Assembly (NCBI RefSeq): GCF_037042905.1
Contig: NC_087251.1
Location: 3,350,001 to 3,414,000 of the forward strand
From: Lytechinus pictus
Lineage: Eukaryota
Direction of reading: 5' to 3'
Length of the DNA stretch: 64,000 nt
A model generated the notes under the pieces. The model was not told the DNA's origin. It ran no database searches and saw only the letters and a program-made list of their open reading frames with translations. Positions 1-64,000 of this stretch are shown here, one piece after another (position 1 is the first letter of the stretch; every line of letters begins with the position of its first letter). The translations under genes were made by a program, and so were the position numbers.

Positions 1-253
1 AGCGCGAGCGAAAAATAGACTATATAAAGTCTATTTTCCAATTCTTCTCCTCACTTTTTTCTTGTTTCTTTTCGGGGTCGGGCCGGCCGTTACGAGGCTG
101 TAAATTACACATCATGGGCATGATATACCTCTTTCTTACTTTTCTTTCTGTTTTTCATAGTTTCTATCAAGTTAAAGAGTACATTTTTTCTGCAGGTTGT
201 CAAAAAATAGGGGGGGCCGGGGCCGGCTCGGCCCCCTCCTGGATCCGCGCCTG
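1..253. mobile_element. Right end of a hAT-like MITE truncated by window edge
   Basis: Ends ...ccccctcctggatccgcgcctg. Confidence 0.45.
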
Positions 254-2104
254 AAAACAGAGTAAATTGCGTGATATTTTTTTTCCATCAATTTGAAGCT
301 AATTTGTGCCCAACTTCGGGCTCTGATTTTCATGAATGGAAAATATGTCCTACGATACGTCAACGAACGCGCATGCGCATTGTGCTTCTTTTTCTTGGAG
401 CTAGCTAGCTCCGGAGACGTCCAGGCCAGAGATGGAATTAAAAAAAAAAAATGCCAGTATAATACTATAAATATTTCCATATGAACATGACATGCTTTGC
501 TGACATTGTCAGTATTTTTAATATGGCCATAACATCTTATTAAATCGTAATTATTTAACATCCTATAATAATTTATATGAATTTAGTGCTCGATCCGAGA
601 CATATTTATTTCGATCGCATGCTCGTGTCTTAATCTTGTGTCTAAAATTTAAAAAATATGGATTATCATATCAGGATTAATTCTCGAACATCGTCATTAC
701 TCATATTCCACAATCTTTCCTCACAATCGTTATATCAGCATTGAATACCAATTCAAATGACCATCCAGAGAAAATTACGTATTTATTCCCGTCAATTTGG
801 AGCTCATTTTGGATCTAACTACACAATCTCAGGCAAGTTACAGTGCTCCCGCTGTTTGCACTTTTTTGCTGGCGCTGGCCTGGGCTGCGGGCCGGGCGGG
901 GCTGGTGTGTGCGAGTCTGGACCGCGAATGCTAGTTGACCGAAAATCGTTCGGATCGACTCTGCGTGATTCATGTCTTTGATATTGTTTCATTTTAAACT
1001 TATATATTGTCATCTTCAAATATCATTGTTGATGATATTTTGGGAAGATTTCTGCATTGGTCCCAGGCTTTCTTGGGTTTTGTGATCATAGAAAATACAA
1101 ATGAACTTTGCTCTGTCATCTGCTTGTGCAACGCTCACCCAGCCAGCGCATACCGTCAGTGCATGCAATGCGTGCATAGCGCATCGACGCGACGGCGCGG
1201 CCGGAGCAAAAAAAAGATTGACTCGATTTTCCCCGCCGCGCCTTCAAAATTCGATTCATCGATGTTCGATCGAATTAAAGCTGTCGAACACCGGTTTTCA
1301 AAATAATCGATATGACTCAGGCCAAAATAAACTGCCAGACAAGGTCTTTCATTTATTAAAAATGTTTGGCTAGCTGTTGCTATGTCAGAACTTTGTATGG
1401 TGAATCCTTGCATCTGATTGACTTAAAACAAATAAGTCAATAAAAATCACTGAAAAAATACTTTATGAAACCCTGACATGAAGTGACCTAAAATGAGGAT
1501 AAAACCCTTGAACACATCCCATAGAAACAGTATCTTGTGTTTGCATCTTGATTCATGATTATAGCTGAAGAGAGTTGCTTGAAATTAAATGCACCCTTCT
1601 TGTGGCATATATGTTACAGCCTTCATTTGAAATGGCCCTAAGACGTGAACATTCAATCTCCCATTGGAGGTACTCTGGGGAAACATAATCTAACATTTTT
1701 ATTACCATGCTTGGAATGTTCAATCTTGCTTCCCTGAAAAAAGGATGTTTATCATTTCTCTTTAAAAAATATTTCAAAACACTCAGTGACAATGGCTTTG
1801 AGGCAAAATACAATTTTAGTTTTAAGAAATGAATTTGATGAATTTGTCCTAACTTTGACTTTGATATTTTATCCCTCCATGATCTTTCATGGAATTCATC
1901 ATCAAATCAAAATTATTCTGATAACTGAATAATTAAATGAATAAAACAAACCAAAGGGGATTTTTTTTTTTCTATCAGTGAAATATTTTGACTTGAAGAG
2001 TTGTTTGCAGGTAGGGTTACATTGAGGTCTGGATTTGGGGATAACACCAAATCCTTATTTTATGATTTTGATTTTGCTCCATTTTTACATATTTTTCTGT
2101 AAAA

Positions 2105-2713
2105 AAGGTATGCACCAGGCTGAAGACATTTATATCTCAATAAAAGAGTAAAATTCACCAAGCAAAATGCTGAAAATTTGATCAAAATCAGATAACAAAT
2201 AACAAAGTTATCAAATTTTAAAGATTTGCATTATTCCGGTGAAACAGTTCTAGGCATTTCTTCATGAATAGTCATTGGGTGGGCTGCTGATGTCATATCT
2301 CCACTTGTTCTTTTGTATTTTATTATATGAAATTAGGTTTGTTCAAAAATTTTCTACCAAGAAATAAAACAATTGGATTGACTACTGATTAAGTGCATTA
2401 ATTATTCATTGCTGCAACTAATTTCATCATAAGGGAGATGCACCATTTACACATTTATGAAAAAAAATGAAACAATTATGATTTCAAGTAATATCATGTG
2501 AAAGAGGAAAGTGGGGATGTGACATCATCAGCCCACCTCATGAATAATCATTAAGACATGCCAAGAACTGTTTCACCAGAATAATGCAAATCTTTAAAAT
2601 TCAATAACTTCGCTATTTGTTATCCGATTTTGATAAATTTTCAGCAGTTTGCTCTGTGAATTTTACTCTATTTATTGAGATATAAATATCATCAGCCCGG
2701 AGTATCCCTTTAA
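2105..2713. mobile_element. Kolobok/T2-type MITE family C
   Basis: Aligns with 28756-29327; right end cagcccggagtatccct-ttaa. Confidence 0.78.
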
Positions 2714-2791
2714 CATTAACCATGAAACCTATGTGTAATGAATGCAGCTTGATTCTATCCTATCCTTCACTGTGACATGACAATCCCATAC

Positions 2792-2999
2792 CTTCATTTT
2801 CCTTCTCTTCTGTAGCATTACGTGCTTCAGCTGCATCCATAGCCTCAGTCATAGTAGGTACTCTGAAGGATCCTTGTCTGGTAAAGCTTGTCTTGTTTAC
2901 ATCAAACTCTACCTTGACTCCACACAGCTTGTCCCTCTGTTGCTTGCGTTCCAGACATGCTGCGAATGCACAACCCACGGCATGGCTCAGACGTTCACC
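2792..2999 (-). CDS. numb: Numb exon [69 protein letters not shown]; gene continues beyond window
   Basis: 208 nt, tctcag| ... G|GTATGG; matches Numb [20 protein letters not shown]...TFTREGSFR. Confidence 0.96.
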
Positions 3000-3744
3000 C
3001 TGAGATACAAACCAACCATTAACAATCAGGGTGAAATGAAACCTCATTCAAATATATAGATTTTATGAACAATGGTTGGAGCAATAACATTTACGTAAAA
3101 ATAAAAATGGTCATCCAATACATTTGTAAAAACAAACAAACAAACTTTGCCTCCTCCAAAAAATGATATTAGTATTTTCAACACATAAAGTAGATTATTC
3201 TCAGTATTTATTTAATACTATTAAAAAAATATATGTATTATTATCACAAGCTAATTACAAAAAAGGATGTGAATAACTTTTGAATCCTTTACAAAATTTT
3301 CATCACTAGAAGAGAAAAGGTGAGAAACTGTTGCCAGTCCATCAAGTGGGTTTAAACAATACAAAAACAAAATAGATCTGCATCAAAGATAAAATATGGC
3401 CTTAGGAAAAAGAATTTCATCCTCATGTTTTATATTGATATGGTATAGAAAGCCATTTCCATGACCCTTATTTTTAGCCAATCTTGACAAGTAATTGCAT
3501 AGGATTCATGAAAAACAACTAGAGAATAGTTAATTTGACAGTTGAGATGAACGCCTCAAGATGTACTTGAACTGTTATCATAAATTCAATCACCGTATGA
3601 TTTCCTGGATTGGTAATTCCCAAGCCAGTTGATTGCTCATCATTATTCAATGTGCAGAATATCATCAAGTACTTCACAAGTGTAGATTTCCCACACTTCC
3701 TTTTCATTTTTTTTCCCTGTTAAATATTGTGTATCAAAAAGCAG

Positions 3745-4100
3745 AAGCATTGTGGTGTAGTGGTTTTGACTTGTAATCAGAGGGTCATGTATTCAAATCC
3801 TATTACAGCTTGACATCGTTTGGCGAAGTGTCAAATCCACACTTGTCACTCTCTACCCAGAAGTTAAATGGGTACATCTGGTAAGATGCAAAATTTCATG
3901 CAGCATGCAGAGCAATAGGGTTGGGAAGCTCTTGCTTCATCACTCCCCAGGGAGTGGAGAAAGTATATACACTTGCATTGTATGGGGGCAAGCCCAGATC
4001 CAATGATCAGAGAAAGACGTGTAGGCCTACATGTATCAGTAAAGTGTTCAAATACATTCCACTGTAAATAATGTATAAGCAGAATATTATGATAATTATC
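3745..4100 (+). mobile_element. Degenerate tRNA-derived SINE
   Basis: A box tggtgtagtgg, B-box-like attcaaatcc, central ctctacccag...aaatgggtac block typical of invertebrate SINE2. Confidence 0.6.
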
Positions 4101-5477
4101 AAAAAATTTATAAAGCGCATCTTACAATGTCTGAACAGGATAAATCACTACTTCGGTGATTCGCTTTATCATAATAGTGTTATTATCACTTATTTTTCAA
4201 AGCCTAAAAGCTCTATAAAAACATATGCCAGATAAAGACTAAACCCTTTTTTACTTTTTTTCTCTCTTTTTCTTTTTTTTTGCCTAATGGACCTGTTTAA
4301 TACACCCATTGGGTTTTGTTTCCAAAGTGAAAGTCATTATCACTCTTTTCGCTTTTTTCCACAACATACAAATAGAACAAAAACACAGCAAAATATCACA
4401 TCCATCACTGAATATCTATAAATATCCCCATGAGTGAATTTATAGCCATATTAATTTTCTTTTGTTCTACACTCTAGCACCAGATATATTTAGAAGCTAG
4501 CTAGCCTACTAATACTTCAAACACAATTTATCTTTCCTTTGGGGGATATGGATGGGTATTCTTTACAGGAAGTAGTAGCCTTGACATGTCCTGTCAGTGT
4601 GTCTTGCTTGAGCTAGCTTGGACTGCAAATTAGGCCACTGGTTGACATGCAAACTATGATCCTCTTGTTCCACTTTTTTAAAGCTCAGCATTAGACCCTG
4701 GTCATTCTATTCATCCCTTGGATCTTTCATATGGATTATGTTGCTTGGTATTAGCATTTTGTGTCTTACAGGAAGGAGGAGAGATGATCAACAAAAGATA
4801 TATATATAACAGACAGGGAGGGATCCAAAACAAGTTCTAAGAATAAACCGAAGGGTGTTGAGGGTATGAGCAGATCCAAAATTTTGAATAGGAAGGAGTA
4901 GTTTCTGGCGTCTCCAACTGAGAAGAAAATAAATTCCAAAATTTAAGGGGCAGTTCACCCTGACGCACAGTTTGTTGTAAAAATAGCAGATAAATTTTTT
5001 TTGAAAATAATGGTGAAGGTTTGAGGAAAATCCATTAAAGATAGAAGTTATTAGACTTTCAAGTTTTTGATTTGTGACGTCATAAACGAGCAGCTGCCCC
5101 ATATGTTATGTAATATATTATGCATAGATTTATCCCTTTTTTGACGGTACATGGTGACTAATTTTTTTTCTTTTTAGGAGCAGGTGTGAAATGATTTTGC
5201 ATTGATATACTGAAGGTACAATAAAAACTGTTTACGTTTTTCTGAGAAATGGATATTTCATTGATTTTTACCATAAGATATAAAGGAAAGTTGATCGCGT
5301 ATGACGTCACAAATCAAATAATTAGAATTTCAATAACTTTTCATTCCTTTATGGATTTCCCTCAAAACTTTGCCAATATTTTTCATTATTTTTTTTATAT
5401 TTTCACTGCATATCAGATGGAGGAGGGTAAGGCCTGACTACATGGGAACATTTATTTATTATTTCATTAATATTTGT

Positions 5478-5704
5478 AAAGCCTGGCTCACCCCTTTGCA
5501 TTTTGGGCTTGCGTTTTTGGCTTGAGTTTAGAAAAGAGAATCTGAGTTTAGCAAACGCAACACGACACAATGAGATGAGGTCAATATGCAGTCTAACACA
5601 GATTCAAACCAAATATTTTGCTGCGTAGTATGCTGCATCTTGATTTTTTTTGCTATTACATAGCATTACGCAGCTTAAAGCGCAAAGGTGTGAGCCAGGC
5701 TTTA
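5478..5704. mobile_element. Short MITE
   Basis: taaagcctggctcacccctttgc / gcaaaggtgtgagccaggcttta. Confidence 0.7.
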
Positions 5705-5842
5705 GAAGTTGCTGAAATCCTTCCATCTGACAATGTCAACACTCTTTGTTAATTGATTAAATGACACCCTGTTCAATCTCAAGAATGCATTGTTACACAT
5801 GAACATTTATACTTTCATCTGAACATGGATCCTAATACTCAC

Positions 5843-5983
5843 AGGTTCTCGTAGTGAGTGAAAGCAATGGCATAGCCATCTCCTTGTAGTACCATCTCTG
5901 CAGATATAGGAGAACCCCTTGTCATTGTTGCGATCTGGTGCACAAAAGGACACTTTTTCTATAGTCTGGTCAACAATAAGGCC
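5843..5983 (-). CDS. numb: Numb PTB exon [47 protein letters not shown]
   Basis: 141 nt, (ct)n-ttttcag| ... |GTGAGT; near-identical to Numb [17 protein letters not shown]...[12 protein letters not shown]. Confidence 0.97.
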
Positions 5984-6754
5984 CTGAAAAGAGAGAGAGA
6001 GAAAAGTATTGAGTCATCAGATTAGAAAATAATTTGATACAACCACAAGATTTTTTTTTCCTATGATTTTGAAAAGGTTGTTTGGCAGTTTTTAAAAACA
6101 GGAGGCATACCGGTAACCTGTCAAACTTGATCAACTACTATTAGTAGTAAAATGTATCAAAGTACTCGATCTTATGTCAAATTTCTTGGACAAGACATGC
6201 AAGAAATGATCTTGAAAAATGAGTGAACATGTACATCACATTTATAGTTGGATTACAGTTCATAAAGGCCCTACTTGGCCTACCTTTTCTCAGATGAGAA
6301 ATCAATTTTCTGAATGTGGTTTTTAAATCCAATTTGTTCGCTCTGAATTATCTGGTAGATACATCACACTAATGAGATTTTGAAATCTACGTGCACATTA
6401 AGTCTATATTACACATAAAGTATTCCAACCAGACATCCCTGGTACATGTAGTCTATTTTTAATCTCTTCAAAGAGGAGATTAAAAATAGCAAGGGCACAT
6501 CAAGGACTATGACAGAATCCAAACAATAATCAGCCATTCAACTATTCAATTGAGGGGTTTTGTGAAGGCTGTAGCAATATTCTGCTGAGGAAACTTTCAG
6601 ATTGATGACTGATCAGAGAATTCATTAAACCCAAGCTACAGGTATATCTACATCTTTTTTAAATACAGTACAGACCAAGTATTAGTTCTTCACAGATTTG
6701 ATGACAAAGAAAATAACACAATTACACTGGTGCTAAAAATTAGTGAATCCCCCT

Positions 6755-7932
6755 GGGGGGGGGGGGGGCTTACATTGACAAGTGGTACCGTGTACGACCA
6801 AAAAACATGTAAAAAGGATGTCTCTTTCAAGATAGGGCACGTAATGAAATAAGGGTGACATAAATACTAAAATAATGAAAAAAGGGTATCTATTTCACTA
6901 AGAAAGCTACGTGTTTAGGGTCAAATTTCTGAAGGTATAAAAACTTAAGACTAATGTTTTATAAAGGATGTACTTTTTGCCCCAACAGTCAACACTAGGC
7001 TAACGTTACATGTTTAGAGTACGATTTGCGCGAGGTGCAGCCGTATTAAACCCAATGATGTAGGTAAAGGTAAAACCGACCACTTGCGTCCGTGACATAC
7101 ATGTAACAATTAAATATTGCTGTACTTGTTTAGGGGTTCAATTCAGGAAATACTTGCCAAGAGTATTGTTTTATTTCCAATACTAGTTAAGGGTAGGGTT
7201 TCACACGCCAATACTTGTTAAAGGTCAAGTCCACCTCAGAAAAATGTTGATTTGAATGAATAGAGAAAAATCAGACAAGCACAATGCTGAAAATTTCATC
7301 AAAATCGGATGTAAAATAAGAAAGTTATGACATTTCAAAGTTTCGCTTATTTTTAACAAAATAGTTATATGAACGAGCCAGATACATCCATATGAGTGAG
7401 TCGATGATGTCACTCACTCATTATTTCTTTTGTTTTTTATTGTTTGAATTATACAATATTTCAATTTTTACGAATTTGATGATTAGGACCTCCTTGCCTG
7501 AAGCACAAAATGTTAAAATAATGGAATTCCACGTGTTCAGGGAGGAATGAAACTTCATTTCAAATGGCAATGACGAGAAAATCAAAATATTTCATATTTC
7601 ATACAATAAAATACAAAAGAAATAGTGAGTGAGTGACATCATCGACTCTCTCATCTGGATGTAACTGGCTCGTTCATATATCTATTTTGTTAAAAATAAG
7701 AGAAACTTTAAAATGTCATAACTTTCTTATTTTACATCCGATTTTGATGAAATTTTCAGTGTTATGCTTGTTGAATTTTTCTCTTTTTATTCAAATCAAG
7801 TTTTTGTTGGGGTGGACTTGTCCTTTAAGGGGTGCATTTTCAGAATATGGAAAATACTTGTTAAGGGTGCTCAGGGAGAGCCCACTGTCACACATGGTAT
7901 CCACTCGTCAATGGAAGTAGCCCCCCCCCCCC
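6755..7932. mobile_element. Poly-G/poly-C-ended MITE hosting the 7222 element
   Basis: gggggcttacattgacaagtggtacc versus ggtatccactcgtcaatggaagtagccccc inverted termini. Confidence 0.65.
7222..7824. mobile_element. Kolobok/T2-type MITE, family A
   Basis: TTAA flanks, TIR AGGTCAAGTCCACC...GGTGGACTTGTCCT with long imperfect inverted arms. Confidence 0.88.
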
Positions 7933-8101
7933 GACCCCACCAGAACATGGACATATTCAAAGTGTTCTCCCATATTTAATTGTGAAGTCAGGTGATAAAA
8001 TATTACATTCAAAAGTTTATTTCTCTGGGCTTGGAGAGCATTGTTGTCTACATTCAACACTCAGCATAAAGGAGTGTATTTTGTGGTGGGGTTCATTAAA
8101 C

Positions 8102-8838
8102 CAGGCCTCTACAAAAAAAAATTTGTCACTTGCCCTGTTGGGCAAGTGATGAAAAAATTTACTGGAAGTTTGCAAAATGTTGGCTGCGGGCGTCGATTGT
8201 ATTTTGATACACTATGGAAATCGTACACTTTATTGTCGGCTGCTTGCGTTCGCATGGTCGCATCCGGACAACAGCGGCGCTATTGCTCCCTTTTCGATCC
8301 CATGATCCTTTGCGTGAATCTTTTTGCAATAAGGTCTATAATAAAAACCATTTACCTAGTGTAACATCATAAATTAGAGTAAAGAAAGAGCTGAATATTC
8401 TTCATTTTTTCAGTAGTTTCCAACTCAATCAAAACAATTTCAAGGTAATATGGAAAATAGATGGCCATTTCATGGATTTTTGCAAAATGTGAAATTTTAG
8501 CCACTTTTGGTGTGCATCGGCAAATTGCTCAAGTAGCGCATGCACAGTCATTGCACACATAGAACGTAAGATGCGATGGCATGGTTTTTCGAACGAGGTA
8601 CCTGGCGATAAATTATTGGTAATTGGCGCTGATTTTACATCAGTTTACACTGTTTTTTTACTGGTTTGACATAATCTGAGAGATAGTTGTGATTATCCAA
8701 AAGATATTGAAATTTAGAGGGTCTACTGATATTTTATTTCCAAAACATCCACTTGCCTGATCGGGCAATTGACTTTGAGAAATGCTTGCCCGCATGTCAT
8801 TTTCACTTGCCCCGGGCAAGCGGGTTTGTCCCGCCCTG
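8102..8838. mobile_element. hAT-like MITE
   Basis: cagg ... cctg termini flanked by attaaac on both sides; cttgccc/gggcaa subterminal repeats. Confidence 0.6.
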
Positions 8839-9084
8839 ATTAAACTTTTGAGGACAACTGTACATGCAGGCCTTCATGTACAGTACATGTATCCAATACA
8901 ACTACAAGTAGGCCTACAGCATAACCAAAAAGAAATTAGGACAAGTTTCATTTTCTCATGAGCTCTTAATTTCAATTTGAACGTGACCTCTACACTTTCA
9001 TTGACAGTAATTAAAGTCACTCTCTGTCTCGATTTCCTGTCAATGTAAAACTTACAATTTTTTAAACTACATGTACTTACTTAA

Positions 9085-10071
9085 AGGTCAAGTCCACCTC
9101 AGAAAAAAGTTGATTTGAATCAATAGAGAAAAATCAAACAAGCATATCCCTGAAAATGTCATCAAACTCAGATATAAAATAATAAGTTATGTTAGTTTTT
9201 ATACTTATTTTTCACAAAACTGTTATAGGGGCAATTCCATAGGTTGGTGGACATGAGCTCAATGTGTCTTTGTACATATAGCCCATCTGAACCGTAACGT
9301 GAGTAACCACTTTATCTGCACCCCTAGTAAAAACCATGTGTTCTTTATTTTTTTAATTATATACAAATTTGTCTCCCTAATATACTTCTTTGAAATGGAT
9401 ATAATCAACTTTCATAAAAGCCTTGCATGAGGACACTTTCACTTATGTCCACTTTTCATTTTATGCATGTCCAAATCATGTAACATGAGTAACCGACACA
9501 TTTAAAAGATTTGCCAGGAGCATAATGAAATTTCCCAAGTTTTGTTTTTATACAAAGGATAGTCTGACTGCATACTATGTTGTGATAAAGAGATGTTTAG
9601 TTCCTATCAATAATAATGGAGTTACAGCTCCAAGTATGAGTCAAGGTGTCTCCAAATGTAACGTGAGTAACCGTGGAATAGCCCATAGGCACAACTCAGT
9701 GATATGCAAATGAGAGAGTCAATGATATTGATGTCACTATTTGAATAATAAATACAAAACGTCAATTTTTACCTTTTTGACAAAAGGACCCTCTTTATTA
9801 AACAAAAGAATGTAAAAAAAAGTTAATTCCAAATGTTCAAACAATGGTAATGCCAAATGTTCAGGGAGAAACTTCATGTGAAAATGAGAAAAAAAAACTT
9901 CTTTTGGGTCCCCTCATTTGCATACCGTACCAAAAACTGAACCAGGATGTGGAAGCCAAACTTTAAATTGTCATAACTTTCTTAATTTAGATATAATTTT
10001 TGTTTTTATGCTTGTTTGATTTTTTCTTTTTATTTAATCAAATCAACTTTTTGTTGGGTTGGACTTGACCT
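9085..10071. mobile_element. Kolobok/T2-type MITE family A, interrupted
   Basis: ttaa-aggtcaagtccacc ... ggacttgacct-ttaa; contains insertion 9228-9684. Confidence 0.85.
9228..9684. mobile_element. MITE with 3-bp TSD (ATA), possibly PIF/Harbinger-like
   Basis: ata-ggggcaattcca ... tggaatagccc-ata; internal repeats gtaacgtgagtaacc. Confidence 0.6.
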
Positions 10072-11124
10072 TTAATCAGTTTTAAAAGTTGTAAATTTTA
10101 CAGTGACAGGAAATCAAGACAGAGAATGAATAATTACTGTGAGAGAATGTTGTAAACCTGACATTTGACAGTAGCCACATTTACTTTCAGAGTCCTAACT
10201 TACGAGTTTAATATACAATAAGGAAATTGATTGCATTTATTCATCAGGGATTCGTATAAATGGACGATATTCATTTCATAATCATTCAAGCTTGATCACA
10301 GAAACCAAGTTGATGCATGGAATGCGTATGACGGCCATGCAAGATGCAAATTGCAATTCAGCAAATTATTGTTTGTGACCTTCATAATGCAATCTACAGA
10401 CCAAAATTACCTACACAGAGTACAAGAGATGCGCATTAATTATGTATGACTACAGGCTACATGTACTTCTCATTTTCTAGGAATAAAGTACAGGCTTGTA
10501 CCCTAATATTCAAAATTCAAATTACATATTATAATCAATAAAACCAATGATCTCACTAACTCATTTTTTACTTCTATTTATTATAATTTGGAATATACAT
10601 GTATTTCCAGTTTGGAAGTATTGATAATAAGCTCTTAATTTAACATCTACATGTAATGTCATTGTGTGTAAATTTTTACTGGTGTTATTCAAATTAACCA
10701 GGGTGGACTTAACCTTTGTACAGTATGTCAATATTGTTAACTACACATGATATAGGCCACACAGTTAATACTTGAAACACTCTCAAAGATTCAAGGTGAA
10801 ATTAGATCTACAGAACTGTTATATTCTATACTTTCTACATCATACAGTTATAGTTTCATGGTGAGAGAGTTGGCACATTAAATTATACCGGTTAACTACT
10901 TGCTCAGTTAATTAAAATGAAATATAATTGAAGTAAAATCCAGAATTTCAAATACATTTTTTTCCAGCAAATTTGGTTAAAATACATGTACACATTGAGA
11001 TTGAGTCTTGTGCGTCGGCAGTGTTCTCACTGCAGTATTGCAGTTAAAGTCCCAAACAGACAAAATGGCAGCATAAACCAACGCAATAGGATTATAATTT
11101 CACAAGTCCAATATTCAAGCAATT

Positions 11125-12268
11125 AAGCAGAATGCCTCTGGCAGTCTCGCCTGCATTACACAATTTAATATACCAGCAGTGCCGACTTTGAAAACAGCTA
11201 TTGAATAATTATTCAAAAAAGAAAACATTCATATGATGTCCATTGACCCAAAATGACCTTCGACCATGATCATGTGACATACATGTAAGATGTGTGCAAA
11301 ACAATCATTTATACTTGAATACCCTTATTCATGAACTACACATAGATCCATAAACTTTCTATTAAGTTCGACAAATACCAACAACACGGACAGAGTTCAT
11401 TGACCTTAAATGACCTTTGATCTTGGTCATGTTCCTGAAACGTGCACAGGATATTTAGGGATACTTGGTTGCTCTTTATGTCCAAGTTTATTATTATTAT
11501 TATTATTTTAATATTCGACCAATATAAAAAGTACATACACATTACATCAGAAAAAATAATTACAGTACGTGAACATGCAAAGAAATGCGGGAACGGCATG
11601 TGGGTCAGGGGGCACAAAAGCGAAATTCATCACTGTTGCCCGAAGGCATGAACCCCCACACATGCCGCTCAAAATACATAAATCAAATATATAAATACTC
11701 TTACACAAAAAATATTGCACGTTGAAAAAGGGAATACTAAAATGGGTGCAAAAAAAGATTATTATAGGCTTTGAGATGCATTAGAAAAAAAATATTACTG
11801 AACTAGAACTAGATCCAACTAGATCCATAAACTTTTAAGTTATGATAATTTCACAAATACCTGCAATATTACCAAAGTTTGCTGATCCTAAATGACCTTT
11901 GACCTTGGTCATGTGACCTGAATCTCGCACAGGATGTTCAGGGATACATGGTTGCTCTAATGTTCAAGTTTCATGAACTAGATCCATAAAATGAAGTTAA
12001 GATGACAATTTCACAAATATACCCCCAACATGGTCACAGTGACATTTGACCTTGGTCATGTGACCTGAAACTCAGGCAGGACATTTGGTAATACTTAAAT
12101 ACCCTTATATCCAAGTTTAATGAACTACATGTAGGTCCATATACCTTCTAAGTTATGATGACATTTCAAAAACTTAACCTTGGTTAAGATTTTTATGTTG
12201 ACGATGCCGTCGGAAAAGTGGCGCCTATAGTCTCGCTTTGCAATGCTGCTATGCAGGCGAGACAAAAA
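11125..12268 (+). mobile_element. Pearl/Tsp/HINE-like tandem-repeat element
   Basis: 5' gtctcgcctgcat, ~124-bp units (gacctttgaccttggtcatgtgacctgaaactc), 3' hairpin ...atgcaggcgagac-aaaaa. Confidence 0.78.
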
Positions 12269-13912
12269 TTAGGTTTTAAAATGGTTGATTGTCAAAGTCT
12301 TTGTCTCAATTTAAATTATTTAGCAGTTCATCTATCTGGAAGAAATTGCAACAGTGATCAGCAGTGCTGTTTTGCCATCGGCGGACCAGTTGGTTGGACT
12401 CAGCCTTAGTTGCATAAAACCGAAAGTTAATGTTTGATAATAATTTCATCAAAAGTTATCAGATAACATGGGTGAACTGTCAAATGTTCAGCACTTTTTA
12501 ATGGAGTTGGGATAATATTAGATAATTTTCATTAGTTTTTATATAGCGATTAATTTCTTATTACTACCACTACTCATCACAAATATATTCCCCGAAATAT
12601 AATCATGAAGACAACACGATGGTGAATCTTTATGTTCTCACCATAACAAGATACTGCCAACCAACATCCCTAAACTGACCAACCTTACTTCGGCCAACAC
12701 TTGTGTCAAAGCATGGTCCTATTAGGTCCATGGTCAAAGTAAAGTATCTTTCTATCTGTAGACCTTGCTTTTCTCAAGCTAAAACACAACAAAATTTAAC
12801 AATACATAAAATAAGCATGCATATAAAAGCCTTGAAAAAAACCCACAATGATTGCAAACTTGAGGTCAGTTGTTTTCACATCAATCTAAATAAAAATATC
12901 ATGAAGGTCAAAATATCAATTTCCAGCTGACTACACTAACAAATGGAAACTGCAGCATTGCTGGATTTCGTGTTTAAAAATCATAAAGGGGAAAAAGGGA
13001 GGAAAACATATAGGCCGACCTGTTTTCGAAGAGCTATCAAACATCTTTTTAGACTTGGGCTATTTAAGTATTCTTGAGGCAAGTCTTATCACATAAAATA
13101 CAGACAATATCCTAAAAGCTGAAAATCTTTTTTTTTTCAGATCCTTTGTTTTCACATCTTTAATGTGACAGGCACCTAACCTCAAATTTTAATGCTAAAA
13201 CCAATTGATGCTAAATCTAGTCACATGAATAGCCATAACAAAATAGCTGCTCATTGTGAATAGTAATCCACAATGCAGGCCTACATATAGTTGAATGTTT
13301 TGATAGCATTGTGAGCTAATTTACTTAATATTTGAAAACTTTTCTTTGAAATAAAGTCATGACACATACATCAATTATTTTTCAGGAAAACAAACACTAA
13401 TTAGAACAACTGAAATGAACCTAATCATGGTGCCTCAAATAATGACTCACTTTTTTTAATAGTGTCAATGAATCTAATTTACTACTCCTCTACAAAATGA
13501 CAATCACTTCTTACATAAATTAAATATTACAACAAAGGACTCTATTCAAGCAAGAATGGCAATATCATTTTTTTTGCTGCATACTGGTATTTAGCATTTT
13601 TCTATTTAAGCTAACGACCTACATATGAATGATTTAAAGGTCATGCAAAAACACACCCAATTCCATTCAAACACCTCACCAACACATATGCCTACAGTAC
13701 ATACAAACAGTAATTTCAACACGTCCATAACCCTTGCATATGTATCATTTAATATTCCTGCAATGCACCACACCCACCATACATACCTAACCAACAGTCA
13801 GGCATATGAACATGTGACTTATTGGATTGATAAACATGGGAGTAAAAGGAGTGTACATAACAAGAAAAAAAACCTATGTGAATTGTAAAATATATATATA
13901 TATAGTGATACA

Positions 13913-14195
13913 GTGCCCCCCCCCCCCCCCCCGTCTTACGAGTTACGATTGATCAAATCAACCACAACAATGGAAAGCCAGCAACGTCAACATCTAAAAT
14001 ACATGTTTTGTTCAAAATATTTTCTAGATATGATGAATTTTCATACAATCATATTTTTCTTGAAAATTCAGTGTGCTTGTCTTTTTGACAAAGGACATTG
14101 TGCAAATTTCCTGAAGAAAAATAATGACATTGACAGATTTCCTTATACTTAATGCTGATTGGATCAATCGCATCTCTTTGTAAGACGGGGCCCAG
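13913..14195. mobile_element. Short MITE next to numb exon
   Basis: ccccgtcttac...cgattgatc / gatcaatcg...gtaagacgggg. Confidence 0.65.
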
Positions 14196-14228
14196 GACCT
14201 GGATATAAAGCATTGCATAATAACTTAC

Positions 14229-14303
14229 TTTACTCTCTTCCTCAACTACTCTCAATCCATCTGATGAAACCCACAGAACTGCCCGCAGTTTTTTTCTTGT
14301 ACT
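14229..14303 (-). CDS. numb: Numb PTB exon STRKKLRAVLWVSSDGLRVVEEESK
   Basis: 75 nt, ctacacag| ... |GTAAGT; matches human TGKKAVKAVLWVSADGLRVVDEKTK. Confidence 0.96.
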
Positions 14304-15720
14304 CTGTGTAGTAAAGAAAATGAAGAAATTAATTATCTTTCTGACAATATCATACATATTTAATTCTGAAGGTTTCCATGGTGAAGAATGAATCAGTACA
14401 GAATCTTCATGGTACATCGTATATTCTTTTGTGGATATGTGTTTGGTCCAGAAATTTAGTTTAATAAAGTGCATAATAAAAACTATATTGTGTGACAACT
14501 AAATTGCAGGGGTGAAAGTGAGGCTAATTAAATTGACTAGAGGCACAAGTGACAGTGGTGAAGTTGATGAGGCAAACAGGAAATGAAATATTTTTTTGAT
14601 TATCCCTAAATTGGTACTCTGTTATTAGATAGCATTACAATAGATGCTTCAGTCATGATGGGATTACAAGAAGGAGTTATAATTGTCACATTCATTCATT
14701 TGCCAAGGTGTTGTTCAGTGTCAAGATATTGAAATCTAATAGTCATAACCAACAGGAAAACATATGTAGCCTCTAGATATCACATGGAACTACACGATAT
14801 ACATGTATACAATGCTGGTTTACAACAAATCAGGTGCTCAAGGTGCTTGCTCTGAAAGAAACACAGTCTGATGTCTAATTCCAAAGATATTTTACACTTG
14901 AGATGCAATGAACTTCAAATGGAGCTCCAGAATAAAAATCATATAACTTGAACGAATGAATTAAAATTGTATACAAAACATTAGAAAAATATCCTATCGA
15001 ATTCGGATAAAAAAGTAATAAAGTTTATTATATTGAATGTTTTAATTCTGCATTAATTTGATGAAACAGCTGTATGCTGTAGCTTATAGAATACACATTT
15101 GATAAAATAAATATTGTCTTTCATGATACTAGTACAGGTATATACATGTACATGTATAGGATAAATACTCATCAACCTAAGCTTACTCCAAATATTTACA
15201 CATACAGCTGAATTATTTTGCTTTCCTATTAATTAATTTGGTCACCTCTTCAAAAAATTGGTTGAATCTATTGAAGTTAGCTTGCATGAACAAAATAGGC
15301 CTATTTTTTCTTTTTTTTTACACGACAGTTAGAATCCTCAATACATGTAGGGCAGTCAGTAATTCAAATACCACAATAATGTACATAACGAGGGGATCAC
15401 TGCCTTCATATTATCAAATACTGCTGCAGTACCTGTATGGAAACTGTAGATGTACATCTGATTCAAATAATAATGATCCCATATTGATGAAGGTATGTTC
15501 CATGGCTGACAGTGGATAGACACAGGATAATGTGTACAGTCAGTACCCAGGAATTCAATCAATATGACAAGACAAGCAGAAAATGTAAACCAGATGAGAT
15601 GTAATTACTCATCCACCATACATGTACACCTCTGATGTAACATGTGAAACCAGATTCAGTTAATATCATAAAGGGGTGTTGCCATTCCTCATGAAGAATT
15701 CATTGATTTTTAGGGAGTAA

Positions 15721-16604
15721 CAAGTGGAACGCCTCTGCCTGTCTCACCTGCATTATGTGATTCGATATAGCAACAGTGCTGACTTTGAAAACACCCACAC
15801 GTATTGAACAATTATTCACAAAAGAAAACACTCAAATGATAATAAAATACTATGTCCATTGACCCAACATGACCTTCGACAATGATCATGTGACCTAAGG
15901 CGTGTGAAAAACAATCATTTATACTTACCCTTTAATATGTTTATGTGTAATGAACTACATGTACATGTGTAGACCCATAAACTTTCTAAGTGATGATGAA
16001 ATTCCACAAATACCCCATCCAAGTTCATTGACCCTAAATGACCTTTGACCTTGGTCATGTGACCTGAAACTCGTTCAGGAATACTTACTTACTCTTATGT
16101 CTAAGTTTCATGAACTAGTTCCATAAACTTTAAAAGTTATCATGAAAATTCCACGAATACCCCCAACATGGTCAAAGTTCATTGACCATAAGTGAACTTT
16201 GACCTAGGTCATGTGACCTGAAAATCAGGCAGGATCTTCAGTGATACACTATCACCCTTATGTTTATGTTTCATGAACTATGTCCATATACTTTCTAATT
16301 TATGATGACATTTCAAAAGCTTAACTTTGGTTAAGATTTCGATATTGATTCCCCTAACATGGTCTAAGTTCATTGACCCTAAATGACCTTTGACCTTGGT
16401 CATGTGACCTGAATCTCAGGCAGGATATTTAGTAATACTTGGTTACCCTTATGTCCAAGTTTCATGAACTAGGTCCATATACTTTCTAAGTTATGATGAC
16501 ATTTCAAAAACTTAACCTTGGTTAAGATTTCAATGTTGACAACGCAGCCGCCATCGGAAAAGAAGCACCTATAGCCTCGCTCTGCTATGCAGGCAAGACA
16601 AAAA
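15721..16604 (+). mobile_element. Pearl/Tsp/HINE-like tandem-repeat element
   Basis: Same family as 34983-35960. Confidence 0.78.
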
Positions 16605-17592
16605 TACAAACTAACGTTGTGGTGACTAATATAGGCATGCATTTACTTTTAATATACATGTATATGCACATATACTCAAACATAATATAATTATCATTCA
16701 CAAGGTAATTTAATACAACAAATACTCTACATGTACATACACAGTAAACCAACTTTCTTCCCACCCCCCCCCCCCAAAAAAAAAATAGATAGTATTATCA
16801 TACTATTAATCAAATATTCATTTCCATCATGAAAAAAAAACAAGTTCTAGGATGAAATTTAAAAAAATGAGAATACAGTTAACTTTGATTTTTTTTTGGG
16901 TACATTGTCTTTTTCATGAAAATTGGATTTTATAAGATGAAGCTCAACCTTCAAAAAGCGTGGAGTGAAATGTTTAATTTGGAGTTTCATCTGGATTTAA
17001 TATGAGAAAAACATCCATTCGTATAATAAAAATATTTGTGCCATATTATGGATGCAGAAAACTGCCATCAAATAACTGCTTGTGCTATTTACATGAAAAT
17101 ATGACTCAATGTATTTCCTGGAGTTTTAAACTATACCTAATGGGTGCACTAGCCAAGTTTCCAGTGATTTTAAACCCTTGTAATGTGAAAAGACAGCTTA
17201 TAAAAATTGAAATGTCTGCTTTTGTGGTTAAATCATAACCAATGTAAACATATATAATATATGTAGAGGTAGCAGATATGAAAAATACAATAAAATACTC
17301 TTTATTAATTTATGTATTAAAGTTCAAACTGTCATATCCTGTTGGTAGAATAATTGTACATTTTTTTCATAATCAATTAAAGTACATGTACGGCTAAAAA
17401 CATGAATACACATTTATGGGGAAAAAAGGTCACACGAGTGACAGCACATGATTAAATATTTTAAATATGTGTGTGACATCAACTATAGCAAAGGGCATTC
17501 ATTCATGTCATACCAAATATTATTTAGACTGTGGGGTTTTCAAGTTTGCTAAAGGACTGTCAAAAGGGGAATATTTGTTCATGTTGACTTAC

Positions 17593-17667
17593 CATCCTCA
17601 ATTGTCTGGCAGCGTCCTCGCATATTTGCATGCCTCTAGACTCTCCTACCTCTACTGAACCAAGATA
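17593..17667 (-). CDS. numb: Numb PTB exon YLGSVEVGESRGMQICEDAARQLRM
   Basis: 75 nt, tttacag| ... |GTAAGT, phase 0/0; matches human YLGHVEVDESRGMHICEDAVKRLKA. Confidence 0.96.
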
Positions 17668-19843
17668 CTGTAAAGAAACAAAATATGGTGTTTGGGAAAA
17701 TGCCAATCATAAAAAATAAACAAAACAACTCAATATTCGCTTACAGGTCACAGCTAAAACTTATTACCTGTACAAGTCTATATGATGAAATGACTACCAG
17801 GCCTACCAAATTCACAAATCTTATTCATCAATTTAACTATTAAAAAAGAACCAACAAAATGATTGAAACAGCAATTCAGAGAAATACCATTCAAACATTT
17901 TATGGCCAAATAAAACACAAAGATGCAGAATTAGAAATCAAATAATTTTTCTGGCACAGTACAGCAGGTAAGACTGACCTTTAAATTCAAACAACTAAAT
18001 CAGCATTGCATGTGGTTATAACATGTCAACATAACTTCACAAATGAGTGCTCAATCATATCCAGTGGAATCATTTTCAAACTAAATTCTTTCAATTCTCT
18101 TTTTCCTTTTATGTTTTTTACACTAGCAAATATTTCCTAACCCCATGTAGTCTGGCATACATCATAAATCCAAGCGGTGAACCTATTGTTCAGGGGGAGG
18201 GATGATCTATTGTGTCATCTCCCACTTGAATAGTATGACGTCACAGATTTACGGCAATGCTCATCTATTTTCTATATTTCCTTGAAAATGTTTTGATTTA
18301 GTTGGAATATGGAGAACAGATGGCCATTTGATGAATATAAAGATGTAATACGTTAAATTTCAGCAACATTTGGGGAAGATTTTTTCTCCTAGATCTAGGC
18401 CTATATACATTTGTCAGAAACGGTTGCCAAAATGGGTAAAAATTTATATTTTAATTGTCGTTCAAACAGCATTTAAGAGTTTTGACAATATAATTACATA
18501 TTACAGTGGATTCTTGTGTATGAACGCAAAAAACACAACAAACTAAAGTAGAAATCAAAATCGCTACAAAAATAAATCAGCCATTAACCAAAAGAACAAT
18601 ACCATGGGGCTGTTCCATAAAATAGTAAACCTTTTGGTCAAAATTTCAAAAATCCGACAAACAGAACAAATTAGGTATCACTTGAAAGCTACATGTAAGA
18701 CACTGAAATGTATGAATCTGAAAGAAATAATTTTAAACAGTGTATCGTTTCCTTTTGGCAAGGCATTGAAGTCACCATAGCAACAACTTATAATTTTACT
18801 AATTTTAAAAGTTAAAGTTTGCAACAAATTTTAAACCTTATATAAGCTTTGAAATGATCAAAGTTGGATGTTGTCCAAATTGTTATTATGTCAGGTTTCT
18901 AAAAAATAAGTAAGGTTTTTTCTATGTTTCTTATATTTTTTAAACCAAATATATTGAAAGCAGGCACTTTCAAATGTACGTCCGACCCCTTTTCACATAC
19001 ACTTTTTTTTACAAGCAAAACAAAAGCAGACAAATTTCCCTAAAGTCAGATGCAAAGCAAGCTTGGTTTGTTTAATATACACACCAGAAGGTAGCTCACC
19101 ACTAGTCCAGGATTTCAAGTTAAATGGGGGTCGGACGTACAACTTTTTTGTACATCCGACCCCCTGTACGTCCGACCCCTTTGCAACTTTTTTGCATCTT
19201 GCACTGCTTAGATGTTTTTTTGCAAAATTTAAATATCTTAACTTCTTTTACTCATATCAATCTTTCAAAAATTAAATACAAATTTCAATTTCAACCTAGT
19301 TTAACAATGACCTCTTTTGTATTTTTTACCCAACAAATACTGGGGGCAAATATCACCTTCCATCTTTAACATTTTGCATGATAATACCTTAACACACGGT
19401 GATATTGCTGTATAGTTTGATCATTTTTTTCTTTGAAGTCTTGCACAAGTTTTGAGACCAATTTAAAAAAAAATACCACGCATTTTTGACAAAATGTAGA
19501 TTTTCATATGATGATATCATCTTAAAAAAATTATGATTTATTTGTGTTTTGTGTGCATATTCAATAAAAACTGTCTTCCTTCATCTCAAATTATCACTCA
19601 ACTTAATGAATTTAGGGGTAATTATGATTGAATAATAGCCAGCAGGAAATTAAAAAGAAAGTCAAAATTAAAAACATACAAATACATGAAAAATTTTAAA
19701 CAAAGAAGTTCCATATAAAAAAGAAATTGCCCCTTACCCTCAATCTCAGATACAGCAATTGCCCCTCCATAGAAAATAAATCTGCCCATTTGCTGTAATG
19801 ATACATGGGTGTCAAGACTATTCTACTTTTGTCTATAGGGGTG

Positions 19844-20466
19844 TAATACCCTTTTTACACAGGATTTTCTTAACCCCGGACTATCGCTAACCCCGTACTA
19901 TTTTTTTTCCTTTTCACACATGCCAAATTGTTATTGCTAAACCCGGATAAGGAATGCTTGCTTTTCACACACGAAACTCGCTAACCCCGGACTAGTGGTA
20001 GCTCATGAATATTCACGAGCGTACTGAGGGGTCATTCGGGTCATATCCAAAATCGCGCGCGCTTTAAATACATTTGTCGATCATTCGTAGTACAAGTACT
20101 TCACTCGGAATTTCTCATCGCCGTGTTCGCTGTTCATGAATATTCATTATGCTTACCTCTGATTGGACAACAGGGCCGGCTCTGTTGCGGGGCATGAATG
20201 GGAGCGCTTAGCCCACTTACGTTTTACACTAGCGATCTTAACCCCGTACTATCGCTCTTAGCACCGCAATTGCTGGGATAACCCTGCTTTTTTGCAGGGC
20301 CAAATAATCCCGTACTAAAGGTGGGGTTAGCCCACTTTGCAAAAATGCTGTGTAAAAAGAAAGTGGGCTAAGCTTAACCCCGTACTATAGGTGGGGCTAA
20401 ATAGCAATTTAGCCCCACCTATAGTACGGGGTTAAGGAAATTTTAGCGTGTGTAAAAAGGGTATTA
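19844..20466. mobile_element. MITE with taaccccg(t/g)acta repeats (TWA-flanked, PIF/Harbinger-like)
   Basis: taataccctttttacac ... gtgtaaaaagggtatta. Confidence 0.8.
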
Positions 20467-21675
20467 GTTATGAAAATGTGAAGGGTTATTCATTTAATTT
20501 TGACTTGTTCTCATTTCCTTATTTCTGCATCAACCTTGTTCACACTTGGTCAAATGATCCTTGGTTAATACCATGTGTGTGTTGATGGGGTCAAAGGTCA
20601 TCTAGGGGTTCAAAGTCAAAAGATAAGAGGCCATTCAGTCATTTTTTGACAGTTTGTTTAAATTCTTATTTTTTTTTTGTGTGTGCGTCAAGTTTTTTCA
20701 AAATTGAAACACAAAATCAGTGGGTAATACAAAATTTTTGTTGATGAAGATGGCAATTACTAAGGTTGATTAGGGGTCTAAAGGTCACTTTTGCTCATTT
20801 TGTTATTTCAAGGTCAGTTCTAGCTTTCTCAGGGTCAAAAGTTAACTTTCGCTACTGGTAGTTATGTGCATCAATTGTATTCAAACTTTGAACAAATTAT
20901 CAGTGGGTAGTACCACATATTTATTAATGAGGATGGAGAGATCAAAGGTCGTCAAGGGGTCAAAAGGTCATATTGCATGTTTTATTGATTGCATCATCAG
21001 GGAAGACTCATGGTTCGTAACCCACCTTGTTTAAAAAAAGTTTGTAACAGGATAAGTTTTTTAATGTTGAAGAAATTCTTTGTCATGTCTTTTGCAAACC
21101 ATTAAAAAAGATACATTTTACTTGAAGTTTAACAGTAAAAAATATCCTGCATTGTGTAAATAGTTGTGTTGTTTTGTTAGTGATGTGGTCTAAAAATGTA
21201 AATGAAAACAGTTTAACCCCTCTGACTCATTTGAAATAGATATGAGGAGTATTTTGCTTAACTGTAAGAAAATCAGTATGGGGGTCGGACGTACACTGTC
21301 TGAATGCATGTCAACTTTAATTCAGCATAACTCTTCACCAGCATCAGATTCATTTGTTAATTCTGTCTTTTGTGAAAGACAACTAACCAAACAGTATGTA
21401 TAAAAAAAAATCCAGTTTAGAATTTCTATGTTTTGTGTAACTGATCTTCAAAGGGGGTCGGACGTACAGTGTGCAAATATTTTGCACAATGTACGTCCGA
21501 CCCCTTCAAAGTGTACTTCCGACCCCAAATAGATCAGCCTGTAACTAAAACAAGGCAATGTCTAGATCAATTTCTTTACTTCATTTCTTAGAGATTCATC
21601 CTTTAGCTAACAGTTCATATTAGAATTTTAGTACCTGCATTACAAAAATCACAGAGATTTTGACATGAACTCGAT

Positions 21676-22481
21676 TACCCCTTTCATACTGCCCGCTTCA
21701 TTTTTCACCGGCGAACTTCTCTGCCTCACATTCCTCACTTCCCCGGCGAAGAAAAAAATGTACCTTTCGCACTGACATTTCTTCTCCGGCAAAAGTCAAC
21801 GGGCGATTGGCCTCATTCGGCATTTCCGCGGCACCACGATTATTTATTTCCTTTAATTGTGGAGATCTAACTTGTTAGTAAAGTTGTCAAGATGACGGCT
21901 AGATCTAGTAAACAGTGTCAGTATTCCCTTGATTTAGTCAGTGCTCGGCACGTGCAGAACAAACAAAAGAAAATTGTAAACATTACTTCTTACCTATTAC
22001 AAAAAGGTATTAAAAAATTAATTACAACATATTTTGGAAGTATTACGAGAAAAACAAACAATATCACTTTGTTTTTATATTTTAGCGCATTTTATACATG
22101 TAAAAAGTGCTTTTCAATAAATATTGTTAGTATAAAAAAAAATTATGTTCGAGGGTATCTACTTGGCCATAGCATTCAGCTGAGCTTGCAACTATCGCGC
22201 GTGGAATCTCGGTACAGGGGACTTCGGGAGAGAAAAAAATTGACCTCTGACGTCATTAAAGAGGAGAAGTTCTCCGGTTTGCTTTCATAAGTCTGGCCTT
22301 TTCACCGGCGAACTTCGCGGGTGAAACAGTTTCGCCGGCGAAGTTCTCCACCTCTAGAGGTGGAGAAGTTCGCCGGCGAACTTCACCGGTGAAGTTCTCC
22401 TGTGTACTGTACCTTTCATACTGGACACTTTCCCCTTCGCTGGCGAACTTCGCCGGTGAAAAGCGCAATATGAAAGGGGTA
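21676..22481. mobile_element. MITE with ccggcgaa(g/c)tt subterminal repeats
   Basis: tacccctttcata ... tatgaaaggggta TIR. Confidence 0.8.
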
Positions 22482-24281
22482 TGAAAGTGCAAGAACTGGC
22501 TTTTGTCTGATGTACGTCCGACCCCTTACATTTTTGCCCATACTTTCTATTCTTCATATTGCAGCCTGGTCCTGTCATGGTGTAATGATAACCTAGGTCA
22601 CATTTTATGATATACTGGAAAAAATAAAACACTGCTATTAAATCAAAGGAGATACAGCTCTTAAATGTGTCCGAATGTACGTCCAACCTTTATGGTCAGT
22701 ATGTTAAAAAAAAAAAAAAATTCCATGGTCGTATACCATATACATACAACTAAAATTAGCATCCAAGCAATATTTTAAACTAAAAAAAATTTTTTTTAAC
22801 ACAAATCATTTGTCAGAACACATGGCAACCAGAGAATGATATAACTGGGCAGTGCTTCAGTTCAGATCAAGCATGGTAGAGGTAAAAATTCTTAACCTAA
22901 TCTCAATAGTATATAGGCCAACAGTTTTCTAATGTGCATCTACATACATGTATACATTGTTTGTTCTGCAAGGTCATGTGCCTTGATGGTCCAGGGTAAA
23001 TTCCTTTTCAAGTTTAGTTATAAAGGTAATACATCTGAACAGGCTCTCTGCCTTCAAGGCTTGAATTCAAGCCTCCCATCAATCTGAGCCATGATTTCAT
23101 TTACGTCAATTACTCCTTCTTAAAGCAAAAAAGGAAAAAGAAACTCTTTGTGCTGTGTGGGGTTACCCTTCAGCCTTAGAATTGACCTCTAAAAGAAAGT
23201 CAGACAACTAACCACAAACCTTAATACCAACACAAAATTGACCCCCCCCCCCCCCCCCCAATGAAGTACCCAAATTCAGACAATGTTTCTGGAATCAGTT
23301 TACATGTGTAGGCCTACTTGAACTTGAAACATTACTTTGCTATTAAAGCAATAGTGACTGATAAAAAAAGCATGGAAATATTTTTTCCATATACTGTACA
23401 TGTCCATTTCTATGCTTAATGCTGCCCCCCCTCCTCTATTTAAATTGGAGTCTGGACAGTTCATACACATGAAGGAACATCTGAACTTTGAAACCACCAA
23501 GTTGGAGTGTGAGATAAAAATACAAATCCAGACCAATATCATCGACCTACAACGTCATAGGACACAAGCATTCCTTTGATGCAATGGTTATCACTGCATT
23601 TTGATTACAGTCACATTTTAGTGAATTCATTAGCTAACCGATGAATGTCATTTCCATGCAAATATGCAGGAAATACACCACAATTGCCCGGCTAATTGAC
23701 TGGCAAAGGGTGTGTTCAATGTCGATTTTAAAATTTAAATAGCAACATAAATCATGACTGAAAACTCAATTACAAATCACAGAACACAAACACGATCAGC
23801 GATGCACTGTTCAGTGTCCAAAATATAAAGCTGATTATTTGTAGATCATCTTTAAATTTCCCGCTTTCGTTGGCGCAGCTTTAATGCACAGTTTGACCCA
23901 TCACAAGAAAGGTAAATTCTTGCACCTGCTTGTATAGGCTTCCACTGCGAGACCAAATTTAAAGACGTTTCAAAACTCAACTGTGTTTAATGTAGTACTA
24001 GTTTAATGGCACATTCGCTATGCTAAAGGTCATAAAATCTGAGCTGATCGCACTTACAAACAATCTTTTATTTCTGTTTAAATTTTCCTCCGAATCATGA
24101 TTTGAAAGATGTTTCAATTTATGACCAGGAATGGAGGACATTGAACACACCCTTCGTTTTTCATTATGTCCATCTTTGGTAATTTCGTTTTCAATCATAA
24201 TTCATGTTAAAAACATACAATTGATTGTATATTTAATGTGTCTGGGCTCTGGGTTTATAAGCTTTACTATAGACTACCTAC

Positions 24282-24564
24282 CTTGACAGTAAAGTTACAA
24301 GTCCCTCCCCTGACCAGCTTCTCATCTTGCTGCCATTGGTGTGGCTTGCTAGCTGGGGGCACGTAGGACGTATCCTTGCTACGAAAACTCCTCCGTAACC
24401 GCTTCATGCTCAGAGAGCGGCGTAATCGACTCTTACGCTGTGGTCCTTGTGACGGTGAAGGTGATGCCACTGATGACGATGAAGGGGTACTCGGTCCAGC
24501 GTGGGAATCGTCGGCACTGTTACGCCGCTTGTGCTTGCTGCTGGATCCGCCAAAGAAAAATTTT
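24282..24564 (-). CDS. numb: Numb exon: N-terminal extension plus start of PTB domain ([16 protein letters not shown]...[42 protein letters not shown])
   Basis: Translation matches the Numb N-terminus (human [42 protein letters not shown]). Acceptor tttcacag before 24564, donor AAG|GTAGGT after 24282. Frame is open across the whole 283-nt exon; internal ATG at 24407. Confidence 0.96.
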
Positions 24565-25699
24565 CTGTGAAAAGGAAAGTAAAAGAAAGTGAATACCGTG
24601 CCAGATTACATTACTTGCCAAAGTTTTTAACAACAAAAAGTCCTGGTAATGCTGGTATATATATATATCCAAAAATATTCAATTGAATATGAAAATCTGC
24701 TTTGATATGCTGTAAAGCACTTTGAGCCATTATGGAAAAAGCGCTATGTAAAAACTAGTTATTATCATTATTATTAAAACCAAATCAAACAAGATATTTA
24801 TATTCTTTAATTTTTTAGAAAGTACTACAAGCACTAATTTTTGTATTGTACTGTATGTTGATTAACAGACCAGTTCGTAGTTCCATTCTGTGCATGATCA
24901 GTAGGTTATTTGAACTCAAATGGCATGTGGTTTAATATTCACTGAGATATGCACCAACTCTGATGTCTTGATTATTCTTTTGATTTTCAGTGTTTTTTGT
25001 TAGATCCACTGGAAACCAACAATGCATCCATTGGTTTTAACAGTTGACCAAGTATGTTGTACTTGCAATTTCTGAAAATTCTGCATCCTGCTTTATCAGG
25101 CATGATTATAATATCTTGCTTTGAAATTTGCCTATCCTAATAGAACAAAGGAAAGGTCATTTGAACAAAATTTGCCCATGAGGTAACTCCGAACTGGTGC
25201 AAAATGAAACACACAGTTCATGTTCAAAATCGATGACACAAATTCCGAAATTGTGTTCATAAAAAAATTCCAAGTTACTTTACAACGGACGACTAAAGTA
25301 TGTTTAAATAAATGATCATCATAGGTCATTAGACAAACATGTAACTCAACTGTATGATGTTGTGTATCAATATTTTATTTTCACTCCAGATTATTCATAA
25401 AACTACATTTTACAAGGTTTGCCTACATACTGTACAGTATATGATACAGACACTGTAAGCCTATACACTAAATACTAGTCAAACTACACTGTATAACTAA
25501 GCACTTGAATTTGCCCTGTATGTTGCAAGATGGCAGTAACAGGTAATTAATCTATTTCTGTTAAATTTTCAAAGCATGGGCAATTATCTGTGATGTCCAC
25601 CACGATCCAGTGGAGTTCATTGATACAGAGCACAAAGCTTGTTTTCTAGAGTGCCTGTCTACAGAGATATGAAACCCACTCGTAAGGCGGTGCTGCACC

Positions 25700-26063
25700 A
25701 GCCCGAGTTTGCTCAATCTCTAAATTTTAGCCCGATCGGCCCTCTCCGCAATTAATCTCAAGATTCAAGAATCCCCGTCTCCACCATCGCAAGAAGAGCG
25801 ATCCCTGCTCGAGCGATGCATTATGGTCTGACGCCGTGAATAAAATAATCCCGAGTGCGTCTGCACCTGCGAATTAGTGGGATAATTTGTAAAATAGTGC
25901 GCTATTTTGCAAATAATCCCAAGTTGACTTGGGATTGCAATCTCAAGATAAATCCTGCGAATTAGCGCGATAATTGCGTCTCCATTACAAATAATCTCGA
26001 GATTGTTCAGATCGGGATAATTTGCCGGATCAGAAATAGCGTGCTAATTTGAAAACTCAGGCT
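25700..26063. mobile_element. CpG-rich MITE with ataatc(c/t)c repeats
   Basis: agcccgagttt ... aaactcaggct inverted ends. Confidence 0.55.
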
Positions 26064-26145
26064 TTGCATGTTGTAGGCAAATATTTAGTCGGACAGGTCT
26101 TGAGGCCACACTTAGCCGGCCTCAGCCCAAGTGTACAAAGTCTAA

Positions 26146-26618
26146 TATGCTTTTCACACTGCACTTTTTGTCCTAAATTGGTGGGGCTAAGGGGGGTCTT
26201 AGCCCCACCAATTTCCCGGGGTTAAGCTTAGCCCACTTCGTTTTCACACTACGTTTTAGCAAAGTGGGCTAGCACGGTAAATAGTACGGTACTATCTGGC
26301 CCTGCAAAAGAGCAGGGTTAGCCGGCTTATTGTGGTGCTAGCACCACAATTGCGGTGCTAAGAGATGCAGTGTGAAACGAAACAGGGCTAAGCAAATGCG
26401 GGGCTAAGCATTAGCCAATCACAGAAGTCGAAATAGCACGTTAATCGCGTTCTGCATGGTAAAATCATCAATATTTATGAGCTGTGTGATTGCCCGGGGT
26501 TAAGGCGTTAACCCCGGCTAAGCAATAGTACGGGGTTAAGAAAGACAGTGAATCGAAAAAAAGATAGTATGGGGTTAAGGATAGTATGGGGTTAATGAAA
26601 TGCAGTGTGAAAAGCATA
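26146..26618. mobile_element. Related MITE, reverse orientation, TAA TSD
   Basis: taa-tatgcttttcacactgca ... tgcagtgtgaaaagcata-taa. Confidence 0.8.
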
Positions 26619-26923
26619 TAAGGGGAGAAGGGTTTTCTCAAGAGGCCTAGTGAATCAAAAGAACTAACCTTGACTACATCCCTTTCAGTACATGCTACAT
26701 GCCAGGCAATTTTTTTTTAAATACTTTTCACAAAATGTTCTGCTATGATGTATGTAGTTCCAGAACTACATAATGTACCAAAAAAATTCTACAAAAATAT
26801 GTGTTTTCTCAAGTTACAGGGTATAGATGAGGACTAGATAGATACTTAAAACTCATTTTGCCAGGTAGGAATACAGACAAGACAATTTGAGACCCAATCC
26901 TGGCTTTCCCGATATAAGTTTAA

Positions 26924-27506
26924 AGGGGAATGAAACCTTTGGATCAAGTAGGCTTGTTTCGAAACAGAAAAATCAAAGAATAAGAACAAAGAAAGTTTGA
27001 GAAAAATCTGACAAATAATGAGAAAGTTATGAGCATTTGAATATTGCAATAACTAATGCTATGGAGATCCTCCCATTGGCAATGCGACAAGGATGTGTGA
27101 TGTCACACATGAACAACTTTCCCTTTGATGGACTATAAAATACACTCAAAATGTCTTTTTGCTTTTTGTAATGTTGATACAAACTCTTTATCCATGATGT
27201 ATTCTTTAAAAATCTGTATTACATGCCCTCCTATAGAAAGAACACATGATCTACTGATAGATGTGATAAAAGATGCAATTTAAGTGAAATATATACTAAA
27301 GTAATGGGGAAAGTTGTTCAAGAGTGACATCACACATCTTTGTTGCATTGCCAATTTGAGGATCTCCATAGCATTAGTGATCGCAATATTCAAATGCTCA
27401 TAACTTTCTCATTATTTGTCCGATTTTTCTCAAACTTTCGTTGATCTGTTTCTTTGATTTTTCTGTTTTCACACAACCTATCTTGTTCTAAAGGTTTCAT
27501 TCTCCT
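26924..27506. mobile_element. Kolobok/T2-type MITE family B
   Basis: ttaa-aggggaatgaaaccttt ... aaaggtttcattctcct-ttaa, ~200-bp inverted arms. Confidence 0.85.
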
Positions 27507-27543
27507 TTAAGGGATGCTCTGGGCTGATAATGATTATATTTAA

Positions 27544-28475
27544 GGACGTTCCACAGTTATGTTTGTGCGCATTATGATCTGCGCATAGTTTACACTCTGC
27601 GCGCTGACGTCACAATGGATGAACAGGTGATTAATTAGCTGCGGGTATGAGCTGATTTTTCTCATCTTCTGCACTTTAACTGCAGATCCGATACGTTATT
27701 TCATGAAGCTAAAAAATTGAATTATTCCATGGACCATTCAAAAAAAAATTCTCTACAATTTCAAAATACTTTACTCTGCAGTGCTGCCAAGAATCACGAA
27801 TATTACCCCGAGTTTGAATAAATGGTAGAGTGGTTTTGATTTTTTCTTCACATAGATACAAGGCATTCGGCGCATTTTTGGTGTTTTAAAAAGCACATTT
27901 GCTCTAATAAAAATGCTGATAGTTTAAAAACAAGCACATGAACCCCTATTTTTTAATGTTTGTACCTCTTAGGTATACCCTCCTCTACAACTCTGCAAAT
28001 GTTGGTGAAAATGACATGGATTTTAAATAAAGTGCAGCATTTGTTGTACGTTTGTAGTTTGTGGCTGAAATTTTACATTTTTTAGATTGGGATTTTGTTA
28101 TCTTTTACGCCATTTTAAAGAACTGACAGTGCTGTTAAACTTAAAATTGCAAACAAATAGCACTTTAAATCGATTCTCTATTCTAACGATACAATTATTA
28201 ACTCTTTCGCGAAATTTGATGACTTTTTCATGTATTTTGAGTAATACAGGTTTAAACTCATTGTAGTAAACTTGGGCGGTCTAAAAATGCCAAATTCTTT
28301 TGAATGCGCAATTCTAAAGAACATCAATTTGGGTGAACTTTGAAGCTCTATAGCAAAAAATCAAGCACATGGACCTATGTTAATTTTTGCATATTTCGAA
28401 TATTAAGGTTCTTAATTATCTATGTGCAAAGTTTGGTGAAAATGACATGGATTTCACTTTAACTGTGGAACGTCC
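27544..28475. mobile_element. TTAA-flanked MITE (GG...CC termini)
   Basis: ttaa-ggacgttccacagtta ... taactgtggaacgtcc-ttaa perfect 16-bp TIR; splits an older family C copy. Confidence 0.85.
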
Positions 28476-28755
28476 TTAAATAGAGTAAAATGCATCGAGC
28501 AATATGCTAAAAATTTCATCAAAATCTGACAAGTAATGAAGTTATTAAATTTCAAATATAGCAATATTTTGTGAAAACAGCGAATGTGGTCATGAATATT
28601 CATTAGGTGGGTTGATCATAATTATTTCCTTTTTTCATACATGTGTGAATGATATATCTCCCTTGTAATAAGATGAGTTGCAACAATGAATATCTACATT
28701 AAATCAGAGTATGCTCCATGCTAAAGCCGGGGTAATAGTAGCAACACTGCATTAA

Positions 28756-29327
28756 AGGGATGGTTCGGGCTGAAAGTATTTATAGCTAAATAAATAGAAT
28801 TCACTGAGCAAAATGCCGAAAATTTCACAAAAAATCGGATAAAAAATAAAAAAGTTATTGAATTTTAAAGTTAAACAATATTTTGTGAAAAGAGTCGTCA
28901 TGAATATTGATTAGGTGGGCTGATGATGTCACATCCCCACTTGTTCTTTTGTATTTTATTATATGAAATAAGGTTTATTCAAATTTTTTCCTCTAAGAAC
29001 TAGAAAAATTGGATTGACAACTGATTTAGTGCATAAGATATTTATTGCTGCAATTTATTTCATTATAAGGGAGACATTATTCACACAAGTATGAAATAAT
29101 GAAAAAATTATGATTTTATGTAATAACGTAAGAAAACGGAAAGTGGGGATTTGACATCATCAGCCCACCTAATGAATATTCATGACTGTTTTCACAAAAT
29201 ATTGCTATATTTAAACTTCAATAACTTTATTATTTGTTATCCGATTTTGATAAAATTTTCGGCATTTTGCTCAGTGAATTCTACTCTATGTATAAAGATA
29301 TAAATATTTTCAGCCCGGACCATCCGT
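28756..29327. mobile_element. Kolobok/T2-type MITE family C
   Basis: ttaa-agggatggttcgggctgaa ... ttcagcccggaccatcc; related copies at ~2105-2713, 27511-28700, 51876-52395. Confidence 0.82.
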
Positions 29328-30774
29328 TTGAGTGCAATATAAATGTTTCATATTATTAGCAAAACTTTAGTCAGGGAGAACTTCCCCTTCATGCATTAAA
29401 CTAAACCTGCATTTCTTGAATTCCTCAATACTACCAGTATGGTGATTCATGAATTATTCAGGGATACTAATGACATGTCTAGGTTTTTATGTATAATAAA
29501 TGAAGAATAACTCAATTATTTTCACATTACAAATTCAGATGAGTCCCACAGCTTGGCTCTAAATCTCATTAAAACTGACATACAATCCATCTTCTGTGAG
29601 ACTGTGGTTTCTTGTGTTGGATGCAAGGATTTAAAGCAACGATTTTCAGCCAGGAATCCTAATTTTTTGTAATATTTGAAACATGTTTTTTTTGTATATG
29701 AAATCTCATTTACAAGTATCACAGAGTCCCAATATACAGCTTACAAGGTTGAAATAATCCAATTAGTATGCAAAATTCATCAAGAGTTCGATTATAATAC
29801 AAAGTAACTGTAGTACACTTTCTAAATGTATTTAGTCTGAGTTTCCTCAATCTCAAGATTCTGGTCCTATGCAGCAAACAATTATTTCATGAGAAACTAG
29901 AGAAAGTCTTTTAAATAAAGGTTAATTGTCAAAATCTATTCATACATCTAGATCTGGTACATTAATGCAGGGAAGAAATTTAGATTTACAGATTTGAATA
30001 GCATTTTTGGTCATAAGAGAAAAGCTTTCAACTTACATGTAGTAATGTACAGTCCTAGATGTAAAAATATGCTATACAAGAGACTTTATGCTTAGCAGTC
30101 TTTCAAAAATGTGGAGCAAATTGCAATGCGATACCAGGAAAATTATTCCCTGTAATGTAAACTTATCTTTGTAAAAATCATGAAATCTTATTCTCAAAGT
30201 CGATAATTCTGATGATCACTAACACAGAAAAGCATATGTGGGACAGTGTATTAATATTGCTTCGAAAAATACCCGACATTTGATGGAATTCTATGCTTAT
30301 TTTGCTCATTTCTCAGCAATAACACATTTTCTTCCAGAGCTATTTGGCATATATTTTATATATACAATACATACATGTACAAACACTTTGGTGGTTATTT
30401 CATTGGTTTCTGTTCGAACTCATTTGAAATTGTTAACACAACTGGTATTTATCTTAAATCTAGAGATTCAAGATACACTTCCCTGGTAGTACTGTACCCC
30501 TTCTCCACCAGCCTACATGAATTGGGGGGAGGTGGAGATTCTTGTGTGAAATGAGACCTTGGGCTATAGAGCATGAAAGACTGCATGTTTTCATAGCATG
30601 TGTTGGTATGGTAGACAACTACAGTGTAAATTATTCCGAGACAAAACAAGAGTGCATCCCCACCAGCTAATTCATTCATTAAATAGCTGGCTGTTTTAAA
30701 AGAAAAAGAAATTTAGAATTGGGTTTGCAAATTTGATAATAATAGGCACTTGTAAAGCATAATCTATCAAGATA

Positions 30775-31500
30775 TAGGGTGTGTTTATGCGCCACTTTTT
30801 TACCCTTGAATCATGATTTGAATCATGTTTAAATCATGATTCTGCAGAATCACGTTTGCGTTTTAAGTAAAAAGTGAAAATGAACGTCTTTCAAATCACA
30901 AACATGAAACACGGAAAAAGGGTCGTTTGGAAAGACATTTCTGTAGAATCACGAACGAAAAAGGTTGTATAAATGCAATCATGATTTGAATCATAATTCT
31001 ATGACGTCACTGTGTCGGGCTTCTTCCGGTTTGACTATTGCCAAGCTCAAGGCATGCGCTATTATGTGTGCTGTTATGCATGCATTTCTTATCACGTGCA
31101 TTTAACTTCAAGTTCTGTGTTGGTCATCGCATCGTCCACTGCTTTTCATTTTTTTTTGTCATGGCTTGAACATCGAGTTCTAGTCAATGAACTAACCCTG
31201 GTAACTAACTGGACAGACCATGATCTCAGTTGTTGAGGAGTTAACAGGGTCATTGCTGAAACACCATTTACGATAAACAGACAAGATGAGGTATAATCGA
31301 CTGAATTTTGGAAGAAAAAAAGATTGATTTTTTGAGAGCAGAAACATGCGCGAAAAAGTTTACCTATACTTCGGATGTCAAACTGCGCACTGTATCGGCC
31401 CGAATCCGAGGAGAAACAGCATTAGAATATAGGTCGTCTAAACCCTGATTCTGTGGTATTGTGATTTATGTTTAGTGTTATGAATCATGATTCAAATAAT
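30775..31500. mobile_element. AATCATGATT-repeat MITE, copy 1 (right end truncated)
   Basis: Homologous to 33042-33864. Confidence 0.75.
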
Positions 31501-31660
31501 GATCCGATATTGTTCAAGCTTTCACGTATCAACTTGTCTGATTTTTCTGTTTCCTCTAAAACTAATGCAAGTTTTTATTTGGGTTGGATTCCCCTTTTAA
31601 AGACATTAATCTGGCCGAACTATTCACCTTTAAGCCAGAAAAATGTCCTGCTAATTTTTA

Positions 31661-32030
31661 CAGTGTTTACATGCTGCATCGGCTTGCAGTACAGACCCGA
31701 GAGCCAGTGAAAACTCGCCTATTTTATGCCTGTAAATGCGATTAACTTGCACTGGCTCACAATGCAGACAAAGCAATTTTGCTTCGCCAAAATAGAAAGA
31801 TCAGAACCGCGTGCTGGAGCAGACATGGCGATTTTTCTCTGTGTAAACACAAAGCTGATTCTGCACTGGCAATTAGCGTGAGTTTCATGATGTAAATTTA
31901 ATCCACTGATCTGTGTTTTTGCCCCGCGAGCTGGGGCAGCATTTTAAAACGCGATGCAGTATAATCCGCGAGCAGAGTCTGCACCGGCTCTCGGGTCTGC
32001 GCCGCGAGCCGATGCAGCGTGTAAACACGG
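31661..32030. mobile_element. TA-flanked MITE (Tc1/mariner-type TSD)
   Basis: ta-cagtgtttacatgctgcatcggc ... gccgatgcagcgtgtaaacacgg-ta. Confidence 0.78.
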
Positions 32031-33041
32031 TATTTGTCTCCATTACCAGGGTACAACATTATTTTGATCAAGGTAGTCTGACTATCAATAGCAAGGTAAT
32101 TCGAAGACTTGGGCTGGTGCAAATGAGCTTATTGTATACAGTATGTACTTCTACATGTAGTTGACTTGCTCAAATGACATAAATTCAATGCAAAATAGGC
32201 CTACTATGTTGATATTGGTAAAGATTATTTTTTTCATCTGGACAACAAATAATTAGGCCCTACAGGCCTACTGGTATATCAGACCATTTCCTACATTGGA
32301 AAAGAAATGATGTACTGTATATGTACATGTACATCTGACAACCACTTCCATTAACTTTTATGCATACATGCAATCAAACTAATAAGCTGTGAAGACAAGT
32401 CGACTATCCCTTCCATTTGCCATTATGAAGAGGTTAGCTAGAGGCTGGAGAGGGCAATTATAACAGTTGTTAAATTAAAAAAATTTTACCAGTAAGAATC
32501 CACAAATAAAAGTACATACATGTACATGTAGGCCTACATTTTAATTATAGCTGTAATAATCAAGGACATGAAAGTAGATAACTTGAACCATATCACACTA
32601 AATCTAAATTGTGGTTTCAACAGACTGACATTTCTTTCATCTCTGATGCAAATAATCAAAGAAGGTAATGCTCTTATATCATGGAAGTTCATTTGTAGAC
32701 TCTTTCAATAAAAACAATTGTATCAATCATGGTCTAATCATCCGTACATTATCACATATCATGTCATTTGATTGAGAAATATTAAAGGCATTACACCAAG
32801 TATATTTCTCACTAGTTTTTACATACATGTATTTGAGCAAAAAAATGAAATAAAAAGATAAACATCCATATAAAACTAGAGATCAGGTCTACTTTTTAAT
32901 AAATGACACAAATTATTCATTTAATCACATCCATGTAAATTAACTGAACTAGTGCCCAACAAAATGCCCCAAATTATGATATAACCTTTATAGCTGAAGT
33001 ACATTCAACTTTATGTAGTGAGCTGGTACAGGTACATCACA

Positions 33042-33864
33042 TAGGGTGCGTTTATCCGCCACTTTTTTACCCTAGAATCATGATCTGAATCATGATTCAA
33101 ATCATGATTCTGCAGAATCACGATTGCGTTTAGTCGAAATTGAATATAATCATGATTAGAATCACAAACATGAAACACGAAAAAAGGGGCGTTTGGAAAG
33201 ACGTTTCTGCAGAATCACGTACGAAAATGTTCGAATAAACGATATCGTGATTTGAATCATGATTATATATGACCTCACATGTGTCGGGCTACTTTCGGTT
33301 TGACTCTTGCCAAGCTCCAAGGCTCTCTATATGCTCATTGTATGTACATGATTACTCTGCATGCATTTCTTGTCATGTTCAAGTTCTGTGTTGGTCATCG
33401 CATCGTCCACTACTTTTCATTTTTTGGTCATGTCTTCAACTTCAAGTTCTAGTAAATGAATTAACTGGACAGACAATGATCTCAGTTGTTGTTGAGTATA
33501 GAGTGTCAATATTAAATTGGATCTACGCTGAAATTCACTTCCGAACACCATTTTGGATAAACTAACAAGATGAATAGAAGCATATGGACCCTATATGATA
33601 GAATTAAACAAAATTAGGTATAGACTGAATTCTGGAAGCAACAGATTTTTCGAGAGCCGAAACACGTGCGAAAAACTTCCTCTGTCAAACTGCGCACTAG
33701 TGATGCGCACTGGATTGGCCCGAATCTGAGGAGAAACAGCATTGGAATGAAGGTCGTCTAAACGCTGATTCTGTGATATCGTGATTCATGTTTGTGTTTT
33801 GAATCATGATTCAAATCATGATTCAAATCATGATTCTGGATTGAGGTCGCATAAACGCAGCCTA
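33042..33864. mobile_element. AATCATGATT-repeat MITE, copy 2
   Basis: tagggtgcgtttat ... ataaacgcagccta termini; subterminal aatcatgatt palindromic repeats. Confidence 0.82.
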
Positions 33865-34190
33865 AATATACATGTTTGGTCCACCAGCTGATCTGCCTTA
33901 CCATAACATGCCAAATGTCATGAAGATTGAATTAAAATCTCTGGATATGGTGACCTTTCAACATCAGCAGCAAGCCAGCAGCAACCACGATGTGTAGACA
34001 GTATTCACATACACATGTGCATTTACAATTTACATAATCAGATCTCAAATTCATAATCAGATTGGGTCCTGCTTGTTATGCTAATTTCTACATGTTTCTG
34101 TATAACTGTCTACTGGTAACTTGCAGCCTTGCATCCTACATAAATAGTACATACATGTATGCCTACATGTAGCAAACAGAGAGTCTTTCT

Positions 34191-34715
34191 TAGGGTGCGT
34201 TTATCCGCCACTTTTTTACCCTATAATCATGATTCCAATCATGATTCAAATCACGATTCTGCAGAATCACGATTGCGTTTAGTCGAAATTGAATATAATC
34301 ATGATTAGAATCACAAACATGAACTACGAAAAAAAGGGCGTTTGGAAAGACGTTTCTGCAGAATCACGTACGAAAATGTTCGGATAAACGATATCGTGAT
34401 TTGAATCATGATTATATGACGTCATTGTGTCGAGCTATTTCCGGTTCTTGCCAAGGCGCGCGCCCCACGTTGTCACATCACATGTACGTCGCCGACCTCC
34501 AATTAAGTGTCCAACGTTGACCTATACTTCCTGGGTCAAACTGCGCACTGTGATGCGCACTGGATCGGTCCGAATCCGAGGAGAAACAGCGTTGGAACGA
34601 AGGTCGTCTAAACCCTGATTCTGTAGTAATTGTGATTCATGTTTGTGATTTGAATCATGATTCCAATCATGATTCAAATCACGATTCTGGCTTGAGGTCG
34701 GATAAACGCAGCCTA
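34191..34715. mobile_element. AATCATGATT-repeat MITE, copy 3 (shorter core)
   Basis: tagggtgcgtttatccg ... cggataaacgcagccta. Confidence 0.82.
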
Positions 34716-34982
34716 AAAGTCACTCTCAAAGTACAAACAGCTTTATGAAACGGCCCCCTGGGTGGTTTACAGGAAAGATACATGTATAGTTTAGGCCTGT
34801 ATGTTCATGTATGTTTGAAGCCTACATGTACACAAAGTCATGAACACAACTCAATACTCAGTAGGCCTAAAATACATGCTTCCAAAATTACATCATTCTT
34901 ATAACTTTTTTTGTTTTCCATAGAATGTACTAGCTTTAAAATTAAACTAAATTTTGTCTTCTGTCGAGTGAAAATTAATGAA

Positions 34983-35960
34983 AAGTGGAATGCCTCTGGC
35001 GGTCTCACCTGCATCACGCGATTCAGTATAGCAGTGCTGACTTTGAAAACTACTATAACTTGCACAAGATGTTCAGTGATACTTGGTTACTCTTATGTAC
35101 ACGTTTTATGAACTAGACCAATACACAGTTTACAGAGATATGATGGTAATTCAACAAATGCAACCAACATGGCCAAAGTTCATTGACCTTACAATGACCT
35201 TTGACCTTGAACATGTGACCTAAAACTCGCACAGGATGTTCAGTGATACTTGATTACTCTTATGTCCAAGTTTTATGAACTAGACCAATATACTTTCAAA
35301 GTTATGATGGTAATTCAACAAATACCCCCAATTCGTCCAAAGTTCATTGACCCTAAATGACCTTTGACCTTGGTCACGTGACGTGAAACTCGTGCAGGAT
35401 GTTCAGTGATACTTGATTAACCTTATGTCCAAGCTTCATGAACTAAGTCCATATACTTTCTAATTTATGATGACATTTCAAAAACTTAACCTTAGGTTAA
35501 GATTTTGATGTTGATTCCCCCAACATGGTCTAAGTTCATTGACCCTAAATGACCTTTGACCTTAATCATGTGACATGAAACTCAGGCAGGATGTTCAGTG
35601 ATACTTGATTAACCTTATGTCCAAGTTTCATGAACTAAGTCCATATATTTTTCTAAGTTATGATGACATTTCAAAAACTTAACCTGAGGTTAAGATTTTG
35701 ATGTTGATTCCCCCAACATGGTCTAAGTTCATTGACCCTAAATGACCTTTGACCTTAATCATGTGTCATGAAACTCAGGCAGGATGTTAAGTAATACTTG
35801 ATTAACCTTATGGCCAAGTTTCTTGAATTAGGTCCATATACTTTTTAAGTTATGTTGTCATTTAAAAAATTTAACCTTTGGTTAAAATTTGGTGTTGACG
35901 CCGCCGCCGTCGGAAAAGCGGCGCCTTTAGTCTCACTCTGCTATGCAGATGAGACAAAAA
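34983..35960 (+). mobile_element. Pearl/Tsp/HINE-like tandem-repeat element (best preserved)
   Basis: subTIR gtctcacctgcat / atgcagatgagac, (gcc)n, terminal hairpin, internal tandem array. Confidence 0.82.
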
Positions 35961-36127
35961 TATGGTAAAACAAGAATTGAATATAAAAAAAGTCAGCAGC
36001 AAAATCATGACAATGACCTAGTTTGGCAAAAAAGAATGTTTTATTTCCAGAATAAGAAATGTCTGTTTTCAGGGGCTATTTTACTTTCACATTGGGTTGA
36101 TTGTTGAATTTGGAGACGATTTCTTAA

Positions 36128-36717
36128 AGGACAAGTCAACCCCAACAAAAAGTTGATTTGAATAAAAAGAGAAAAATCCAACAAGCATAACAATGAAAAT
36201 TTCATCAAAATCGGATGTAAAATAAGAAAGTTATGACATTTTAAAGTTTCGCTTAATTTCACAAAACAGTTATATGCACATCCTGGCTGGTATGCAAATG
36301 AGGAGACAATGACGTCATCCACTCACTATTTCTTTTGTATTTTATTATATGAAATATTCTAATTTTCTCCTCATTGTCAAGTGATACAACGATTAATTCC
36401 TCCCTGAACATGTGGAATTAACATTGTTTAATACTATATGGTTCAGTCAAGTTGGTCCGTATTGTCAAATCTAGAAAAAATGAAATATTGTATAATTCAA
36501 ACAATAAAAAACAAAAGAAATAGTGAGTGATGGACATCATCGACTGGCTCACCGAGCTGTGCATATCACTGTTTTGTGAAAAATAAGCGAAACTTTAAAA
36601 TGTCTTAACTTTCTTATTATACATCTGATTTTGATGAAATTTTCAGCACTACATGTATGCTAGTTTGATTTTTCTCTATTTATTCTGGTTAGCATTTTCC
36701 TGAGGTGGACTTGACCT
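36128..36717. mobile_element. Kolobok/T2-type MITE family A (reverse orientation)
   Basis: ttaa-aggacaagtc ... ggtggacttgacct-ttaa. Confidence 0.88.
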
Positions 36718-38134
36718 TTAAGGGCTACTTTTTTTAACAGCAGGCAATGAAACAATAAATGAAAATATTTGGTCTATAATGGCGGATATAGAATACTGAA
36801 ATATTCTTGAATATGCCTTCAGCCCCCTAATTGAATGCTTGGGGTAACTCTTTAAGTTGCCCCAAGCATTCAATTAGGGGGGGGTTAGGGGTGATTTGAG
36901 CTGTCATGAGGGCAATTTGCCTGTTGCCCTCAAATATTTCTCATGCTGCTTTATTCTCTGTTTAACATGACAAATTACATAATCATCTATTTAAAAAAAA
37001 TGAATCGATCATTATTGAAGCAAACAGTTGACGTATTGTTCATGTTTACACAGTTACAAGTCTGACATCTGGCCTTGGTAAATTGCATTATTCTGGTTTT
37101 CCCATCACTCACTGGGTGGACTACCATACTGTTTACTTTGTGTACACTATATTATTCATTATGAGTCATGATATTCAAAGAATGTTTGATTGCTACTTCA
37201 TCACCTTGCTTGGACAATACCAGGAGCATAGATCATTTGTGCTATTTCAACATTCTTGGTGGACAAAAACTGAATAAACATTATTCTTATAAGAAAATAC
37301 AAAAGAGTAAGTGAAAAATTGCATCCTCATTTGCTCATTGCATATTAATGAGGACATGCTAGAAGTTACCATATAACTGTTTCAATGAAATGATGCAAAA
37401 CTTGAATTGTCATGCATGTACATGTACATGTACAGTGTATTAACTTTGTTACCTTGTGACATATTCCTCATCCAATATATTCAATGAAATGTTCAGTGTT
37501 TTGTTTGATTTTATGCTATCTATTTCAAATTGCATAATTTTCAGCCTGTTGTACCCATTTTATTTCTATCTATTTAAATAAATACTAGTACTGGTACATT
37601 CAAAGGTGAACAGGAGAAAAATTCACAAGAGTATATTGATTAAATTTGGACAATATTACCTTTCAAATTCAGGAAGAAATAATGAATATCATGAGTTTTA
37701 TCAATCGTTTTAGAGGACATTAATTATCAGCTATCATAAAATGAATACCATCAATAAATTATAATGACCCTTTAAGGCCGGGTAAGATTATCTTACAATA
37801 AACCAAAGTTCAATGTTAAGTTCACAGTTTTAGGTGACACTTACTGGCTTTATAGAACTTGACTAGAAACTGATACTTACAATATCTACACAATATTTGA
37901 ATTACTATGTTGTAAGTACTATCAATTGGCATTTCCTTTTGAAAGTTTCTTTATCACGTGTGGGATTACACTGTCTATGTACACTTACATTGTACAACAG
38001 ACACATATTCAGTATAAAAGCTACAATGTACATGACAACTTGAAAATTCTATAGATCTATATGTATATACATGTATCTCAAATTTGTTTTGAATAATATG
38101 AAGATCATAACCCAAGAAGAAGACAAAAAGAAAC

Positions 38135-39036
38135 AAGTGAAATGCCTCTGGCAGTCTTGCCTGTATTACGTGATTCGATATATAGCAGTAGTGCTGACTT
38201 TGAGACGGCTATTGAATAATTATTCACAAAAGAAAACATACATATGATAATAAAATACTATGTCCACTGACCCAAAATGACCTTTTAACATGATCATGTG
38301 ATCTAAAATGTGTGCAAAACAATAATTTATACTTGATTACCCTTATGTCTGTTTCATGAACTAGATCCATAAACTTTCAAAATTACAATGGTCATTAAAA
38401 AAAACCCAACATGGCCAAAGTTCATTGACCCTAAATGACTTTTGACCTTAGTCATGTGACCTGAAACTCGCACAGGGTGTTCAGTGATACTTGATTACTC
38501 TTATGTCCAAGTTTTATGAACTACATGTAGCTCCATAAAGATTTAAAGTTACAATGGAAGTTGAACAAATACCCCTATCATGCCCAAAGTTCATTGACCC
38601 TAAATTAGTTACTGACCTTTGACCTTGGTCATATGACCTGAAACTCAGGCAGGATCTTCAGTGATACTTTATGTGTAAATTTTCATGAATTAGGTTCATA
38701 TACTTTCTAAGTTACAGTGTATGATGATATTTCAAAAACTGAACCTTAGGTTAAGATTTCAATACTGATTCCCCAAACATGGTCTAAAATGTAAATGACC
38801 TTTGACCTTGGTCATGTAACCTGAAACCAAGGCAGGGTGTTCAGTAATACTTGATTACCCTTATATCTAAGTTTCATGAACTACATGTACATGTAGGTCC
38901 ATCCATACTTAAATTCTAAGTTATGTCATTTCAAAAACTTAACCTTAGGTTAAGATTTGATGTTGACGCCGCCGCCGCTGCTGCCGTAAAAAAACGGAGC
39001 CTTTAGTCTTGCTCTGCTATGCAGGTGAGACAAAAA
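38135..39036 (+). mobile_element. Pearl/Tsp/HINE-like tandem-repeat element
   Basis: Same family as 34983-35960. Confidence 0.78.
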
Positions 39037-41095
39037 TCATACTCAGCAACAGATTGAAAATGAAAAGTCTTCATTAAGAAACATCAACATTCCAATCAAT
39101 TTGTAATTCGATAATTATTTCTCTATATACTGCATGATGGAGGTAGACCTAAGACATAGTAAAAACATTGTTGAGAAATTATGTTATGAAAATCTACAGT
39201 TAAGCCTATGGCATAATTCTTGAGCACTAAAATGGATGCAAAATAAACAACAGTATAAATGCCAATGTCACAAAAACATGTAGGCCTACATCAGCATGAA
39301 ATACTCATTTATGATACGCCTACGGTAACGCACACCATCCTAGTTTGCTCTTATCAACATTAGTTTGATCTGTCTCCTTCATCATGGACAAATGATCATA
39401 TGCATATTAGAAATAAATTCATGGTACATAGCAAAGGTTGTCTGATACATTTACACTGTATATATATTTATCTTTGAATCTGTCAGGACTGAATGAATGA
39501 TAGTAATGAGGAGTACTCACCCTCCTATTAAACACGGTTCATTGATCAAACAAATCAAGTGATGAGTAAATGATAATCCTATTTCAACACCTAAGATTGA
39601 AAATTGGTTTTCTTTAATCCAAGCATTCAAGCATCCAAAAATAATCCTCTCCTCCTCTGAAAGCCAACATACCATGTACACCAATACCACTGAAAGTGAA
39701 AAGCAGATGTAGCATCTGTATGGGTTGGACTACATCCGCTTGGTTCCTTCGCCTCACTGTAATAACCTGCACATCATACCAGCCACGCACATTTGTGCAA
39801 GGAGACAAAAACTTGCTTCTGTGCGTGCTGTGCCATAATGTAAATACCATAAGTGAACCGACGGATGGATGGTGTATCCATACATACATTTACAGAGTAG
39901 TCAATGAAAAGAGAGTGAGGCTGAGAGACTCATTGTAAAGGCCTTCTCTGTTTTGTATACAAGGCATTGAGAGAGTTCACAATGAAACAATGAAATATTG
40001 ATTGGCCAGCAGTACACCCAACACAAATTGGCCTTCCATATTGCAAGTGTTTGGAATACAAACATATCTGGAAAAGGTGTCCTTGCAATTCCTTCACAGC
40101 AAGAAATAAATTGGAACTGATTTATATTGGAAAGGTTTCCCATGAATGTTTGTCTTTACAAATGACACATATCATTACCAAGCCTTGATCAGTCCATAAG
40201 CAATTCATGCCTTGTTACCTATTTTGCTGTCAATATGAATAATTATGGCATTCATTCAAAAAGTGACATATCAAATAAATTTGTAATATTTTAAATTTCA
40301 TATTTTCTAGAGAACATGAAATAACAATTAACATTGTAACAATTACATGAGTTCTCATCCATAACAATTTAGGCATTTACGTACAAGTAGATTGAAAGTA
40401 CATGTATATTATCAGATGGTGGTGCTATGGGGGGATAGGGGCTATGACTTTCAAGTAGTACAAAAAAGAACAAGAGAAATGAAGGAAAAAGTCCGTCAAA
40501 AACAGAGGTCTGGGTAATATATTTACCCATTCAATCGAGAATAAAATATCGACTTTAATGATATGTTTTGGTCTTGCCACCTCCAATCAAATTGCTCCAG
40601 CACCACCCTGTTTACAATTACACATTTATTCAATATGCTGTAGGTTTATATGTGTGTGCGTAAGCATGGATCTACTACTCTGACAGATAGTTCTATGGTG
40701 TAAGCAAGGGAAATGATGAACTACAGCATGTACATGTAAACAATGATAGTAAGTTAGGTCATGAAATATTCATGTGAAGCATTCATAATTTATGACTGAG
40801 TAGAAACAGCTCATATGCACTTGTTAATGGTACCAGCAAACATTCCCTGGCAGCAAATCAGTCATGTTAATACAATCTACATTATACCTCAGCTTCACAT
40901 TCGTTGAAAATAATCTATTAATATGATCACTTTGCAATAGTAGTAGGTCCATGGTAGCAAATAGAGCCATCATAAAATTAGATTGGAGATAACTTATATG
41001 AATGCTGTTTTCTCAATGTACATGACATGAACTACATGTACATGTACATGGAGGAGCCTCAAGGTATAAAATTAATTAACAACTCCTACAATGTA

Positions 41096-42064
41096 CCGTG
41101 TTTACATGCTGCATCGGCTTTTTTGTTGCGTGTAAACGCGATAAACTTGCATCGGCTCTCGGTGCAGAATCTGCAATTTTGCACCACCAAAGTAGTAGGT
41201 TCAGAACCACGAACCGATGCAGAATCGACAATTGGCGCCATTTCATTTACTTTACCATTATGACGTACTTGTAAGCACAAGGATCCAGCGTTGTCTTTAA
41301 AGGTCAAGTCCACCCCAACAAAATGTTGATTTGAATCAATAGAGAAAAATCAGACAAGCACAATGCTGAAAATTTCATCAAAATCGGATGTAAAATAAGA
41401 AGGTTATGACATTTCAAAGTTTCGCTTATTTTTAACAAAATAGTAATATGAACGAGCCAGTTACATCGAAATTAGAGAGTCGATGATGTCACTCACTCAC
41501 TATTTCTTTTGTTTTTTATTGTTTGAATTACACAATATTTCAATTTTTACGAATTTGACCTCCTTGCCTGAACCACAAAATGTTAAAATAATGGAATTCC
41601 ACGTATTCAGGGAGGAATGAAACTTCATTTCACATGACAATGACGAGAAAATCAAAATATTTCATAATTCATATAATAAAATACAAAAGAAATAGTGAGT
41701 GAGTGATGTCATCAGTTCCCTCATTTGCATACCGACCGGGATGTGCAAATAACTCTTTTGTGAAATGAAACAAAACTTTAAAATGTCATAACTTTCTTAT
41801 TTTACATCCGATTTTGATGAAATTTTCAGTGTTATGCTTGTTGAATTTTTCTCTTTTTATTCGAATCAAGTTTTTGTTGGGGTGGACTTGTCCTTTAATA
41901 TGACGTATACTGTTGGTGCGTGAATCATTTCAGGTTTTTGCCTCGCAAGCCGATTCTGCACCGCATGCTGTGACAGCGTGTAAACGCGGTGCAAGATAAA
42001 CCAAAAGCCAATTCTACATTGGCGTTTGGTTCTGAACCAAAAGCCAGTGCACGTGTAAACACGG
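41096..42064. mobile_element. Same TA-flanked MITE family, hosting the 41301 element
   Basis: ta-ccgtgtttaca ... tgtaaacacgg-ta. Confidence 0.78.
41301..41894. mobile_element. Kolobok/T2-type MITE family A
   Basis: TTAA TSD, TIRs; closely similar to 7222-7824. Confidence 0.88.
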
Positions 42065-44229
42065 TATCCATCATCAACATGTGTTTGAGGGACACGGCAT
42101 ACATGCTATACCGGTATGCTATCCTGCTATACCGGTATTTGCTCCTGTCTTAATATTTCCTAGAGCAGAGGGTTAGAGTTACATGTAGGATTGTAAAACA
42201 GTTTATGGGGTTCAGAATAATGTAAAGATTAGGATTGGGGTTTATATAGTTTTGGAGGCTGAGTTATTACTAAGAGCAACTGTTATGGAACTGTGTTTGA
42301 AGCTCCTTACAGAACCCATTTCCTGTGATTGAGGTATCAAATTAAAGAGTAAGCCTAAATATTGCACTTCAGACATGCAATTTTCTTTTAGGTCTCTTTT
42401 CGTCAAATTGTTTTTATTCTCTCATGCGTGAATGAGGAATTGTTTTGTGATTTAGTCATGATAAATCATTGATAGTTATTTTTTGTGGGATGTTCTGTTT
42501 AATTTCTTGTTCCAGACTCATACTATAGACCAAGACACTTTCCCTTCTGTGTGAGCTGTTCCTAATGTACGTACACATATACAGAACTGCTGTTCACAAG
42601 ATAATGTGCCGGCCTGCCAATAGCATAGGCTATAGATAGTGCTCATCCTAATTTGCCCAGCACACATCATTTTCTTTCTCATGCAAGCATTTCCATCGGC
42701 TATTGCATGTATAAAGCACATTCAAATGTGATACAACTTCATGATTGTGCTCTACATATTTTCCATTTTTCTTATTACATACATAGAACATGGGTATTTT
42801 ATTACCCACTTACATGTACATGTACTTTACTTGAAGCTGCTTGTAGTATTATGCTTCATTTTAATTCCTTATACTAGCACAAAAAATATTGGAGCCGGAA
42901 TTGGCTGCAGCCTCCCCACCCCCCCCCCCCCATACAAGTAAAATCATGGGGCATAGTAGGCTTCCTTGTGTACACTGCAAGCAGGGGCATTGCTTGCTAC
43001 AGAGGGGGGGGGGGGGGGCAACCATCCACTGTAATTTTCATGCACAGTGGAATAAAATATTTATTTATTTTTTCCTATTTCTGTTCATTTCAAATTACCT
43101 TTCACATTTAGAACCAGAAAGTAATTTGAATAGGGGCTACATTGTAATTACAATATTTTTGACATTTTTTAGGGGGGGTACAGCTTTCATCCCCCATAAG
43201 CATGGATATTAATTGAAACACACTATGCATGTTAACATCATATATATATTATTTTAGAAGATATATTTTTTAACTCCCTGCAAAAGACTATACTAGGGCT
43301 TACGTGTAAAAGATTCAACCCTAAAAAAAATAACCAACCAAAAAATTGAAAAGATTTCCACAATAGTCAAAAGTAATGACTAAAGCCTATTTTGTCAACC
43401 TTAACAGAGTAAATCATGCTTACCCAATATTCATGACTGGTAATTCTACTGGAACACGCTGCATACGGGAAATCCAAATACACAGTTAATAGACAGTCCG
43501 ATTAATCAGCAACTTCTATGTGTAATTTAATTCACTTGCTATTGCACTCTGTGAATCAACTACATGAACGATATAATTTATATTAAGCTGATTGTTAAGC
43601 AGTATACAATGCAGGATCAAAGTACAAGTTTGCTCTTCAACTGCAAAGTTTATCAGCTGATTTCAAACATAGCATGTAGGCCTATTACATGTACCTCACA
43701 CCAGACAAGAATAGCTAGTCCTGTGAAAATAGCTAAACACAAAGAGTCTCAGGAACTAGAGGTATATACACAAATATTGTGAAGATTCTGTATACAAACT
43801 TAGTCACTAAAAGTTCACTCAAAATGTATGAACAAATGCATGATGGCTCAATAGGTTTTTCACAAACATGTATTGAGGGGTGGGGCATGTACAGGTCATA
43901 ATGTTCATGCAAATGTTACAATATTACAGTATGTAGTGCATCGAGGCATGAAATTTAATTCAAGTTTATTGCTATGTGCATTTAGATTTGTAGAAAAAAA
44001 TATTAAAGCAAAATAGTGCACATTATGTAGCTTTACATTAGCTAGATGTACATGTACATTTGAACAATGGTTTATCAGCAGTGGCTTGCGTAGGATTGAA
44101 TAGATTCAAAGGTCCAACTACTGAATAGACCTTACTGTATTATCATCATTCATTATTTCCAAATTTCTCATTGAAAAAGAAATAGGGAGCCAGCATCCAC
44201 ATTTGTATTGAAAAAAAAAACATGTTTAA

Positions 44230-44834
44230 AGGACAAGTCAACCCCAACAAAAAGTTGATTTAAAAAAAAAAGAGAAAAATCCAACAAGCATAACACTGAA
44301 AATTTCATCAAAAATCTGATGTAAAATAACAAAGTTATGACATTTTAAAGTTTTGTTTTAATTTCACAAAACAGTTTATATGCACATCCTGGTTGGTATG
44401 CAAATGAGGAGACTGATGATGTCATCCACTCACTATTTTTTTTAATTTTGTTATATGAAATATGAAGTATTGATTCTATTTTTCTCCTCATTGTCAAGTG
44501 AAACAGAGATTAATTCCTCCCTGAATATGTTGAATTAGCATTATTTTAATACTACATATTCAGTCAAGTTGGCCCTTATTGTCAAATCTGTAAAAAATGA
44601 AATATTGTATAATTAAAAAAATAATAAAAAAATAGTGAGTGAGGGACATCGACTTCCATTTGCATGTCAATGAGATGTGCATATAACTGTTTTGTGAAAA
44701 ATAAGCAAAACTTTAAATAAAATGTCATAACTTTCTTATTTTACATCCGATTTTCATGAAATTTTCAGCATTATGCTAGTTTGATTTTTTCTCTATTGAT
44801 TCGAATCCAAATTTCTCTGGGGTGTACTTGACTT
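44230..44834. mobile_element. Kolobok/T2-type MITE family A, degraded right end
   Basis: Aligns by eye to 36128-36717. Confidence 0.8.
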
Positions 44835-45675
44835 TTACAGGGGAAGTTCATTGTGACCATTTTTTTTAAGCTTGCAGTTAACAACAGAAAAAAAATATTG
44901 GTGAAGGTTGAAAAAAATTCATCAAAGAATACAAGAGTTATGAAATTAAGAATTTTTCATTTGTGATGTCATATCAGCAGCTTCCCCATAGATAATACAC
45001 ATGTAATATAAATTCCATGAATGATATTTCTTTCAATGAAACATGTAGAATAAAAATACAATATATATATTGGGGGTTCAATAGATGTGTCTGATGATAT
45101 ATCAACTGCAAAAACAAAATCACTTTCATTTTTTGTTTTTGTTTAGAAAATCAAATTTAAAAATATCTCACACAACATGCAAGTCTGTGACATAAAAAAA
45201 ATCAAATACTTTAATAAAGAAGAATTTAACCTGTGGAAAAGTTAACTTGTGTGAAAGCAGAAATATAAAAGAATTACATGTAGATTACCGGTAATGAGAG
45301 TTTTGAAATAATTAGACATGCACTATGAGAGTTACATTCATGTACCTGTATACAAATGATGAATGGGTTAGAGTGGGTCAGTAGGAAGTGTGTGCACAAG
45401 GTAACTTTGGCATGGTTTAGACCAGCCATTCTCAATTACTTTTTTTGAAGCGCCACATTTCTTGTTGAGAATCTGTAATGCTCCACTATCCATTACGCAA
45501 ACCAGCAATGTATCAGCGGAGGGGGTCCAGAGGCCCCTGGTGGGGGTCGAGGGGGCAGAGCCCCCAGAAGTTTTGGAATATTAGGCCTTTTAAATTGCCC
45601 AGAGGGGCTCTAATTAATATCAACAGAAGAAATACAAATGCCAACAAACTACACAATATTAATATTAAAAGAAAA

Positions 45676-47375
45676 ACTAGATTTTAATTCGTCATGCGGA
45701 CGAATTAGGTGGTCTGTCCTTATTCTCGCCATCATGATCACTATTACCATGTTCAAGCAGATCAATGTGATCTTCATGATGACAACGGAATGTTCATTAT
45801 GGATGGAATATTTGTGAAAGTCGGGAGATGATAAAGAACTGTGAAAAGGGTCTCTTTGATATATGAAAATACATGTGATATGAAAATAGTAATTATAATC
45901 TGTTTAATCTTGCTAAATTTTAACTTTCATACCTTTTAAATACCAAAAAGGATCATGTACGAGGTGGTAAAAAGAAAAAAAAAAAGAAAAAAAAAATCAT
46001 GTTGTTCACCCCAGGACTCGAACCTGCGCCCCGAGAACTCAAGTCAAGTGCGTTATCCATTGAGCCACGATATTCCCCATAGAGATTACACGTTCCCATA
46101 GAGATTACACGTAAGCAAATTTGAGAATTGCAAATCCAATTTTGCAAGCGAAAAACGGGCATGATCCTGGCATCTGATCGAAAAATGGAGTGCACATTTC
46201 CGAAAGCTGAGAATCTCAGCTACAACATATTCAAAGCTCAGAGATAATTGATAAAAGAAAATGGATATATAGCTCACGAATTAGAGGAATGTAGAATCTA
46301 GTTTTGAGAAAAAGTCATGTCCCATAGAGATTACACGTAAAATGAGGAAAAATGACATGCCTCTTTTCATCGCAATTTTACACCATGATGCGTTTTTCAA
46401 AATGAAAATTCATGGTTACTGACGAGAAAGAGTACATTCTTAACTACAACTTATCGAAATCTGGGCGACAAATGATCAATATTCACGGAGTTATGATCAA
46501 ATTTGCATAAATTTGATGACGTCATTTTTGAAAAAATAAAATTTTCAGTTTAGGCGCACTTTTGATGACGTCATGATCAAATTGAGGGACAATGATGACA
46601 TGAAATCAAATCTACAACTCATACTCTATCGATATATGAAAAAAAATTGGGGGTCAACGGACTATTTAAAGAGCTACAGTGAATTTTTAATAGGCATGTT
46701 TTTGCCCATATATGGCCTATAGTAAGAGCTCGCGCGCACACGTGCTGCAAACTTTAACGGGTGTTAATTTCGTTATTAATGGTCGTAGAAGGTTGATCAA
46801 GGTATCAAATTGCTCAGAATTATATTATCAATGCAACGATATAAAAAAAACGGCGTTCCTGCGTTGCGTTGAAGGCGTTACGCGCGGAAACGCGCGCGCA
46901 TACCTGTGCGTGCGCAAATTTTTGAAATGCTTAAAATGACCTGAAACGTACTTTACTTTGGTCAAAAAGTGATTTTGAGCATTTTAAAAATTTGACGAGC
47001 GCGTACGCGCGCGTCGTGACCTCCAGGTGACCTTTGATGACATGACCTGTTGCCCCTTGACCTGAAGTTGATGTGATGTTAATTTGATTTATTTTTGATA
47101 ATTAATAATGGAGATATGATCGACAATGTGATTTTACAAAATGGCGCCTGGATGACGTCATCATGACCTGATGACCTTGAAAAAGTTGATTTTTCTTGAA
47201 ATCATAGGGCTTGATGACTGACAGAAATTTGAAGGAAATTGACCCTGTCGATTTCGAGTGAACGTGTGTACAAAAAAGTGTACGGAAGAAATAAAAATAA
47301 ATAAATAAATAAATAAAGAAAGAAAATTCTGGCGAAATCAATAGGTGATCTGTCATAGACAGACCACCTAATTAC
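45676..47375 (+). mobile_element. Helentron/HINE-like element
   Basis: 16-bp subTIR aattaggtggtctgtc (45703-45718) / gacagaccacctaatt (47358-47373), 3' hairpin, (aaat)n microsatellite. Confidence 0.7.
46002..46069 (-). pseudogene. tRNA-derived sequence (Pol III A/B boxes)
   Basis: Minus strand cgtggctcaatggataacgcac...ggttcgagtcctgg; no convincing acceptor stem. Confidence 0.6.
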
Positions 47376-47447
47376 CAGTGACTTTTTCACAACATACCAA
47401 TGATACCACTAGTTCAAACTGTTTTGCACCAGATCTATTGGCTGAAG

Positions 47448-47662
47448 CAAGTGGCGTATAATGAGTAAAAAAAAATGAGGGGGCAAGATATGGCAGCTGA
47501 AGCAAAAATATTGAACTTTTCAATACAAAAATCTATATTTTGACATAATATTAAGAAAATAATACAATGTTCCACTCTTTCCTTTTCTTTCCTTTTCTCC
47601 TTTTTTTCTTGGCCGTGAAACACTTGGGGGCCCCCAATCCCCACCCCCATCTGTACGCCAGT
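47448..47662. mobile_element. Small hAT-like MITE
   Basis: ggctgaag duplicated on both sides; gtggcgta ... tacgccagt ends. Confidence 0.6.
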
Positions 47663-50600
47663 GGCTGAAGTTACGTTCCCCGATTTTGCAAGGGCTGAAA
47701 ATTAGGCGTTGCACTGCACTGACGCCCCAAACTGCCCCTCTCTCTCTCTCTCTCTACAACTCGTGTTAAGCAAGAGTGCATGCAGGCAATCACGGCAGGC
47801 AATACATCTGACCATACATGTATTTCACTTTTACAACTTCAGATTTTAATCGGCTCCGGAAACAAAGTTTCTGCTTGTTATGTCCCAAATTCATAATCTT
47901 TTATGATCAGGATGTACTTTGAATATCATATTATTTGATGTTTAACTCTTAACCAAAACGTATACTCTGGAAATGGAAAATTTCTCGCCGTTGAAAGAGA
48001 AATCCTACAAACGGGGTTTTCAAATCACTTGTGTGGCACATTAACTTTGTACAGCATAGAATAAATAAAAAGGAGAACACCATCGACCCTCCATATAATA
48101 GGGGTTATCGAGTGCTAAATTGGACAAAATTTGAGGAAATCAATTAGCAATTAAGTGTCAAGTAAAGAGTTTTTGTTTTCTCTTTGTATTAAAATGATCA
48201 CCAAATCCTTATTTCCAGGTTACTGGCAGATATATTTTTTCTCACTAATTTTTCTTTATTTTTACTCTCTTTTTTTATACCTGCTCCCGAGCGCCACTCC
48301 GCAATGCTCGGTGCGCCACAAGTGGCGCGCGCGCCACCATTTGAGAATCCCTGGTTTAGACCATAATGCCAAAGTTACCTTGTGCACACAGTTCCACTGA
48401 CCCACGAAAGAAACCCATGCATCATCTGTTTTATAGAATGGAAAAAATTTATTGAATAAACCACAAAAATTAATGATTTACCGGATGCATGATAATTTCA
48501 TGCGTCCGGTAAATTCAATTTACCGGACGCATGATTTTTTTTACCGGACGCATGATTTATTTACCGTATGCATGAAAATTCCAAAATGTAATGCAGACCC
48601 TTTGATAACCCTGGACAACATAAATATGTAATGCCTAACTTGATAATATGTTGGCGCAAAGGCATTATTATACCCAAAATGCCAGATACAGCTTTACATT
48701 GACTACATGTAGATATGAGGCAGCCTCAGACCTCCAATAGCTGTGTGTGTATCTGTATGCCCGGGCTGCGCCGGGGGCCAGCGCCTACGGCTGCCTGGGC
48801 CTGCAGTGGAGATTTGGCTGTGCACAGCCAGTCCAGTGCAGTAGATCTAACGTTAGATCGTATGTCTGGACTTCTCAACTAATGAGTATGCGGGCAGTTT
48901 TAATCTTATGACAATTACGGTACCGTATTTGTACTTACAGATCATTTTGCATCCTTTATTTGATTCATTCTGCCTAGCCTTGATCGAAACTTCAAAATTT
49001 TGACGTAAACAAGCGTAACAGTACATGCGCGATGACATCACAATGACCTCTTCGGGCGATAGCTTGTTTACAGTGAATATCGTTTTGATTATCGGGATAT
49101 CGTTCATGCAGCCCAGTAAAAATTCTTGCATAGCTCTCAACCAATCAGATTGCAGGGATTTTCTCATCCATTCTATAATATGAGCATTTGAATGTTGAGA
49201 TCACTATTACAAATGGAGATCCTCTCATTGACAATGCAAACAAGATTTGTGATGTCAAACTCGTACAACTTTCCCCTCTGGACACATACATGTACATCTA
49301 CCCCAAAACATCTCTTTTTTTGCTAATTTTAATGAGATAGGTCAAGCAATTCGTCAATGAATAATATTTGTTGTAAAACCTGCATTTCATGTACATGTCC
49401 TCTCATAAAAATGAGCACTTTGTCTTATGATAGACTAGATCTAGAGAAAATCTATTAAGTGAGATGTACATGTATAAAAAAATAACTGAGCTTGGTCCCA
49501 TTGCCAGCCAATAAGAAGATTTATCGCATTCATAATCTCTATGTTTAATTCAAGTGCTCATAACTTTCATAGTATTTCAGCAATCTTCCTCAAACTTTTG
49601 GTGATTTGTTTCTTTGAATATATATGAATTCAACTGGTTTCAAGGGTTTCATTAATATACATCAGTCCTTCACGTTTATAATTTTGTGGAGCTCAATAAA
49701 TCGCTCTCATTATTTTTTTGAGGAGCTCAATTGAGCTCCTCAAAATCGCTCTCCTTGACTTGAGCAGCTCAAATCAATACAATACATGTATGATAAATTA
49801 TAGATTTTTCTAAAAATTGTAAATGCAATAGCTGTGTACATGTAGCTATTAATTAATCTGTGGAGAAACTAGGCCTGGGTCAATACGTTTACAAAATATC
49901 GCGCTCCTGCTAAAAAAAACAAAAAAAAACTGTACAAAAAATTGCTAAAATTTCGCATTTTATTTTTACATCTTTAAATCCATGAAATGGCCATCTATTT
50001 TCCATAATTCCTTGAAATTACTTTGATTTTATAGTTGAAAACTATCAGTGAAATGAAGCTCTTTCTTAACTCTGATTGATGATACAATCAGTAAATATTG
50101 TAGTCCCATGTAGACTTCCATGGTGTTTTTTTTTCAACACATGAAGGTCTACATATGGGACTACAATATTTACCAAGTTTAAAATCAAACCAGAGTCGGG
50201 AAAGAGGTGAATATTCTTAATTTTTTCAGTAATTTCCAACTAAATCAAAATAATTTCAAGGAATTATGGAAAACAGATGCCTATTTCATGAAGATGTAAT
50301 ATGTGAAATTTTAGCAACTTTATGTGAAGGTTTTTTTTTTTTTTTTTAAGGAGCGCGATATTCTGTTCTCCTTTTTTTAATTTAGGAGCGCGGTAGGAGC
50401 GCCGGGACGATCGCGCTCCTCAAAAATGAAGGTTTGATACATGTAAATTTGTTGCATTTGTTGTTCTTTGCCAGATATTCATCAAACCTTCACCAATATT
50501 TAGGTGAAACAGTTCTGTGCATGTCTTCATAAATAAGCAATGGGCAAGTTGATGATGTCATCATCATCTCCCAACATATTCTTTCATACACTACATGTAT

Positions 50601-53570
50601 TTTATTACAAGATATTGTATTTATTCAAATTTTGTCATCCAAGAATGCAAAAAAATTGCTTTAGTGTTTAATAATGGTGTATAAGATAATACATGTAGTT
50701 GCTGAAACTAAATAGGGCCTTTCACACACATGCATGAAATGTTAAATAAATACAATAAAAAGGAAAGTAGGGACATGACATGATGGAATAATTTTTCTTT
50801 TCAAAATATCAAACTATAAAATTTAATGATTTTGATGAATTTCTCAGCCAGCCTGTTCTCTGCATATTAGTCTTTTTTTTTCTATTGAAGCCTACATTTA
50901 TTCAGATACACTTTATCATTACTTTTAACTTGGATTAGCCCTTACCCTATAATGCTTTCATCTCTTTAACAACAGGAGATTCACTTGGGAAAAAAAAGTG
51001 AACAGGAACATATATAGGCCTATCAAATACCCCCCCCCCCCCCCCCGCTCCTTTCTTATTTCAACATGTTATGTACAACAATTTAACCATGGAGTAATAC
51101 ATGTAGCTCCATGTTTTAACTATTTCTTTCTAGGGCAGCAAATCAGTATTCAATTCAAGAAATACAGGCAGCCAGCATCATTAATTAAACTTCCACTACA
51201 CTGCTTCAATTTAATCCACTTATCTTTGGTCATCACTTATCTGCAGATAAAGCTGATAAACTAAATTTGTCATGCAAAGTTCATCAGAATGGCATGTATC
51301 CTAGGATTATAATTTACAGCATGAACCTGTACTCAGATAATGCAGATTGGCAATACATGTACACTGTAACATGTACATGTACACTGTAACATGTACATGT
51401 ACATGTGCTCTGTAAAGAAATCTGCCAAAGGAAAACTAAGCAAAATTGCAAATTAACAACATTTATTCTAATCTCATTCTTTTTCTTTTGATTTCAACCA
51501 AAGAAAAAACATGAAATGTCCTTTCTTGCATGGGCTGAGAGCTGTTTGTTTTTCACCAATGGGCAGATAATCCAGTTAAAAAATAGAGAGTGAAATAATG
51601 AACAGGTGTATAAAATCCCTGAAATATATGAAATAAAAGAAATTATGGTAAATGAATAGGCTTAAATAACTTATAAAACATGAAAAATAAGAGGCTAAAA
51701 ATATGAAAAAATCAAGAAAAATTATATCGAATACAGAAAACTAAAAAGAAAGGTTGTATAGAAATCATCATTTACATGTAAATGTAAAAATCAGCAATAT
51801 TTAAAGGGTCTCCAGGAATTTTCCAGTCCCCATCAGGCATCAGCTTCGAATGCTTTTCAGATAGTGATGAATTTTAAAGGGGTACTACAGGATGAAAATA
51901 ATATAATTTGAAAATTTCATCAAAAAAGTTATTTCAATTCAAACTTTTGCATGTTTCTAATAGCGGAACAGTTCTACAATGTACATGTATATGCCTGGCA
52001 ATGAGCAAGCTGATATCATACATGTATCCCCACTTTTTTCTATTATCATTATGAAATCGTTTCTTCAAATTTTGTCCTCCAAGAATTGAAAAAAAAATAT
52101 TGACTATTGATTCAATATTTCAATGTGTAAGATAATTATTGCTGCAACTTATTTTGTTGCATGGGACTCTTGGGAGACATACATGTACCATACTCATATA
52201 TGAAATAATTATGATTTTAAGAAAGTAAGGACATGACATCCGCCCATCTATTGCATTTTCATGACATCATGATGCCATAAATTCTAGATTATTCAACTAA
52301 TTTCATTTTTTGTGATCAGATTTTGATGGAACTTTCAGGGTTTTGTTTGCTTAATTTTACTCTATTTAGATTATTTTCAGCCCGGAGTACCACCAGTAAG
52401 ACAGGTATTTTTTGGAGAATGACAAAATTTGTTATTCTATCTCATTATTCTTGGGTTGAGCTACAATTCAATGGTCCTCCCATCTATTTATTTCATTGCA
52501 GTTTACTGAGGCCTACCAGTAAAATACACAGTAATAAAATTCTGATCTGAGCAAGTATAATATTCAGGTGCAAGCTTTTCGATATATACAGTAGTGCCCA
52601 CTTGCCATCAAATCTACTTGACCTATGAAAATTTAGTTTGTTTCTTTATTGCCGAAATTTACTTAGGTCCCATATCAATAGAATTTACGCTGTATCAATT
52701 CAGAACTGGAAAAATATTTTTTTCAAATAATTACACTGTAGCTATCAAGAGCAGCATTTAAATGTGTCTACAGGTGCTACATTGTCGGCTTAGCATAGAG
52801 TGTGGCTTGATGCTATTACCAATACACACACAAGTTAACTGATGGCATAATCATGTGCTCTATGAAGACATTATACCTTCACCTCACTCTGTACTTTCAT
52901 ACATGTACCTCCGCCTCGCTCCACACTTTTTGGATATCCAGCATTTACATGTAGGATTTTTGCTAAATTGAGGAGTGCATGGCATATTAGCTAATGTAGC
53001 TACTTAAATTGCCTGGATTCAGTTCATGTTTGAACTGAATTACAATGTATATGTAGATGTTGTCTACACAAAAGCCAACAAGAAAAACAAAATGTATGTG
53101 TAAACTTTCAAAACAAAAAAATTCTGAAATGAAGGAAAATCTTCAATAATTTAGTCAAACTTGTAACTAAAATCAACAAATGCATTAAACACGATACAAA
53201 CAACAAAGTCTAGTGTGAGCAAAAAAAACTTGACACCTCACGAATCCCCAATGTACATTGTAAGGGAAAATATGTTATTAACACATATATGTAGCAGTGT
53301 AGCCTAATTATTATAATATAAATGGCCTGAAGAGTCAGGACTCCAACATGTCCAAGGAGGCAATAAACCTAGTATTTTAATTACATTTTTATGATAAAAA
53401 TGAGTAAAATGTGATTTGCCTGCTGCTCAATTAGGAAAGATTCCTGTTCTCAAAATTGTTTTTAAAAGAACGAATTAAAACTTAAATCTACAATAAATAA
53501 AAGGTCAAATGAAAACACCTGGCTGTAACAATACATAGGTCAATGTACAGTATATTAACTTTATACTCAC

Positions 53571-53584
53571 TTGAGTCTTCCCAT
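53571..53584 (-). CDS. numb: Putative Numb start-codon exon (ATG GGA AGA CTC AA|), long isoform MGRLK...
   Basis: AAG-ATG-G Kozak-like context, donor AA|GTGAGT; phase 2 end exactly complements the 1-nt overhang of exon 24282-24564. 5' boundary unknown. Confidence 0.6.
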
Positions 53585-56500
53585 CTTGATTTCTTCTGAT
53601 ATGACTTTACTCTGTTGTTAACTAGTATAATACATGAGAAGAAGACCACTGTTTATATCCAATGAATATTCCACAATGTTTAGAGGTAAAGGTGGCGAGG
53701 ACATAGGTGGCACAGATACTTCATTCTACTTGTAGTTGTAGTATAACAAAACACAGCCAATGAGAGAATCCTCAATGTGTAGTACTTCCCTGTGCTAATA
53801 CAATACTGACTGACCAATAGTGCAGTTTGTGTATACAAAGTTTTAGGATGCTTCAGTAACCCCCCAAAACCCATGCAAATAACTTTCTCACATACCAGAG
53901 TGCTTAGGTTGAGATTAGAGTATTCAAACAGTGGGGGAGCATTTCAAATGGATTACCCAAGCCTGTCTGTGTTTTGTATGTATGCATGGTGAGCTACACT
54001 AAGCTAAATTGAGGGATGTATGGTCTACAGAACAATGCTTGTCTGCCATTTATCCTACAAAAGCTCTGCTTTCATGAAACATTCTGATTTTGAAGGTGAC
54101 TCATAATTACACTGCACTTCAATGAGTGCACGAGCAATACACTCTTTGGATAAACACAAATTAAGCAGTTGCTAAGTTTCACATAAGCTTAGGGCTCTGA
54201 AACACCCCTAAAACAAAATGGTATGTGCATTTACTACTCCTAATGGACCATCCCTATGGGGGTCATAACCTACCCCATGAAGCATCTCAAAACTATGCAA
54301 TCATTTCTATATGTACATGTACATGTATACCAAACTGGAATGAAACTAAAACCTAATTTCTGTTCAATCCAGTCTCAAATTGTTTATTCTAACGGGATTA
54401 CCTCAACACATTCCTGGAATCACATAACTCCATATTTAAGAGTTTTAGGGAAATGTTTCATTTTGGGGGGAAACACTGCATAAACCTGGTGTAAACACAC
54501 ATTTATTACCTCTTTGAATCACTGAGCAGTCAACAAGCCAGGTGAGGGGGTGTGTTATATTCAATTCTACAAACAGATTGTCACTATTCATCAAATGGAT
54601 TAGGTTCATTCTAGGAAAGATCAAAGGCTAGAAGTCCTAAAACCATTCTTTTACAGGAATTGTTCCCTCTATAAATCTAGTCTCAGCTCTTAAAAGGTAA
54701 ATTGAGATATAGGACACAAATACAATATGCAGGTACAAGAAAATAAGCCCCACTGCATTGGGCAATTTGGTGGATTATAAACCAATCAATATCTTTAGGG
54801 GTTGATAGGATAGATATCAAAGACCTCCTTGCCACAAGGTATCAAATCATCGCATTATGTTTTAGACCTGCCTACTATGAGAATGTATACATCTGTTTTC
54901 ATCTGAAAGGACTATTAAAGTTACTTCAATATTTTATTCATTATACTAATTTTTTCAAAAATAAACTTTATCCTATTTTTTCAAATTTCATCTTGAGTTT
55001 ATAAATGCACATTGATCAAAATGAATTTTATAAGAGTATTCATTAAAAGACAAACAAAAATAATAATAATAATAATACTTCTCTTATATAGCGCATAATA
55101 AACTGAAAGTTTCTCTATGCGCTTTACAATAAAGGATACAAAGTACATATACTACAAACAAAGAAAATAGACTTGTGAATTACAGAATTACTTAATATTT
55201 CAACTTACAAAAAAAAAAATGATGTCCAGGTACAGGTATTTCTTTCACAGGGGAAGTTCCCTCTGACATATAAGTTTGTTATAAAAATACCGGAAAAATA
55301 ATAAGAAATATATTTATGAAGGATTGAGGAAAATCAATTTAAAGATTGTTATTAGAATTTCAAGTTTTCAATTTGTGACATCATGGAGCTATTACAGAGA
55401 ACAGCTCCATGGTGACATCATATACAAGCAGCTGTCTCACATGTATTGCCATGTAATATAAAATGTATCGATTTCAATTTTTAATGGGAGATGGCTAGAA
55501 ATTTTCTTTTTTCAGGAGTGCCTGTGAAATAGATTGTTGATCAAAATGAAGGTACAATAAACCCTTCACCATACATGGGAAGCTGCTCTCATGTGATGTC
55601 TCAAATAAAAAGAAAATTCTAATAACTTTATAAATCTTTGATGGATTTTCCTCAAACGTTCTCAAATATTTGTTTTTCTATTTTTACAACAATCTGTTTA
55701 TCAGTGCATGGACCTATTTCCTTCAATCCATTGATCTAGATCATAATGGTATGCTCCCAGCACTCCTCAAATATAGGGAGTACGTACTATCCACAAAACT
55801 TCAAAAGGGTATAAAAGTGACAAAACAAATATGTGAAAATTTGTTAAGTCCCAAGGAAAAATCATGACAAAATATCACATTTTGCTAGACAAAATTTAAT
55901 ATTCATAAATTAATAAATATCCCTCCAAAACTATTTTACCCCAAAAACATTAATTAAAAAGAGGGTACTTTTGTTAAAATAAGATACTTTAACAAAATGT
56001 CAGATGAAATGTTTAATATAGCCTATAAAAGCCTGGTAAAAGGTCAATAATGTGAATTATAATCAAAATGGTGATTTTCCATGGATTGCTTTAACTTCTC
56101 GATTTAATATTTCAAAATGTATTTCCTGTGGGTAGTGGGGTTTATTTTCCCTCCACATCCTTGTCACATTTTCACTCCTTTATGAAGTCCTATGAAAGCA
56201 AAAGCAAAGGTTTCCAAATGAAAACAAACTCTTTCATGATCACAGAGGGCAGCAAATATGACCAAGGTAAAAACAGCATGATTTTATCAGTGAAGTACAA
56301 TGTTCAATTTGTTAAAATGTCATTGGAAATTAGTTGGATGTCATTCCATAAATTCCTATTAGTATCTACAGTAGGGTTTGACTGTAAATTCTAGTATTGT
56401 AAAGTTGTACAGTAAACATCATTAGCCTTCACAAAATACCTTCACATCATAACAATTTGATACTGTTCTCTTCCATGATTTTGTTAAGAATATAAGATGA

Positions 56501-57299
56501 TAGCTCCTGAAAAGTTACGGCAAAGTGTTTTTGCCTAAAAAACACTCAGAAAAAACACACACAGCTTTGGGGGATTACCCACTTTGCATATTTTACATAC
56601 GTAGGCCATCATTACAAAATGCATAGACTTATAATTGAAAAATTGTTGTTTTTCAATTTGAAAAAGATATTAGTGCATCATAATCATTGGCAAAATATGA
56701 ATGTAGATACATGTACAGACTTGTACAGTATCAAAGCGTCATGTAAACTTGAAACACTATGTACACAACTATCTAAGTAGAAGGTACTATCATCAACATG
56801 TAAATATGCCTACCGGTACATGTAATTTGTAACTGAACATGGACTTTGAAGTTTGAACATGAAATGTAGACCCAAGGCCAAGTCAAAGAAAACAAGAAAT
56901 CTTTGAAAATTGTGTTGAGGTTTAATGAAAAAGAATCATGAATTGAAGCAACTAAGATAGATTAAATTGATTCAGACAAGAAATCACACAAGATATGACC
57001 TTTTCATATAGGAACAACCATACTTCTCCATGGCAAACTGTCAAGTGTCATTGATGAATAACATTATAAAACCAAGTACGGTAGCAATGCTAAACTTTAT
57101 CAAGTAATGATCGAAGGTCATGGCATGCATAATTCTAACAATTTTAACATGAATTAGATCTATCTAGATTCTACATTTCTAGATCTAATTAGAAGTTAGA
57201 ACAGAAGATTGCAGAAATTATGGATCGCATATCACATAGACCACAATTTTTTGCTTGCACATTCTATTCAGAGTCAAAGTCTTTAGAAAAGAGAACTTT

Positions 57300-57910
57300 C
57301 ATTTTTCATATTGAGATTCGTGTACCGGTACTAACGTTAAAACTGTCTACCGCCGTAAAAAAAAAAGTACCGGTATACGGTACCACCTCCCAGGCTCCTG
57401 CCTCTCTAAATCCGCGCCCTCCGCCTCCGGTACCGTATACCGCATAAATACTTGTCGGCTAATTAGGCTAGATCTAATTTAATACTAACGTTAATTAGTC
57501 TCAGTGACAAATAAAAATCTGAAATTCGGCTAGCAAGAAAAATACATACCTAAATATTAAATCTGCTGGTTTTATCCTCAAGTTGAAGTTCCGAAAATCC
57601 CTTCTATAAAAATTGATAAATTTAAGGGCTTATCTCCTGTGGTGTGATTACGTAGCTCAGTCATGGGTTCATGGCATGGGTTATCTTCTGCTGATATTTC
57701 TTCACGGTATCTTATTATCGGTAATATCATATATTACCGGTACACACGTACACACATACACACACACAACGAGTATACCATACAACAAAGCCATACACAC
57801 ACAAAAACACTTGCATCGCGATATGGCTGTGCAAAATTACGTGCAATATGCAGCATTCTGAAAGGGTGGCCGTGGCGCCGCGTTCTTTTGCAGATGATAT
57901 TTTTCAGCAG
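57300..57910 (-). promoter_or_regulatory. CpG-rich putative promoter / first-exon region
   Basis: Local CpG retention (ccgcgccctccgcc, gccgtggcgccgcg) in otherwise CpG-depleted non-repeat DNA, (CA)n tract, adjacent donor site. Confidence 0.45.
57550..57850 (-). other. numb: Putative non-coding first exon of numb
   Basis: Donor TTTAG|GTATGT at 57550/57549 inside a unique, CpG-enriched block; no ATG in frame with the downstream exon. Upstream boundary approximate. Confidence 0.45.
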
Positions 57911-58327
57911 CTGCTCTTTTCGAAGAAATCACTGCTTTTGAATCAATAATTTCTATTTCATTTTATTGAAAGTATAATAAGCTCTTAGAAAAAGAGGAAT
58001 GTTTTATATTTACGAACACTTTGTGATATAGCCATACAGGCCTACGTATATATTAAAGAATAAACGCAGCTCTCAATGTTTGGCATTGGTATATTGGGTA
58101 GAATTATTCTGCAATCAAAACCAAAACATATTAACAGAGGCCTTGGCCTTATAAAAAAAGGAGAGAGCTAGAGAGAGAGAGGGGGAGAGATACGAGGGGA
58201 AAGAAAAACTGACTGCATCTCATTGCAATTAAACTACAATCAACCCACACATGTTTTTTGTTCTATGTCTCTTCAAAATTCTTACTATCTGACCTGTGAA
58301 TGTATGCGTGTATAATTCATTTGGACT

Positions 58328-58481
58328 CCAGGGGAGTGTTTCATCAACATTTTTGTCCGACAAGATGTCCGATCTGACAACTTTTCTGTGATGCTGATTG
58401 GCTATGAATCAGTGTTTCTATGGTAACTGTCGGATAAAATGGGATTTATCGGATAAGTCCATTCATGAAACTCTCCACTGG
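58328..58481. mobile_element. Short MITE
   Basis: ccaggggagtgtttcat / atgaaactctccactgg. Confidence 0.6.
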
Positions 58482-58544
58482 TCACTCTCATGGTCTATAT
58501 TTCTTGTTTTATCTGTTGATCTACAAGGGCCTAAGTTTTGGTCG

Positions 58545-59340
58545 AGTTTTAATTAATGTATATTTATCTTTCCTCTTTAAAGGAAAATCAAAATATAATA
58601 CATTCATCTTCCCTGATTCTTTTGGAAGAGAAAGACTGTATAAAAAATATTAATCTTCCTTTTTTGAAGAGAGAAAATGATCAATTTTCCTCCTCTGAAG
58701 AAGAAAGAAAATATCAATCTACCAGTTTTAAGGGAGAAATCATACACTCACTTTCTTCGATCATTTTGATGGAGAAAGAATGTCTTAATCTTCCTTTGCA
58801 AAAGAAAAAAAATGCTTATCCATCTTCACCCTTTCAGAGAAAAATAATGGGGCCTACATTCATCTTCCTCAATCCTTTTGAAGGAGAAAGAATGTATATT
58901 CATTTTCCTTCTTGAATTAAGGAGAAAAAATATCAATCTTCCTCCTTTGAAAAAGAAAGAATGCATATCCATCTTCCTCATTTGAAGAAAAAAAAGAAAA
59001 TATTTGTTTTCTCTCTTTGGAGGAGAAAGAAAATATTCATCTTCCTCAAGGAGAAATAATTTATATTTATCTTCCCACTTTGAACAAGAAATTAATACAT
59101 TCATCTTCCTTGATCCTTTTGAAAGATAAAAGAAATATTCATATTCCTATATTGAAGGAGATAAAATATTTTGATTGTTTTTTTTTGTAGAAAAAGAATA
59201 TATTAGTTTTTTCTTTCGAGAAAGAAAATATTCATCTTCCTCCATTGAAAGAGAAAAATTGTATATTTATCTTCCTCCATTGAAGGGAAATTATATATTT
59301 ATCTTCCTGCTTTAAAGAAAAAAGAATGGAAATATAAATC
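58545..59340. repeat. Degenerate minisatellite (~38-bp unit, tcatcttcct...gaaggagaaa)
   Basis: Recurrent atcttcct and gaaggaga motifs at regular spacing. Confidence 0.7.
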
Positions 59341-61389
59341 CTCATTCCTTATCATCCAAAAATTAACTACCATATACTGTGATCCGATTTTGACTGAAAA
59401 ATAAATTTTGAATATTCAGAATAACTTTCGCTAATCAGTATTTGATTACTAGGAAGCGTTACAGACATTGGCGGTGGAAACCAAAAGAAATGGGGGGTCC
59501 ACCTTTAATTTTGGGATGGATACAGGTAAAAAATTGGACAAGCAAAACAAAACAAAAAGTTATCAACCAAAATTTTATGGGGGTCTACCTGAATTTAGGG
59601 GGGGACGCAGGAAACAAAATTGACAAGCAAAAAAAAAGAAAAAAAGTTATCAACAGAAATTTTAGGGGGGGGTCCGTCCCCCCATCCCCCTACCTCAAAT
59701 TTAGAGGGGGACAGGACCCCCGTCCCCCCGCCTATGGTTAAAGTTTGAGAAAGGCAAAAATCTTCTAATCATTATCGCGATGATTGGAAATTAATTTACT
59801 ATTATACCTACAAGAGTGTTTCCATTCTAAGAAGAGGTATTCCAAAAACAGCTCAAAACTTCAAGAGTAGGATATTCCACCACTTCTATATTTTTTATAA
59901 ACTTGTCTTTTTCAAAATTTGTAAAGATAAATTCCACAGGCCAGAGGCCCTACCAACAGATCATCCTAAAATATGGACAGATGTGGTTGACATAATGACA
60001 CATTACCTATTTTGACACACTAACCCCATCATTCATTACATAAAGCCAATGACATCAAGTCAATGGACAGAGATAACTAATTCAAACAAATCAATCATGT
60101 TTAAACTCAAGTATTACTACAATTTTATTTTCTGAAATTGTAATCAATGTCAAGCAAAAAATATAATCTATGATAAAAAGATATATACAAGGAGCCCTGG
60201 ATAGAATTCTACTCTACATAAAAATCTGTATACAATCTTAATCTAAACTAAATGAGTCTTATTGAATCATTGAATGTGTTATGAATTACTTCCAAGGTCA
60301 AATGTATTTAAACTACATGCAAATTTACCATGGATTTGCAACAATTAGTTTAACATAAACACCAAATACATTTACAAAACAAAGTTTCATTGTTCACATT
60401 AACAAGCAACTTATCACAAGGAATCGCCTAATATCCACTAAATATTGAATTTACAAAGAAAAATAGCAGAGTACACTACAAATCATAGTGAAATTTGGTG
60501 ACTGACTTAATTTCAATTCTTAAACTCTTTAAGAAAGACTTTGTTTTATTTGTTCTATGAAATATAACAAGTGTATATCATCATGGACCTATTCATGATA
60601 TCATCAATGTAAAGAGGGGGGTAGAGAGAGAGAGAGAGCATTTATTATTACTGTCAAGTGTACTGCAAAAAATCACTCAGAATATACTGTTTTTTAGTTA
60701 TATGTTAATCACTTCTATATTATTTTCATATGATACATACTGCTTCAACTGATGACATTTATAATCAAAACAAACTTTGAGTACACATGAATAGAGTACA
60801 AACATCTATTTTCAATGCTCAGAAAGGCACAAAGGAATATACATGTATATGATATATCGATCCCATTTTGGTATGACTATTGTATAAGGAAGATAACTGT
60901 AATAAATATATTTTGTTTTTGTTCTTTCAATCATCCTATTAAAAAACAGATAATAGGATGTTGCAATAGGTGAGGGGCAAATTAGTACAATTAATATGCT
61001 TTATATCATTTTAGTCATCAAATGTTCAGTGTGAAATTCAAGTAAAATTTTTTTGTAACTATTCAAAGATTGGACCAAAATCTAAGAAAAACCTACAATA
61101 AAACACAAAATGTATAGTTTTAACAATTAATAATCTAATAAAAAAATTTACCACCTTTTTAAACATTCACAATTATCATCAATATTCAAATTGAACTCTA
61201 GAGCGGAATGGGGTCTAATAATGGACAGTATATATATATATATATATATATATGAGGAATAAAAAATCAAGTGTAACACCTAGATTATAACAAGCAAAAT
61301 GGATTAATAGTAATTTTCTAAAACATCGATTGTAACAAACCAAAAACTCCCACTCATTCATTTATAATGAGGTGTTTACATCAAACAAG

Positions 61390-61733
61390 TATCAACTATC
61401 ATTTGGTCTACCATCAGTTCGTCCACTATCCACATGGTCTAATTACCAATTCGTCCACTCACCATTTTGTCTAATAACCAGTTGGTCCAATTGCCATTTA
61501 GTCCATATACCTTTTGGTCTTATTGGACTTAGTGTTAATTGTGCAAAATGAATGAAAGTGAAATGGTTATTAAACCGACTGGTTATGAGACGAAACGGTC
61601 ATAGACACAATGGTGATTAGACAAAGTAATGATTGGACGAAATGATGATGGACCGAATGGCATTATACTAAATGAAAGTAGACCATGTGGTGAGTGGACG
61701 AGTTGGCAGTAGACGAATTGGCAATTTACTGTA
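61390..61733. repeat. Foldback-like element of short inverted tandem units
   Basis: ttggtcta/gtccact units on the left, tagacca/agtggac units on the right. Confidence 0.65.
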
Positions 61734-62908
61734 CCATATTATATCACTAATTGTTCCTACAAAATTGGAAATCAGGTTTGCAGTTGGGGTAGAATTTGCA
61801 ACATTTTGTCCCTGAATACAATTCTAGTTTCTTTATAAATGGTCTTCAGTACATCCAACCCATCCATCAGCCAGTTCAAATTGATAGGTAGTTTACAATG
61901 TCTGTTAAAAAGACTCTCAAGTCAACTCCTAATCTGTTAAAATCCATTTATAACACATCCTACCTTATTCCAACTCTGTAGGGCAAATGACAATTAATAG
62001 TGATAATTAATTTGAGGTGATGGGGTATTCTTTGTGTTCAAGCCAGTCTAGACCTGATCATAAAAACATTTTCTACTAAGATTACTTTGTTCTTACCAAG
62101 AATAAAACACTTAGTACTATTATTATTATTATCATACATAATTTTTGAGCTGGTTTCAGTGACATTTCCCAAAATGCAGTGAGAAATAATTTAGTTTAAA
62201 CATATCTTCATTCAAAATAACGCTATTCATAAGTAATGCATTTATATGTATCACTCAAATATCTCAATCATTAGGGATGCAGTCAAGGCCAGTATTTCTG
62301 AGTCACAAGGCCATTGAAAAAAAACATCTCCCATACCCTTTTTACACCAAACTTGGCCAGAGGCCAAGGCCAGTCTTGACTACATCCCTTAAAAAACAAA
62401 GTAAAAGTGAAAATCAAACTCACAAAAACTTGAAATGTAAATTTATTATTGAATACAAATACATTCAAAAGAGAGGAAATGGGCTTTTCAAGGTGAGTAG
62501 CTTATTCAAGCAAGATAGGCTAGAGGAGTGTAATGTACACATTTAAGAGTTGCTGTCTATAAGAGCACCAAAGATAAAACAAGAAAGAAGAGTACTGGAT
62601 ACACTCATTATTTCATTCATGTGGCAATGAATTAATGATGGATAGCATTCAAGTAGATATTGTATTTTAAACAATCAATGTACATTATTCAATCAATATT
62701 CAAGCTCATGGAGTACTCAATATAACAAAGAAGACATAATTTGCAAGTATATATCTGTTTTCACTTTGGCATGCATAAACTAATTTAAAAAGATAGTACC
62801 ATCGTGCACTTTGGTTTAAATTTGTATTTTTGTAAATTGTATATAATTCCTAGTTAATTTCATTTTCAAACAAAATCAATTTGAAATCTCTCATTAGAAA
62901 ATAAAAGG

Positions 62909-63175
62909 CAAAAAGAAGCTGCTGAAAACTGCTTATCTAATAAAAGAGAGCCAATGGAGTAAATTAGAAAGTCAAAAAGGGGCCTAAGCTTTCGATCCTA
63001 GCAGAATCTTCGTCGGAGGCAAAATGACAATCATATAAAGTGGAACAACCATAATATAGACCACAAACAGCTTGTTTGTGGTCTATATTATGGTTGTTCC
63101 ACTTTATATGATTGTCATTTTGCCTCCGACGAAGATTCTGCTAGGATCGAAAGCTTAGGCCCCTTTTTGACTTTC
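62909..63175. mobile_element. Penelope-like element remnant: inverted pseudo-LTR palindrome with hammerhead-like motif
   Basis: Direct repeat tagaaaataaaagg at 62895-62908 and 63176-63189; perfect inverted arms 62965-63069 and 63073-63177. Confidence 0.7.
63122..63160 (+). ncRNA. Minimal hammerhead-ribozyme-like motif (mirror copy on - strand 62982-63020)
   Basis: GCCT-CCGACGA-A-GATTCT(gct)AGGATC-GAAA-GCTT-AGGC: stem I, core variant, stem II, GAAA, palindromic AAGCTT in place of stem III. Confidence 0.5.
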
Positions 63176-64000
63176 TAGAAAATAAAAGGTATGACCTTCA
63201 CATAAGAGCTTGCACTTTTACCTCAAATCATGTGATGAATCAATGCAAGAGAAATTTTCAATTGAAAAAAACATGCATAATATATATTTTCTTCTTTTTG
63301 CTTTTAAAACAGTGCAAAGTTTATAAAAAGATTTAAACTTTCATTGCTTTGTTTGCAATGTCCAATTTATAAAGAGCAATGTCACATAGAATGAATCAGG
63401 TGTAATTACTTTACAAATATACCTCGTCTATTAATCATACATACAAGGATATAGTAATGAAATCTATCAGATAAATTCCAATGCTCAATACTCTGTACCT
63501 CTACAAATTGATAGATATATCATCTTACGAGCAAATATCAAACTAAATTTGATTTGATCATCACTACGAAAGAGGGGTAGATAAAAAGCAATATTTACAT
63601 CTGTATTTACAATAGAATAAAAGGTCACCCTTCATTATGTCATAATACTGTACTTGGATAGTACCATTACAGGAGACATCAACATGACTATAATTCTTCT
63701 ATCATACTCAAAATGTATCTATATATGACTACTCAACACCCTTACTTAGGCAAAGTGAATGAAACCCTTCATGAGAAATGCATCTAGCAAGCTAACTGCA
63801 ACCTACTAATATCTTGCCAAAGGACAGCGGCTAGGCATTAAACTGTTGATTTTTTTTTCAATTCACTAATAGGTGTGGTATTTAGCACACCAGGTTTCTG
63901 TAACATATAGACATACAATTAATTTACAATCAATTATAATGTATTGTACACAGTTAGCCAGGAAACTAAAATTGTGCTTAATTGTGAAATTAAGATACTC

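Follow-up and report, generated by a model that had tools for sequence, protein, structure and literature searches.

The perfect palindrome found near the end of the window (the whole 64,000-nt stretch of DNA analysed here) is very probably a recent non-autonomous insertion, in which two short 3' ends of a high-copy Penelope-like element (PLE), probably a member of the Neptune type, stand head-to-head between 14-nt target-site duplications (TSDs). The original prediction, which saw in it a very young Penelope-like insertion whose arms each carry a minimal hammerhead, was supported and fitted all the tests run. An inverted 5'-truncated copy together with a one-sided tail has been described as a hallmark of PLEs (PMC8557442; PMC3846280). 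Such 5'-truncated head-to-head copies were present in the window and in 8 of 28 loci of a related family, a one-sided tail with two recurrent 3' boundaries was found in the window's family and in all eight of those inverted loci, and TSDs of variable length at AT-rich DNA were detected both here (14 nt) and in 6 of 17 related loci (11–16 nt).

The anatomy of the insert is collected in Table 1. The arms proved free of mismatches around their GCT loop, as had been read originally, the unpaired stretch foreseen as about 55 nt measured 56 nt, and the 14-nt direct repeats on both sides were confirmed to be exact. The whole insert spans 267 nt without any ORF remnant, 2 nt of the right-hand repeat also belong to the right arm, and target microhomology amounts to 2 nt at either insert end. 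The second-longest perfect palindrome of the window has arms of only 30 nt. Regarding the direct repeats, an exact copy 100–400 nt downstream exists for 339 of the window's 62,000 14-mers, so a 14-nt repeat alone is no proof of a TSD; this one counts because it sits on both recurrent end points of the family. Within the 64-kb window, self-BLAST of the element recovered no further copies, and a tandem array was looked for at the insert locus and found absent, the arrangement being head-to-head.

Table 1. Features of the palindromic insert and of its two hammerhead motifs (positions in the window).
Feature	Position	Strand	Details
Left TSD	62895..62908	+	14 nt; last 2 nt common to family tail end
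Left copy, 5'-truncated 3' end	62909..63069	-	sense strand; short upstream stretch, hammerhead, tail
Tail (unpaired piece)	62909..62964	-	56 nt; left copy only
Left arm	62965-63069		105 nt; 100% complementary to right arm
Minimal type-I hammerhead motif, left copy	62982..63020	-	C at position 4 = 63015; cut predicted after 62986
Loop	63070..63072		GCT, 3 nt, at head-to-head junction
Right copy, 5'-truncated, tail-less end	63070..63177	+	last 2 nt common to right TSD
Right arm	63073-63177		105 nt; 100% complementary to left arm
Minimal type-I hammerhead motif, right copy	63122..63160	+	predicted cut after 63156
Right motif, stem I	63122-63125/63157-63160		
Right motif, core	63126-63132		C at position 4 = 63127
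Right motif, extra A	63133		
Right motif, stem II	63134-63139/63143-63148		
Right motif, GAAA	63149-63152		palindromic stem III adjoining
Right TSD	63176..63189	+	14 nt, exact copy of left

Scanning for minimal type-I hammerheads, with C or T allowed at position 4, gave two matches in the window, corresponding to the two arms, and none in each of 30 block-shuffled windows. The mirrored hammerhead-like motifs noticed originally, one per arm, agree with the published consensus in stems I and II, the extra nucleotide after A9, G10.1-C11.1, the GAAA, the palindromic stem III and the NUH, the exception being U4. Instead of a CUGANGA (or UUGANAA) core, both arms carry C at position 4, so the non-canonical CCGACGA pointed out in the original prediction was verified. 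The minimal hammerheads in pseudo-LTRs of metazoan PLEs, described by Cervera and de la Pena 2014 (PMC4209133), are alike in their 4-bp stem I, 6-bp stem II starting with G-C, additional nucleotide between A9 and G10.1, palindrome in place of a real stem III and U-rich 5' side. According to the same source, copies are mostly solitary or form opposite-strand pairs 100–700 bp apart, and a U3-A8 variant exists among them. However, the C4 of the window motif is absent from the representatives examined in its supplementary Fig. S3, and the two sea-urchin motifs of that figure have stems different from the window's. The hammerhead search suggested as a check gave a divided outcome, as the motif scan picked out the two arms but no Rfam hammerhead model did. 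At gathering threshold, Rfam returned no match in the whole window, and a relaxed search of positions 62800–63300 produced sub-threshold matches only, none to a hammerhead family; the best were miRNA-hairpin models, which is a consequence of the perfect hairpin.

Contigs from four of the 23 listed sequencing runs could be placed on positions 61750–63072, which include the left flank and the left arm (204, 333, 225, and 1388 contigs in X1, X2, X6, and X12, respectively). Runs X1, X2, and X6 belong to one organism (A) and X12 to a close relative (organism B). Summed depth, which does not equal copy number, ranged from 1e4 to 3.5e5 over the insert versus 7 to 100 in most flank bins. Loose ends of the family clustered at 62901–62911 and 62960–62975 in all four runs, family contigs started at 62907, and the 56-nt piece showed high summed depth, many family contigs, and loose ends at either boundary. 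These recurrent ends identify the 56 nt as a one-sided tail typical of Penelope-like elements. In addition, the end of the right copy is mirrored within 1–5 nt by family loose ends at 62960–62964, and the insert consists of two copies of one family that end at its two recurrent 3' boundaries. The family also runs on past 63069, as shown by loose ends there (X1, 11 contigs; X2, 3; X6, 8; X12, 16), and it appears in the contigs as single truncated arms too. The loop letters match the sense strand of the family in X1 and X6, and the right copy probably starts with them.

Palindromic MITE-like repeats are common in the window, and long TSDs suit some DNA transposons. A palindromic MITE with a fortuitous likeness of its terminal inverted repeats to a hammerhead is nevertheless scarcely credible for this insert, because the family continues beyond the palindrome centre and exists as single arms, the tail is one-sided, and the core covaries between species. 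A MITE or DNA transposon with symmetric terminal inverted repeats was largely refuted by the one-sided tail and the run-on past the centre.

The window copy differed from the majority letter of the three organism A runs by a single substitution, at 63031, which indicates a young insertion. The corresponding letter is present in both arms (mirror position 63111), and no X1 contig carried it. One contig of X1, which may be the source sample, crosses the left junction and penetrates 28 nt into the insert, below the 31-letter bridging rule, a reach that would fit a 31-mer unitig entering the repeat at 62907. Orthologous flank contigs of organism B extend no further than 62833 among the matches listed. 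Neither a joint with a strand change at the palindrome centre nor an empty site appeared in the four runs, whose coverage comprised the left flank and the left arm. This unconfirmed junction, the perfect arms, and the behaviour of X1 at 63031 would be compatible with a fold-back artefact, arising either from a chimeric long read that duplicated a single stub or from polishing that homogenised the two arms. Such an origin seems very improbable to us, as distinct unique flanks lie on both sides together with the 14-nt TSD, and both ends coincide with true family boundaries. The same anatomy is also found in short-read contigs of the related family, although polishing could still explain the perfect identity.

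Elsewhere in the left flank, 94 nt at 62272–62367 are absent from the orthologous contig of organism B and lie between near-identical 13-nt repeats (62284–62296 and 62365–62377); this region is possibly a second small insertion. Depth was raised in X6 at 62245–62334.

A metagenome scan with a stem II-to-stem I pattern recovered the 28 loci of the related family; 27 of them came from the same assembly and the remaining one from a second. Stems I and II are the same as those of the window, and the tails downstream of the hammerhead are homologous by alignment. Of the 26 loci in which these core positions are represented, 22 have U3-A8 and 21 have U4. The 3' ends lay mostly about 16–22 nt or 76–80 nt past stem I. 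An inverted copy at 400 nt or less upstream characterised the eight inverted loci (compared with none of 300 control pieces), and in every one of them one arm extended to the tail end (99–103), while the other halted at 38–55. The direct repeats found at the ends of the 6 loci mentioned above were exact, and the layout of locus L006 reproduces that of the window's insert almost exactly. Very short single-arm insertions, consisting of approximately the hammerhead with or without the tail, were observed between 12–16-nt direct repeats at L019, L025, and L026; pieces of 65 nt (62964–63028) resembling them were noticed among the contigs of X1 and X2.

In the alignment built from these loci (A1, 18 of the 29 motifs), 99% was paired. 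As the search pattern itself dictated stems II and III, only the change between C3-G8 and U3-A8 counts; this compensatory difference between hosts lies outside the pattern, represents one event, and was reached by 30 of 500 shuffles. Covariation, whose absence among copies was originally named as a refutation, was seen between hosts at the 3-8 pair, with stems II and III being uninformative.

The link between the arm and Penelope ORFs, also anticipated, was seen for the related family only, at 1 of its 28 loci, while tblastn of 91 PLE proteins against the 64-kb window yielded no match. At that locus, L001, the hammerhead end is placed head-to-head with a reverse transcriptase (RT) fragment 460 nt away (PF00078, E 2.2e-5, under the gathering score). 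The full-length homologues of this fragment, found in echinoderms, are proteins of 850–930 aa with an RT, a C-terminal GIY-YIG, and a CX2-5CxxC linker; their occurrence fits the sea urchin taken to be the host of the window. The approximately 430 nt from RT to hammerhead in L001 matched other loci marginally above shuffles (40 vs. 36 and 42 vs. 39). By extension from these homologues, the window's family may encode the same Neptune/Nematis-type linker. Scans of viral contigs and prokaryote genomes gave no confirmed RT and no hammerhead motif. A short hairpin with a 3-nt loop is located at 1271–1285 of L001, where the inverted end with the hammerhead meets the RT fragment.

Published work suggests how such a structure could arise. 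In experiments with a purified PLE protein, both strands of AT-rich target DNA were nicked and extended, and reverse transcription began at two sites between which the tail lies (Frangieh et al. 2024, PMC11167929). By analogy, the GIY-YIG endonuclease of the element would have cut the two strands of an AT-rich site, with some 14 nt between the nicks, and one target 3' end would have primed RT at the tail end of the RNA, with the other doing so 56 nt further upstream, at an inner start site. The two cDNAs would have halted at about the same point, probably through copying of one 5'-broken RNA, and their 3' ends would then have been joined, resulting in the head-to-head pair. That a single RNA served as template is suggested by the identity of the arms, by their ends lying within 3 nt of each other, and by the rare letter that they have in common. 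The hammerhead would have been carried along as a pseudo-LTR motif of the element, with no host function implied. Hammerhead cleavage is dispensable for PLE insertion in vitro (PMC11167929). The two starts and the double nicking at AT-rich DNA are features of the Poseidon element PAc, but this element belongs to the Penelope/Poseidon clade and its hammerhead overlaps the ORF start, whereas the RT homologues of the related family here have a linker of the Neptune/Nematis type; head-to-head products of PAc are not described in the examined text of that article.

The same features that point to one template are also compatible with a different route, in which one cDNA of the same element folded over the 3-nt loop and primed its own copying. 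The arms agree throughout, even in the rare letter at 63031/63111, they halt within 3 nt of one another, short hairpins occur at the junctions of L001, L006, L017, and L002, and palindromes of this kind were read as self-priming by Arkhipova et al. 2013 (PMC3846280). However, this snap-back leaves unexplained why the second arm ends at the recurrent tail-less boundary. Moreover, L020, L024, and L028 have non-nested arms, each with sequence that its partner lacks, and fold-back copying cannot produce these, although it may still hold for the window copy. We therefore regard self-priming as a possible but clearly less probable origin of the insert than two separately primed cDNAs.

The insert resembles the head-to-head PLEs reported by Arkhipova et al. 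2013 (PMC3846280) and Craig et al. 2021 (PMC8557442), with an inverted 5'-truncated copy at the 5' end, a palindrome at the junction, a tail on one arm, and a TSD. It differs from them in its longer TSD (14 nt vs. 8–10 bp), in its longer tail (56 nt vs. 30–40 nt in the literature examined), and in being cut down to 267 nt without trace of an ORF. Like the insert, the non-LTR retrozymes of Li et al. 2026 (10.64898/2026.07.22.740005) are non-coding, PLE-related, and provided with type-I hammerheads, but they are organised as head-to-tail tandem units, unlike the head-to-head pair with a TSD found here. Taken by itself, the locus is of little importance, being a further truncated PLE insertion; as a compact record of a PLE insertion intermediate, it preserves two RT starts, two primed strands, and 2-nt microhomologies.

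Computed folds gave −201 kcal/mol for the hairpin versus −128 kcal/mol with the hammerhead stems forced, a gap of about 73 kcal/mol. Since the mirrored motifs lie on opposite strands, the transcript of either strand includes one motif plus its exact complement; no transcript would carry two hammerheads, and consequently no dimer could form in cis. The dimer action proposed for minimal hammerheads was not sustained in cis for the mirrored motifs, given this single hammerhead per transcript and a hairpin that out-competes the ribozyme fold. Judging from these folds, the hammerhead at the insert locus is most likely inert, buried in the 105-bp hairpin. The cofold of two monomers reached −27.0 kcal/mol against 2 x −9.6 kcal/mol, and its fold was not clearly a stem-III dimer. 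The dimer action treated in a review (PMC6765202) concerns tandem copies on the same strand.

Apart from its C4 core, the insert is unremarkable. A family with U4 in organism A would appear as a G>A change at 63015, and none was listed for X1, X2, or X6 at a 5% threshold, with long contigs covering the site and the change at 63031 reaching about 100%. C4 is accordingly read as the majority form and not as a defect specific to this copy; at the sequence level, it appears to be the majority form of the family in organism A, where reference mapping bias could hide a U4 minority. On balance, we lean slightly towards the view that a young, high-copy PLE family fixed a U4-to-C change in its minimal hammerhead, while a relative in another host has U3-A8 with U4. 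If so, either the C4 ribozyme would still cut, as a dimer or assisted by the PLE protein, or the family would have reached high copy with a dead ribozyme.

Precedents for the substitution come from other systems. A natural U4C variant of a viroid hammerhead, cited in Perreault et al. 2011 (PMC3088659), has considerably lowered activity in vitro and still permits infectivity. This is the same core change, but it occurs in an extended ribozyme with possible tertiary contacts, whereas the window motif is minimal, dimer-dependent, and part of a retrotransposon. A CYGANGA descriptor has been employed for viral hammerheads, with C/T degeneracy reported there. The literature searched contained no report of a C4 core in PLE hammerheads, and existing surveys of these ribozymes may list it. 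If confirmed at the family level, C4 would offer a natural comparison for whether metazoan PLE hammerheads must cleave, and spread with a dead ribozyme, if true, would constitute a natural in vivo test of the need for hammerhead cleavage in PLE transposition.

With respect to the genomic context, the assignment of numb to the window was corroborated on the minus strand from the exon at 2763–2999 (best E 6e-8). The kilobase 57001–58000 showed a CpG observed/expected ratio of 1.03, compared with 0.10–0.44 in the surrounding kilobases, and a minus-strand donor-like site at 57550. It is plausible from this composition that a promoter lies near 57–58 kb with a candidate non-coding first exon, putatively of numb. 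About 33 kb separate the numb exon at 24267–24605 from this candidate exon at 57550, which lies upstream of it, and further CpG-rich kilobases were seen at 1, 34, 41, and 46 kb. The insert is located about 5 kb beyond the promoter-like stretch, and read-through RNA would form a duplex of 105 bp, so that the hairpin might have been co-opted to regulate numb, by giving rise to dsRNA or small RNA or by acting as a cruciform. We find such co-option highly unlikely, as the insert is near-identical to the family majority, hence very young, shows no sign of conservation, and lies in CpG-poor sequence (o/e 0.13–0.36).

Several other repeats were detected along the window. A palindromic MITE-like repeat of about 610 nt is present in four copies that are 81–91% alike (7218–7828, 36124–36724, 41297–41898, and 44226–44842), with related pieces at 2104–2713, 9081–9227, 9953–10075, and 28752–29329. 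A dispersed element made of internal tandem units of 163–193 nt was found at 11130–12269, 15716–16605, 35053–35961, and 38129–39037. The perfect palindrome with 30-nt arms is located at 20373–20436, and a related one with 17-nt arms at 26175–26214; positions 20206–20422 match 26177–26393 in reverse at 73%. Finally, a repeat family with a self-complementary 12-nt tandem unit occupies 30774–31503, 33041–33866, and 34191–34717, and includes short perfect palindromes at 33798–33827 and 34645–34682.
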